Source: Callorhinchus milii
Taxonomy: Eukaryota
Length of the DNA stretch: 64,000 nucleotides
Reading direction: 5' to 3'
Assembly: GCF_018977255.1 (NCBI RefSeq)
Contig: NW_024704742.1
Span: 72,108,001-72,172,000 of the forward strand
Position numbers and translations under genes: made by a program. Positions 1 through 64,000 of the stretch are shown here, piece after piece (within the stretch, counting starts at the first letter, position 1; each line of letters opens with the position of its first letter). The notes under the pieces were generated by a model. That model ran no database searches, had not been told where the DNA came from, and worked only from the letters and a program-made list of their open reading frames with translations.

Positions 1-380
1 CAGGAAATTGACAGGTTAGAGAGTAGACGATTCTTCCCTCTGAGGATCATTACAAGGGGCTGAGCCTTAACCTCAGAGCCAGGAGGGTTAGAGCTGAGGT
101 TGAGCCTGAAGCTCAGGATGAGCCGGAGAGGGGGAAGGTGACTGTGAGCACTATGGAAGAGGAAGGTCTTTAGTTGTGCATATCCTCACGCAGCACTGTA
201 AGAGTGGGGAACATTAGGCCCCAGAGAGATCTGGAGACAACCAATAATGTATGATAAGAGACAGACAGGGTGGTGAAGGCAGAGCATGGGCATGAAAACA
301 ACTACCAGTAAACTGGCGGAAAAGGCTTGGTGGGCTGAATGAGACCTCCTAATGTGCCTGTTTTACTACGTTCCAACACA
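1..380 (+). mobile_element. Degenerate CR1-type LINE 3' end
   Basis: CR1-like 3' coding remnant and a gggctgaatg...cctcct 3'UTR-like terminus. Confidence 0.45.
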
Positions 381-592
381 GGGATTTAACTCTGGCCCTG
401 TGAGGCCTAAGACACAGTCAAGTTAAGGGCTGCAAAATGGGAGGGCTGACAAGGGGATTGGGTTGGGTGCCTGGTTTACAACAATCACAACTTGCATTTG
501 AAAGAGGGGCAAGGTGGAGTGATTGGGGTAGAGAATTTCAAAGCTTCAGAGCAAAGTAACTGAAAGTGTGGTTACTGAGGTGATCTCTGCAG

Positions 593-1456
593 GAGGAGAA
601 GGAGTACTTTAATAACGAGGCCTTCAAGTGGTGGTTGGAGAAGAAACACATGCGTAATATCCTGGACAAACCTACTGCCTTCTACAAGAAACGCAGCAAT
701 GCGCCCACGGAATGGCTGAAACAACGCCGTGATTCGCTCATCCTCAACCAGAGCTCCGACCAGCTCAAAGCCGCCCAGGAATTTGGCATCAAGAAGAGCC
801 GGGGGTCGTGCCGGAAGGCGACCCCTCCTCGGGACTGGATCAGGGAGCTGCGGAGACGAGCGCACCCCAAGGAGCTCGACGACCAGACCACCATGGCAGT
901 AGTGGGCACGGCCCGCAAACCACGCTGGAACCCCAGCACCAACCCCAGCACCCACCCCGTCACCAAAATCAACCGTCCGGTAATGCTGAGAACAACCGTG
1001 GACCCCAAGAGGGTGCTGAAGGATTATAACTTTGAGCCGTTTTTCCGGCTTGGGGTGAGCAAGATGGGACGTCCCGAGCTGCGCACATACATTGGCTGGC
1101 AGGTAGGCCGAATGCCCAGCCTTCCTGACCACGTCATCAGGAAAAACCTCTTCCCCTTCACAGTCTTCTCCCGCCTGCACTACCCCGAGAACTTCCGCTC
1201 TCCCAACATCCTTACCGTCCTGAGGAAGCGCCGGCCCCCAAGCGACCGTCTCCCCGTCTCTGAGATAGGACTGCACCTGCGGGAGGTCCTGGAGCCCGAG
1301 GCCTTCACTGCCTACACACAGACCCCCACCGACAAGCCCCCCACCCCCAAACCTCCCACTACCAAGCCCCCTAAACACGACCTGTCTGCCTGCCTCGTCC
1401 CTCAGCCCCCCACACACACGCAGCCCGCCGTCAGCACTTACTGCTCGCAGCCCTGA
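593..1456 (+). CDS. ANKRD53: Terminal coding exon of a probable ankyrin repeat domain-containing protein 53; upstream exons lie outside the window
   Basis: Acceptor ctctgcag at 591-592 opens an in-frame ORF (EEKEYFNNEAFKWWLEKKH...YCSQP*). The segment WNPSTNP...FEPF...MPSLP...LFP...RKRR...LHLRE resembles the ANKRD53 C-terminus as recalled. The gene is convergent with TEX261, as in human. Confidence 0.7.
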   Translation, partial: EEKEYFNNEAFKWWLEKKHMRNILDKPTAFYKKRSNAPTEWLKQRRDSLILNQSSDQLKAAQEFGIKKSRGSCRKATPPRDWIRELRRRAHPKELDDQTTMAVVGTARKPRWNPSTNPSTHPVTKINRPVMLRTTVDPKRVLKDYNFEPFFRLGVSKMGRPELRTYIGWQVGRMPSLPDHVIRKNLFPFTVFSRLHYPENFRSPNILTVLRKRRPPSDRLPVSEIGLHLREVLEPEAFTAYTQTPTDKPPTPKPPTTKPPKHDLSACLVPQPPTHTQPAVSTYCSQP

Positions 1457-1462
1457 CACAGC

Positions 1463-1603
1463 CAGACACTGGATGGTGAGCGGTGGGGACTGGACAGTGA
1501 GGGGCAGAGACTGGATGGTGAGCGGTGGGGACTGGACAGTGAGGGGCAGAGACTGGATGGTGAGCGGTGGAGACTGGACAGTGAGGAGCAGAGACTGGAT
1601 GTC
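1463..1603 (+). repeat. 42-bp tandem repeat, about 3 copies, in the ANKRD53-like 3'UTR
   Basis: gactggatggtgagcggtggggactggacagtgaggggcaga repeated. Confidence 0.9.
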
Positions 1604-1902
1604 TGAAGTGTCTTGCTTACATTGGGAATGTGAATGATCCCTGCACCTGCTCGCCAGGGCCCAAAGGTCACTGTGGTATCTGCTGTGGTCACTGCCCCAC
1701 CTAGTCGCACATCAGACATTTCCCTCCCATCTCCCTCCCAAAAGACATTTCCCTCCTTTCTATAGTCTCCTGTTCCTTCTCACTGTGTCAGACTATCTCT
1801 CCTGGCCAGCGTCGTGTCACTGACTGTGTCTGTCTCTGTATTGATGTCCACCAGCTCCTCGCTCTGTCCATTACAGAGGATTCTGAACTCTTCATCCAAT
1901 AG

Positions 1903-1908
1903 AATAAA
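1903..1908 (+). promoter_or_regulatory. Putative poly(A) signal of the ANKRD53-like gene
   Basis: AATAAA about 450 bp after the stop codon. Confidence 0.55.
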
Positions 1909-1949
1909 TCAATCAGACACAGAATGCCTGTAAAATGGGACCATTTACA

Positions 1950-1955
1950 TTTAAT
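1950..1955 (-). promoter_or_regulatory. Putative poly(A) signal of TEX261
   Basis: ATTAAA on the minus strand about 300 bp after the TEX261 stop. Confidence 0.45.
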
Positions 1956-2255
1956 ACACTATGTGTGTGTGTATGTGTGTGTGTGTATGGGGGAGGGGAG
2001 GGGAAGCAGCCAGTTCCGCTAAATGGAACTCAGTTCATAATCTATGGGAAGTCAGCATGAAACCCCAATCCCTGTGCAAACCCCAATCCCTGTGCGGATG
2101 GCAACCGAGGGAGGGAGAGGGCTTGAGAGATCGAGATCCTAATCACTGTCCAGATCGGACGCCGGGCCCTGGCGGGGGGGCTCCTCCCCCGCTTTGCTTA
2201 GACACCCATGCTCCCCTCCCCCGCGGGGCCAGTCTCTCGCCAACCTCTGCCCGCG

Positions 2256-2735
<480 letters not shown>

Positions 2736-2982
2736 GAAGAAATGTAGCTTCGATGGATTGATAGCCCGGAGCTGTTTTGGAAATCAGATCAATACGGGAT
2801 GTGGTAATACTGCTGTCCTCCACCAGGTGGCCTTTTGGGCTAACATTGGACACCATTTTCAGGCTAATGACACCTGCCGGCTGGTCGGCAGTTTTGCGCC
2901 TCGTTCTCTCATGACTCTCAACATCACCGAGGGAATAAACAATTCAGTCTGGCTGGATACCATCCCCTTCATTCCCACTTCA

Positions 2983-3246
<264 letters not shown>

Positions 3247-3289
3247 TCAGTCAGTAACCACCGGGACAGGAACTCACTCACACATGCAC

Positions 3290-3950
3290 TATCACATTCA
3301 CCTACACACCATCACACACACACCATCACACTCACACACACACCATCACACTCACACACACACCATCACTCACACACACACCATCACACTCACACACACA
3401 CCATCACACTCACACACACCATCACACTCACAGACACACCATCACACTCACAGACACACCATCACACTCACAGACACACCATCACACTCACACACACACC
3501 ATCACACTCACACACACCATCACACTCACACACACCATCACACTCATAGACACACCATCACACTCACACACACCACCACTCACACACACACCATCACTCA
3601 CACACACCATCACACTCACACACACCATCACACTCACACACACACCATCACACTCACACACACACCATCACTCACACACACCATCACACTCACACACACC
3701 ATCACACTCACACACACACCATCACACTCACACACACACCATCACACTCACACACACACCATCACACTCACACACACACCATCACACTCACACACACACC
3801 ATCACACTCACACACACCATCACACTCATAGACACACCATCACACTCACACACACCATCACACTCACAGACACACCATCACACTCACAGACACATACCAT
3901 CGCACTCACAGACACATACCATCACACTTACAGACACACACTCACACACA
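3290..3950 (+). repeat. (CACACCATCACACT)-type microsatellite in TEX261 intron 4
   Basis: Direct observation. Confidence 0.95.
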
Positions 3951-4039
3951 CTCCCTCATACCCACTCCCTCCCCCATCTCACTCCGGAGACACAGCCTCC
4001 CCACGCTCAGTCTGGTGAAGCTAATGCTCACACATTCAC

Positions 4040-4107
4040 CTCGGAGAAAGCGTAGTATTCCTCGGCAAACTGCTGGAACGCCAGGTAATGGTTATAAATA
4101 ACCAGGA
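4040..4107 (-). CDS. TEX261: TEX261 exon 4
   Basis: (V)LVIYNHYLAFQQFAEEYYAFSE; cgcag/gtgaat boundaries; 68 bp. Confidence 0.93.
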
Positions 4108-4442
4108 CTGCGAAGAGGAGAGGAGCAGATCAGTGCCCGTCACACATCAACTAAACAGCCAGCATACACTCCACCTCCAGGGCCGCTCACCAATGCCACA
4201 CAGCCGTCCAATGTCCAGCACCGAGGAGAGTGTCTGCCCACTTGGGCTCCCTCCAACCCCCCCCCACCTCTGACGTCGCCCACATGGCTGTCACACACAC
4301 CACCAACACGCTGCCTCCTGTGTTGCCCCCAGGCCACCCACACGACACTTCCTGTGTTGTCCACATGCCACCCGCACGCTACCTCCCGTGTTGCCCACAT
4401 GCCATCCACACACTACCTCCGTGTTGCCCACAATGCCACCTA

Positions 4443-4763
<321 letters not shown>

Positions 4764-4849
4764 TCACTGAGGGGTGGGGAGGTCAATAACAGCACAGCAC
4801 CTCCAAACTCTCCCAACACATCACAATACACACACCACCATAGCCCAAC

Positions 4850-5195
<346 letters not shown>

Positions 5196-5696
5196 TTACC
5201 CATCTGCTCCAAGCTCCCACTCCTAGCCCACTGACCGATCAAGACATTGCCAAGCTTCCTCACCTCCACTTCACTTCATCTAGACTTTTCCCAATCTATC
5301 AACTCTTCCCCCGAGACTCTGCATGCCCACCCCTGACCCTCCTCCAGCCTCCATGTTCCCCAGCACCTCGGCTCAATATCCTTGGCTAATAATAATGATA
5401 ATTGATAATAATAATAATAGATAAAGCTCCTTATCAAGCCATTGAGACGTCTTAGAGCGCTTATCAGGATACACTGTAAAGTGGATTGACTGTGTGGGTG
5501 AAATGCGACGGAATGAACAGTAAAAAAAAGATTGTTAGCAACTTCAGGGGGCCAGAGACAGATTAGTTGATCGGCATGGAGGACTACATGATGATAACCT
5601 CAGCGAGTCAGAGCAAAAGAGAAATAGGCGGTGTTGGCTGGAACTGAGGAAGGTGGCTTCTACCCTGATCAGTCAGTATGATTTCTCAGTAAGTAT

Positions 5697-5960
5697 AATA
5701 ATAATCCTTGCATTTGATGTAGCTCCTTGTTGCGTCACAGAGAAGTCTCACAGCACTTCACAGAATATACTGGATTGACTGTATATTTTGTGGGTGAAAC
5801 GTGGCAGCCAATTGCGCTCAGCAGTGTCCCATAAACAGTCATAGATTGAGTGACCAATTTTTTTTGGGGGGTGGTGGGGAGGAGATTACTACCCCTGGAA
5901 AGCCATCTGCCAATCAACTAGCAACCAGGTTCCTACTTACTGCTAGGTAAATAGGGGCTT
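5697..5960 (-). mobile_element. tRNA-derived SINE, 5' truncated
   Basis: Reverse complement of the SINE body and the (ATT)n tail. Confidence 0.8.
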
Positions 5961-6325
5961 ATAATAACTGAATATGTTATAATAGCCCTCGTGCTTTGCC
6001 GGGGTTGGGGCGAAAGGGCAAGAATCTTTCTCAGCATCTTCAGCGTCTGTTGCTTTGAGTTGATCAGCGTTTCCATGACAGAAACTCTAGGCTGAAAGTC
6101 CACTCTTTGTCGCTTGACTGTATTGCTGGACTATATTGGAAAGAATGTCATTTCCACAGCTCTGATTGGTGGGCAGTGCCTTGTCTGATATATATATATA
6201 GTTTCTCTATCACCACTCCCTGATTAATGCAACCTCTACACCCTCCCAATGCATCTCCTATAAGGTGCACAAGTATAACAACTTGCACTTATACTATACA
6301 AGTGTCCTTCATACGCATAACTACA

Positions 6326-6652
6326 GGAGTACTGTAGCTCAATGGTTAGAGCACTCGCTTTGCAAGCGAGAGACCTGAGTTCAATTCCAGGCAGAGGGCG
6401 AAACCTTGGGCAAGTTTCCTTACTCCACACAGAGCCTAATAATAATCCCTCCAAAACCAAAAACAATAATAAATTGGTCATTTTCAATCTACGACTGTTT
6501 GTGGGACATTGCTGTGCGCAATTGGCTGCCGCGTTCGCCCACAAATATACAGTCAATTCACTTTACAGTGTGTTCTGTGAAGCGCTTTGGGACGTCCTCC
6601 CGACGTGAAAAGCGCTATATCAAATGCAAGGATTATTATTATTATTATTATT
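6326..6652 (+). mobile_element. tRNA(Ala)-like SINE with an L2-type 3' tail
   Basis: ggagtactgtagctcaatggttagagc head, B box, shared body, (ATT)n tail. Confidence 0.9.
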
Positions 6653-7229
6653 GTCTCAGAGCACTTAACAGCGACAGGACTTGACCTGAGCTGAATAGGA
6701 GAGATGACCGAAGGTACGGTCAAAGAGGAAAGCCTTCATGTGCGATGTGGAGACGGGCAAAGAGAGGGCAAGACGGAGGGATTGAGGCCGGGGGTTCCAT
6801 AGATTCGGAAACTTCATTCTGTTTTCCAACAGCGCTGCGGGGATCCTTAACATCCACCTGAACAGGCACAGGCAGGGGCTCGGTTTAACGTCTCATCCAA
6901 AGGACGGCCCCTCCGACAACATCGGAACATAAGATAAGAATTGGGAGCAGCAGTGGGCCATTCGGCCCCTCTCGCCTGCCCCGCCATTCGATAAGGTCGT
7001 GGCTGATCTGTAACGCAGCGCTCTCCCCCGGACTGTGAGCTCAAGGTCCTCAGTTGGGGGAGTGAGGGCTGAGCACGTGAGCTGCGGGGACCCCCACCCC
7101 GCAGTTGGTTACCCCCTCGCCCCAGTTGATGTAAACGCCCCCCTGATTGGTTACCCCTCTCCGCATTTGATGTAAGGGGCCCTTTGATTGGTTACCCCTC
7201 TCCCACCCCCCAGCCCCACCAAAGCCACA

Positions 7230-7510
7230 GGTAAATTCCCGGCCTGGAAACCATGACAACGGTGGTCTCCGGCCTGTCCCCGTCGCCAGGCCCGGCCGCC
7301 GCCACTCACCGATAGCCAGAGTGACGAAAGCGATCTGCAGCAGCAGCGAGAGCCAGCTCAGGGCGGTCAGGAACCCCATCCCGCCCGGCAACAGCTCCCA
7401 ATCGCGCCCAGGCCCGGCTCACACAGGTCCACACAGGCCGCTCCGCCCCACAACGACTGGTAGCACCTCCGGCTCCATCGACAGCGCCACCGCCCGCCCA
7501 GGCCACCCAG
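7230..7510 (-). promoter_or_regulatory. CpG-rich promoter and first-exon region of TEX261
   Basis: Locally high GC and CpG density around the start codon; GC-box-like CCGCCC motifs. Confidence 0.55.
7310..7379 (-). CDS. TEX261: TEX261 exon 1 (start codon)
   Basis: MGFLTALSWLSLLLQIAFVTLAI followed by gtgagt; the six exons sum to 591 nt = 196 aa plus stop. Confidence 0.93.
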
Positions 7511-7524
7511 TAAACTACAGCCCC

Positions 7525-7830
7525 GATATAACACCCCCACATATCACAGCTCTGATTTAACACTCCCATATCACAGCCTCGATATAACACCCTCCTCCAT
7601 ATCACAGCCTCGATATAACACCTCCATACCACCACTACGATATAACACTGTCCCCGATATCACAGCCCTGATATAACACCTCCATACCACCGCTACGATA
7701 TAACACTGTCCCCGATATCACAGCCCTGATATAACACCTCCATACCACTGCTACAATATAACACTGTCCCCGATATCACAGCCCTGATATAACACCCTCC
7801 ATATCACAGCCCTGACTTAACACCCCCAAT
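7525..7830. repeat. 58-bp tandem repeat upstream of TEX261
   Basis: cctccatacc recurs at 7621, 7679 and 7737. Confidence 0.85.
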
Positions 7831-8619
7831 ATCCCTCGTACCCTCCATTCCACGATCAGTGATGTACGCCCAGAAACTCGGGAACTCTCTCCTTCAATCC
7901 CTCTGCCTTGTCCTTCCCTCCCAACTTTCAAACCCCGCCTAAAGACCTTCCGTTTTGACTGTGGTTTATTCAAGAGGAAGCTGGACCTTCACCTGAGGGA
8001 GGAGTGAGGAGTGGGTGAAGACTCATGTGGAGTATAAACACCAGCACGGACCAGTTGGGCCGAGCGGCCAGTTTCCATTGTACATCTTTGTAGAATCTTT
8101 ACCATCCACCTGACAGATGGGATTTCAGTTGAACGTCTCATCCAAAGGATGGCATCTCTGACAGTGCAGTCTCCCCCCGGCACTGTGCTGGAGTGTCAGC
8201 CTAGTAAGGAGCACGTAGCACTTCTCAGCCAATGAGGTTGGCCTTTAGGAGGGACAGGAAGATGTGGGGATGGTAGTGGAGCTGTCGTGCCCCCCGTTTG
8301 TCCCCCTTTTGTCATTCTTGTCTCCCTCCCCGGGGCTGGGCACCATGCGCAGTCTCACTGCAGAGCGGGGGTCAAAGTGCGGTCAGTGAGCTGAGTGGTT
8401 GTGGCTGGGAATCACAGCCCCTGTAACTGCCACTGTGCATTAGCAAACCTGCCACTGCACCGTATACCATGCCAGCTCCAGTACACACAGGACATCAGCG
8501 CACTTACACAGCTCCTCGCCCACCCACACCTTGCTGTAGCCACAAATGAAATATAAATGCCAAGCGTTTTTTTCAGTTGTTTTAACCCACTGAAGCTCAC
8601 GGCATAAACCAGAATGATG

Positions 8620-9715
8620 TGTGTCAGTTCCAGGTCCTGTGTGTATGTGTGTGTGTGTGTCAGTGCAGGTGTGTCAGTGCCGCTCCTGTGTGTGTGTCTG
8701 AGTGCCCACTCCTGTGCGTGTGCGTGTCAGTGCCAGCTCCTGTGTGTGTGTGTCTGAGTGCCCACTCCTCTGTGTGTGTATGTCAGTGCCCGCTCCTGTG
8801 TGTGTGTGAGTGCCCGCTCCTGTGTGTGTGTGTGTCAGTGCCCGCTCCTGTGTGTGTGTGTGTCAGTGCATGTGTGTCAGTGCCACTCCTGTGTATGTGT
8901 CTGAGTGCTCACTCCTGTCTGTGTGTGTGTGTGTGTGTGTGTGTATGTCAGTGCCAGCTCGTCTGTGTGTGTGTGTGTGTGTGTCAGTGACTGCTCCTGT
9001 GTATGTGTCTGAGTCCCACTCCTGTGTGTGTGTATGTGTGTGTCAGTGCCAGCTCTTGTGTGTGTGTGCGTGTCAGTGCCAGCTCTTGTGTGTGCGTGAG
9101 TGCCTGCTCCTGTGTGTGTGTGAGTGCCCATTCCTGTGTGTGTGAGTGCCTATTCCTCTGTGTGTGTGTGTTTCAGTGCCAGATCCTGTGTGTGGGTGTG
9201 TATGTGCCCACTCCTGTGTGTGTGTCTGAGTGCCCGCTCCTGTGTGTGTGTGTGTGTGTGTGTCAGTGCCAGCTCCTGTGTGTGAATGTAGTGCCCTTTC
9301 CTGTGTATGTCAGTGCCCGCTCCTGTGTATGTGTCTGAGTGCCCTGTGTATGTGTATGTATCTGCGTGTGTGTGTTTGTTTGTGTCAGTGCCAGATCATG
9401 TGTGTGTGTATGCGCCCGCTCCTGTTTGTGTGTATGCGCCCGCTCCTGTTTGTGTGTATGCGCCCGCTCCTGTTTGTGTGTATGCGCCCGCTCCTGTTTG
9501 TGTGTCTGAGTGCCCACTCCTGTGTGTGTGTGTGTGTGAATACCCGCTCCTTGGTGTGTGTGTATCAGTGCCCATTCCTGTGTGTGTGTGAATCCCCATT
9601 CCTGTGTGTGTGTGAATGGTGCCTACTCCTGTGTATGTATGTGTGTGTGTGGAAGAGTGTATGTGGGAGAGTGTGTGTGAGAGAAAGTATGTGTGAGAAT
9701 GCTCCTTTGTGTGTA
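8620..9715. repeat. (GT)n/CAGTGCC compound satellite
   Basis: Direct observation. Confidence 0.95.
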
Positions 9716-10173
9716 GGTGCAAAGTAAAAGGGATAAATTGACTCACTAATTCACGCTCTCGCCATCTTGAAACCTCCTGATCCATTCTGCCTTCACGGCT
9801 CCTGGGGTGAGTGTTGCCCACTCTCAGCCCCTCTGTGTGAAGAGATGTTTTGTGATTTCACTGTCACTGGTCTGGCTCTGAGTTCCACACTCCGGCCCCT
9901 TGTTAGTGATTCTCCACCAGAGGGAAGAGTCTCCACTCTCTAAGCTGTCAGTTCCCCTCATCATTCTTAACATTATTTTCAGACAGACTCCATCCCTGCT
10001 CAGCTACTGCAGTTTGCTTGGGTGGAAAGCCTCAAACTCCAAGTCACTGACATTTTATTATTGTATTAAAGAAACTTCTCGAAGACAAATCTTCATGAAA
10101 GTGGGAGAAATGGGGCCTTGTAGCCTTTGCAGACAGGCCTATAAGAAATCATTTGACCTTTATTAGTCTAAGA

Positions 10174-10374
10174 CAGGAGTATCCAACCTTTTGGCTGCTG
10201 AGGGCCAGTTGCCCTATTTGAGAAATGTCTGCGGGCCACATAAGGTTTTTTTTGCGTTTCCCTTCCAGAAACATAACATAACATTTACAGATTATGGAGG
10301 GCGGGGGTGGGCCAGATGAAATGGAGGGAAGGGGGGCCAGATACGGCTTGTGGGCCGCCAGTTGGACCACTGTG
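10174..10374. mobile_element. hAT (Charlie-like) MITE
   Basis: Imperfect TIRs caggagtatccaac / gttggaccactgtg; 8-bp TSD gtctaaga / atctaaga (7 of 8 match). Confidence 0.65.
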
Positions 10375-10589
10375 ATCTAAGAGATTAACTAAGCAAAGTG
10401 ACCTCTTCTCCCCCCAGGCCCTCAGGATGTAGAGCAGCAGAAAGAGCAAGCACAGTCCACCTGATCTCTGAGATAATATATAGCACACTCTTTAAAGCTC
10501 TGAAGGATGCCATTTGGTCTACAGTCAATGTCAGGTTTATATTATACAGGAACATGCACCCTAAACCTCAACCCCAGGCCTCTCACCCA

Positions 10590-10860
10590 CAACCCACTGT
10601 TTACCTAGCAGTAAGTAGGAATCTGATTGTTAGTCGATTGACGGACCTCATTTCCGGGGTAATAATCCCTTCCAAAAAATAATTAATTTGGTCACTCAAT
10701 CCATGACTGTTTATAGGACACTGTGCAGTTGGCTGCTGCTTTTCGCCCATAAAATATACAGTCAATTCATTCTACAGTATATTCTGTGAAGCGCTTTGAG
10801 ATGTCTCAATGACTTGATAAGGCACTATATCAAATGCAAGGATTATTATTATTATTATTC
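10590..10860 (+). mobile_element. tRNA-SINE, headless copy
   Basis: Body and tail match the other copies. Confidence 0.85.
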
Positions 10861-11923
10861 TTGTGCATCAGTTGCTGTTTCCCCTCATCAAAAATACCAT
10901 CTGCAGTTTTTTGACAAAATACCCTTCAAAGGCTCAAAGTCAGTGACAGCACGGGTTAGAGACAGTAAAGCTCCCTCTACACTGTCCATCCACACTCCCA
11001 GGTCAGTGACAACCTCTCCATTCCTCTGTGTGTCTGTCACACATGAGCCCTGAACACAGTGGGTTTTGCGTGAGAGCCTGACAATGAAGTGCCCCCAATG
11101 GGGTGGCTGGGGGGGGGTTAGGGAGAGTGGGAGTTCCCTCAGGTGACGTTTTATTGGTCCGGGATTCTCTACTTACTGGGTAAATATTCAGACTTACTGG
11201 CCCCCAGCGTTCAGCTACACTCTCATGATTAGAGGTCTCTATAGCCAGAATAGGCTGGCAGCTGATAATGAGTCTGTCTCACTGGGTGTGAGCAGGAAAG
11301 ATGTGACTCAGCGACCAGCACCCGGGATTCCAGGAATCAGCTCTGAGGAACATAATGTGCCCGGGCTGTTTGATGTGAAATTGGTTATTCCTTCATGGTT
11401 GTGTGTGGGACATTGCTGTCACTGACCTGGGAGTCTGGACGTAGAAGGAGCTTTACTCTGTCTCTAACCCATGCTGGACGGACAGTGTAGGAGGAATTGT
11501 CTGTCTATTAGTCTCTACCTCTCTCTCTCGGTGTCTCTCTTTCTCTTTCCTTGCTCTCGATCTCCCTATCTCTCAGTTTCTTTCTCTTTGATGCTCTTGG
11601 TCTCCCCCGCCTCCACCACTCTTAAGTTTTTCTTTCGCTCTCTCTCAGTCTCTTTCTCTCTTCCCTTTGCTCTAGGTATTTCTGCTTATCTCTCAGACTC
11701 TCTCAGTCTCTCCCTCTCTCTCATGCTCTTTGTCTCTCTTTCTTGGGCAGGGTTTTGGTTCCTGTCAGTAAGCAGGAGTTGGCACATAGAAGATTAGAGC
11801 TCAGCCAGTGAATAATTTTCTAAATTTCAATGTAAACGACCTGCAACACCAGCGTTTGCCTGCTAATACAGCTAACTTCCCAGCACTTCAGTAATAGAGC
11901 TCCAGCTGCCTCCTCAGATTTCT

Positions 11924-12170
11924 GGAGTCCTATAGCTTAGTGCACATGCCTCACAAGCGAGAGGACCTGGGTTCGATTCCCAGGCCGAGCGAAACATTAG
12001 GCAAGTTTCCTTGCTCCACATGCCTCTATTTACCTAGTAGTTAATAGGAACCCGGTTGTTAGTCGATTGGTAGATCGCTTTTCCAGGAGTAATAATCCCT
12101 TAAAAAACTTTTTTTTAAATAATAATTTGGTCACTCAATCCATGGCTGTTTACAGTATAATTATTATTAT
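11924..12170 (+). mobile_element. tRNA-SINE with an internal deletion
   Basis: ggagtcctatagc head, B box ggttcgattcc, partial body. Confidence 0.85.
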
Positions 12171-12959
12171 TCTCTGTATGTGAGAGGCTTACTGGGGCCA
12201 GGTCTCACACACAGCACAAGAACACACCTCAGTCAGAGTTGGTTTCTCTCTGATTCCTGGCATTGTTGGAGGGGTCATCCTTTCTCTTCAAATATTTCTC
12301 CAGCTCCCTCTGAAAAGTTATTACTGAACTTGCTTCCACCAGTGAGTGGGTGTTCCACATCCTAATACCCCTGTGTGTGCATGCACGCGCATGTGTGTAT
12401 ATCTATGTAAGCGCTTATGTGTCTCTCTCGCTCACCCTCTCTCACTCTGTGATTGTGTGTGTATATGTGTGCGTCTCTCACTCCCCCCTCACTCTGTATG
12501 TATGTGCTCTGTGTGTGTGTCTCTCACTCTGTGACTGTGTATGTGTGTATCCCTCTCACTCCCCCTCACTCTGTATTTTTGTAATTTTGTTGTTATTGAT
12601 GTAAGTGTGTGCTCTGTGTGTGTGTGTGTGTGTGTGTCTCTCTCTCTCTCTCTCTCACTCAAGGATGCTATACAAATTTAATTTGTTGTTGTATGTATGT
12701 GTGTTCCTCTCACACACTGTATGTGTATGTGTATCTCTGAGAGAGACAATAATGCTAAGCTCTGCCAGAGGAGTGATACTGTTATGTGGGAGTATGATCT
12801 GCTCCAGCCACACACTGGTTTAAAGAGCGAGGAATCTCGAAGGAGGAACTCAAGTCACCACACAAACCATAATATCAGACCTGTGTTATCTCTGTCTCTG
12901 TATATAATGCTCTGTGCTGAATCTCTGTATAACCTGAGTTGAAGCTCTTTGTGTAATGC

Positions 12960-13670
12960 TTTGTGTTTAACTCTCTAACCTCCTCTCTCCCCGCACCAGT
13001 ACCCGCTGCCTCCGCTCTACTGGGTCCAGCCTCCTCTGTGCCCCCCAAATCCTCCGCTCCTTCATTAGCAGCCGTGCCTTCAGCCACTATGCCCCGAAAC
13101 TTTGGAACTCCCTCCCTCAACCCCTTCACCTCACCCCTTCCTTCCCCATCTTCAGGTCATGCCTGAATACCTTGCTTTTTGACCGCACCTGTGATCACCT
13201 TCCCCCTCCCCCTGGCTCAGCCTCGGGCTCCACCATTGTTAAGCGCTCTGAGACACCACAAGGTGTGGAGGGCACTATGTAAATGCAAGTTGTTGTTATT
13301 GACTCTCTTTATATAATTCTCGGTGTTAAATCTCTCTGTAAACGCACCTCCCTAACTCTTCAACCTCCTCACTCCCTTAGCCACCACCCGGCACCTTCAT
13401 TCGACCTGCACCTGCCTCCTACTTGTCCCTTGCACCCTCCGCTTAACCACTGAAGATCACACTTTCACCCCGAAACTGTGGAACACGCTCTCCCTCACTC
13501 CCTCAGCCTTGCCCCCTCTCTCCCCTTTTTCCCGCCCGAAAACCTTCCTTTTCAACCATGCCTACAGTCACCTCCCCCACCCCCATCTCTGACTCAGGCT
13601 CAGCCACTATTAAACACTCTGAGACACTACCCTGGGTGGAGGACGCTATATAAGTGAAAGTTCTTGTTGT
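12960..13670 (+). mobile_element. Two degenerate L2 3' ends in tandem
   Basis: ggaactccctccc...tttgacc...ggcactatgtaaatgcaagttgttg-type termini, twice. Confidence 0.55.
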
Positions 13671-14179
13671 TTGAATCTCTCTATATAACGCTGTGTGTTT
13701 GAATCTATCTGTATAAGGCAATGTGTTTGAATTTTTGGGTATAATGCAGTGTGCTGATTCTCTATGTATAACACTGTGTGTTTGAATCTCTCCTGTATGC
13801 CTGGATGCACTAACCCAGTCGGACAGCTCAGTGGCACTGCTCGCCTTACACAGAAGTGATCTGAAATAGCTGCTATTTTGGTTGATGTTAATCTGCTCTG
13901 TGTTTGGCAGAGAGTTCAGGACTCGGTCAACCGTGCCTGACACCACACTTGCATTTGTTCCACTAAAGGCTTCCCTGTCAGTTTGCGTTAAGTGTGACGG
14001 GGTTGTGAACTGCAAATGATCCGGGGGAACCAGCGCTCCACACGTGACACCACCTGTGCCCTTTTTTGACTCATCCCGGGTCTCAGCGCACCTCCGCTCG
14101 GCATGTGGGTACCTGTCCTAACCCACCAGCACTCAGCTGTCGTCATCTCCCTGCAGTCACCTGTCAAACCCGCACTCAT

Positions 14180-14590
14180 CTGTCTTAACCCACCAGCTCT
14201 CACCTGTACTAACCCACCAGCTTTTACCTGTACTAACCCACCAGCTCTCACCTGTACTAACCCACCAGGTCTCACCTGTACTAACCCACCAGCTCTCACC
14301 TGTACTAACCCACCAGCTCTCACCTGTACTAACCCACCAGCTTTTACCTGTACTAACCCACCAGCTCTCACCTGTACGAACCCACCAGCTCTCACCTGTA
14401 CTAACCCACCAGCTTTTACCTGTACTAACCCACCAGCTCTCACCTGTACTAACCCACCAGGTCTCACCTGTACTAACCCACTAGCTCTCACTTGTCTTAA
14501 CCCTAACCAATCAGCTCTCACATGTCCTAACCCTAACCCACCCGCACTCACCTATCCTAACCTACCACCCATTTACTTGACCCAACCCTA
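14180..14590. repeat. 24-bp minisatellite (tactaacccaccagctctcacctg)
   Basis: About 12-14 copies, decaying to ctaaccctaacc. Confidence 0.95.
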
Positions 14591-15094
14591 GAGCATTCTA
14601 GGACTTAATAATAACAATAATCCCTGCAATTGATGTAGCATCTTATCACATCGTTGAGACATCTCTAAGCACTTCACAGAATATACTGAGGATGAAACTT
14701 GATCTCTTCGCATTTGGCATGTGAAGAGAGGGTGGAGGGTGTTGAGGAGGGGAGACAGGACAAGGAGGAGATTATGTGGTGAAAACAGGAGCTTGGGATG
14801 GATTTTGGCCTCCAGGAGAGCACTGGAGTAAAACACAGTTTTAGCTATTTTGAGGGAGATGCAGATCGTTGGGAGATGTTTGAACCAGAACTGGTGGTAA
14901 ACATTAGCTGGTTTTGTGCCTTATGCGTTTCAGGGCGTGGCACTCAGATTTAAGAAGTGAAGGTGGCTTTTGTACCAGAAGGAGTGGGAAGGGTGGATGC
15001 GGGTTTCAGTGGGCGAGTGAGTTTAGGGTGGGGGAGCGATGGCTGTTTCGCAGCTTGATGGCTACATCAAGATTTCTGCAGGTGGAGCCCAGAG

Positions 15095-15500
15095 AGAATC
15101 ATAGAATCTTACAGCACAGAAGGAGGCCATTCGGCTCATCGTTCCTGTGCTGGCTCTTTGAAAGAGCTACCCAATCAGTCCCACTCCCCCACTCTTAACC
15201 TACAGCCCTGCAATTTTTTCCTTTAGAACTATCTATCCAATTCCCTTTTGAAAGCTATTATCGAATCTGCCTTCACCACCCTTTCAGACATTCCAGATTT
15301 TACAATTCTCTGGGTAAAAATTTTTTGGGAAACAATCTCAGCTTCTCTCCCACCTAACTGAAGTCACACATCTGTGGTATAATTCTGGTAAATCTCCTTT
15401 GTGCCCTCTCCAAGACCCTAACATCCTAAAGTATGGTGGCCAGAATTGGACACAGTACTCCAGCTGAGGCCTAACCAGTGATTTATAAAGGATTATCTTA
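15095..15500 (-). mobile_element. CR1 LINE 3' fragment
   Basis: LYKSLVRPQLEYCVQFW motif and CR1 3'UTR on the minus strand. Confidence 0.85.
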
Positions 15501-16324
15501 ACTTCTAAACTCAATCCTTTGCCAATGATGGGCTCCCAGAACTTGGACTGTACTGTCGCCACTCGGATTAGAGACAGAGTAAAGCTCCCTCTACACTGTC
15601 ACTCTCCCTCTACAATACACAACGAGGAATAATAACAACAACTTGCATTTACATTGCACCCTTCACACGGGGTAGCATCTTGGAGCACTTAATAATAACA
15701 GTGTCTCTGGGAATGATGTAATGAATCGGTCCTTGCCCTCGGAGCGTATCCGAAACTCCCTCAACTTCACTTACCCTCAATATTGATACAATTGTCCGTG
15801 TGCTTTCCTAGAACGTGTGCTTTCCTAGAATGTAGAGATTCATCTATATTTAAATCAGGCCTGCTCGTGACCCCTCTTCACTAACCATTAACCTGTCAGC
15901 AAAGCTCAGTGTCTCGATCACAACCAGGGCCTCGGGAGACATTACTCACCAAGGTTAGCACCGTGACACTGAGAGGCAAGGACAGCAATCTAATGGGTCT
16001 GTGTGGCAGACTGCAGCAGTGCCTGGCATCTTCCCCCACCCCACCACTACAACACTATCCCCCCCCCCCGCCCCAAAACACTCCCCACCTATAACACCTG
16101 CCCTACAACATTCCTCCCACCCCAACACTCCCCATCCCAACCTCCCACCAGAACATTCTCCATCCACCCAGCTCCAGAAAATAGATCCCGGGAGTGAGTT
16201 ACAGGCCGGATTCTAATTGGTGACCGATCTTTCCAATTCTACACACCTAACTTCTCAAACTTCCTCCCTCTCTCAATCTGTCTTCAATCCCCACCTTAAA
16301 TCCACTTCATCTCCACAATCGGCT

Positions 16325-17368
16325 TGTGCAGGATTCCTCAGGAACCTATCCTTGGTCCCCTCCTCTTCAATATCTATATGCTCCTTCTTGCTATCATCAT
16401 CCGCAGACATGGGGTCAACTTCCACATGTATGCGGATGACACCCAACTCTATCTCTCTGACTCCACCCTTGACTCCAGGACCACTGCTGTCCTGACAGAA
16501 TGTCTGTCAGACATCAAGTCCTGGATGAGAGCTAACTTTCTTCAATTGAATGTCAACAAGACCGAGGCTCTCCTGATTGGCTCCCGTCAGCGCTTCCACA
16601 TCTCAGGCGCTGACAGATCACTATCTATGGTTGCACACTCCACCTTACTGAGCCAGTCCAGAACCTTGGCATCTTGTTTGACCCTTAACTTTCTACCCCA
16701 CATTTTGCCATGCTCCGCTCTGCCTTCCCCACCTCCGCAACATCACCGGACTCGGCCACTCTCACACCGCAGGCTGCCGAAACCCTTACACATGCTTTCA
16801 TTACATCGAGGCTTGACTATGCAAACTCATTGCTTGCCAACCTTTCCAACTCCTCCCTTCACAGCCTGCAGATGATCCAGAACTCAGCAGGCCATGTCCT
16901 CTCCCACACCCAATCACCCCCATCCTCGCCCAACTCCACTGGCTTCCCATCACACAGAGGATACAGTTCAATATCCTGGTCCTTACCTTCAAAGCCCTCC
17001 ATGGTCTTGCTTCCCCCTACCTCTGTAACCTCCTTACCCCCTATCATCCTGTTCGCTCCCTCCACTCAGCGAGCTCCGGCCTGCTTCACGTCCCACGCCT
17101 CGCTCGCCTCACTACTGGCGGGTTGGCCTTCTGCCACTCTGCCCCCACCCTCTGGAACTCCATCCCGTAGTCCCTCCGCCTCACCCCCTCCCTTGCCTCC
17201 TTCAAGACCCATCTCAAGACCCTCCTCTTCAACTATGCTTTTGATCTCCCTGCCCTCCATTCTCCCCAACCCCGACCCCCAGCTTGGGTCTGAAACTCTG
17301 TCCAGCACCTTGGGACATCCTCCCGATGTGAAAAGCTCTATACAAATGCAATTTTTTTTGTTGTTGTT
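16325..17368 (+). mobile_element. L2 LINE 3' fragment, frameshifted
   Basis: LGPLLFNIYM...YADDTQLY...SRLDYANSLL and an L2 tail. Confidence 0.92.
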
Positions 17369-17642
17369 AAAATCTATTTGTGTCTTTTTGCTATCCCTCC
17401 TCCTCTGCCCCTCCTGATCAGCCTCCTGCCTCCCCCAGCCATTGTAAAGTGCTCTGTGTTATTCTGTGTGAAGGATATTATGTAACACCAGCAGTTACCC
17501 CATACCCTGGGGTCCCCAATCCTTGGCTCTTGCCAACTTGCAGCTAATATTCCCTGGGATTGGATAAGAAGGATGTATCCTTCCAGGGAGAGAGAATGTA
17601 CATTCCATTCTATACACTTCCATGTGCAGATGGCATAAATAT

Positions 17643-17909
17643 GGAGTCCTGTAGCTTAGTGGTTAGAGCACTCGCCTTGCAAACAAGAGGACTCGGTTTG
17701 ATTCCCAGGCGGGGCAAAACAGTAAGTAGGAACCCAATGGCTAGTCGATTGGTGGATCGCTTTTCCAGGGGTAATAATCCCTTTAAAAAAATTAACAATT
17801 TGCGCAATTGGCACAGTCAATTCACTTTACAGTATATTCTGTGAAACGCTTTGAAACGTCTCAAAGACATGATAAGGCGCTATATTAATGCAAGGATTAT
17901 TATTGTTAT
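17643..17909 (+). mobile_element. tRNA-SINE inserted into an unclassified repeat (17488-18000)
   Basis: Flanked by a TAAATATG direct repeat. Confidence 0.85.
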
Positions 17910-18429
17910 TAAATATGAGGAACTCTCAGTCTGGTTTGGGGACTGGAGCATGGTGATGGGTTTCCGTGTGTGTTGGGCACCTGGCTGACCAAAAAATTAG
18001 CTACTTTAATTGCTATGCTTTGCCTCCATCGTGTGGTGGTCTGGGAATACTGCAGGTTCACACTTCCAGGTTCAGTCACAGACTGTGAGACGAACAGCCC
18101 AGAAGAGGGGCATGAGGGAGGGCACGTGTCTGAGGCAGTAAAAACTGCCCTCCGTACTTCGGTCAATAAGAGTCCCAGTCTCCCCTGCCCCTCTCTTTCC
18201 TCCTGAAGGGGTCGGATGATGGGAGTTTTTCGATAAGCGAGCACCAGCACAAACACGATGGGGAGAGAGCAGGGAATGGGATTAGAGAGCTCCAGCGAGG
18301 CAGTGAGCACCAGCACAGACACGATGGGGAGAGAGCAGGGAATGGGATTAGAGTAGAGAGCTCCAGTGAGGGAGCGAGCACCAGCATAGACACGATGGGG
18401 AAATGTCCTCCTCTGCTGTGAATATATGT

Positions 18430-19400
18430 CTACTGTCCTTTCCAGCTCCTAGAGCAATGGTTCCCTCCCTCTCTTCCTTCCCCCTCCCACCCACTCAATT
18501 TCAACCTCTCTCCCACTCTTACTTAGTTTCTCCCTCTCGCTCCCTCTCCCTTCTCCTCTCTCATCCTCCCCCCCCTCCCCCCATCTCGCTCTCCCCCTCC
18601 TCCATCTCTCCTCCCTTCTCTTCCCCTCTCCTCTCTCTCCCCTCCCTCTTCCGCCTCCCTTCCTCCTTCCCTCCCTTTCCCATGTGTGTGAGAAAGATAG
18701 AGTGAGAATGAATCAGATAGAGTGTGTGAGAGATAGAGAGATAGCGAATGAGAGAATGCGTGAGAGAGAGTTAAAAGATAGTGTGAGAGAGAGAAAGAGA
18801 GAGGGTGTGAGAGAGACAGAGACAGAAAAAGAGAGAGGGAGTGAGAGAGACACAGCAGGGGTGTAAATAAGCAGCCCAGGGCCCCAATCTGGCAGCTAAC
18901 CAAACCCACAAATTATACATTTTCTTAGTTTTACACTTTGTTTTCTTAAACCAAGACTCAATTCATCTCCTCCATCGCTCCCCCCTCCCTCACTCCTAAC
19001 TTCCTTCCTTCCTTCCTCCCTCCTCCGTCACTCCCCCTCCTCCATCACTCCCTCCCTCCTCCATCACTCCCTCCCTCCCGCCTCCCTCGTCACTCCCTCC
19101 TTCCTCCCTCTTTCGTCACTCCCTCCCTCACTCCTCCATCACTCCATCCCTCCTCCTTCTCTCACAACCTCCTTCTCTCCCCCTCCCTCCCTCCATTCCG
19201 CACCACTCCATCCCTCCTCCATTACTCCCTCCCTCCCTCCCTCTTTCCTCCCTCCTTCCCTTCCTCCTCTTTCGTCCCTCCATCCTCCCTCTCTCCTTCC
19301 TCCATCACTCCCTGTCCCCCCCATCCTCCATCACTCTCTCCTTCCCTCCTCCCTCCCTCCTTCCCTCCCTCACCCTTCCTTCCCTCACTCCCTTGCTACA
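18430..19400. repeat. CT-rich and GA-rich low-complexity tracts
   Basis: Direct observation. Confidence 0.85.
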
Positions 19401-19404
19401 GATT

Positions 19405-19830
19405 CTTATCAAAACCTCTCACACCACTTCACAGATTTCACTGTAAAGTGTAGTGACTGTGTATTTTGTGGGTGAACACGGCAGCCAATTTGTGCACAGC
19501 GACATACCACAAACAGATGTGAAGTGAGTGACTGATTTTACCTGTGCGACTGATGCTGCGATTGAAAGGCGCTTTATCAAATGCAAGGATTATTATTATA
19601 GAACTCTGGATAGAGAAACTCTTCTCTTTTTGAATAGCACAGCGCGATCTTTAATGTACACCTGGACAGGGCACAGGCGTCTCTGACAATGCAGCACTCT
19701 CTCCCCCCCCACTACACTGGAGCATCAGCCTGGACTGTGAGCTCAATCTGATGTGATGGGGGAGGGTGGGGGAGCTCAAACACACAAGCTCCTCACCCGG
19801 AGGCGCGAGTGTGAATAGCTGAGCCAGAGG
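19405..19830 (-). mobile_element. DeuSINE-like SINE remnant
   Basis: Reverse complement of Deu-domain-like and tail sequence (ctctgacaatgcagcact; gcagccaatttg). Confidence 0.6.
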
Positions 19831-20282
19831 CTGGGTCAGAGAGGAAGGGGTTAACGTGCGAGGCAGGGACTGGGGAGGGGCGTCTCTTTTCAAACCCCTT
19901 GACTGCCAGAGTGACTATTAATAACTAGTGAGTTAGTCAGGACGTCCGGGGGGGTGGGAGGGCAGCCTGGGCGGGGGACTTTGCTGGCGACTCCTGCTCT
20001 GAGCCCACCCCCCCACCATCACCTCACTGTCTAACAGCTCCACCAGCAGAGAGCTGCAATCAGTCAGCACAACTCCATCTGCTTCTTGTTATAGGGTTTA
20101 GTGAAGCTGTGAGCTACAGTCAGTGACACTGCGCGTTGGCCGGCCAGGGAGCGACTGAGCAACACACAGCCAGGCAGCGGCAGCGACAGCTAGAACAGCA
20201 TCAGCACTGACACCCAGCCCGGGAACTCCTTTCCCTTCTTTTACAGGAAAGTTGATGTTTTGGAGCCTGACAGAGGATAAAC

Positions 20283-20322
20283 ATGACAACTGTAAACACA
20301 GACATGAGGAGTCTCAACACAG
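20283..20322 (+). CDS. HSPA12B: HSPA12B first coding exon (putative)
   Basis: ATG...MTTVNTDMRSLNT G/gtagga; phase 1 matches the next exon; candidate acceptor ttttacag at about 20246. Confidence 0.7.
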
Positions 20323-20327
20323 GTAGG

Positions 20328-20602
20328 ACTCACTGTACAGACATCTCTCACTGTACAGACATCTCTCTCTGTACAGACATCTCTCGCTGTACAGACATCT
20401 CTCTCTGTACAGACATCTCTCGCTGTACAGACATCTCTCACTGTACAGACATCTCTCGCTGTACAGACATCCCTCACTGTACAGACATCCCTCACTGTAC
20501 AGACATCCCTCGCTGTACAGACATCTCTCACTGTACAGACATCCCTCACTGTACAGACATCTCTCACTGTACAGACATCCCTCACTGTACAGACATCTCT
20601 CG
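20328..20602. repeat. 18-bp minisatellite (ctcactgtacagacatct) directly after the first HSPA12B coding exon
   Basis: About 15 copies, each containing the palindrome CTGTACAG. Confidence 0.95.
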
Positions 20603-20699
20603 TGCAGTTTCATTTGTAGGTGAGATTTGTAGGTGCCCCCCACCATCCTCCACCTTCCCGAGATGGTTCAGATGGAGGTAGAGTTGCTCCTGTCAGAGT

Positions 20700-21690
20700 T
20701 GTGTGTGTGTGTGTATGTGTACCTGTGTGCATGTGTGTGTGAGGATGGTGTGTATGTGTATGTGTGGACGGTGTATGTGTGTAGAGAGTGTGTGTGGATG
20801 GTGTGCGTGTGTGGACAGTGTGTGTGTCGACGGTGCATGTGTGAGTGTGTGTGTCGATGGTGTGTGTGTGGACTGTATAATAATAATAATATAAAAATAA
20901 GTGTATAAGGTGTGTTTGTGTGGGTCGACAGTGCCCGCGTGTGCGCGTATGTGTATATGGTGTGTTTGTGTGTGTGTGTGGACGGTGTGTGTATATGTGT
21001 GTGGACGGTATGTGTGTGTGTGGACAGTGTGTGGATGGTTTGTGTGTGTGTGGATGGTGTGTGTGTGTGTGTGGATGGTGTGTGTGTGTGGATGGTGTGC
21101 GTGTGTGGATGGTGTGCGTGCGTGGACGGTGTGTGTGTGTGGACGGTTTGTGTGTGTGGACACTATGTGTGTGTGTCTGGACGGTGTGTGTGTCTGCACG
21201 TTATGTATGTGTGGGCGATGTGTGTGTGTATGTGTGTGTGCATGTGTGTGTGGATGGTGTGTGTGTGTGGACAGTGTGCGTGTGTGGACGGTGTATGTGT
21301 GTGGATGGTGTGTGAGTGTGGATGGTGTGTGTGTGTGTGGGCGGTGTGTGTGTATTGAAGGGCGTGTGTGTGTGTGGATGGTGTATGTGTGTGGACGGTG
21401 GTGTGTGTGTGTGAATGGTGTGTTTGTGTGTGTGGACACTGTGTGTGTGTGTCTGGACGTCGTGTGGTGTGGGCGGTGTGTATGTGTGTGTCTGCACAGT
21501 GCGTGTATGTAGATGGTGTGCGTGTGTGTGCATGGTGTGTGTGCATGGTGTTTGTGTGTGGACGATCTGTGTGTGTGTGGGCGGTGTGTCTGTGTGTGTG
21601 TGTGTGTGCACGGTGTGTGTGTGCATGGTGTTTGTGTGTGGACGATGTGTGTGTGTGTGTGTGTGTGAGGACAGTGTGGTGTGTGTAGGG
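20700..21690. repeat. (GT)n/GGACG compound satellite
   Basis: Direct observation. Confidence 0.95.
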
Positions 21691-22009
21691 CCGGGAGCGG
21701 GGATGGCCACCGTCCACACGTTCACACACTGTCCCCCGTCTGAATCCCCGCTTGCTCCCACTCACTGTCTGACAGGGGAGCTGAGCAGTGGGATCGCAGC
21801 CAAGATTCCAGCCGACACGGGAGAGGCTCAGATCCCTTTCCCAGGAGACGCCCACTTCCCAAAAAAACACGGAGACAATGGCGGGAAGGGCTGAGCATTC
21901 CCAAAGCCCCCCCTCCCCCCCTCACTCAGCCAGGCTCTTAAAGGGCCATTGTTATCCTGTTATTGTGCCCACACTGCCCAGGACAGCCTGGTGCCAGTAG
22001 CACTCAGCA

Positions 22010-22800
22010 TAGCCCCCTCGCTTACCACTCACTCCTCAATCCTCCCCCTCGCTCAACCCCTTACTATCCCCTAACCCCTTGCTCAAGCCTTCGCCCCCTC
22101 TTGCCCACCCCCTCGCTCTCTCCTCGCCCCCCTCGCTCACCCACTCAACTCCCCGCGCTTGTCCCCTCACGAATGCTCTCGCTCTCCTCTCATTCCCCTT
22201 ACTCACCCCCCTTACTCGCCCCCCTGCTTCCCCCTTGCCCCCTTGCTCACTCCCTCTCTCACCACTCACTCAGTCCTCACTCCTCCCACTCCCTGTCCCC
22301 CTCGCTCACCCCTTTACTCTCCCCTAACCCCTTGCTCAAGCCTTCGCCCTACCTTGTCCGCCCCTCGCTCTTTCCTCACCCCCTCGCTTGCCCCCTTGTT
22401 TCCCTTCACTTGCCCCCTCACTCACCCCCTCGCTCTCCCCTCACCCTCCTTATTCGCCCCGTCGCTCTACCCTCACTCCCCCTTACTCGTGCCCCCTTAC
22501 TTGCCCCACCTGCTTGCCCCCTTGTTCTGCTCGCTTTCTGCTGACCTCACTCGCCCTCCCCTCATCTCCTCACTCTTCCCTTCAGTCTCCCCCCTCACTC
22601 TCCCCCTCTCTCTCCCTCTTGCTCTCTCCCTCACTCTCCCCCTCACTCGCCACCTCACTCTCCCCCTCACTCGCCCCCTCGCTCTCCCTTAATGCCCCCC
22701 TTGTCCCTCCTCGCTCTCCTCCTTGCTCGCCCCCTTGCTCTCCCCTCACTCTCCCCTCGCTTCCCCCTTCTCGCCCCCCCCCCCCACCTCTACCCTCTTG
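22010..22800. repeat. C-rich (CCCCTCGCT/CACT) low-complexity tract
   Basis: Direct observation. Confidence 0.85.
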
Positions 22801-23109
22801 CTGTGGGAGCGTGAGGCTGGGAGTGGGGGAGTGGGGCCTCTGGCTCGGTCTGTGTGTGTGGAAGAATTTACATCTGTTTCTTGTTATATGGTGCGGCGTG
22901 AGCTGCGGGGGCTGGGGGGAGGGGCACTCGGCAAACCCTGGCTCCACTTCTATCGGTGGGGGGGAAGTGGGGAGCGAGGAGGGAGTCTAACTGCAGGCCT
23001 CTCCTGGCAGACTAGCTGACAGTCTGAGATTGAGAACACAGCCTCCATCACCCTCTTGTCTCGAGTGCCTGTAACAGCCAATGTCATCTGTGCCTAACTT
23101 CATCCTGTA

Positions 23110-24265
23110 CTGTCAGAGACTGTCAGAGTCCAGGCTGATGCTCCAATGCGGTGGTGGCAAAAGCGCCGCATTGTCAGAGGTGCCGTCCTTTGGATGAAAT
23201 GTTAAATTGAGGTCCCGTCTGTTCCTGTTCAAGCGGACATTAAAGATCTTGTGGCGTTATTTGAAAAATGAAGGGAGTTTCTCTCTCTCTGTGTCCTGGC
23301 CAACAATCCCCCAGATCAAGCCTATTCTTTGTATATGTTAATGACCTGGATTCACTGACCCAGTGTAAGACAGTTACACTTGCAGATGACACCAAGTCGG
23401 GGGGTACAGTGGAATCAGAGGAGGCAGCAAAGGCCCTACAAAGAGAGCCTGATAGGGTGTGTGCACATGGGCTGATAACTGGCAAATGAAGTTTAATACT
23501 AATAAATGTAAGGCACTACGTATAGGATCCAAGAATAGGAAACACAAATACTCCACGAATGGGACAGAACTTGCCAAGGAGGAGCTGAGAGAGATCTCGA
23601 GGTGTTAGTTGACTCGTTCCTCACTATGTCACACAGTGTGAGGCAGCAATAAACAAGGCAAACAGGACGCTAGATTGTCAATCATGTGAGTTCAGATCCC
23701 CAGACGTCACACTGGACAGGGCTCGGGTCAGGCCCCACCTTGAACACTGCAGACAGTCCTGGTCACTGTGACATAAGGGGCTGCTCAGACCCTAGAGACA
23801 GTGCAGAGGAGAGCAACGCGGCTGATCCCTAGTGTTAGAGGAATGAGCTGTGAGCAACGATTAGACAAACTCGGGCTCATCAGTCTGGAGACAAGGTGAC
23901 TCAGAGAAGATGTTATAGAGGTGTTAATATTTTAAATAAGATTGAAAAAACTCCAAGACAGTGCAACACCAAGTTGAGGGGTACAGTGGAACCAGCAAGG
24001 GTGGTTGAGCCCCGGACACAGGACTGATTTAATTAGGAGCTTGATGCCATGATGGGGGTATGGTACGGTTGAGATTCTGGAGGATGAGATCAGGTGGGTC
24101 GAAGGGTCTTCTTTATCCAAATCAATCATGTGATCTTGGAAAGTCTCTCATTCACTTCATGGCTGTTTGTGAGATGTTGCTGCGCGCAAATTGGCTGCGA
24201 TGTTCATCTACAAAACAGTCACTACACTTTAGAGTGAATCCTGTGAAGCATTTTGAAACATTTGG
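23110..24265 (+). mobile_element. DeuSINE-like SINE interrupted by a CR1 fragment (about 23320-24125)
   Basis: Deu-like core gtgccgtcctttggatgaaatgttaaa before, SINE tail after, and FVYVNDLD/ADDTK CR1 motifs between. Confidence 0.75.
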
Positions 24266-24339
24266 TTTTACAGACTCTCTGTAGAGATTATTATACTGTG
24301 TGTGTCTGTGTACGAGGCTGTGTGAGGGTGTGTATGAGG

Positions 24340-24921
24340 GTGTAGATAAGTAGGATCTCCTTAGAGTTGAACTGGCCCCAAGGTGACGTGCCTGGCAATG
24401 GAATGTCAGAATCGAGCCAGCCCTCTGTGACGGTCTTTAGTCCGCTTCCTGAGCCAGGCGGGTCCCTAGTATTCCAGGGCATTGGTGATGACAATTCATT
24501 GGCAGGAATTGGAAGGGCACACCAGTCATTGGGATCATCCCACTCAGCTTCTGTTAACCTTGCAAGCCAAAGCCCTAATGGGTACGGTGGTCCTAGCTGG
24601 ACCCGCAGTGGGAAAGCTTGCCAGACAAACCCATCAATGGTAAACTATATGGTTTTAGCTGGTTAGACTCCAGCAGTTCCCCAACACACATTCTGGGGTC
24701 CCTAAGCCTTAGCTCTTGCCAACCTGCGCCTAATACTCTCCGGAATTAGGTAAACAGGATGTGTCCCTCCAGGGAGAGAGTGTGCGTTCCATTCCAACAA
24801 TCTATCTCTGGGATTTCCATATGTAGGTAGGATGCGTGGAAATCTCAGCTTGGTTTGGATACTCTTAAGTATGATGATGAGTTTCTACATATGTCAGACA
24901 TCCAGCTGAATCCTAAAAAAA
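24340..24921 (+). mobile_element. Unclassified dispersed repeat of about 600 bp, longest copy
   Basis: Homologous copies at 17488-18000, 30880-31220, 34820-35375, 40605-40810, 42655-42998 and 56830-56995 (-); A-run at the 3' end. Confidence 0.75.
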
Positions 24922-25022
24922 TGAGGATGTGAGGGTATGTGTGAAAGTGTGCGAGGGTGGGTATGAGGCTATGTCTGTGTGAGTGTTTGTGGATGTCTAT
25001 AACATTTTGTTTCTTTTGCTAG

Positions 25023-25120
25023 ACAATGGGGATGAGAGATCACTGACTCCATCCCCCCCGAACTCACCATTACTAGGGGACAGCTGTGGTGTCGCCCCCC
25101 TGACACCCTCACCCACCCTG
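25023..25120 (+). CDS. HSPA12B: HSPA12B coding exon 2
   Basis: (D)NGDERSLTPSPPNSPLLGDSCGVAPLTPSPTL; resembles the HSPA12B PSPPGSP..SCGIAPLTPS segment. Confidence 0.9.
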
Positions 25121-25411
25121 GTATGTGATCATCACCACATACACCGTGGGGGCACACACTCACTCACACACAAACACATATACACACACTCAGAGACACA
25201 CAAATACACACTCACTCACGCACACACTCACTCACACACAGACACACTCATGTACACACACTCATTCACTCACACACTCACCACACACATTCTCATATGC
25301 TCACATACATTTATACACAGACAGACAGACAACACACACAGTCACACACATACACACACAGATGTGAGACTGACACAGTTATGGGCCACATTGACTCCTG
25401 CCGGTTTACAG

Positions 25412-25536
25412 AGATCGGACGGTGGCTCTCCGCACTACCAGCCATTCCAGGTGGTCATCGCCATTGACTTCGGGACGACAGCCAGTGGCTATGCATACAG
25501 CCTGACCCACGAACCCGAGTCCATCCACATGATGAG
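25412..25536 (+). CDS. HSPA12B: HSPA12B coding exon 3
   Basis: ...FQVVIAIDFGTTASGYAYSLTHEPESIHMM(R); Hsp70-type phosphate-1 motif. Confidence 0.95.
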
Positions 25537-25559
25537 GTGAGAGGAGCTCAACTCTACCC

Positions 25560-25720
25560 CTACCACTGACCTGGGAGTGGACAGACAGTGCAGAGAGAGC
25601 TTTACTGTGTCTCTAACCCTAACCTGGGAGCGTGGATGCACAGTGTAGAGGGAGCTTTACTCCGTCCCTAATAAAGACCTGGGAGTTTGGATGAACAGAG
25701 TAGAGGTAGCTTTATTCCGT
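25560..25720 (+). repeat. Dispersed and tandem ctgggagtgtggat..gtagagggagctttactctgtctctaacc repeat; also at about 10945, 11425, 15565, 38070-38280 and 40290
   Basis: Recurrent unit of about 60 bp in both orientations. Confidence 0.75.
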
Positions 25721-25821
25721 ACTATAATCTGCATTATAGTTGACCACTGTGTGAGGTGTATTGGGATGGTATATGTATTGGGATGTTGTGTGGGGTGTAT
25801 TGGGGTGTTGCGTGGAGTGTA

Positions 25822-26005
25822 TTGGGATGCGGGGTGCCTTGGGATGCGGGGTGCCTTGGGATGCGGGGTGCCTTGGGATGCGGGGTGCCTTGGGATGCGG
25901 GGTGCCTTGGGATGCGGGGTGCCTTGGGATGCGGGGTGCCTTGGGATGCGGGGTGCCTTGGGATGCGGGGTGCCTTGGGATGCGGGGTGCCTTGGGATGC
26001 GGGGT
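25822..26005. repeat. 17-bp minisatellite (ttgggatgcggggtgcc)
   Basis: About 11 near-identical copies. Confidence 0.95.
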
Positions 26006-26418
26006 GTGTTATGTCCTCACCAAACAATGTCTACAACTCTTTTATTGCAGCTCACCAGTTACAAAATTAAACAGTCCAACTAAAAGCCCTCTACTCAGTT
26101 CTCCCTACTTGCTGCTTTTCTGCCTCCTGATCCCCTTCCACTGGTCCTAGTCAATTGGTCCTTATTGTCTTAATGAGTATCCAATAGTGTGTAGTGGGAT
26201 GCTGTGTGTAGTGGGATGCTGTGTGTAGTGGGATGCTGTGTGCAGTGTACTAAATGCTGTGTGGGGTGCATTACATGCTGAATGGGGTGATTTACATGCT
26301 GTGCGGGGTGTATTACATGCTGTGTAGGGTTGTAGTGGGATGCAGTGTGTATTGCATGCCCTGTGGATGTTTTGCTAGACTATGTGTAATGTGAGATTGA
26401 TGGCTGCCTCTGTGCCAG

Positions 26419-26605
26419 GCGGTGGGAAGGTGGAGACCCTGGCGTTGCTAACCAGAAGACCCCGACCTGCCTGCTCCTGACGCCAGCTGCACAATTCCAC
26501 AGCTTTGGTTTCGCGGCCAGAGATTGTTACCACGACCTGGAGCCCGAGGAGGCTAAACACTGGCTCTACTTCGACAAGTTCAAAATGAAAATCCACAGCA
26601 CCAGC
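26419..26605 (+). CDS. HSPA12B: HSPA12B coding exon 4
   Basis: [22 protein letters not shown]...[15 protein letters not shown]; 187 bp. Confidence 0.95.
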
Positions 26606-26718
26606 GTAGGTGGCCTGTAGGTGTGGGGCGAGGGTCTCTGTACGTGGGGTGAGGGTCTCTGCATGGGGCGCGGGTGTCTGTGTGGAGTGAAATACAGAGA
26701 TTTCACTGTGTGTTCCAG

Positions 26719-26823
26719 GAGCTGACGATGGACACGGAGTTGGAAGCTGTGAATGGGAAGCGGCTCCGAGCGCTCCAGGTCTTCTCCCACGCACTCTCTT
26801 ACTTCCGACACCACGCCCTGATG
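26719..26823 (+). CDS. HSPA12B: HSPA12B coding exon 5
   Basis: [35 protein letters not shown]; 105 bp. Confidence 0.95.
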
Positions 26824-27047
26824 GTACGGATCCCCTACACCAGCACAACCCACATCTCCCACACACCACTCAGCTCACCCCCACGCACACCTCAGCCCTC
26901 CCCACACACACACCACCCACCTCACCCCCCCACCACACCTCACCACCCACACACCTCACCCCCCACACACCGCAACCCCCACCCCACGGGATGATCAATA
27001 TTATAAGATAATAAGGAATGAGAAATGGGGATAATGACTGAAGGGTA

Positions 27048-27322
27048 TGTGAGGTTACACAGTGTGAGGTTACACAGTGACTGGCTGTGTGAGGTTACAC
27101 AGTGTGAGGTTACACAGTGACTGGCTGTGTGAGGTTACACAGTGTGAGGTTACACAGTGACTGGCTGTGTGAGGTTACACAGTGTGAGGTTACAGCGACT
27201 GGCTGTGTGAGGTTACACAGTGACTGGCTGTGTGAGGTTACACAGTGTGAGGTTACACAGCGACTGGCTGTGTGAGGTTACACAGTGACTGGCTGTGTGA
27301 GGTTACACAGTGACTGGCTGTG
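27048..27322. repeat. gtgaggttacacagt(gactggct) compound minisatellite
   Basis: Direct observation; ends at the exon 6 acceptor. Confidence 0.95.
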
Positions 27323-27339
27323 TTCTGTGTTGTGTACAG

Positions 27340-27456
27340 GAGCTTGCCGATCATGCCCAGGAGCCACTAGAGGCGGAGGCTGTGCGCTGGGTGATCACAG
27401 TCCCCGCTATATGGAAACAGCCGGCGAAACAGTTCATGAGGGAAGCCGCATACCTG
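27340..27456 (+). CDS. HSPA12B: HSPA12B coding exon 6
   Basis: [39 protein letters not shown]; 117 bp. Confidence 0.95.
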
Positions 27457-27479
27457 GTGAGTGAGGGCGGCTGAGGGGG

Positions 27480-29027
27480 GCCTCAGTGTTGATGGGGGCG
27501 CTCTGTGTCGCGCGAGGTGGGGATGGGGCGCTCTGTGTCGCGCGAGGTGGGGATGGGGCGCTCTGTGTCGCGCGAGGTGGGGGGCGCTCTGTGTCGCGCG
27601 AGGTGGGGGGGCGCTCAGTGTCGCGCGAGGTGGGGGGGGCGCTCTGTGTCGCGCGAGGTGGGGGGGCGCTCAGTGTCGCGCGAGGGGGGGGCGCTCAGTG
27701 TCGCGCGAGGGGGGGGCGCTCAGTGTCGCGCGAGGGGGGGCGGGCGCTCAGTGTCGCGCGAGGGGGGGGGCGCTCAGTGTCGCGCGAGGGGGGGGGCGCT
27801 CAGTGTCGCGCGAGGGGGGGGGCGCTCAGTGTCGCGCGAGGGGGGGGGCGCTCAGTGTCGCGCGAGGGGGGGCGCTCAGTGTCGCGCGAGGGGGGGGCGC
27901 TCAGTGTCGCGCGAGGGGGGGGGCGCTCAGTGTCGCGCGAGGGGGGGGGCGCGGGGGGGGGGGCGCTCAGTGTCGCGCGAGGGGGGGGGGCGCTCAGTGT
28001 CGCGCGAGGGGGGGGGCGCTCAGTGTCGCGCGAGGGGGGGGGGCGCTCAGTGTCGCGCGAGGGGGGGGGGCGCTCAGTGTCGCGCGAGGGGGGGGGGCGC
28101 TCAGTGTCGCGCGAGGGGGGGGGGCGCTCAGTGTCGCGCGAGGGGGGGCGCTCAGTGTCGCGCGAGGGGGGGGGCGCTCAGTGTCGCGCGAGGGGGGGGG
28201 GCGCTCAGTGTCGCGCGAGGGGGGGGGCGCTCAGTGTCGCGCGGAGGGGGGGGGCGCTCAGTGTCGCGCGAGGGGGGGGGCGCTCAGTGTCGCGCGAGGG
28301 GGGGGGCGCTCAGTGTCGCGGGGGGGGGCGCTCAGTGTCGCGGGGGGGGGCGCGCTCAGTGTCGCGGGGGGGGGCGCTCAGTGTCGCGGGGGGGGTGGGA
28401 GCTCAGTGTCGGGGGGGGGGGAGCTCAGTGTCGCGGGGGGGGTGCGGAGCTCAGTGTCGCGGGGGGGGTGGGAGCTCAGTGTCGCGGGGGGGGGAGCTCC
28501 GTGTCGCGGGGGGTGGGAGCTCAGTGTCGCGGGGGGGTGGGAGCTCAGTGTCGCGGGGGGGTGGGAGCTCAGTGTCGCGGGGGGTGGGAGCTCAGTGTCG
28601 CGGGGGGTGGAGCTCAGTGTCGCGGGGGGGTGGGAGCTCAGTGTCGCGGGGGGGGGGGGGGGGGGGAGCTCAGTGTCGCGGGGGGGGGGGTGGGAGCTCA
28701 GTGTCACGGGGGGTGGGAGCTCAGTGTCGCGGGGGGGGTGCGCGTTCAGTGTCGCGGGGGGGTGGGAGCTCAGTGTCGCGGTGGGGGGGGTGGAAGCTCA
28801 GTGTCGCGGGGGGGGTGGGAGCTCAGTGTCACGGGGGGGTGGGCGCTCAGTGTCGCGGGGGGGTGCGCGTTCAGTGTCGCGGGGGGTGGGAGCTCAGTGT
28901 CGCGGGTGGGGGGGGTGGGAGCTCAGTGTCGCGGGTGGGGGGGGTGGGAGCTCAGTGTCACGGGGAGGTGGGAGCTCAGTGTCGCAGGAGAGGGCACTCA
29001 ATGTTGGAGGAGTGCTCAGTGTCGGGG
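27480..29027. repeat. G-rich CpG-dense minisatellite of about 24-26 bp (ctcagtgtcgcgcgaGn) filling HSPA12B intron 6
   Basis: About 60 units with variable G-runs. Confidence 0.97.
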
Positions 29028-29037
29028 TCTCTCCCAG

Positions 29038-29218
29038 GCGGGCCTGGCCTCCCGTGAGTTCGCGGAGCAGCTGTTGATCGCCCTGGAGCCTGAGGCAGCA
29101 GCGATTTACTGTCGAAAACTACGTCTCCACCAATTGCATGAGCTGAGCCCCCAGCACCCGGGGACCCGACCGGGCAATTGCCCCAGCCCCGGCTCCATCC
29201 ACTCCAGCTTCAGACAGG
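29038..29218 (+). CDS. HSPA12B: HSPA12B coding exon 7
   Basis: [33 protein letters not shown]...SSFRQ; 181 bp. Confidence 0.95.
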
Positions 29219-29712
29219 GTTAGTCAGCTCTCCTCCCACCCTTGCCCCCCCGCTCTCCTCCCGTCCCTGCTCTCCTCCCCCCACACCGTCCCCACTCTCC
29301 TCCCCTGTACCGTCCCCGCTCCCCTTCCCACCTGTCACCCCTCCGCTGTGGGGTGTGTTGGGGTGAGATGTTGTGGGGTGGAGAGGGTTGGGTTGGCGTG
29401 GGGTGGCGAGGGCTGGGATGGGCTGGATTGATGTGGGGTGGGGCTGGGGTGGAGCTGGGTTGCAGTGGGGCTGGGGTGGGGAGGGTTGGGCTGGGGTGGG
29501 GGGGGGGATTTGGGTGGGCTGGGCTAGGTTGGGCTGAGTTGGGGTGGGCTGGGGTGGGGGGGGGGATTTGGGTGGGCTGGGCTAGGTTGGGCTGAGTTGG
29601 GTTGGGCGGGGGTGGGGGATTTGGGTGGGCTGGGCTAGGTTGGGCTGAGTTGGGGTGGGCTGGGGTGAGTGAAATCGTAGGATCGAATGTGTTTTTTTCC
29701 TGTCTCCCACAG

Positions 29713-29799
29713 CCCGGGAACAGCTGAGACGTTCTCGGCACAGCCGCACCTTCCTGGTGGAGACAGGCGTTGGCGAGCTGTGGGCGGAGATGCAACCAG
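29713..29799 (+). CDS. HSPA12B: HSPA12B coding exon 8
   Basis: (A)[28 protein letters not shown]; matches recalled HSPA12B. Confidence 0.95.
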
Positions 29800-29967
29800 G
29801 TAGGGGAGGTGGGGCAGGGAGGGTCACATTCAGGGTGGGAGGGTGCGGGGGTAGGGGTCGTAAGGGGAGTGGTCACTGAGGAAAGGGGCTGTACAGACAG
29901 GGGGTCGTAGCACTGAGGGTTGTTTGTGTTTGACCCCTGACCTGCTCTGACCGTGTCGGTGTGACAG

Positions 29968-30072
29968 GTGACCAATACATTGTGGCTGACTGTGGTGGTG
30001 GCACCGTGGACCTGACGGTGCACCAGATCGAGGAATCACGGGGAACACTGAAAGAGCTGTACAAGGCCTCAG
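29968..30072 (+). CDS. HSPA12B: HSPA12B coding exon 9
   Basis: (G)[34 protein letters not shown]; phosphate-2 motif. Confidence 0.95.
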
Positions 30073-31580
30073 GTCAGCACTACACCCCACACCGCACAAC
30101 AGCACACCTCACTACACCTCACACCGCACCACACCTCACTACACAACACAGCTCATCACACCTCACCACACCACACTACACCTCACTACACACCTCACTA
30201 CATCTCACCTCAGTACACCTCACCACACCACACTTAGGTACCCAGCACTGGACAGGGGGTGGTTCGGATGTGGAACCAATTGGGGCTCAAGGCCAGTGGT
30301 GATGGTCAAAGGGTGTGAGTGTTGGGGGCAAGGGATTGAGGGTCTGAGGTCAATCAATGCTTTCCTTACAATCGATAGGATGAGCCCTTATTATATGCAA
30401 AGGAATCTTTCATCTCTGCCTCTCGCCTGGTTCAAAACGATGTGGGTTCATGCTCCACGTTGGGTCTCTGCGATCACAGTCCAGGCCCAGGCTCCAGTGT
30501 TGCGCTGAGGGGTTGGGGCAGAAGTGCCATCCTTTAGATGAGACATTAAACCAAGGCTCCATCTGAGCCTGTCCAGGTGGATGTGAAAGATCCCGCGGAG
30601 CTATTGGAAAAGAGAAGGGAAAGTTTTCTGTACTGAAAACACAACCCTCTGAGCCGTAGGTGAGGGTGGAGGAGACTGAGTGAGACCAAGACTGAGGAGA
30701 GAGCTGGGCTCATGGACACGGGGAGAAAGCCAGAGACTGAGAGCCCCATGTCTCTCACTCAGGTTCAGCCACTGCTGGACCTGGGCAGGTGGAGCAGAAT
30801 CACCACCTCGTGGCTAGAAATGGTATCACCTCAAGCCCCACAATGACTGGCTACAGGAACACACAGTCCACTCCTTGTGGGGAGCGGCCAGGGTTTCCAG
30901 GGCTCCACTGGCTCCAAAGTGACATGTTTGGCAACTGAATGTCAGATTCAAACCCACCTTCTGTGACTGGTCTCTCTTCCGGTTCATGAGCAAGGCAGGT
31001 CTGCAGTATTCCAGAGCACCGCTGATGACAGCACAGCCCTGTCTGGCTCGTTGGCAGGACCTGGAAGGGTAGACCAGTCACGGTGGGGGGGCAGGTAATT
31101 CTAACACTCAGCTCCTGTTAACCCTGCAAGGCAAAGCCCTAATGGGTAGGGTGGTCCTAGCTGGACAAGCAGCGGGAAAGCTTGCAAGACACCGATATCA
31201 ATGGCAAGCTATGTGCTTTTATATAGTGTAATGGTGGACTCCCTGAGCCAGGCAGGTACTGATACATAGACATAGTTTGTGACAAGCAGAGCTCAACGCA
31301 GCACACTCCATACACAACACACCTGCATGTGCTGTCAGTGTGCTGTAAACCCTCGGACATGCAAAATCCCTCCACATTAGATGCTATTAAACGTCAGATC
31401 TCTTTGTTCTTTTTTTCCATGGCCAGTATCTATTGTGTGCTCACATCACACCCTCACGTTGGTGTTATGTCTCCTGCTCAACACACTCTACTCACAGAGA
31501 GACAAAATTCGCTCACAGTGATATGTCTCTCGCTCACATTGGTGTTGTGTCTCTCATTCACGTTGGTGTCTCTCTCGCAG

Positions 31581-31839
31581 GGGGCCCTCACGGGGCGCTG
31601 GGTGTGGACCTGGCCTTCGAGGATTTGCTGGGACAGATTTTCGGCTGGGATTTCATTCGTTGTTTTAAGCTGAAGAGACCGGCCGCCTGGGTGGACCTGA
31701 TGATTGCCTTTGAGGCCCGGAAACGGACAGCATCACCCAACCGGCCCAACGCACTCAATATCTCCCTGCCCTTCTCCTTCATAGACTTCTACAGGAGGCA
31801 CAGATCACAGAGCGTGGAGGCTGCCATCAGGAGGAGCAC
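31581..31839 (+). CDS. HSPA12B: HSPA12B coding exon 10
   Basis: [16 protein letters not shown]...[17 protein letters not shown]...[15 protein letters not shown]; 259 bp. Confidence 0.95.
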
Positions 31840-32276
31840 GTAGGAGATCAGAGAGAGTGAGAGAGAGAGTGTGAGAGTGTGTCTGTGAGAGCAAGAGAGT
31901 GCATGCGTGTGAGAAAGTATGTGTGTGAGAGAGAGGAAGTGAAAGAGAGAGAGGGAGAGAGAGTGTGAGAGAGTGGGGGGGGGAGAATTTTAGAGAGAGA
32001 ATGTGTGGGAGAGAGAGTGAGAGAGGGATGTGGAGATAGAGAGGAGTAGGAGGATTGGATGGATAGGTGCTCTGAGAGCCAAGGCAGACACTCTGGACCG
32101 AATGGCCTCCTTCTGGGCTGAAAATTTCTAGGATTCTCTCTCTGTTCTCTCACTGTTTTATCTTTCTCTCTCTTTTCTCTCTGTTTACTTTCATTGTCTC
32201 TCTGTTCACTCTCTCTCTGTTCGCTTTCTCTCTCTGCATTCACACACTCTCTCTCTCTCTCTCTCTCTGTCCCCAG

Positions 32277-32380
32277 ATGTAACGCAGTCCAATGGTCCTC
32301 TCAGGGAATGCTGCGTCTCTCTCCTGAGGCCATTAACCAGCTCTTCCAGCCGACTATCAAACAGGTGCTTCAGCACATAG
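32277..32380 (+). CDS. HSPA12B: HSPA12B coding exon 11
   Basis: CNAVQWSSQGMLRLSPEAINQLFQPTIKQVLQHI; 104 bp. Confidence 0.95.
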
Positions 32381-32549
32381 GTCAGTAACCCCTTCACCTG
32401 TCCTCCCCCATCGCTCCCCCTCTACCTTGCTCCCCCTCCCCACACAGTCACCTCCCCCTCTCTCCAGCTCTCTCTCTTTTCTTTCCCCCCGCTCCCCATC
32501 TCCCCCTCCTGCTCCCCATCCCTCTCCCTCGGGCTCTGTCTCTTTCTTC

Positions 32550-33700
32550 TCAATAGTAAACTAGTGGTTTTACCCAGTTAAACTCCAGCAAAGGGTGATA
32601 GAGCTAATTCAGGAGACTCCAGGCCAGTCAGCTTAATATTGGCTGTGGATGAGGTATTTGGAATCCATAATAAAAGATGAAGTAACTAGTCATCTGGAGA
32701 AGGAGAATATAATTGTGTGCAGCCAACATAGGTTCATGAAAGCAAGGTCACACTTGACCAACCTTAGCAAATTCTTTGAAGATATAACCAATAAAATAGA
32801 TGAGGGAAGTGCGGTGTATCTGGATTTCCAGAAAGCTTTTGATAAAGTGCCACATGAGAAGCTCGTGAGTAAAATAGGGGTGTGTGGAGAGGCAGCAGAA
32901 TGGATTAAAGAATGGTTAGGAAACCAAAAGCAAAGGGTAGGAGTCAAGAGCATCTCCTCAGAATGGCAAGAAGCAGGAAGTTACGCAGGGATCCATGTTG
33001 TGACCACTGCTGTTCACCATATGCATAACTAATTTGGATTCAGATATAGGTGTGGTGTCAACGTTTGCACATGACACAAAACTGGGGGTGGGGGGCTATA
33101 AACAGTAAAGACGATATGCAGAAGAATGCAGGTAGATATAAACAGGCTTGCAGGATAGGCAGACTGGTAGCAAATGAAGTTTAATATAGAAAAATGCAAA
33201 TTAATTCACAGTTTGGTGTCATGTGCAAATTTATGGCATAAATCCAGAAATGTTTAACCAAGAAAATTTATTTCGTTGGCTGACCAAAAAGGTTGGCCAC
33301 CACTGATATAGATGGTAGGAACATAAGAGGAATAGCGAAGCAAAGAGATCTGGGGATTCAGATCCACAAATCTCTAAAAATAGCTACACAGGTGGATAAG
33401 GCTATAAAAAGGCCAATGGGGTCCTGGACTTTATATCCAGAGGCTAGCGTATAAAGTGAGGAGATGTGATGTTTAAAGGGGGACCTAACACAGAGGGTAG
33501 TGAGATTGTGGACTCGCTGCCTGAAGTGGTGGTTGAATCAGATAATGTAGATGCATTCAAGAGGAAGCTGAACCTTCACATGAAGCAGAGGGAAATAGAG
33601 GGTGTGGGAGGGAGTAAGTTGTGGGCCAAGACTTGTGTGGAGTATAAACACCGGCACAGACTGGTTGGGTCGAGTGGCCAATTTTCATGCTGTACAGTCT
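32550..33700 (+). mobile_element. CR1 LINE fragment
   Basis: VYLDFQKAFDKVPH RT motif, frameshifts, and a 3'UTR remnant. Confidence 0.9.
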
Positions 33701-34035
33701 GTGTAAATCTCTCTCTCTCCTCCCCCCTCCCACTGTCATCGTCTCACTGTCCCTCTTTCCCTCCTTTCTCTTCCTTCCTTCCTCCCCTCCACCCGCCCAC
33801 CCCACTGTCTGTCTCTCCCTCTCAATCCTCTTATCTCTCTCACACACTCCCCATCTCTCTTTCCGCTCTCTCTTTCCTCCCACTCTGTCTCACTCACCCT
33901 TTCTCCCCTCAATGTCTCATTATCTCCCTCCTCTTTCTCACTCTCTCTCCCCTCCTCTCTCTCATTCTCTTCCTCTTTCTCATGCTCTCACCCGCTCACT
34001 CCCTATGTCTCTCTCTCTCTCTCTCTCTCACACAG

Positions 34036-34688
34036 AGAACCTGATGCGAAGACCTGAGGTCGGGGGGGTGCGGTTCCTCTTCTTGGTGGGGGGCTTTGCC
34101 GAGTCGGCGATGCTGCAGCAGGCAGTGCAGGGGATGCTGGGCGGCAAGTGTCGGGTTATCATCCCCCAGGATGTGGGGCTGACCATCCTGAAGGGGGCGG
34201 TGCTGTTTGGCCTGGACCCCGGGGTGGTGCGTGTGCGGCGCTCGCCCCTCACCTACGGGGTGGGGGTCCTCAACACCTTTGTGGAGGGCAAACACCCGCA
34301 GGACAAGCTGCTGGTGAAGGACGGTGTGCGCTGGTGCACTGATGTCTTTGACAGCTTCGTGGCAGCCGATCAGTCAGTGGCGGTAGGTGAGGTGGTTCAC
34401 CGCAGCTACACTCCAGCCCGGCGTGGCCAGAGCAAGATCCTCATCAACATCTACTGCAGTGCAGCCGACAGCGTGGCCTACGTCACTGAGCCGGGCGTCC
34501 GCAAGTGCGGCACCATCAGCCTGGACCTCCCACAGGCATCCCCTGACCAGCCCCCCACCGGCAGCTCCCGGCACCGCCGAGAGATCAGGACCAGCATGCA
34601 ATTTGGTGACACAGAGATCAGAGTGACCGGCATGGACATGACCACCGCCCGCTCCGTCAAGGTCGCTATCGACTTCCTCTCCAATTAA
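34036..34688 (+). CDS. HSPA12B: HSPA12B last coding exon
   Basis: ...[11 protein letters not shown]...[10 protein letters not shown]...IDFLSN*; the 12 exons sum to 2061 nt = 686 aa plus stop. Confidence 0.96.
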
Positions 34689-36292
34689 AAGGGAGAGGCC
34701 AATGAGGGGGAGGCCAATGAGGGGGAGGCCAATGAGGGGGAGGAGAGGAGGGCAGTGAGGGGTAGGAAGTTTGCAGAGAGTGCCTAGTACCTGTTATCCA
34801 CCTAGTGGGAGCTCAGCTTGTATCTGTCAGAAGTCAAATAACCAACTATCCTCCTCCTGGGGGTAGGAGGAAAGCTGGGTTTCCTCTGAGCTGAACTGGC
34901 TCCAGGGTGACATATTTGGCAATAGAATGTCAGAATGCCCTCTGTGACGGTCTCTAGTCCGGTTCCTGAACCAAGCCGGGTCCACAGTATTCCAGGGCAC
35001 TGCTGATGACAGCTCAGCCCAGCCTGGCTCATCGGGAGGACTTGGAAGGGCAGACCAGTCACTGGGGGCAGGGAATCCTCCCACTCAGCTCCTGTTAACC
35101 CTGCAAACCAAAGCCCTAATGGGTAGGATGGTCCCAGTTGGACAAGCAGTGGGAAAGCTTGCCAGACAGTGCTCTCAATGACAAGCTATGTGGCTTTAGC
35201 TGGGTTCCAGCAGTTACCCCAACGCACTCTCTGGGATCCCCAAGACTTGGCTCTTGACAACCTGCACCTAATACTCTCCGGAATTAGGATGTGTCCCTCC
35301 AGGGGAAGAGTGTGCCTTCCATTCCAACAATCTATATCTTGGATTTCAATGTATAGGTGGGATGCATGGAACTGTGTGCACAGTTGCAGTTATAATTTTG
35401 GGTCAACCGGGTGTCTGACACATGCAGAAACCCAACAACAACAACTTGCATTTATATAGCGCCCCCCATGCAGGGTAGCGTCCCAGAGTGCTTGACAGTG
35501 GTGGAGTGTGAGGACACAGAGGGTGTGAGGGCGGATGAGTATCCAAACAAAACTGAGAATTCTATGTATCCCATCTACACATGGAACTTCCAGGGATAGA
35601 TTGTTGGATTCTCTCCCTGAAAGGACGCGAGTTGATCATTCGACATCCGACAAGCGTAGGTTTGAGCTTTCGCTAGGCGGATGGTAGGTACCAGGAACTT
35701 CCCGTGACCCTCTCGATGGGCAACACAACAGCAACAACAAGTAGCATTTGTATAGTGCCTTTAACGTCGGGAGAACATCCCAAGGCACTGGACAGTCAAG
35801 GGCTTGCACAGCTCAGTATGAAATGCACGAGAGCATTGCCACCATCTTCCTGTCTGCAGTTCAAGCACACGTCCATTCCAATAGTTGAGGGTGCAGCGTT
35901 TAAGCAGCAGCTGCTTGCCTTTCTGCAAGCCAATCGGTGGATTCCAGGTGCTGTATGTAGGAACGTGTTCACGAACTCGGACCCTAGGTAATGCCTTCCA
36001 GCAGCTTGCGCCCCTAACCTCTATTTGATGGACATCTGCCCCCAAAATGCCATCCTCGTTCCAACCCCCTAGTGATCATCTCCCCCCACTCCCCATGGTG
36101 CTTGTTACACAAAGGTGTATGTCCCACGAGGGCTGCAGAATGGGGGGATCTCTGTCAATAACTGGTGCCTTCACTGTAACATCAGGTTGTGGGTAAATTT
36201 GTAAAAATGGGTTTTATTTTTATATATTCTATCTGATTATTTGTTGCTATAACTCTCTATCCTGTTGCCATTTATTGTAACTAATTATTGAT

Positions 36293-36302
36293 AATAAATA
36301 AA
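36293..36302 (+). promoter_or_regulatory. Putative HSPA12B poly(A) signal (overlapping AATAAA motifs)
   Basis: AATAAATAAA following an AT-rich 3' region. Confidence 0.5.
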
Positions 36303-36365
36303 TAATCCTTGTGCTTGATCCGACCCCAATATGTGAGCTGACAGGCACAGACGGAACCATGGTTT

Positions 36366-36720
36366 TATAATAATAGTAATCATAATCCTAGCATTTGATA
36401 TAGCGCCTTATCACATTGTTGAGATGTTTCAAAGCGTTTCACAAAATCTAGTTTAAAGTGAATTGACCGTATATTTGTGGGTGAAACATGGCAGCCATTT
36501 ATGCACAGCAGTGTTCCACAAACAGTCGTGGATTGAGTGACTACATTTTATTTTTTGAAGAGTTTATTACCTCCAGAAACCAATCAACTAACAACTGGGT
36601 TCTTACTTACTGCTGGGTAAACAGAGGTGTGTGGAGTAAGGTTTTGCCCTGTCTGGGAATCAACTCCCGGAACCTCTCGTTTGCGAGGCGAGTGCCCTAA
36701 CCAATACACTACAGGACTCC
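36366..36720 (-). mobile_element. Full-length tRNA-SINE
   Basis: Reverse complement head ending ggactcc at 36720, with body and tail. Confidence 0.88.
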
Positions 36721-38669
36721 TAGTGAACTGAAAAGGTACCAACTTTAATGACTCATTTTAAGAACAGCATCTCCAACCCACAGTAACACAGTGTCAGACA
36801 GGAGCAGATGATCGCCCACCTCACACGCACAAGATTCCTCAGCACCATCTCTCTCATCACCTCAAAACCCCAGTCTGTCCACATTGACAGTCTTGCTCGT
36901 TTGTTCTGTTATTCTCTGTCTCGCTGCCCAGCGATCGCCAGTTCCTGGAAAGCCTAGACACCCCTGTGCTTTCCTTGTTTGGCCCTATCAGCGCTGGCTG
37001 TCTGACTTGCCAGGAATCTGCTTCTTATCGGTTTATTTCTAGGAAAATGATTTTCAGGATTACAGCCAGGTGATCGTACGGCTTCCTCACACCCACCCCA
37101 TGGCTCCTCTTCCTGCCAATGGAACGCATATCAATCATTCATCCTGAACTCCAGCAATCTCCAACCAATTCCAACCCCATCCACACTGCTCTCTTTCTCA
37201 ATCATTCTCATTCTCCCTGTCAAACTTTCTCATTCACACTCTCTTTCTGTCAATTTTTTTTTGGTCACTCTCTGTCGATCTTCCCTGTTCTCTCAGTCTC
37301 TCGCGCTCTCTGTTTCAACACATGTCAACACCCAGCACTAGTCTATAGCACATGTCAACACCCAGCTCAGAGTCTGATACACTCCCATATTCACTCACTC
37401 TCACGCATTCACTCACACATTCATTCATCCTCGTCTTAACTTCTATCTGAATAGACACAGACGTGAACTTGGTTTAACACCGCATACAGAGGATGGTGTC
37501 TCCAGCACTGCGCTGGAGCACCATCCTGAACTGTCGGCCAAGAGTCACCCATGTTGGAATTCGGCAAGAGGCAGAGCGAGGGTGTGAGGGGCAGAGGTAA
37601 GGGGCAGAGCAAGAGTGTGTGTGGGGAGTGAAGGTATGAGGGGCGGAGCGAGGGTGTGAGGGGTGCAGTGAGGGTATGAGGGGTGGAGCGAAGGTATGAG
37701 GGGTGGAGCCGGGTGCGAAGGGTGGAGCGAGGTTGTGAAGGGCAGAGTGAGGGTGTGAAGGAAAGAGTGTACATGCACACTCACTTACGCACATTCACTC
37801 ACACTGTTTAATAGTTTTCCTTTAGTTTTCTGGTTGGAATATTGGGAGTGAAGAGTTAACAGAAAGAGCAGGAAAGGAGCCGGATTCTGGCCGACAACCA
37901 CGCAGGAATGTCACGCCCACTTACCTCCTGGCCTAATGGGCTGTGTCACCTTTCACCCCATCCCTATGCTTGGGTGAGCACGGGGGAGAGGGTGGTGGGG
38001 GGGGGAGGGGGAAAGCACTGCATTCACCCTACCTCACCCATCTCCCCCCACAAACAACCTCGCTGCCCTGGGAGTGTATACGGACAATGTAGGGGGAGCT
38101 TTACTCTGTCTCTAACCCATGTGGTCGCAGTCCCACCACCTTGGAACATCCTTCTGACCACTATTCAAATGTAATTTGTTGTTGTTGTCACTAACCTGGG
38201 AGTTTATAAGGACAGTGTAGAGGTAGCTTTACTCTGGCTCTAAACCGTGTTGTCACTGACTTGGGAGTGTGGATGGTATAATATAGGTAGGAGTGAATCA
38301 TACTGTGCATTGTACACACAGGCGATAACACTGAGACACACAGGAATCGTTCAGCACCGGAGGGGAGGGAGGCAGCCATACAGGCACACAAAGGTGAGAG
38401 CAGGAACACGCGAGGTCAATTAACTAGGTCAGAGCAGAGAGGGTCTGTGCCCCCCATCCCTTCTCGGGCTCCGTTATGATGGGACCCTCTCGCAGGACAG
38501 AAAAGCAGACACACGCACTCAGCTCCCCAGGCCTGAAATTCCACTTGTTCTCACCCGTAAAACCATTTGGCTTAAAATGTAAATTCCTCAATCAGTCTCA
38601 GTTTGAAGCCACTTTTTCCGTAGTTTCTTAAAAGATAAATATTCTCAGAACCGACAACATCAAAGATCT

Positions 38670-39092
38670 GAAAACACTTCAGTGGGATTCACTCTAAAGT
38701 GTAGTGACTGTGTGTTTTGTGGGTGAATGCAGCACCTAATTTGCACACAGCAACGTTCCACTCACAGCAATGTCCTGCTAACAGCCGTGTGGTGAATGAT
38801 CAATTTCATTTGGGGGATTGTTGGCCAGGCACTGGGAGAGAGAAACTCCCTTCTCGTTTCGAATAGTCCTGTGGGATCTTTAATATCCACCTGAACTGCA
38901 GACAGGACCTTGGATTAACATCTCAGCCAAAGGACGGCACCCTCTGACAACGCAGCACCCACCCACCCCTCACACCCCCTGCACTGTATTGCAGTGTCAG
39001 CTTAGTCTGTGTGATTTCAAGATCTGATGGGGCTTGAACTCACAATCTTCTGACTCAGAGGTGAGAGTGCTAGCACTGAGCCAGGCTGACAC
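38670..39092 (-). mobile_element. Near full-length DeuSINE-like element
   Basis: tRNA-like head (ctcagtgctagcactctcacctctgagtcagaag), Deu-like core and tail on the minus strand. Confidence 0.75.
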
Positions 39093-40770
39093 ACAATTTA
39101 AGATGGTAAACAAGCAAATGGGGAGATGAGGAAAAATGTTTTCTGTGGAGTCAGGTGAGGATGGGGGTGATGGGGTGTGGGAGGCTGGGGAGGATGGGAG
39201 TGATGGGGTGTGGGAGGCTGGTGAGGCTGGGGGTGATGCGGTGTGGACGATGGCGAGGATGGGGGCGATGGTGTGTGGAGGCTGTTGAGGATAGGGTGTC
39301 GGTGGAGATGGTGGGCGCTGCAGAAAGCTCTCTCGCCTCTATCTCCTCACACTCACTCACTCACTCTCACTCTCTCCCTGCTGTGAATGCTGTGGCCTTT
39401 TCCTGCACTGCCCCGGGTGTTGGCCACGGACCAGCTCGCTGCTGGAGGGGGAAGGCAGCGGAGAGGCTGAGCCTGTACCCAGCGCTGTCGTTGGCTGGAG
39501 CCCAGGGAACACCAACACTCCCTCTGGAAGAATCTGGCTGTAAAACTTGAGGCTGGCAAGTGAGAGTGTGAGAGCAGCCACGTGCACCCAACATCACTGG
39601 TCTGAGCCAGCGCAGAGCGAGAGATAGAGAGCCAGCACACAGGACAGCAAGAGGGTGAGTAACAAATTATCTGCATCATAACTGGACAGGAAAAATATTA
39701 TCAGCCCTTTTGTCTGTCTGTCTATCTGTCTGTCGCTTCACATTATACCACTTTTATTGTTTTGTGTATCTGTATGCAAAAGACAAAAAGAATAGAAAGA
39801 GAAGAGGGAAAGAATGAGAGAAGGCAAGAGCGAGAGAGTGGGGGGGGGGTGAACAGGAGAAACAGAGAGACACATGCAGAAAGTGACAAAAAGGAAAAAG
39901 ACAGAAATAAAGAGAAGCCAAAAAGGGAGCGCGACAGACAGAGAGAGAATGAGAGAGAGAACGCTGGAGGGAGGAAGAGGGAATGAGAGGTAGAAAGAGA
40001 GAAACAGTCTGTGAATTCAGGTTCCCTTGTGAAGGCTTGTTTATTGGAGTGGAGTTTAAGGTGGATTCGCAGCCTTGAGGAAGCCTAACCTGCTCCATCC
40101 CACACTACAACCAGTGTTAAGGTTGTCCACAGTTTGGGACATCCAGCCCTTCAGCCCAGCCATCCACATCGCCCTCACCCAGAGAGAGAGAGAGAGAGAC
40201 GGAAAGAGAGAAAGAATGAGAGGAAGGGAAGGAGGGATGGAGACAGAGTGAGAGGAGAGACAGGGAGGGTAGGAGATCAACAGCACGGGTTTAGAGACAG
40301 AGTAAAGCTCTCTTCACTGTCTGTCCATACTCCGTTGCCAGTTATCAATCTCTCTGTGATATCGTTGATGCGTGACAGGTTTCTCTGTTGATTCCACAGT
40401 TTCCCTCTTCTCAACTTTGGTTGCATCTGCAAATTGTAATCATCTTACATTGGGTCCGCAAATCCAGGTCATTAGTATATATGAGGAACAGGAGGCTCCC
40501 AGTACAGACCCGTTTAATTTCTGTCCCACTGTAACCTCGTTCACGTCTTGTTTTTCCTTTCTGTCCAGTTTATATTCCGGCCCATGGACACCTTCTCCTC
40601 ACATCCCCAAGCCTAGGCTCTCCCCAACCTGTGCCTAATACTCTCTGGAATTAGATAAAGGGGTGCGTCCCTCCAGGGAGAGAGAGCACATTCCATTCCA
40701 GACACAGGGAAATTCCCATGTGTGGGTGGCAAACATATGAAACTCAGTGTGGTTCGTTGACTCTGAAGCG

Positions 40771-41166
40771 CAGTGACGGGTTTCCATGTGTGTCAGACAC
40801 CGGCTGATCACGGTGATGGGTTTCCATGTGTGTCAGATACCAGCTGCTCATTGTGGCAGATTTCCATGTGTGTCAGACACTGGCTGATCATGGTGATGAG
40901 TTTCCATGTGTATTAGATACCGGCTGATCATGGCAATGGGTTTCCATGTGTGTCAGATACCGGCTGATCACGGTAATGGGTTTCTATGTGTGTCAGACAC
41001 TGGCTGATCATGGTGATGAGTTTCCATGTGTATTAGATACCGGCTGATCATGGCAATGGGTTTCCATGTGTGTCAGATACCGGCTGATCACGGCAATGGG
41101 TTTCTATGTGTGTCAGACACTGGCTAATCAAGGTGATGAGTTTCTATGTGTGTCAGACACCGGCTG
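40771..41166. repeat. 40-bp minisatellite, about 10 copies, with a 120-bp higher-order unit
   Basis: tggtgatgggtttccatgtgtgtcagacaccggctgatca; 40861-40980 is nearly identical to 40981-41100. Confidence 0.95.
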
Positions 41167-41478
41167 GAAATGCAGACCCTGCAAGCCAAAGCATGTTCTG
41201 AAATACTCCTCTGTAAAAGAGTGAGGGAAGGAGTGAGTATGAGTGAGGGAGGGAACAAGGAAGGGATGGAGGCCTGTTCACTGCAGGGGGAAGGGAAGAG
41301 TGATGGGGAAGGGTTGTCAAACATGGTGAAGTGTTGGCTGAGAGAGCTGGAGGAGCTAGCGGTGGATTTACACGGTTCACCCATCAATCACGTCTGATCT
41401 TTCTCCCCCATGTGTCGCAGGCAGAAACTCTCTGAGATCAGACAAGGAGGCCTCACCCTCTCCTGGAGCTATTTATTG

Positions 41479-41694
41479 ATGAGGAGCAGAGGGGGGCGGG
41501 GCAGCTCCCCGCGAGGGGCAGTGACTGACAGTCGGTGGCCAGCGAGGGCAGTGATAGGCTGTTCTCTGTGTATTTACCTGACGTTGCTCGCTCCCAGTGG
41601 GAGTGAGAAAGTCTATCACAGCCGTGACCACTCCGACATCAGGGAGAGGATTTGGATGCGAGCCAGGCCAGTTCTGACCTCCGAGTCAGCCCAG
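41479..41694 (+). CDS. MMP21-like coding exon 1 (signal-peptide-like segment and start of the prodomain)
   Basis: Hydrophobic VIGCSLCIYLTLLAP, then EKVYHSRDHSD...AQ/gtaagg, resembling the MMP21 FHSRDRSD...AQ segment; the start codon choice is uncertain. Confidence 0.8.
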
Positions 41695-43047
41695 GTAAGG
41701 CATTGCCAAGCACGGGCACCACCACCAACACCCAGCTCTTGAAAACGGAAACCAACACCCAGCCCCTGAAAGCGCGCACCACACACCAAAACCCAGTCCC
41801 TGACAGCAGGTACCACACACCAATACTCAGGCCCTGTCAGCAGGCATCACACACCAACACTCAGCTCCAGTCACTGACCATAGGTACTGCCCACCAACAG
41901 ATACTGCCAGCCAATGAGCACTACTAATGGGCACCATATGCCAATGTCAACCACCCGCTCATAGGCACTGCCCAACCCTAGTATCATACAGGTCTGGTGC
42001 CCAAGCCTGCAATGCCCAATACTCAATTAAGGTAATAATCCCTTCAAAACAAAAACTTTTTGGTCACTCAATCAACAACTGTTTGTGGGACACTGCCACG
42101 TTTCACCCACAAAATATACAGTCAATTTTCTTTACAGTATATTCTGTGAAGCACTTTGAGACATCTCGAAAATATGATAAGGTGCTATGTCAAATACAAG
42201 GATTAGCATTATTATTAATGTCAATCATTCAATGCCCAACAAACAGTGTCCAACACAACCCTGAGTGGAGCGATGGTTGGGAGTGAAAGAATTCTTGAAC
42301 AATGAGATGAAACGGCTGAAGGGTTGACACCTGGGGTTAGGGTTAGGGTTAGGGTGCCTAACCCTAGATGGTCGGAGCCCAAAGAGCCTGTGCTTGTGTA
42401 ACCATTCCAAGATTTTGCAGAACTGTGGAAATTCCGTCTTAACCTGGAAACTGGTTTCTTTTTAGGAACTGCAGAAAATCAGGGTCCACATGAAGAAGGG
42501 ATGAGAATTCCCCCGGTTCTGTGTAATTTCAGTGTCTAACAGACAGAGAACACGAGGAACTTCCACTCCTTGTTCGTACACAACTATTCATATCCCTCCT
42601 TGTCAAGAATTTATCAAATTCCTTTCTCACTGTTCCAATAGCCGTTAAAGTCACTAGGGGCGGGGAATCCTTCCACTCAGCTCCCCATGGTAGTGTGGTC
42701 CTAGCTGGACAAGCAGTGGGAAAGCTTACCAGACAGTGATCTCAGTGGCAAGCAATGTGGTTTTAGCTGATTAGAATCCAGCAGTTGCCCCCAACGCACA
42801 TTCTGGGATTCCCCAAGCCTTGGCTCTTGCCAACCTGCGCCTAATACTCTCCGGAATTAGGTAAACAGGATGCTTCTCTCCAATGTATCTCTGGGATTTC
42901 CATGTGTCGGTGGGGTACGTGGAATTCTCAGCTTGGTTTACAGACTCTAAAGCATGGTGATGGGTTTCCGCCTGTGTCCCCGTCTGATCAAAAAAAATCA
43001 ATGGGAATCACACCGCAGTAAGTCTCCCCCTCTCTCTGTCTGTCCAG

Positions 43048-43879
43048 GAATATCTAGTGAAATATGGTTGGACGAAGCCGGTGAGATGGGAGCTTCTGGC
43101 ATTCCGGGGCGTGACGGTTCCGCTGAACGATGACCCTCCGCCCCCAGATATCTCCGAGCTGCTCTCGGAGGGCCGCTACGCTCGCCGACACATCCAGGAA
43201 GAGGTGCGGCCACAGGAGATGAAGCCGCAGTACGTCAATGCCCTCAGAAGCTTCCAGAAAGCCAATGGGCTGCCTGTCACCGGAATCCTGGACATGGCCA
43301 CCACCGACGCCATGAACAAGCCTCGGTGCGGTGTTCCTGACCACAAGACCCCAGACAATGAGCCAGAACCAGACGGGGGGGAGGGTCGTGCCCCGCCCTC
43401 TAGAACCACACCTGCTCCTGGCACTGTCTCTAAGGCTGGCCCCACCCATGGCCCTACCACAGGCCCCACCCCTGCTCCAGGCCCCATCCCTAGTGCCTAC
43501 TTCACCCCTGCTGCCGCCCCTGTCCCCATCCCCGGCCCAGATCTCGTCCTTGGCCCCACCCCTGATGTCATCACCCCGGGCTCTGCCCCCGGCCCCGCTC
43601 GGGCAAGGCGGTTCCTACAGCTTGTGTTGGATGCCGGCAGGTGGCCGCGAGGCTCGGCAGATTTCCTGGACGCGGCGACTCTGCAGCTGGGCTTCACCAA
43701 GACACGGCTGAAATGGCGGATCCTGGCCGAGGGCTACAGCTCACAACTGAGTGTGGAGGACCAGCGTCTGATCCTCAGGCTCGCCTTCCGCATGTGGAGC
43801 GAGGTCACCCCACTCACCTTCCAGGAGGACCTGCTGGCCAGCGGCTCCCACATCGACATCAAGCTGGGCTTCGGGACCA
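43048..43879 (+). CDS. MMP21-like exon 2 (prodomain, cysteine switch, furin site, start of the catalytic domain)
   Basis: EYLVKYGW...PRCGVPD...RARR...LAFRMWSEVTPLTFQED...DIKLGFGT. Confidence 0.93.
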
Positions 43880-44194
43880 GTGAGTCACTGCCACACAGGC
43901 ACAGGAAGAGGGACAGGCACAGTGCTAGGCACCAGCACAGGAATAGGCACCAGCACAGGAATAGGCACAGGGCTAGGCACCAGCATAGGGTCAGGCACCA
44001 GCACAGGGACAGGCACCAGCACAGGTACTAGGACAGGGACAGGCACCGGGACTGTCTCCCTCACCATCCTGGTTAGAGGGGGAGGCGTGAGTGTGCCAGT
44101 GAGTGTGCCAGTGTGTGCCAGTGTGTGCCTGTGATTGTGCCTGTGAGTGTGACAGGCACTGACTGGTGCCTTGTGCCTGTGCTGTTGCCCACAG

Positions 44195-44334
44195 AGAGAC
44201 ACCTAGGCTGTTCTCAGGTCTTTGACGGGACGGGCCGTGAGTATGCCCACGCCTGGCGCTTGGGGAACATTCACTTTGATGACGACGAGCACTTTGTGGC
44301 CCCGACCAGCACGGAAGGCATCAGCTTACTGAAG
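44195..44334 (+). CDS. MMP21-like exon 3
   Basis: [33 protein letters not shown]...GISLLK; 140 bp. Confidence 0.95.
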
Positions 44335-45149
44335 GTCTGGCTCTGTTTATCATTTACAGCACAGGCCAATAGGGCAGCTCCAGCACACAGCGTGCAGGCA
44401 AGCCGGGCCAGCAAGAGCCCGCAAGCCAGCCAGCGGCACATTACACACACCAACATCCTCCGGGGGAGGGGGTAAGAGGGGTCTCACCACAGCTGAAATA
44501 AACTGCCTCCGAGGTGAGGTTCCTGGCAATGGAATATCAGAATCAAGAGGATTGGGGGAGGGGGTTGTTGGGGTTGCGGGTGGGGGTGAGGTAAGTGGAG
44601 GAGGGGGTAACAGTGCTCGAAAGGACATTCAAAAAGAAAGATTTTTAGGTGAGTTTTGGAGGTAAGGGAGGGGGGAGGTGGAGTAACTCCAGGAGGGAGG
44701 TGGTGAGGCGGAGTGACTCCTCCAGCTTGTGAAAAGAGTAGCTGTGAAGTCCGGCATTGGAACAATTGAGTCTGCAACAAGGGGCCTAACCTCAAGACGG
44801 TGACTGGAAGAGTTAATTGGGAGGTTAGAAGAAAGTTATTCATACACAGAGTGTTATTAGAGCATGGAATGGTTTAGCTGGCGAAAGTGAGACCAGAATA
44901 ACACTTAAAAGGAAATGGGATTAGAGTAGAGAGCTCCAGTGGGGGAGCGAGCACCAGCAACAACAACTTGCATTTAAGACAATGTCTGAAGCCTAAAACC
45001 CAAAGAAATTTGGGAGCCAGGACTTTTGTGCAAATTGTTGATGTCTACATGAGGTTATTTTCTGTTTTTGGTATCTTTATGAGGCCACTTCCTGCAGTTG
45101 ATGACTTGATGACATTCCTCACTGTTGTTGGCATTTCCTCTCCTCTCAC

Positions 45150-45905
45150 AACTTCTTCCTCCACATCCACTCTGCCACCCACATCCACTGCCACCCACTT
45201 GATCTGGTGATAACCTGGGGCCTCAGCATTTGGGACATTACCATCACCGATAAAGCCATCTTGGACTATTACTTCACCTCCCTTAACTCCTCAATCCCTC
45301 TCCCCGCTGGCTCCCAATCCACCTCCATCTCATACCACCCTGGAAAAAAATCATCCCCTCCCTCTCTGCTCCCTTGGAGTTATCTGAACTCCTCCCACTC
45401 TGGACTTCTTCCTGCAATGACCTACCTCCTCGGTCATTCTCCTCCACAACTCCCACTTGCCACTCTCGATGCCCTTGCCCCCATTACCTACCGAACTGGT
45501 TCCTACTCACTCAAGTCACCCTGGTACACCAGCAACCTCCGGTCCCTCAAGGCACAAGTGCGTGCCACCGAATGCACCTGGCTCAAATCTAATTTAATGG
45601 TCCATCTGCAGATCTGTTTGGACCACATTAAAACGTATCCCTCCACCCTTGCCTCCACTAAATCATTCTTCTATTCCAGGATAGTCTTGGAGGCCAAGGA
45701 CAACCCCAGGCTCCTCTTTTCCACCACCAACCAGCTCTCCTTACCTCCCAGCTCCACCTCCTTGTTCCTCTACTCACAGACTTCATCAACCTCTCCTTGT
45801 CCACTGACACCTTTCCTACCCCTTAAAAACAGCTGTCATCACCACTATCCTCAAAAGACCTTCCCTGGACCCATCCCTGTTCTCAAATTACTACCCCATC
45901 TCTGT
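45150..45905 (+). mobile_element. L2 ORF2 internal fragment
   Basis: TLDALAP...SPWYTSNLRSLK...KDNPRLLFSTTN. Confidence 0.8.
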
Positions 45906-46173
45906 CACATTCACTGGCACACTCACTGGCACAGCTTATGTCCCCGGCGTAGGGCTTGAACCCACAATATGGTTGCCAACTGCCCAGTTTGGGACCAGAA
46001 ATTCCAGATTTAAAGGCATCTGTACAGTCTGGTTAGAAGCATTGACCAGACACCAAAAGACCAGTTATTGCCTATGGTCTGCAGATAGAGGAGAAGAAAC
46101 CAAGCAGGGTAACTACAACTCCCACGTTCCCGCGCCCCCGGCATACACAGAGCTCAGAACATGCGCATAAAAT

Positions 46174-46548
46174 GGAGTCCTATAGCTTAGTGGTTAGGGC
46201 ACTCACCTCGCAAGTAAGAGGTCCTGGGTTCAATATCCCAGCAGGGCAAAACGTTGGGCAAGTTTCCTTACTCCACATGGCTGTTTACCTAGCAGTAAGT
46301 AGGAACCCAGTTTTTATTCGGTTGGAGGATCGCTTTTCTGGGGATAATAATCCCTTCAAAAATAATAATAATAATTTGATCACTCAATCCACAACTGTTT
46401 GTGGGACACTGCTGTGCTCAATTGGCTACAGTGTTTTGCCCACAAATATACTGTCAATTCACTTTACAGTATATTCTGTGAAGCTCTTTGAGACGTCGCA
46501 AAGATATGATAAGGCTCAATATCAAATGCAAGGATTATTATTATATTA
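46174..46548 (+). mobile_element. Full-length tRNA-SINE
   Basis: Head, body and (ATT)n tail are all present. Confidence 0.9.
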
Positions 46549-46825
46549 CCTCCCTCCCAGGAAGATAGGCACATGTCAGTGCCTATTTAATTGCTGAGAA
46601 CGGTTTCATTCCAGCGAGAGGAGTGAGCAGCTGGAGCAGGAATCAGGAGGGACTGAGGCCAGGACATTGGAATCAATTGAGATAGGAAAACTCTCAGGTG
46701 GAGATTCTGAGATCAAACAGGCAAAACACTTTCCTCATCCAACCTGCCCTGATTGTGAGGGTCTGTGACAGCAGAGATCGACTTGACCTGGGGTAGGGGT
46801 GGGGCTGAGCCCATCAGAGGTGCTA

Positions 46826-47292
46826 GAGTCCTGTAGTGTTGTGGTTAGAGCACTCGCCTCGCAAACGAGAGGACCGGGTTCGATTCCTGGGTGGGGCAAA
46901 ACCTGAGACAAGTTTCCTTACTCCACACACCTCTATTTACCTAGCAGTAAGGAGGAACTTGGTTGTTAGTCGGTTGGCAGATCGTTTTCTGGGGGTCCCT
47001 AAAAAATAAAAATAAAACATTTAAAAAAATTGATAGTCATGACTATTTGTGGGACGTTGCCGTGGTTCAATTGGCTGCTGTCTTTCGCTCACAAAATCTA
47101 AACAACGTGATAGAGTGCTATAGTATTAGTAATAATCCTTGAATTTGATATAGCATCTTATAACATTGTGAAGAGCTTTGAGACATCTCAAAGCGCTTCA
47201 CAGGATATACTGTAAAGTGGAATGACTATATATTGTGGCAGCCAATTGCTCACAATTGCTATATCAAATGCAGAGATTATGATATTATTATA
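46826..47292. mobile_element. Cluster of tRNA-SINE pieces in both orientations
   Basis: A + strand copy from 46826 and a - strand tail at about 47125-47250. Confidence 0.75.
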
Positions 47293-47366
47293 TTGTGTTG
47301 TGGTGGGACGGCTGTGCTGGGGGCGGATGGACTGAATTCTGCCTGTTGTATTGCGATTCCCCACAG

Positions 47367-47508
47367 GTGGCGGTGCACGAGATCGGCCATGTGCTGGGTT
47401 TGCCTCACATGCAGCGCGCAGGCTCCATCATGCAGCCTAACTACATCCCCCACGCTTCCACCCTGGAGCTGGACTGGGAGGACAGGAAGGCCATCCAGAA
47501 GATCTACG
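47367..47508 (+). CDS. MMP21-like exon 4 (zinc-binding motif)
   Basis: [14 protein letters not shown] (HExxHxxGxxH) and Met-turn SIMQP; 142 bp. Confidence 0.96.
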
Positions 47509-47589
47509 GTGCGTCCACTCACCACGGGCTGGAGGGGGCTCGTGTGGAGCACAAACAGTGCAGACTGGCTGGGCCAAATGACCTGTTTG

Positions 47590-48055
47590 TGTGCTGTGCT
47601 AGGCTGTGCTCAGTGCTAGGCTGTGCTCTGGGCTGGGTTCTGGGCTATGCTGTTCTATGAGCTGTGCTCTGGGCTGTGCTGTGCTTTGGGTTGTGCTCTG
47701 TGCTGGGCTGTGCTCTGGGCTGGGCTATGCTCTGGCCTGTGCTCTGGGTTGGGTTGTGCTCTGTGCTGTGCTCTGGGCTATGCTGTGCTCTGGGCTATGC
47801 TGTGCTCTGGGCAGGGCTGTTCTGTGGGCTATGTTGTGTTCTGGCCTGTGCTATGCTCTGGGCCGGGCTGTGTTCTGCGTGGCTCATTTTGTGAACTTTG
47901 TTGTTGTAACTGAGGTTAAACCCACTCTGTCTCTCTGTGTGTCTGTGTGTATGTCTGGCTGTGTGTGTGTATCTATGTGTGTGTGTGTGTCTGTCTGTAT
48001 GTGTGTATATCTATGTGTGTTTGTCTATCTGTGTGTGTATCTGTGTGTTGTGTCT
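47590..48055. repeat. (GCTGT/GGGCT) and (GT)n simple repeats in MMP21-like intron 4
   Basis: Direct observation. Confidence 0.9.
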
Positions 48056-48065
48056 GCGTATACAG

Positions 48066-48323
48066 GCGTGTGTAAGGGGAACTTTAATACCGTCTTTGAC
48101 TGGGTTCGCAGAGAGTATAACCAGTTGGGGGAGGTCACGTACCGCTATAACACTTATTTCTTCCGTAAGAGCTGGTACTGGATGTACGAGAACCGTAAGA
48201 ACCGCACGCGGTATGGGGACCCTATCCCCCTGTCAGTGGGCTGGCGGGGAATCCCTCCGTCCAACCTGGATGCCTTTGTCCATATATGGACGTGGAATAA
48301 AGACACCACCCTCTTCTTTAAAG
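48066..48323 (+). CDS. MMP21-like exon 5 (hemopexin domain)
   Basis: [16 protein letters not shown]...[17 protein letters not shown]...DAFVHIWTW; 258 bp. Confidence 0.95.
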
Positions 48324-48630
48324 GTAGATGTTGCTCTGGAATGTAGTGCAAACTCACAAATATACCAACCTCCTTTTCACTCACTTCCACTGTACACACT
48401 CCTAATGGCCCAAACCCCTTCCCAGTGTAGAGGAGTGTCAAAGCTGATCTCCAATGTTAGAGACAGAAGAAAATGTCAAAGCTGATCCCCAGTGTTAGAG
48501 ACAGAGAAGGGCAGCGAGGCTGATCCCAATATTGGAGACAGAGCAGCAAGGCTGATCCCAGTGTCAGAGAAGAAGACAGCAGTGAGGCTGATCCTACAGT
48601 GTTGGAGACAGAGGAGAGCAGCGAGGCTGA

Positions 48631-49226
48631 TCATAGAATTATACAGCACAGAAGGAGGCCATTCGGCTGAGGCTTAACCAGTGTTTTATAAATGTTCATC
48701 ATAACTTCCTGACTTTTGTATTCTTTGCCCCTATTTATAAAGCCTAGTATCCCGTACGCTTTTTTAACAGCTTTATCTACCTGTCCTGCCACCTTCAAAG
48801 ATTTACTGATCTCTCTGTTCCTTCACCCCCTTTAAGATTGTACCATCAGCTTATATTGCCTCTCCTCATTCTTCCTCCGAAAATGCATCACTTCGCATTT
48901 CTTCACATTAAACTTCATCTGCCACGTGTCTGCCCATTGTCCCCTTGCAGTCTGCTACTATCCTCCTCACTGTTTGCTACTTCTCCTAGCTTAATATCAT
49001 CCTCAGTCTTGGAAATTGTACTCCCTATAGCCAAGTCATTTATATAGATCAAAAACAGCAGAGGTCCCAATACTGACCCCTGGAGGTCACCACTGCACAC
49101 TTCCCTCCAGTGAAAAACAGCCAGTCACCACCACTCTCTGCTTTCTGTCTTCCAGCCAGTTCTGTATCCATGCTCCACTGTCCCTTTAATACCGTGGGCT
49201 TCTAAGTTGCTTACAAGTCTCTTATA
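48631..49226 (-). mobile_element. CR1 fragment inserted into a CR1-derived tandem array
   Basis: GSVLGPLLFLIYINDL on the minus strand; CR1 3' tail at 48631. Confidence 0.85.
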
Positions 49227-49924
49227 TGATCCTAGTGTTAGAGACAGAGGAGAGCAGTGAGGCTGATCCCAGTGTTGGATACAGAGGAGAGCAGTGATGC
49301 TGTACCCAGTGGTTGAGAGATGAGCTGTGAGAATTGGACAAGCTCCGACTGTTCAGACTGGAGCGATGTCTCAGAGGAGACCTTAGAGGTTTCTATAAGA
49401 TTGAGAGAAGAAACCCAGAACAATGCTCTCAGATACACCAGGACAAGACGTCATGGGGTCAGGAGTGTGAGCAGCAATTCCAGGACAAAGATCTGGAATG
49501 TATTGACGGGGGAAATTGACAGCTCGGAACAGGGTCACCAGGAAGGTCGCTTAATAAACATTGATGGGAGGACAGTTGTGAGAGGATGAAGGGTCTTCTC
49601 CCACCCAAACCTCTTGTGTGAATCACATGTGACTTGTTTACAGATCCTTTAGTGTGGCAATCACTGAATGTAGGCGGAGATTACAACAACAAAATTACAT
49701 TTGTTTAGTGCCTTTCACGTTGAGAGGAGGTCCTAAGGGGCTGGCCCAAGATTATTAATGAATGTGTGTGTGAGTCTCACTGTGTGTGTGCGTCACTGTG
49801 TGTGTGTGTGTGTGTGTGTGTGCGTCACTGTGTATGTCAGTCTCACTGTGTGTCCTTCTCAATGTGTGTGTCAGTCTGACTGTGTGTGTGTGTGTATGTC
49901 AGTCTGACTGTGTGTGTATGTCAG

Positions 49925-50097
49925 GCACACAGTACTGGCGCTATGACAATGACAATGACCGGGTGTACACGGAGGACTGGAAGGGGAACCGATACCCCAA
50001 GCTGATCACCCAGGGCTTCCCTGGCATTGAGGGCCCCATCGACACAGTCTTCTTCAACAAGAGAGATCACATCATCTACTTCTTCAAGGGATATAAC
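49925..50097 (+). CDS. MMP21-like exon 6 (hemopexin domain)
   Basis: [17 protein letters not shown]...[12 protein letters not shown]...IYFFKGYN; 173 bp. Confidence 0.95.
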
Positions 50098-50751
50098 GTG
50101 AGTGTGAGTGCCACCTGTCACGTATCTGCCTCCCCGCGCACCACACCATCCATCTCCCCCCATACTGTTCATCTTACTCCCCCACACTGTTTGTCTCCCA
50201 CACACTTCTGTAAACACCCCCAGGTCAGTAACAGCATGGATTAGAGAAAGAATAAGACTCCCTTTAGATTGATGTGTTGAGGACAGGAGCGGGGTGAGGT
50301 CAGGAAAGATGAATTGGTGCAGTGCGGTGTTGAGAGGAAACAGTGGATACAGGACACTGGAGATAAGGAGGTCTGAGAGATTGTGGTGCTGGAGATAGGG
50401 AGCCGGGTGAGGAGGGGGTCAGAGCTGTGTCAAGGAGCAGACCCCACCCACCCCACCTCAGCCCTGTGACTCTGTTTGTCGCTGGTGGAGGTGTAGCTGA
50501 GATTTTCCCACGCGTATGCCAACTCCCAGCTCGATGAACTTCCCAACTATTCCCTCCACAAGCTGTAGACTATCCAGAACTCTGCAGCGGCTGGCTCCAC
50601 TAGCTCTGCTCACACTCCTGACCCCATGACGTCTTGTCCTGGTGTATCTGAGAGCATTGTTCTGGGTTTCTTCTTCCCATCTTATATAAACCTCTGAGGC
50701 CTCCTCTGAGACATCGCTCCAGTCTGAACAGTCGGAGCTTGTCCAATTCTC

Positions 50752-52040
50752 ACACCCAACTCTACCTTTCCTCCTCTACCCTCAACTCCATGACCACCGA
50801 TGTTCTGACAGCCTGCCTGTCTGACATTGAGTCCTGGACGAGAGACAACTTTCTTCAGCGCAACGTGCGTAAAACTGAGGCCCTCCTGATTGGCTCGCGT
50901 CAGCGCCTCCGCACCTCAGGCGCTGACAGCATCAGCATCCAAGGCTGCATTCTCCACCTCTCAAAGCCATCAGGAACCTCGGGGTTCTGTTCGACCCTGA
51001 GCTGTCCTTTCTCCCTCATATCCGCACCACAACTGGCACCGCCTTCCATCACCTCCGGACCATCGCCAGACTACGGAACTACCTCACCCCTCACGCTGCT
51101 GAAACCCTGGTCCACGCCTTTATCACCTTAAGACTGGACTATGGGAACTCTCTCCTCGATGGCCTTCCCGGCACCTCCCTCCACACTGCAGGTCATTCAG
51201 AACTCTGCAGCTCGTGTACTGTCCCGCACCAGGCTTCGCGACCACATCACTCCCACCCTCGCTCGCCTCCACTGGCTCCCCATCCCCCAGAGGATCGAAT
51301 TCAAGATCCTCACCCTCACCTACAAGGCCATTCATGGCCTCGCTCCCTCCTACCTCTCCGACCTACTATCCCCTACGTACCTGCCCGTACCCTCCGTTCC
51401 TCTGGCTCCGGTCTACTCCACATCCCCCGCCCCAACCGCCCTACCATCGGTGGCCGGGCCTTCAGCCTCTCAGCCCCGAGGCTCTGGAGCTCTATTCCCC
51501 AGTGCCTTCGCCTCCTCCCTTTCCTCCTTCAAGGTCGGTCTCAAGACCTTTCTCTTTGACCTTCAGCTCCCCTCTCGACTCTCTACCCCCTCCTCGCTCC
51601 CTCCCTTCCCTCCCCCTGACCATTTCCCCCCAATGCTCGGGTCCCTACCCAACTGTACAGCGCCTTGGGACGTTCTCGTCTCTATAAATAGAATCTTGCT
51701 GTTGTAGAGTTTAAAATCCTCGTCCTCGCCTTAAAAGCTCTCCATGGCCTTGCTCATTCCTACCTCTGTAACCTGCTAACCCCATATCAACCTGTCTGCT
51801 CCCTTCGCTCAGGAGGCACTGGTCTACACAAGGTCCCCCGCGCCCCTGCTCCACCATCAGCAGTCGGGCCTTCAGCCTCTCCGCCCCCACCCTCTGGTAC
51901 TCATCCCGGAGTCCATCTGGCTTACCTCCTTCAAGGCTTGTCTCAAGACCTTCCTTTTCAACCATGCCTTTGGTCACCTCCCCCCTCCCCCGGTCCCAAC
52001 CCCCAGCTCAGGTGCAAACCCCTCATTGTACAGCACCTCA
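50752..52040 (+). mobile_element. L2 3' fragments (two tandem 3' ends)
   Basis: TQLYLS...KTEALLIG...LHWLPIPQRIEFKIL. Confidence 0.9.
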
Positions 52041-52119
52041 GGTGCAAAACATAGTGGCTAGAATCCCCCCGGTTCGATTCCCAGGCAAGCCAAAATTCCC
52101 GACATTCTCGCCCTCACTG

Positions 52120-55100
52120 AAATCTGAATCACTCCAGGCGACACCTTCCCCCTGATAGAGGCCACACAACCCAGCTACTCCTACATCACACGCCACGACC
52201 TAACCACTGTGTTGTGGTGTGGCTCTCATCTCCCGGTCCCCACTCGGCCTATCCCCTTACTCCTCTGAAACCTTCCCCTCCTTAGAGCACCTTATCCTTT
52301 ACCACCCTGCCAACCTTTCCTTGAAAATTCTCCTTATAAATCGCACCCCCCAAGCCCTCCCCCACCTTCATCCCCGACATCTCCACCCTCCTATCTTCCC
52401 TCTCCCTCTGCTCTGAACACCTCCTCATCCTAGGAGACTTCAACCTTCACTTCACCCCTCCTGCTCTATCTCTGCTGACTTCTCCTCCCTTATCTCCTCC
52501 CTCAACCTCTCCTTCCATATCCACTCTGCCACCCACGTCCGTGGTCAGCCCCTCGCCGTCTCGGACCTCACCATCATCGACAAAGCGATCTCGGACCATC
52601 ACTTCATCTCCCTTAACTCCTCAAAACCCCCCACTCTCGGCTGCCTTGGAGTCATCTGAACTCCTTCCCCCCTGGGCTTCCTCCCGCAATGACCTATCCT
52701 CCTTGATCACTCTTCTCCACAGCTCCCTCTCCTCCACACTTGATTCCCTTGCTTCCCTCTCTTCCCAAACTGTCTCCTATTCACATAAGTCACCATGGTA
52801 CACCAGCCACTTCTGCTCCTTTAAAGTACAGGTGCGTGCCGCTGAACGCACCTGCTTAAATCAAATTTAATGGGCCATCAGCAGATCTGGCTGGACCTTA
52901 TCAAATCTTACAGCTCCGCCCTCACCTCCGCTAAATCGTCGTTCTACTCCAAGACAATCTTGGAGGCCAAGGACAACCCTAGGCTCCTCTTCTCCATCAC
53001 CAACCGGCTTCTCTGCCCACCCTCTCATGCCTCGCCATCCTCACCTCAAATGCCAACTGTGAGCAGATGCTAGGTTCCTTGAATCCAAAGTTGAAGGGAT
53101 TTGCTCAGCTGCCTCTGCTATTCCGTCTGCTACCCCCTTCCCATCTCCTCCTCCCACCCCGTCCCCTACCCATCCCTCCCTCCACACCTTCAAACCTGTC
53201 TCCCACTCCTCTTTCACCACCACTATAACCTGCCTGAAACCGACCAACTGCTCCCTTCGCCCCATCCCTACCCCTCTTCTTACCTCCCAGCTCCACTTCC
53301 TTATTCCTCTACTCAGACATCATAAACCTGTCGACTGGAACTGTTCCCATCCATTAATAACTGCCGTTATCACTCCTTAAAAAACCCTCCCTGGACCCAT
53401 CTCTATTCTCAAACTACCGCCCCATCTCCAACCTCCCTTTCCTCTCCAAAGTCGTGGTTGCTTCCCAGCTTTGCTCCTTCCTCTCCTGCCACTCCCTTCA
53501 CTAACCCCTTCAATCGGGTTTCTGTGCCACCCACAGCACAGAAACAGCTCTGGTCAAAGTGACAAATGACATTCTGTCCATCTTCCACCAGGGCTCCCTC
53601 TACCTCCTCGTCCTCCTTGACCTCTCTGCTGCCTTCAACACTGTCGACCACTCTTATCTTTATCCACCTGCACTCCTCTCACCTCAACCTTCACGGCTCT
53701 GTCCTTGACTGGTTCAGATCATACCTCTCACACCACCTCCACTTCATCTCCACAAACGGTTTCTCCTCTAGCCCCTGTACCGTCTTGTGCGGCGTTCCTC
53801 AGGGCTCTGTCCTTGGTCCCCTCCTCTTCAATATCTATATGCTCCCTCTTGGTGACATTACCCACAGACTTGGGGTCAAATTCCACATGTATGCGGATGA
53901 CACCCAACTGTACATCTCTGCCTCCACCCTTGACTCCAGGACCACTGATGTCCTGAGAGAATGTCTGTTAGACATCAACAACAACAAAATTACATTTATA
54001 GAGCTCCTTTCACGTCGGAAGGACGTCCCAGGGCGCTAGACAGTCAGGGGTCAGGATCCAAGCATGGAGGAGGCGTGGGGTAGGGATGAGGGAAGGCAGA
54101 AAGGTGGGAGGGCGACTGAAGGAACAATCGAAGAGGAAGGTCTTGATATCGGCCTTGAAGGAGGCAAGGGAGGATGCGATGTGAAGGGACTGTGGGATGG
54201 AGTTCCAGAGTGTGGAGGCAGAGAGGCTGAAAGCCCGGCCACCGATGGTAGGACGGATCAGGTGGGAGATATAGAGCAGGCCGGAGCCCGCTGAATGGAA
54301 GGAGCGGACAGGTTGGTAGGGAGTTAGCAGGTTAGAGAGGTAGGAGGGGGCTTTGAAAGTGAGGATGAGGATCTTGTATTCGATCCTCTGAGGATCCTGG
54401 ATGAGAGCTAATATTCTTCAGTTGAAAGACAAGACCGAGGCTCTTCTGATTGGCTCCCATCAGTGCCTCCACACCTCAGGTACTGACAGCATCACCATCC
54501 ATGGATGCACACTCCACCTCACTAGGCCAGTCCAGAACCCTGATGCCTTTTTTGACCCAAGACTATCCCTTCTACCTCTCATCTGTGCCATGACCCGCTC
54601 TGCCTTCCCCCACCTCCGCAACATTGCCTGGCTTCGCCACTGTCTCACACCACAGCCGCCAAAACCCTCTTACACGCTTTCATTAAATCGAGGCTTGACT
54701 ATGCAAACTCCTTGCTTATCGGCCTCACCACCTCCTCCCTCCATAGGCTGCAGATCATCCAGAACTCTGCAGCCTGTGTCCTCTCCTGCACCAGACTCCC
54801 TGACCCTATCAACCCCATCCTCACCCTACTCAACTGGCTTCCCATCACACAGAGAAGACAGTTCAAGATCCTGGTCCTCACCTTCAAAGCCCTCGTTGTT
54901 CCCACCTATCTCTGCGACCTCCTAACCCCCTACCATCCTGCTCACTCCCTCCGCTCAGCGGGCTCCGGCCTGCTTCATGTCCCCTACCTCACTTGCCCCA
55001 CTTTTGGCGGGCGGGCCTTCTGCCATTCTACTCCCACCCTCTGGAACTCCATCCCAAAGTACCTCCATCTCGCCCCCTCCCTTGCCTCCTTCAACATCTC

Positions 55101-55238
55101 AAGACCCTCCTCTTCGACCGTGCCTTCAATCAACCTGCTTCCCTCCCTGCCCTCCACCCTCTCCAATCCTGACCCCCAGCTTGGATCCGAAACTCTGTCA
55201 GTCCAGCTCCTTGGACATGAAATGCAATTTTGTTGTTG
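52120..55238 (+). mobile_element. Long degenerate L2 ORF2 (endonuclease to RT to 3' end), interrupted by an inverted L2 3' end at about 53979-54394
   Basis: ILGDFN, GVPQGSVLGPLLFNIYM and YADDTQLY motifs; the host sequence gacatcaa / tcctggatgagagct resumes after the insert. Confidence 0.9.
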
Positions 55239-55543
55239 AAACCTTAGGCAACATGAAACCTTATTCCACATGCCTCTGTTTACCAAGCAGTAAGTAGGAA
55301 CCTAGCTTTTAGTCGATTGGCAAAATGGTTCCGGGGGTAATAATCCCTTTAAAAAAAACCGAAAATTTGGTCACTTAATCCATGACTGTTTGTGGGACAC
55401 TGCTGTGTGCAATTGGCTGCTGCGTTTCGCCCACAAAATACAAAATCAATCCACTTTACAGTATATTCTGTGAAGCATTTTGAGATGTCTAGAATACATG
55501 ATAAGGTGCTAAATAAAATGCAAGGATTATTCTTATTATTATT
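55238..55543 (+). mobile_element. tRNA-SINE, headless copy
   Basis: Body and tail match the family. Confidence 0.85.
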
Positions 55544-55636
55544 GGGACGTTCTCCTGACTTGAAAGGCGCTGTGTAAATATAAATTATTGTTGTTGCCCA
55601 ACCCAGTGCTGACTGCTGTCTTTTGCTGCCCGATAG

Positions 55637-55942
55637 GTGACAGCCTTTAACACTGACCAGAATGCCCGCCTTGACGGCTGGCCAAAGCGCATCGTGGACG
55701 TATTCCCCCCGGTGGTCCCAGGAGACCACCCACTGGGGAACCTGGACTCCGTCTACTTCTCCTACAGCCTTAGTGCTGTCTTCATGTTCAAGGATGCAGA
55801 GTTCTGGCGGGTGGTGGGCGAGCGGGACCGGGAAAGGAACTCCTCATTGCCCCTTAACAGCCTCCTCCCCGCCCGCTCCATCCACCAGCAGTGGTTCGAC
55901 ATCTGTGACGGTGATGCACCCCTCGTCTTCGGCTCCGAGTAG
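55637..55942 (+). CDS. MMP21-like exon 7 (last)
   Basis: VTAFNTDQNARLDGWPKRIVDVFP...QWFDICDG...SE*; the 7 exons sum to 2067 nt in frame. Confidence 0.94.
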   Translation: MTAFNTDQNARLDGWPKRIVDVFPPVVPGDHPLGNLDSVYFSYSLSAVFMFKDAEFWRVVGERDRERNSSLPLNSLLPARSIHQQWFDICDGDAPLVFGSE

Positions 55943-56449
55943 AGGGCGAGTGGTGTCTCCCCCTCACCCCATCTCTGCCCCTCACCCTGTATCCCCCCCC
56001 CTCATCTCCCTCTCACCCCATCTACCCCCCTCACCCTGTATCCCCCCATCTCCCCCCTCACCCTGCATCCTCCCCTTCACCGCACCTCTCCCCCCTTCCC
56101 CCATCTCTTCTCTCTCCTGACCTTTCTTTCCCCCTTCCCCCAATCATTCTCTTCTCATTCTATTCTCTCGGCTCCCTCTCCTTCTGTGTGACCTGCTCAC
56201 CGTTGGTGTTGCTGTTATTGTTAACAAGTGGCCTGTTTGGCTTGCACTGTAGTGTTCCCCCACCCCGTCTATACTGGGCCTGTGACTGTTCTGTGTATCT
56301 GACCTTCTGCCTGTATCGGCATAGTGTGATTGTATCTCTCACTGTATATGTAAGTTACTAGTGCCTGTGAATGTATTGTGCCTGTACCTCTGCCTGCAGG
56401 GCACAATGTACTTGGTGTAAATGGAAATGCACAATGTACTTAGTGTAAA

Positions 56450-56706
56450 TGTATGTCCTCCACCTTGCTCACCCCACTGTTGGCGGGTGGGCCTTCTGCC
56501 ACTCTGCCCACACCCTCTGGAACTCCATCCTGCAGTCCCTCCGCCTCGCCCCCTCCCGTGCTTTTGATCACCTTGCTTCCTCCCCTGCCTTCCACCATCC
56601 CCGATCCCAACCCCCAGCTCGGGTCTAAAACTCTATCTGTCCAGCGCGTTGGGACATCCTCCTGACATGAAAGGCGCTCTACAAATGTAATTTAGTTATT
56701 GTTATT
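56450..56706 (+). mobile_element. L2 3' end in the MMP21-like 3' region
   Basis: Matches the L2 terminus at 17110-17360. Confidence 0.85.
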
Positions 56707-56737
56707 GTCAAGCTGTATTGTATGACCGAAGATCAGG

Positions 56738-56743
56738 AATAAA
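56738..56743 (+). promoter_or_regulatory. Putative MMP21-like poly(A) signal
   Basis: First AATAAA noticed after the stop; an alternative lies at 57615-57620. Confidence 0.4.
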
Positions 56744-58022
56744 GTGATGTCACTCTCACACTCAGCCATGGCGATCAGCTGCTTGCAACATCACCACCGT
56801 CAGAGGCGACCCCACACAACACCTCCTGTGGACCCGCCTGGCTCAGAAACCGGACTGGAGACCGTGACAGACAGAGGGCTCAATTCTGACACTCGGTTGC
56901 CAGCATCGTCACCTTGGAGCCAGTGTCAATTCCAAAGAGACCCCACCTACCTCCTGCCGAGGAGGATAGTTGTTTTTTTGACATCTGACAGGTAGTGTCC
57001 CCCTGTCATCGTTGCCCGCCTCCCTGGAGGAGTTTAACCCTCCCTTGTGGAGCTCAGATGTGTGAGGTGATGTGGTGGGGCTGGAGGGAACCACACAACT
57101 CGGAGGTTTCAGTAACTTTATTCCTTGTGGATTTCTCGCCTGTTGAGTGGAGCCGGGTTACACACAAACCCAGCAAAAAGCGATAACATGACGGTGACAG
57201 CCGCCCCCATGGGAGGAAGGGGCACCGAAGTGAAAGGACAGGCTTCCAAGGAGGGGGGGGGGTTTCAAGAGGAGAGGGTGGGGTTCCGAGTGGGAGGGTT
57301 TCCATGGGGAGTGGGTGGGGCTCCTGCAGGGAGGGGTTCCGAGGAGAGCGGGTGGGGTTTCCGAGGTGTGGGGTTTCCGAGGGGTGGGGTTGCGGAGGCT
57401 CCGAGGCGGGGGGTGCGGGTTCCGAGATGGGCGGGCGGGGATTCCGAGGGGGGGGGACGTAGCGCATTCACATTAACTGTTTCTTTTTGCTGTCGCTCTT
57501 CTTCACTCCACCTTTCTCTCTCTCTGCCTTGCTCTCTCAGAGTAAGGATGGGCAGATGGATGGCAAGTACAGTTTAATGTGAGCTCAGACAGCAACAAAC
57601 TCCCAGGTTTACACAATAAACAGACTTTACACCTGAACACCTTCCCTGCTCAGCCCCTCCCGCCCTGCTCACAGCCTCGCTGACTCAGTGTTATGCCCTC
57701 CCCCCCTATAATGAGGGAGAGGTTGTGCTGGGGGTCAGTTGATCTGGCGCTACTGGCTGATAGCGCTGCAATCCTCGTGACTTGATCCACAACATCTCGT
57801 CGTCAGAGAGAGAGAGGGAAACTGTGTTTGTGACAGAAAGAATCAATGTGCGAGTGCGTGTTTGGTGAGAGAGAAACTGTCTTTGTGATTGATGGCAGTT
57901 TGGGGGGCCGGGGAAGGGCTGGCGGGGGGGGGGGGGGGCTGGCGGGGAGAGGGGGGTTGTGCTAGGCGCTGGCTGGGTGTGATGACAGCTGATGTGATGG
58001 TGGCTCACCCTCGGCGAGTGGT

Positions 58023-58083
58023 TTAACTGTACGACGGGAGGGACGAGAAGCTCAGGCGGAATTCTTCACCTTCCAGAAGTTTC
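58023..58083 (-). CDS. Neurofilament-like gene, last coding exon
   Basis: tcctcag acceptor; (R)KLLEGEEFRLSFSSLPSYS*; intermediate filament rod-end consensus. Confidence 0.9.
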
Positions 58084-58356
58084 CTGAGGAGACGGGGAGA
58101 GAGAAAAAAAACAGTACCGAGTCATGCGGGTCCTGAATTCCACCTGTTCTCAGCCTGCAGGACCTCCTCCAACTCAAAATGAAGGAATTGTGGAAAATTC
58201 TTCCCTCCAGGTGGGGGGATGGAGTGAGAAGTGAGGAGAGAGACACCCACACAGACTGGGCTCTGTGCTAAGTGTATGTGTCTCACTGGGATGGCAAAGC
58301 CCGCCTGGTCCCCGAACCCTCTCCACAGCACCCTCTACTACTACTACTACTATTGT

Positions 58357-58484
58357 GGAGTCCTGTAGCTCAGTGGTTAGAGCACTCGCTTTGCAAGTGA
58401 GAGACCTGAGTTCAATTCTGTGAAGCGCTTTGGGACGTCCTCCCGACGTGAAAAGCGCTATATCAAATGCAAGGATTATTATTA
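58357..58484 (+). mobile_element. Minimal tRNA-SINE with the head fused directly to the tail
   Basis: ggagtcctgtagctcagtgg...gagttcaattc joined to tgtgaagcgctttggg...attattatta. Confidence 0.9.
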
Positions 58485-58499
58485 CTGGTTTGTGTGTGA

Positions 58500-60916
58500 G
58501 GGTCAGACTGAGAAACAATGGCGGAGATGGAAAGGGAGGGGAAAGAACCAATTGTCATCCACGCGGGAACCAATTACATAGGAAAGAGCAAGAAGGATGT
58601 TGTGCCAAGAGAGTATCAAGAGCTAGGGGTTAAATTAAAAGACAGAAAAAAACAATCTCCAGATGGCTACCTCAGCCACGTGCAAATTGTCATAAAGATA
58701 AATGGATCAGATAAAGAGATAAATGTGGGCTGAAAGAGTGGTGCGAGAATGAGGGGTTCCATTTTATGGGACACTGGCACCAGTAATGGGACAGGAATGA
58801 GCTGTACTGCTGGAATGGGCTGCAGCTGAACAGGGGTGGGATCAAGGTACTAGTGAAAAGGATAAATAAGACTGTAGAAAAAGCTTTAAACGAGTAGGGA
58901 TGGGTGGAAGGGGAGGGACGGGTAGAAAACAAAACATAAGGCAAGGAGAAGATGAGCAATGGTCAGAATATAAATAGTGATAAAAATAACAAATACTACA
59001 GGAAAGAAAAAGGTAATAGGAAGTTATCACAAAAGGTGTAAAAAGTCAAAAAGTGTGAGAAGAACATCATCAAGGCGTTTTGGCATGTTGGGGACAGTTA
59101 CCCAAATAAGAGTTATGTATACAAATCCATGTAGCATAAGAAATAAAAAAAAGTGAGTTAGAAGCACAAATTCCACTTAAAGGATACGATGTAGTAGCCA
59201 TTACAGAGACCTGGTTACAAGCTGGGCAGGACTGGGAGCTAAATATTCCAGGCTATAAGATCTTTAGAAAAGACAGGGACATTGGGAAAGGAGGAGGAGT
59301 AGCAATATTGATAAAAGACACTATTACAGCAGTGGAAAGGAAAGATTTTCCTTTCTTTCAGTAAGGCCGATCAGGTAGCGGAAACACTATGGGTAGAATT
59401 AAGGAACAGCAAAGGAGGTAAGACTCTGCTGGGAGTAGTCTACAGACCTCCAGAGAGTTGTGATGTAGAGTGTGAATGTCACCCCTTTATTTAATAAGGG
59501 AGGGAGGGAGAAACCAGGAAACCACAGACCTGTCAGCTTAACGTCATTTGTAGGGAAAATACTGGAATCCATCATCAGGGATAGAATGACTGAACACTTG
59601 GACAGTATGAGACAGTCAAAGAGAGTCAGCATGGGTTTGTGAAGGGTAGGTCGTTTCTGACTAATCTAGTTGAATTTTTTGAGGTCACTAAAATGGTGGA
59701 TAAGAGAGTGTCTAAGGATTTGTTTATATGGACTTTCAGAAGGCATTTGATAAGGTTCCACACTAAAGATTATTAGTGAAAATGGAAGCACATGGAGTCA
59801 GAGGTAACCTTGTGACGAGGCTTGGTAATTGGTTAGGAAACAGGAAACAGAGAGTAGGGATAAAAGGAACGTTCTCTGATTGGCGGGACGTGACAAGCGT
59901 TGTCCCCCAGGGGTCTGTACTGGGACCCCAGCTATTCGCCATACATATATATAAATATAATGACTTGGATAAAAGAATAGAAAATTTTATATCCAAGTTT
60001 GCAGATGACACTAAGCTAGGAGGCTTAGTAAGTTGTGTAGATGGGAGTAGGAAGTTACAAAGGGTCTTAGACAGATTAAGTGAGTGGGCAAAGCTGTAGT
60101 TGATGGAGTTCAATGTAGAGGATGGAGTTCTAGTGTGAGGTCATACACTATGGACCGAAAAAAGATAAAGCAGAATACTTTTTNAATGGGGAGAAATTAA
60201 GAACTGTGGAAGAGCAGAGATTTAGGTGCCCATATCCACAAATCACTAAAAACTAGTTCCCAGGTGCAAAAAGTAATCAAAATTGGCCTTTATTTCAAGC
60301 GGCCTGGAATACAAAGGGGAAGAAATGATGCTTCAGCTGTATAGAGCGTTTGTCAGACCCCATCCGGAGACTGTGTTCAGTTTTGGGCACCACGCCTCAG
60401 GAAAGATAATAGCCCTGGAGGGAGTGCAGCGCAGGTTCACCAGAATGTTACCAGGCCTAAAAGGGTTAAGTTGTGAGGAAAGGCTGCGTAAACTTGGATT
60501 GTATTCCTTTGAGTTTAGAAGGTTGAGGGGTGATTTGATCGAGGTATTTAAGATGATAAAGGGATTTGATAGGGTAGATACAGATTTCCTCTACTGGGGA
60601 AATCCAAAACAAGGGGCATAATCTTAAAATTAGAACCAGGCCATTTAAGAGTGAAATCAGGAAGCATTTTTTCACTCAAAGGGTGACAGAAATCTGGAAT
60701 TCTCTCTCCCAAAAGGCCATGGATGCTGGATCCATCCACACCTTCAAGAGTGAGGTTGATAGATTTTTGGTAGGTCAGGGTGTTAAGGCATTTGGGGAGA
60801 AAGTGGGAAATTGGAATTGAAAGGATTAGTTAAGGTACAGATCAGCCATGATCTAATTAAATGGCGGAACAGGCTCAAAGGGATGAACAGGCGCCTCCTG
60901 TTCCATTTTCCTATGG
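58500..60916 (+). mobile_element. Degenerate CR1 LINE (ORF1 esterase-like, endonuclease, RT, 3'UTR), antisense within neurofilament-like intron 3
   Basis: IVIHAGTN, YDVVAITETWL, FQKAFDKVPH, PQGSVLGP and FADDTKL motifs; many stops and deletions. Confidence 0.92.
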
Positions 60917-60932
60917 TTACAATAATAATTCT

Positions 60933-61316
60933 ATAATAATTCTTGCGTTTGATATAGCGACTTATGTTGTTTGAGACGTCTCAAAGCGCTTCACGGAATA
61001 TACTATAAAGTGAATTTACTGTGTATTTTATGGGCAAAACACGACAGCCAATTTCACACAGCCTTGTCCCACAAACGGTCATGAATTGAATGACCATTTT
61101 GTGGGGGGGGGGTGATTATTACCCCTGGAAAATGATCCGCCAATCGACTAACAACTGGATTCCTATTTCCTAGTTAGGATTATTATTATTACAGCTAAGT
61201 AAACGGAGGTGTGTGGAGTAAGGAAGCTTGCCTAAGGGTTCGCTCTGCCCAGGTATCCAACCCAGGTCCTATTCGCTTGTGAGGCGAGCAAACTAAGCAC
61301 AATGCTGGAGGACTCC
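60933..61316 (-). mobile_element. tRNA-SINE
   Basis: Reverse complement of head, body and tail. Confidence 0.85.
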
Positions 61317-61584
61317 ACAATAGGGCAGTTTGGTGTGGCAGGAGGAGACAGAGAGCAAGAGAAATGCCCTCCTTTTTTCGAACAGCACTGCAGGATTTTT
61401 AACGTCCGCCTGAACTGGCATAGACGAGGCCTTGGTTTAATGTTTCATCTGAAGGATGGCATCTCTGACAATGTGGTGGTCTCTCTCCCCAGCAGTGCAC
61501 TGGAGCGTCAGCCTGAACTGTGAGCTCAGAGTACCCAACATGAAGCTTGGAGTTATGAGCTGTGGAGGTTGAGTGATGCCATAC

Positions 61585-61709
61585 CTGTAAGCTGCGATCT
61601 CGATGTCCAGCGCCATTTTGACGTTGAGAAGGTCCTGGTATTCCCGCAGGTAACGCGTCATCTCCTGTTTTGCATCATTGATATCCTTATCCAGCTCGCT
61701 GATCCTCTC
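61585..61709 (-). CDS. Neurofilament-like gene exon 3
   Basis: [41 protein letters not shown](R); a 125-bp exon with type IV intron positions. Confidence 0.95.
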
Positions 61710-62035
61710 CTGCTCACACACACACAGTCAGTCACTGAGAGGCCGAGAGTCAGTCTATCTGCCTCAGTCCCACTGTCTGACCCAGCCAATTACACTGCAT
61801 TACTTGTTCACACCGAAGTTGCCATTTCCCATTGCCACACTTGCCAGTGCCAACATGCACACTCACCGACACACACTCAGTCTGATGCATTAATATACAC
61901 TCTGACACACTATGAGCCGAATGATCTGCTTTCTGTGCTGTAAATCTCTCTGGTGAGATGGAGGGGGGGCAGAGATGGAGTGGGGGTGAGATTCAGAGAG
62001 TGGGTGGGGGGTGAGATGGAGGGAGGAGCTTGTAC

Positions 62036-62854
62036 CTGGTATTTGGACACCTCCTTGCCCTGCCTGTCCTCCAGGCTCTCCAGCTGTTTGTGTAAGGAGT
62101 CAATGACATTCTTGAGACCCTCGATCTCGGAGCCTCGGGACTGCAGGAGACGCCGGTACTCAGCCGTCTCTTCCTTGATGGATCTGACGGCCTGGTTGTT
62201 CTTGTTGGCCATCTCAGCCACGGTGGCCACCTTGGTTCGGTACCAATCCTCGGCCGCCTGCATGTTCTTATTGGCTAGCGTCTCGTACTGCGAACGGATC
62301 TCCTTCAGGGCCACGGCCAGGTCTGGTTTGGTCACCTCCACCTCCACAGTCAGGTGGGCAGCCTGGATCTGGGACAGCAGCTCGGCGTTCTCCTGGCCAT
62401 GGACCTTCTTGATGAAAGCGATCTCCTCCACCAGGGAGCTGACGGTCCCCTCCACCTCACTGTTGGCCAGGACCACTTTGCCCGCCTCCTCCCTCATCTT
62501 GTGCAGGTTATCCTCAGCCTCCAGCCGCAGACGCACCTCTTCCTCGTACTTGTCCTTCAGCTGGGAGTAGATCTGGCGCAGCCGCTCGCGCTCCCCCTCC
62601 ATCCGCGCCTTCTCGTTGCTCTCGGCATCCAGCAGAGCCCGCAGGTCGCGGATCTCCTGCTCGTAGATGAGATGGAGCCTTGGGGGGTCAGATTGCTTCT
62701 GTCTCAGGGCTTCCAGCTCCACCAGCAGCACCTTGTTCTGCTGCTCCAGGTAGTGAACCTTCTCGATGTAGGTGGCGAAGCGGTCGTTCAGGTCCACCAG
62801 CTGCTCTCGCTCCTGGGCTCTCAGCGTCAGCAGCTCCGCGTTCACATTACTCAC
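62036..62854 (-). CDS. Neurofilament-like gene exon 2 (most of the rod domain)
   Basis: ...EREQLVDLNDRFATYIEKVHYLEQQN...KPDLAVALKEIRSQYE...KYQ; 819 bp, phase 0-0. Confidence 0.95.
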
Positions 62855-62956
62855 CTGCAGGGGGCAACAAATCAAATACCTTGGTAGCCCAAAGTCAACC
62901 AAATACCAGCCCAAAACGTAGCCCAATATCATGCGTAGCCCAAGGTCAACCAAATC

Positions 62957-63155
62957 GGAGTTCTGCGGCGTAGTGGCCAGAACCCTCGCCTCGCAAGCGA
63001 GAGGACCCAGGTTAGATTCCCGGACACTGCTACGCGCAATTGTTTGCCACGTTTCGCCCACAAAACTTTACAGTAGATTCTGTGAAGTGCTTTGAGATAT
63101 CTCGAACACATGATAAGACGCTATATCAAATGCAAGGATTATTATTATTACTATT
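62957..63155 (+). mobile_element. Internally deleted tRNA-SINE in neurofilament-like intron 1
   Basis: Head joined to the ggacactgct...tail segment. Confidence 0.85.
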
Positions 63156-63264
63156 AAATACTAGCCCAGTAACATGCATTGCCGATTGGCCATTCTGCTT
63201 CGCACAGCCGGAAACGCATATTTTTGAGCTGGCATTTTAAAACTATGCAAGAAAGGTTTTTTTT

Positions 63265-63480
63265 TTCTCTTCGACCGTGCCTTCAGCTCCCCTCTCGACT
63301 CCGTACCTCCTCCTCGCTCCCTCCCCTTCCCCTGACCATTTCCCCCCTCCTCGCTCCCTCCCTTCCCTCCCCGACCATTCCCCCCCCCCCCAATGCTCGG
63401 GTCCCGACCCAACTGTCCAGCGCTTTGGGACGTCCTCCCGACGTGAAAGGCGCTCTGTAAATGGAATCTTGTTGTTGTAG
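63265..63480 (+). mobile_element. L2 3' end
   Basis: Matches the terminus of the L2 copy at 51550-51705. Confidence 0.85.
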
Positions 63481-63782
63481 TTGTGTGTGAAAAAAACACA
63501 CATTTTGCGGGTTTACATTTTTTAAAATATATATATATATACACACACCTGATTTTATTATATATATATATATACATATTATATATATTATACACCTATT
63601 AAAAAAAAGCATTTGCCCAACCGGTGTTTTTTCACGGGTGCCACCCCAAAAAAAAAACAACCCCCCCCTCCCCCCAAAAAAAAACAACCCCCCCAAAAAA
63701 AAACAACCCCCCCCAAAAAAAAAAAAACCGCCCAACTTGGGCGTGAAAACCCGCCCAATCTGAGCAGCGTCGCTTCGCTCAC

Positions 63783-63995
63783 CTGCGACAGGTCCACCCG
63801 CTCGGTGTAGTCCGCGAGCAGCGCGGCGGCGGCGCTGCTCCGGGCCGCCCGCTTGGGGCCGGGGCCGGGGCCGGGACCGGGGCCCGGGGAGCGGTGCACC
63901 GAGTACAGACCCGAGCAGACGCCGGTCTTGGTCGGGCGGCTGCGGTGCTCATCCCACGGTTTGCGCAGAGGCGCGAAGGGCTCGTAGGCGCTCAT
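63783..63995 (-). CDS. Neurofilament-like gene exon 1 (head domain)
   Basis: MSAYEPF...RVDLSQ/gtgagc; NEFL-like start and DLSQ motif; CpG-rich; the four exons give 405 aa. Confidence 0.85.
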
Positions 63996-64000
63996 GTTGC

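Follow-up and report, generated by a model that had tools for sequence, protein, structure and literature searches.

A chimaera MMP21 paralogue linked to HSPA12B belongs to one of four gnathostome MMP21 clades, likely products of early genome duplications

We analysed a 64,000-nucleotide stretch of the Callorhinchus milii genome (RefSeq assembly GCF_018977255.1, contig NW_024704742.1, positions 72,108,001 to 72,172,000), hereafter the window, which carries an intact MMP21 paralogue. Sequence comparisons make it very probable that this gene represents one (clade C) of four MMP21 clades, likely derived from the two early vertebrate genome duplications, and that it encodes a predicted secreted, furin-activated zinc metalloproteinase. 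Given the four clades, the pairing of clade C with clade B and a conserved linkage to HSPA12B, the gene is very likely an ohnologue and one member of a quartet. The earlier note had proposed that it was the genome-duplication sister of MMP21. The idea of a retained paralogue stands, as the gene falls outside orthologous MMP21 and its HSPA12B linkage is common to sharks and sturgeons, but it is one of four copies and not the direct sister of MMP21.

The exon-intron model comprises seven coding exons (Table 1) and six introns, all of the GT-AG type, and amounts to 688 codons with a single terminal stop and no internal one. The intact seven-exon MMP21-type gene with hemopexin repeats that had been recognised in the window is thus confirmed by an open 688-residue frame, regular introns and the presence of all MMP21 hallmarks. 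A pseudogene is ruled out by this open frame and the intact motifs. Matches of shark, chimaera and macaque MMP21 proteins in tblastn searches fall on these exons, and the same queries detected no second MMP copy within the 64-kb window. The predicted signal peptide has a hydrophobic core starting at residue 24, and its cleavage is likely to occur before E43, by homology (alignment with the N-terminus of the Heptranchias clade-C protein). The furin-type site corresponds to R-X-[KR]-R rather than to literal RXKR, and its counterpart in macaque MMP21 is RSRR. C355 is the sole cysteine of the catalytic domain and is common to canonical MMP21 proteins; C446 and C677 delimit the hemopexin domain.

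Exon 2 is 100% identical to a C. milii protein named "matrix metalloproteinase-21-like" (P0001, XP_007906776.1), in which Pfam detects Peptidase_M10, Hemopexin and PG_binding_1 domains. XP_007906776.1 (RefSeq) and A0A4W3INP1 (UniRef) are models of the same gene as the window's, both known from automatic annotation only, and the name "MMP21-like" carries no orthology. Both database models are devoid of a signal peptide and have the second half of exon 7 replaced, unlike exon 7 in the window, which aligns with homologues up to the final cysteine. Over residues 288-677, which cover the mature part, the window protein shows 72-80% identity to eight elasmobranch C proteins, 63-68% to five bony-fish or caecilian C proteins and 61-65% to 17 A proteins. 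All the latent-protease motifs are intact, and these motifs, together with the 72-80% identity to elasmobranch orthologues, suggest that the gene is under selection.

Table 1. Position of the MMP21-type gene, its main motifs and its neighbours in the window (position 1 is the first nucleotide of the window)
Feature	Position	Strand	Remarks
TEX261-type gene (Erv26 family), two exons	4443..5195	-	Pfam Erv26
HSPA12B	25001..34688	+	upstream neighbour, synteny marker; 5' limit approximate
Exon 1	41479..41694	+	start codon, predicted signal peptide, propeptide start
Exon 2	43048..43879	+	propeptide, cysteine switch, long linker, furin-type site, catalytic domain start
Cysteine switch PRCGVPD	43321..43341	+	fits MMP21 subfamily PRCGXPD
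Propeptide insertion, 86 aa	43342..43599	+	between switch and RARR; Pro/Thr-rich (24 Pro, 11 Thr)
Furin-type site RARR	43600..43611	+	cleavage predicted
Exon 3	44195..44334	+	catalytic domain, MMP21-type cysteine (RHLGC, C355)
Exon 4	47367..47508	+	zinc motif plus Met-turn (M418)
Zinc motif, HEXXHXXGXXH type	47376-47408	+	exon 4
Exon 5	48066..48323	+	hemopexin domain start (C446)
Exon 6	49925..50097	+	hemopexin repeats
Exon 7	55637..55942	+	hemopexin domain end (C677), stop
Intermediate-filament gene, 4 exons, 405 aa	58023..63995	-	downstream neighbour; short-tailed

Homologues were collected through protein searches that returned 316 and 393 matches, the best 120 of each being listed, and through phmmer on cluster representatives, 20 of which were looked up, adding amphioxus, tunicate, hagfish and other outgroups as well as further vertebrate copies. 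Four groups were already apparent in the first trees, built with FastTree on 84 and 77 sequences. Our main tree was a careful IQ-TREE analysis of 43 sequences hand-picked for balance, from which near-duplicates, fragments, most teleosts and mammals, and long-branched batoids were omitted. It recovers clades A (100/96), B (99/96), C (100/97) and D (100/100), as well as the grouping of B with C (100/98), and each of the four gnathostome clades holds both cartilaginous and bony members (bootstrap 99-100). Clade A is canonical MMP21, mammals included, and clade B extends from sharks to frogs, while clade C unites the window gene with proteins of sharks, sturgeons, paddlefish, coelacanth and a caecilian. 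The same four groups (SH-aLRT 93, 94, 95 and 98) are found with a 42-sequence set containing four invertebrate outgroups, in which the vertebrate MMP21 clade, window gene inside, is separated from invertebrate MMP21-like proteins (SH-aLRT 98), the lamprey stands tentatively beside B+C (87) and the hagfish takes no firm place. A FastTree of 261 sequences assigns 178 of them to A, 31 to B, 27 to C and 16 to D, leaving nine outside, with a support of only 63 for clade D in this set, which includes fragments. As the groups received their names only once the first trees had been inspected, the table of groups is no independent test.

Approximately unbiased (AU) tests were run on the 42-sequence set. 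A pairing of A with C is rejected (p=0.0086) and the gene pairs with B, which eliminates it as the direct sister of canonical MMP21; from the sequence comparisons, it is sister to B, not to A. A pairing of A with D is allowed (p=0.63) and scores 1.26 lnL above the free tree, so the best tree found is one that holds A+D. The resulting symmetric topology, ((A,D),(B,C)), is the shape expected from two doublings and is the best-scoring one, its A+D pair being unproven. Trees and AU test place the duplications after the divergence of invertebrate chordates and before the split between sharks and bony fishes.

Genomic locations provide further support. In five out of five chromosome-scale assemblies of sharks and sturgeons, which are related and therefore not independent and in which the contigs are large chromosomes, clade C and HSPA12B lie on a contig of equal size: Heptranchias (198562713), Heterodontus (287946412), Chiloscyllium (181181776), Acipenser ruthenus (117442607) and A. 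oxyrinchus (108659001). Location on the same chromosome was here judged from equally sized contigs, not from gene order, with HSPA12B as the single marker. The fragmentary assemblies of A. sinensis and Polyodon show no match between C and HSPA12B and are uninformative. In the four of these five species for which canonical mmp21 is listed, it lies on a separate contig. Clade A can be placed beside UROS, because a teleost clade-A model (Pempheris P0102) is fused to a UROS domain, probably through an annotation join of adjacent genes. The second doubling produced pairs of large and small chromosomes, and it fits this pattern that the contig with C is larger than the contig with B in all eight species with chromosome-scale values for both. 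We take human HSPA12A, INA and MMP21 to be located on 10q and HSPA12B at 20p13. The position of human MMP21 is given as 10q26.2 in one survey (PMC1867822).

Under the scenario we favour, one chordate MMP21 gene would have given rise to an A/D and a B/C lineage, and then to four copies before cartilaginous and bony fishes separated; mammals and teleosts would have kept only A, and C would survive in a chimaera, sharks, rays, sturgeons, paddlefish, coelacanth and a caecilian. We regard it as very unlikely that the four clades go back instead to independent small-scale duplications, combined with translocations, in stem gnathostomes. Such a history would accommodate the single flanking marker, the lack of significant support for A+D and the location of A and D (P0036 and P0049) on the same 97-Mb contig in Cetorhinus, unlike in the other species listed. 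However, it accounts less readily for the existence of exactly four clades, for the symmetric topology scoring best, for Chiloscyllium punctatum and Narcine bancroftii each having a member of every clade, spread over four contigs, and for the persistence of C next to HSPA12B, whose paralogue HSPA12A is presumably near MMP21 in humans.

Two other explanations deserve next to no credence. The same domain layout and motifs, and the 61-65% mature-part identity to canonical proteins, could suggest that the window gene is the canonical MMP21, relocated within the genome, and the earlier note had named two observations that would indicate such a translocation: nesting within orthologous MMP21 and absence of any other MMP21-type gene in the genome. 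Neither was found. Placement of the window gene inside clade A is rejected by the AU test (p=4.5e-8), and C. milii has two further MMP21-type proteins, the canonical P0050 (named mmp21 by NCBI, clade A) and a third copy, P0042, both retrieved from protein databases rather than sought at the UROS locus directly; the AU test and P0050 together refute a translocated orthologue. An expansion confined to cartilaginous fishes might be suspected, as all the nearest relatives of the gene are chondrichthyans and the C proteins of bony fishes are placed on short internal branches, but it is refuted by the AU test, in which a single clade of all 12 chondrichthyan sequences is rejected (p=4.9e-50). Sturgeon, paddlefish, coelacanth and caecilian proteins moreover belong to the well-supported clade C, and the sturgeon copy is itself linked to HSPA12B. 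We therefore retain an origin through genome duplication.

Losses were deduced from the best 120 of 316 and the best 120 of 393 matches, and absence from these lists is no proof of absence. Among the matches listed, all 64 mammalian and all 69 teleost sequences (hand counts) fall in A, and named frog sequences fall in A or B, plus one Bombina protein in D, with none in C. Clade C was thus apparently lost in mammals, judging from the sequences recovered, and it seems to be missing from teleosts and frogs too, among the sequences listed. Its listed members come from a chimaera, sharks, rays, sturgeons, paddlefish, coelacanth and the caecilian Microcaecilia; three unnamed proteins (P0361, P0378 and P0382) are closest to the caecilian C protein and could widen this range. 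Only B, C and D copies are listed for Microcaecilia (P0019, P0044 and P0216, all named "matrix metalloproteinase-21" by NCBI), and only B and D copies for the lungfish Protopterus (P0040 and P0218). That no clade-A protein is listed for these two genera may reflect either a listing effect or a real loss of canonical MMP21. The Bombina clade-D protein (P0359) is fast-evolving, the other frog paralogues listed being B. It is also one of five clade-D proteins of bony vertebrates (with P0200, P0216, P0231 and P0357) that show no match to the cysteine-switch pattern, either because the models are incomplete or because of real divergence.

By its organization, the window gene resembles MMP21 of humans and Xenopus, with which it shares a signal peptide, a cysteine switch, a long insertion ahead of the furin site, an extra catalytic cysteine, the HEXXHXXGXXH motif, a Met-turn and a hemopexin domain. 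It differs in belonging to a separate clade that predates the split between sharks and bony fishes, in adjoining HSPA12B rather than UROS, and in a much longer propeptide linker. According to Fu et al. 2009 (PMC2656525), the MMP21 subfamily has an insertion of 20-44 aa between the switch and an RXKR furin site; that of the window gene is present, but 86 aa long. The distance from the switch to the catalytic domain is 122-241 aa in all nine chondrichthyan C sequences versus 52-85 aa in the A and B sequences measured, which points to an enlarged propeptide in clade C. The linker of the Heptranchias clade-C protein contains repeat-like sequence. The predicted signal peptide would direct the protein into the secretory route, the cysteine switch would keep the enzyme latent and furin would cut off the enlarged propeptide; the catalytic and hemopexin unit would then act extracellularly, as in MMP21.

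MMP21 is a human heterotaxy gene and has been proposed to be a flow-carried left-right morphogen (Ott et al. preprint, 10.1101/2024.10.13.618030), and two other studies (PMC12344233, PMC11398420) use its presence or absence to mark species with a ciliated organizer. Most likely, clade C is expressed in a domain of its own and does not take the place of canonical MMP21 in the left-right organizer. A search of sequencing runs listed none of RNA containing this sequence, a result that speaks neither for nor against expression. Although possible, a role in left-right patterning is not what our analysis favours. We hold it unlikely that clade C operates within the ciliated organizer module, whether redundantly with MMP21 or complementing it. 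Such a role would agree with the retention of all functional motifs; in addition, the MMP21-type matches listed include no named sauropsid protein, in line with the loss of Mmp21 in reptiles reported in PMC11398420. On the other hand, C is absent from the listed sequences of mammals, teleosts and frogs, which are lineages using a ciliated organizer, and laterality is strongly disturbed in Xenopus mmp21 crispants (10.1101/2024.10.13.618030) despite a second paralogue, MMP N3 (PMC2656525). This suggests that MMP N3, at least, does not compensate. A broader proposal is also unlikely: MMP21 would be all that mammals kept of a complete four-member ohnologue family, the other three members, among them the window gene, would be secreted factors of the left-right organizer in sharks, sturgeons, coelacanth, lungfish and amphibians, and in some lineages the module may depend on one of these instead of canonical MMP21. 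Our literature search on the left-right organizer of chondrichthyans found nothing.

It is not unusual for cartilaginous fishes to have retained ohnologues. In earlier studies, MMP21 was described as keeping a 1:1 ratio from Ciona to human, without amplification in vertebrates (Huxley-Jones et al. 2007, PMC1867822), and an amphibian-specific duplication was suggested as possible for MMP N3 upon its discovery in Xenopus (Fu et al. 2009, PMC2656525). Our trees contradict both statements. MMP N3 is similar to the window gene in being an additional MMP21-type gene of a vertebrate outside the mammals, and probably belongs to clade B, where most frog MMP21-like sequences fall. Another parallel is the hidden paralogy of Nodal1 and Nodal2 (PMC12344233), also early vertebrate duplicates of a left-right gene with uneven retention, although they belong to a different family and, in the present case, three of the four copies are missing from the mammalian sequences listed. 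Mmp21 is treated as one gene, either present or lost, in three studies (PMC12344233, PMC11398420, PMC5872349), and neither "paralog" nor "duplicat" nor "mmp21-like" occurs in the Ott et al. preprint. Beyond MMP N3, our search of the literature found no multi-paralogue vertebrate MMP21 family; subscription papers (e.g. Szenker-Ravi et al. 2022 and its extended data) may bear on this point.

Besides correcting two printed statements on the MMP21 family, a four-member family implies that surveys of MMP21 in fishes and amphibians can confuse paralogues with one another, as illustrated by the shared database name of the B, C and D proteins of a single caecilian. It also yields testable siblings of a heterotaxy gene, namely three natural variants with which to ask which features of MMP21 make a left-right signal, a question to which the existing Xenopus assay is suited.

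The direct neighbours of the MMP21-type gene are HSPA12B upstream and an intermediate-filament gene downstream. The identification of HSPA12B in the earlier note is upheld: its last exon is 100% identical to a C. milii HSPA12B-like protein, and among the 120 matches listed for this query, 112 are named 12B, two are named 12A and six are without a family name. TEX261, which had also been reported nearby, is supported by Pfam Erv26 matches on two exons, the Erv26 family being, we assume, that of TEX261. The open frame convergent with it (approximately 584-1456, plus strand, 290 codons), previously labelled ANKRD53, has no Pfam or protein-database match. As for the supposed neurofilament-like gene, Pfam confirms a genuine intermediate-filament gene, which can be placed only as a neurofilament/vimentin-type protein; with 405 aa and almost no tail, it is not a typical NEFL or NEFM. 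Two late introns presumably lie at neurofilament-type positions, a further intron is located in the head, and the gene may be a further paralogue of the NEFL/INA group that was retained. Finally, broken frames resembling LINE-type reverse transcriptase and endonuclease were seen by eye at 50400-55200 (much of intron 6), 16300-16900 and 59100-60100.

Follow-up and report, generated by a model that had tools for sequence, protein, structure and literature searches.

About half of the copies of the zebrafish element ZfL2-2 carry extra nucleotides at the 5' end, many of them taken from flanking DNA (PMC4245944), and target truncations of more than 20 bp are a recognised class in the L2 clade, where long truncations also occur (PMC2666801). 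Among 3,598 human L1 insertions, 22 were templated, mostly over less than 250 bp, with the template within 15 bp of the site (10.1101/2024.08.27.596794). Templated genomic insertions, self-annealing after kilobase resection and insertions made from two RNAs have also been described for L1 (PMC11702581). Germline templated insertions with microhomology (MMB-TI) are known as well, and the yeast events cited for them lie within 100 bp (PMC8421209). A survey of 208 vertebrate genomes counted 4.59 million inverted repeats with arms longer than 400 nt (PMC8728187). In C. elegans, exon skipping as well as back-splicing is promoted by complementary matches that flank an exon (PMC8330042), and exons that form single-exon circles have means of 404–709 nt and medians of 169–253 nt (PMC6376117).

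The locus that we describe here lies in a 64-kb stretch of Callorhinchus milii DNA (the window), in an mmp21-like gene on the plus strand. Its left arm (49326..49474, plus strand) and the reverse complement of its right arm (50606..50754, minus strand) match at 143 of 149 bases, with six differences and no gap. The arms are 1,131 bases apart at their inner ends, and the 173-nt exon 6 of the gene (49925..50097) sits between them, 450 nt from the left arm and 508 nt from the right. The preliminary description had claimed a 149-bp, 96% inverted repeat around MMP21-like exon 6, and we confirm it. There are 143 self-matches of at least 100 nt in the window, and three of these reach 90% identity; two of the three are tandem arrays, which leaves the arm pair as the sole inverted match.

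We conclude that the feature belongs to a known kind, a template-switch copy at the 5' junction of a LINE. It has in common with ZfL2-2 the flank-derived non-LINE sequence at the truncated 5' junction of an L2-like element, the short microhomology and a deletion of more than 20 bp, although those papers speak of 'several' extra nucleotides, whereas here there are 149 bases, inverted and from 1.1 kb upstream (PMC4245944, PMC2666801). In templated insertions of human L1, as here, a template of less than 250 bp is duplicated beside the LINE (10.1101/2024.08.27.596794; PMC11702581). However, those templates lie within 15 bp, the events are somatic or from cell lines and the LINE is of another clade, while the template here is 1.1 kb away (10.1101/2024.08.27.596794). 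A nearby template, germline persistence and perhaps flanking microhomology are shared with MMB-TI, but the original signature of MMB-TI extends over 100 bp, and here the template is ten times farther away and one junction is a LINE end (PMC8421209).

The left arm is internal to an old 3' remnant (49227..49618, plus strand), the 5' part of which is a 37-bp tandem array (49227-49320). We take this remnant to be CR1-like from its motifs. Positions 49282-49618 align with a CR1-like copy at 23804-24132 at 74% identity (nhmmer E 3.5e-12) on both sides of the left arm, and the homology crosses both arm ends. The right arm has no CR1-remnant flank and no remnant end; its flanks are both L2-like, a family label that we give to the host and nested elements alike. 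To its left, an older host L2-like element (50515..50605, plus strand) stops at the arm, and positions 50515-50588 of this element are 74–76% identical to L2-like copies at 16818, 51140 and 54700. To its right lies a young 5'-truncated L2-like LINE with a 3' tail (50752..51704, plus strand), after which the host element resumes (51705..52038, plus strand). The right arm begins at the break in the host element and stops at the start of the nested element, which it overlaps by three bases, ACA (50752-50754). The nested copy begins with TQLY, a motif of the RT domain, and in the family proteins YADD sits immediately ahead of TQLY. It is 89–94% identical to four C. milii RT-domain proteins, on one of which RVT_1 was found. 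Between the landmarks that bracket the break there are 84–85 bases in two other L2-like copies, 71 in a third and 18 in the host, so about 66 nt of the host element are missing at this point, a figure that comes from the other copies rather than from a pre-insertion allele.

This anatomy modifies the earlier proposal that both arms are a CR1-like remnant. The proposal holds for the sequence itself, but it is the left arm alone that sits in its original place within the remnant, and the right arm is an excerpt copied from it. Two other candidates were rejected. A DNA transposon with terminal inverted repeats does not fit, as the two arms have different outer flanks and the left one lies within a LINE remnant, and neither does an inversion of exon 6, which is in frame and in the orientation of the gene.

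Several other repeats were observed in the window. The arrays at 48440-48632 and 49227-49320 share a 32–37-bp unit from one CR1-like segment and lie 600 bases apart within intron 5, with another repeat between them. A contig in two runs (X1 and X5) joins 48629 to 49234 with six letters between, though one side is only 23 letters long and could come from a repeat at another site. Intron 5 also contains an antisense LINE/SINE 3' tail (49680-49744), which is about 78–81% like tails at 53978, 56641, 63417 and others and is a weaker possible pairing partner. In intron 6, an antisense L2-like piece (53975-54393) sits inside a longer sense L2-like element and pairs inverted with 54901-55094 (194 nt, 77%). 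A GC-rich minisatellite with a 26-bp unit in about 59 copies occupies 27494-28985. On the minus strand, 61500-64000 holds an intermediate-filament gene, tail to tail with mmp21-like, which by its motifs is presumably neurofilament/internexin-like.

We looked at copy number with contigs from 4 of 24 listed runs, aligned to 48060-55960 at 90% likeness; contig depth is not copy number. In DNA run X1, depth was 26 over 49380-49643, a bin that holds 95 of the 149 arm bases, compared to 9 and 12 in two unique-looking bins. Over the nested LINE it was 4e5–1.3e6, four orders of magnitude above the arm bin. The bin with the outer 54 left-arm bases had a depth of 15,415 in X1, but other repeats share that bin. 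Many dispersed copies of similar identity would have refuted the preliminary description; the depths point to few. We therefore consider it barely credible that the arms are two independent insertions of a young dispersed family. The window abounds in LINE and SINE copies and has 543 inverted pairs of at least 30 nt, and this, together with the deep outer bin, is what such a family might leave. However, a depth of just 26 at 90% likeness, a nearest other relative in the window that is only 74% alike and the lack of either remnant end in the right arm largely refute it. By homology and by contig depth, then, the earlier preference for a local inverted duplication over two insertions stands; the gene conversion that had been offered as its alternative is unneeded for the overall 4%, as we discuss below.

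At several sites the nested LINE subfamily itself has high depth in X1 and low depth in X9, from organism B (for example 385,304 compared to 1,051 at 51060), and for this reason it looks lineage-specific. In X9 one piece covers exon 6 (49893-50116, with 14 differing letters), and none of the listed pieces covers an arm.

The same contigs bear on whether one arm was duplicated through misassembly. None of the 32 pieces listed spans the right arm, and the X1 contig over the left arm differs from the window at six letters whose positions are not given, both of which would suit an artefact; these six letters may instead reflect collapse onto the right-arm version. Against an artefact, an X1 contig (49247-49474) stops exactly at the last base of the arm and the next contig begins 30 bases earlier. 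This is where an assembly graph would branch into two inner flanks, which would explain the break at 49474. The depth of the X1 left-arm contig is 7.9, which fits the 7.8–8.3 expected for two copies with a distinct middle better than the 9.5–10.1 expected for identical arms, although other unique-looking X1 contigs vary in depth from 3.9 to 10.6. In addition, six differences and clean LINE junctions are atypical of a misjoin. We regard misassembly as highly improbable.

How the copy arose is less settled. We hold with about even confidence that it is a templated insertion (template switch) made as one event with the integration of the LINE. A young L2-like LINE inserted into the older L2-like element in intron 6, as the nested anatomy shows, and the upstream target end lost about 66 bases, as the comparison with other copies shows. 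The 3' end of the top strand may then have looped back, annealed through a few bases to its own strand 1.1 kb upstream and been extended by 149 bases, with the CR1-like remnant in intron 5 as the template. The extended end would have joined the truncated LINE cDNA through the 3-base overlap, and the outcome would be an inverted copy beyond exon 6. Priming from the LINE cDNA end instead would give the same product.

A single event is supported by the placement of the arms, the left one internal to a longer remnant and the right one flanked by L2-like sequence only. The locus has the hallmarks of a templated insertion: non-LINE sequence at the 5' end of a truncated LINE (the arm ends at 50754 and the LINE starts at 50752), an insert from flanking genomic DNA (143/149) and a target truncation of ~66 nt. 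The template distance of 1,131 bases is well beyond the ~100 bp of the MMBIR-type signature and the 15 bp of the L1 templates, which counts against a single event. Junction microhomology amounts to three bases at the outer end, and an overlap at the inner end can be read only from another L2-like copy. We also considered extended homeology at the junctions as a guide to template choice and rejected it, because the wider similarity is not exceptional: the inner end merely shares the top score with one of three test copies, while the outer end falls outside the best six.

The age of the nested LINE is also consistent with a single event when it is estimated from protein. Set against the majority of close family proteins, the copy has 4 differing residues out of 87, which corresponds by simulation to ~2% in DNA. 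From this age we expect 4–6% between the arms, or 6–9 differences, and we see 6 in 149; the probability of six or fewer is 0.2–0.6. Gene conversion between the arms is not needed for the overall 4%, though it may have taken place.

The distribution of the differences complicates this picture. All six (49380, 49384, 49393, 49402, 49404 and 49405) are confined to 26 bp (49380..49405), between identical blocks of 54 and 69 bases. This clustering has a p of 0.0004 if they are six events and of 0.01 if they are counted as four. The 123 bases outside the cluster are identical, which has a probability of 0.0005–0.007 if each arm drifted by 2–3%, and since this is improbable under drift, a later event or gene conversion would be needed to explain it. 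Error-prone synthesis and conversion of the flanks are candidate causes of the cluster. Four other CR1-like copies aligned too poorly to polarise the six changes and assign the derived arm. We rejected the idea that the changes perfect small palindromes, a post hoc hypothesis with a p of 0.04–0.14 without a loop and 0.14–0.7 with loops.

The cluster is one reason to take seriously a template switch that came after the LINE insertion, which we consider a distinctly less probable explanation but a real contender. A break or stalled fork would have removed 66 bases of the host and the original 5' part of the nested LINE, and MMBIR- or polymerase-theta-type repair would have inserted the inverted copy. 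Error-prone synthesis would have made the six clustered differences at once, leaving 123 of 149 bases without a difference. No coincidence is needed for such a repair to end at the LINE, because the arm will adjoin the LINE after any deletion that spans the old junction, and germline templated insertions with microhomology are known (PMC8421209). Higher estimates of the age of the nested LINE point the same way: long contig pieces differ from it by 7–9%, and its 3' end differs from a copy at 63262-63482 at 13 of 159 columns. With such divergence the nested LINE would predate the arms. The protein-based age argues against later repair, as it agrees with the divergence of the arms.

An RNA-templated variant is also conceivable, in which the upstream target end primed reverse transcription on the nascent pre-mRNA of the gene itself, with a twin-priming geometry. 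The orientation suits cDNA of a sense transcript, two-RNA insertions have been described for L1 (PMC11702581), and two of the six differences are A-to-G in the sense orientation. However, the other four changes are not, the variant requires germline transcription at the moment of insertion, and a DNA fold-back reaches the same product more simply. We think that this variant is very unlikely.

We return to the gene in which the repeat sits. The exons 43048-43879, 44195-44334, 47367-47508, 48066-48323, 49925-50097 and 55637-55942, when spliced, give 616 of 616 residues of XP_007906776.2. Exon 5 (48066..48323, plus strand, 258 nt) matches C. milii MMP21-like proteins at 99%. Exon 6 (plus strand, with AG..GT ends) encodes part of the hemopexin region, and the last coding exon (55637..55942, plus strand) runs through the stop codon. 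We keep the exon numbering of the preliminary description; the RefSeq model has an extra upstream exon at 37493-37597. Pfam finds matrixin and hemopexin domains on the protein. Exon 2 encodes a long Pro/Thr/Gly-rich stretch behind the cysteine switch.

The MMP21 of vertebrates is a left-right patterning protease (10.1101/2024.10.13.618030), and the window gene has in common with it the matrixin catalytic domain and the hemopexin region. It differs in its grouping. In a quick maximum-likelihood tree of 46 proteins (the window protein and 45 of 95 homology matches), the window protein clusters with shark and ray 'mmp21-like' proteins with an SH-aLRT of 100, and both C. milii mmp21 and mammalian MMP21 fall elsewhere. 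The window gene is, as judged by sequence, a paralogue of MMP21. C. milii has at least three genes of the MMP21 family (P0101, P0050 and P0075), and the window gene is not the one that groups with mammalian MMP21. A literature search on the mmp21-like locus, with subscription papers mostly outside its reach, found nothing on the repeat or on exon-6 skipping; MMP21 together with Callorhinchus yields work on Nodal and Lefty.

In pre-mRNA the arms are predicted to be able to pair as a 149-bp stem, with exon 6 in the loop. The predicted duplex has -290 kcal/mol, and the stem is present in both the MFE and the centroid folds of 49300-50790. At the difference cluster it would contain two G-U pairs, two A-C mismatches and two pyrimidine mismatches. 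The adenines of the A-C mismatches are A49380 and A49404, and ADAR favours A opposite C. When pairing was compared across exons, exon 6 had -295 kcal/mol and the next best pairing across it -17.5; no inverted matches flanking exons 2–5 were found when each internal exon was tested. As in the circRNA and skipping systems described, complementary segments lie in both introns and the stem is strong, though here it is predicted, at 450–508 nt from the splice sites (PMC8330042, PMC6376117). The complementarity here is due to one local copy, and not to a pair of elements from an abundant family. The introns around exon 6 (1.6 and 5.5 kb) and the exon are on the short side of the circRNA ranges given in the literature (PMC8330042, PMC6376117). 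We believe that the stem is most likely an ADAR substrate.

Skipping the 173-nt exon shifts the frame, as had been predicted, and a stop appears four codons into exon 7, the last exon. A stop codon in the last exon should let a transcript escape nonsense-mediated decay, and because the skip stop falls there, the exon-6-skip transcript should escape it.

All five C. milii gene models of mmp21-like include exon 6. In X6, guessed to be an RNA run, exon 5 and much of exon 6 (49924-50063) are covered by contigs. One contig runs 31 letters past exon 5, and the arithmetic of lengths (148+2+29=179) suggests that these letters fit an exon 5–6 splice. An X6 contig stops matching at 48322, two bases short of the donor of exon 5, and this may point to a variant base or to another route into exon 6. 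Both guessed RNA runs (X5 and X6) are available as contigs only, and neither covers the arm bin 49380-49643. The 15 joints listed out of 3,996 include no back-splice and no exon 5–7 joint, but at 90% likeness the joints are flooded by repeats and contigs drop rare forms, so this says nothing either way. Counts of A>G places are similar in DNA and guessed-RNA runs (43, 40, 39 and 38) and are due to repeats. We think it most likely that exon 6 is still included in most transcripts and that skipping or a circle, if either occurs, is a minor by-product that is not under selection.

Sharks and rays offer a comparison. RefSeq isoforms of the zebra shark, the horn shark, Mobula birostris and Hypanus sabinus read the last exon in the exon-6-skip frame. 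These four belong to orthologue clusters that span 12 elasmobranch species (P0017, P0097, P0105 and P0107); two low-quality skate proteins from the homology search were left outside the count. In a codon-compatibility test of each against its own long isoform, the fit was 62/62 for Stegostoma X2, 84/84 for Mobula birostris X2, 14/14 for Hypanus X2 and 5/5 for Heterodontus X3, and in each case, among about 155 offsets tried, the one that equals a missing exon 6 was the sole fit. Such isoforms are gene models rather than validated transcripts, with tails of 4–83 residues whose lengths are not conserved. Five further isoforms end or branch elsewhere around exons 5–7 and cut or disrupt the hemopexin region, and loose 3' processing around these exons is a fair reading. 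In the 10 other MMP21-family clusters we found no exon-6 skip: all 36 proteins include the exon (of 38 members, two fragments without exon 5 were set aside). Since skip isoforms exist in sharks and rays without this repeat, the exon is skippable in the paralogue, but the repeat is not needed for it.

Could the stem be a selected splicing element, one that drives skipping or back-splicing of exon 6 and tunes a hemopexin-truncated isoform? This would be compatible with either origin of the repeat. The flanking pairing of exon 6 is the strongest among the internal exons tested, its acceptor has the fewest pyrimidines in the gene (9/17; other exons have 10–15), and the skip stop is placed where decay should be escaped. 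Exon-6-skip isoforms are annotated in the orthologue in 4 of the 12 elasmobranch species, and flanking complementary matches drive both outcomes in C. elegans (PMC8330042). However, the repeat cannot explain the shark and ray isoforms because it is young and adjoins a LINE subfamily with low depth in organism B. The skip is seen in none of the five C. milii models, and 173 nt is at the low end for single-exon circles (PMC6376117). We judge a selected role unlikely. Slightly more doubtful still is a bolder version, that exon 6 is an old cassette exon, that its skipping yields a stable protease lacking most of the hemopexin region, and that the stem of the elephant shark scar drives both the skip and a 173-nt circle. 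If true, this would be a datable case of a by-product of retrotransposition taking control of an ancient splice choice.

The locus offers a clear natural example of how a single LINE-associated template switch can surround a coding exon with an almost perfect inverted repeat in its introns, with no young family involved. LINE-rich genomes can gain new RNA stems in this way, and such cases can be counted across a genome. Without an effect on RNA, the repeat would be an ordinary mutational scar at a skippable position. Should the stem shift splicing, the scar would be tied to an MMP21-like isoform with a truncated hemopexin region, of a kind that shark and ray annotations contain as well.
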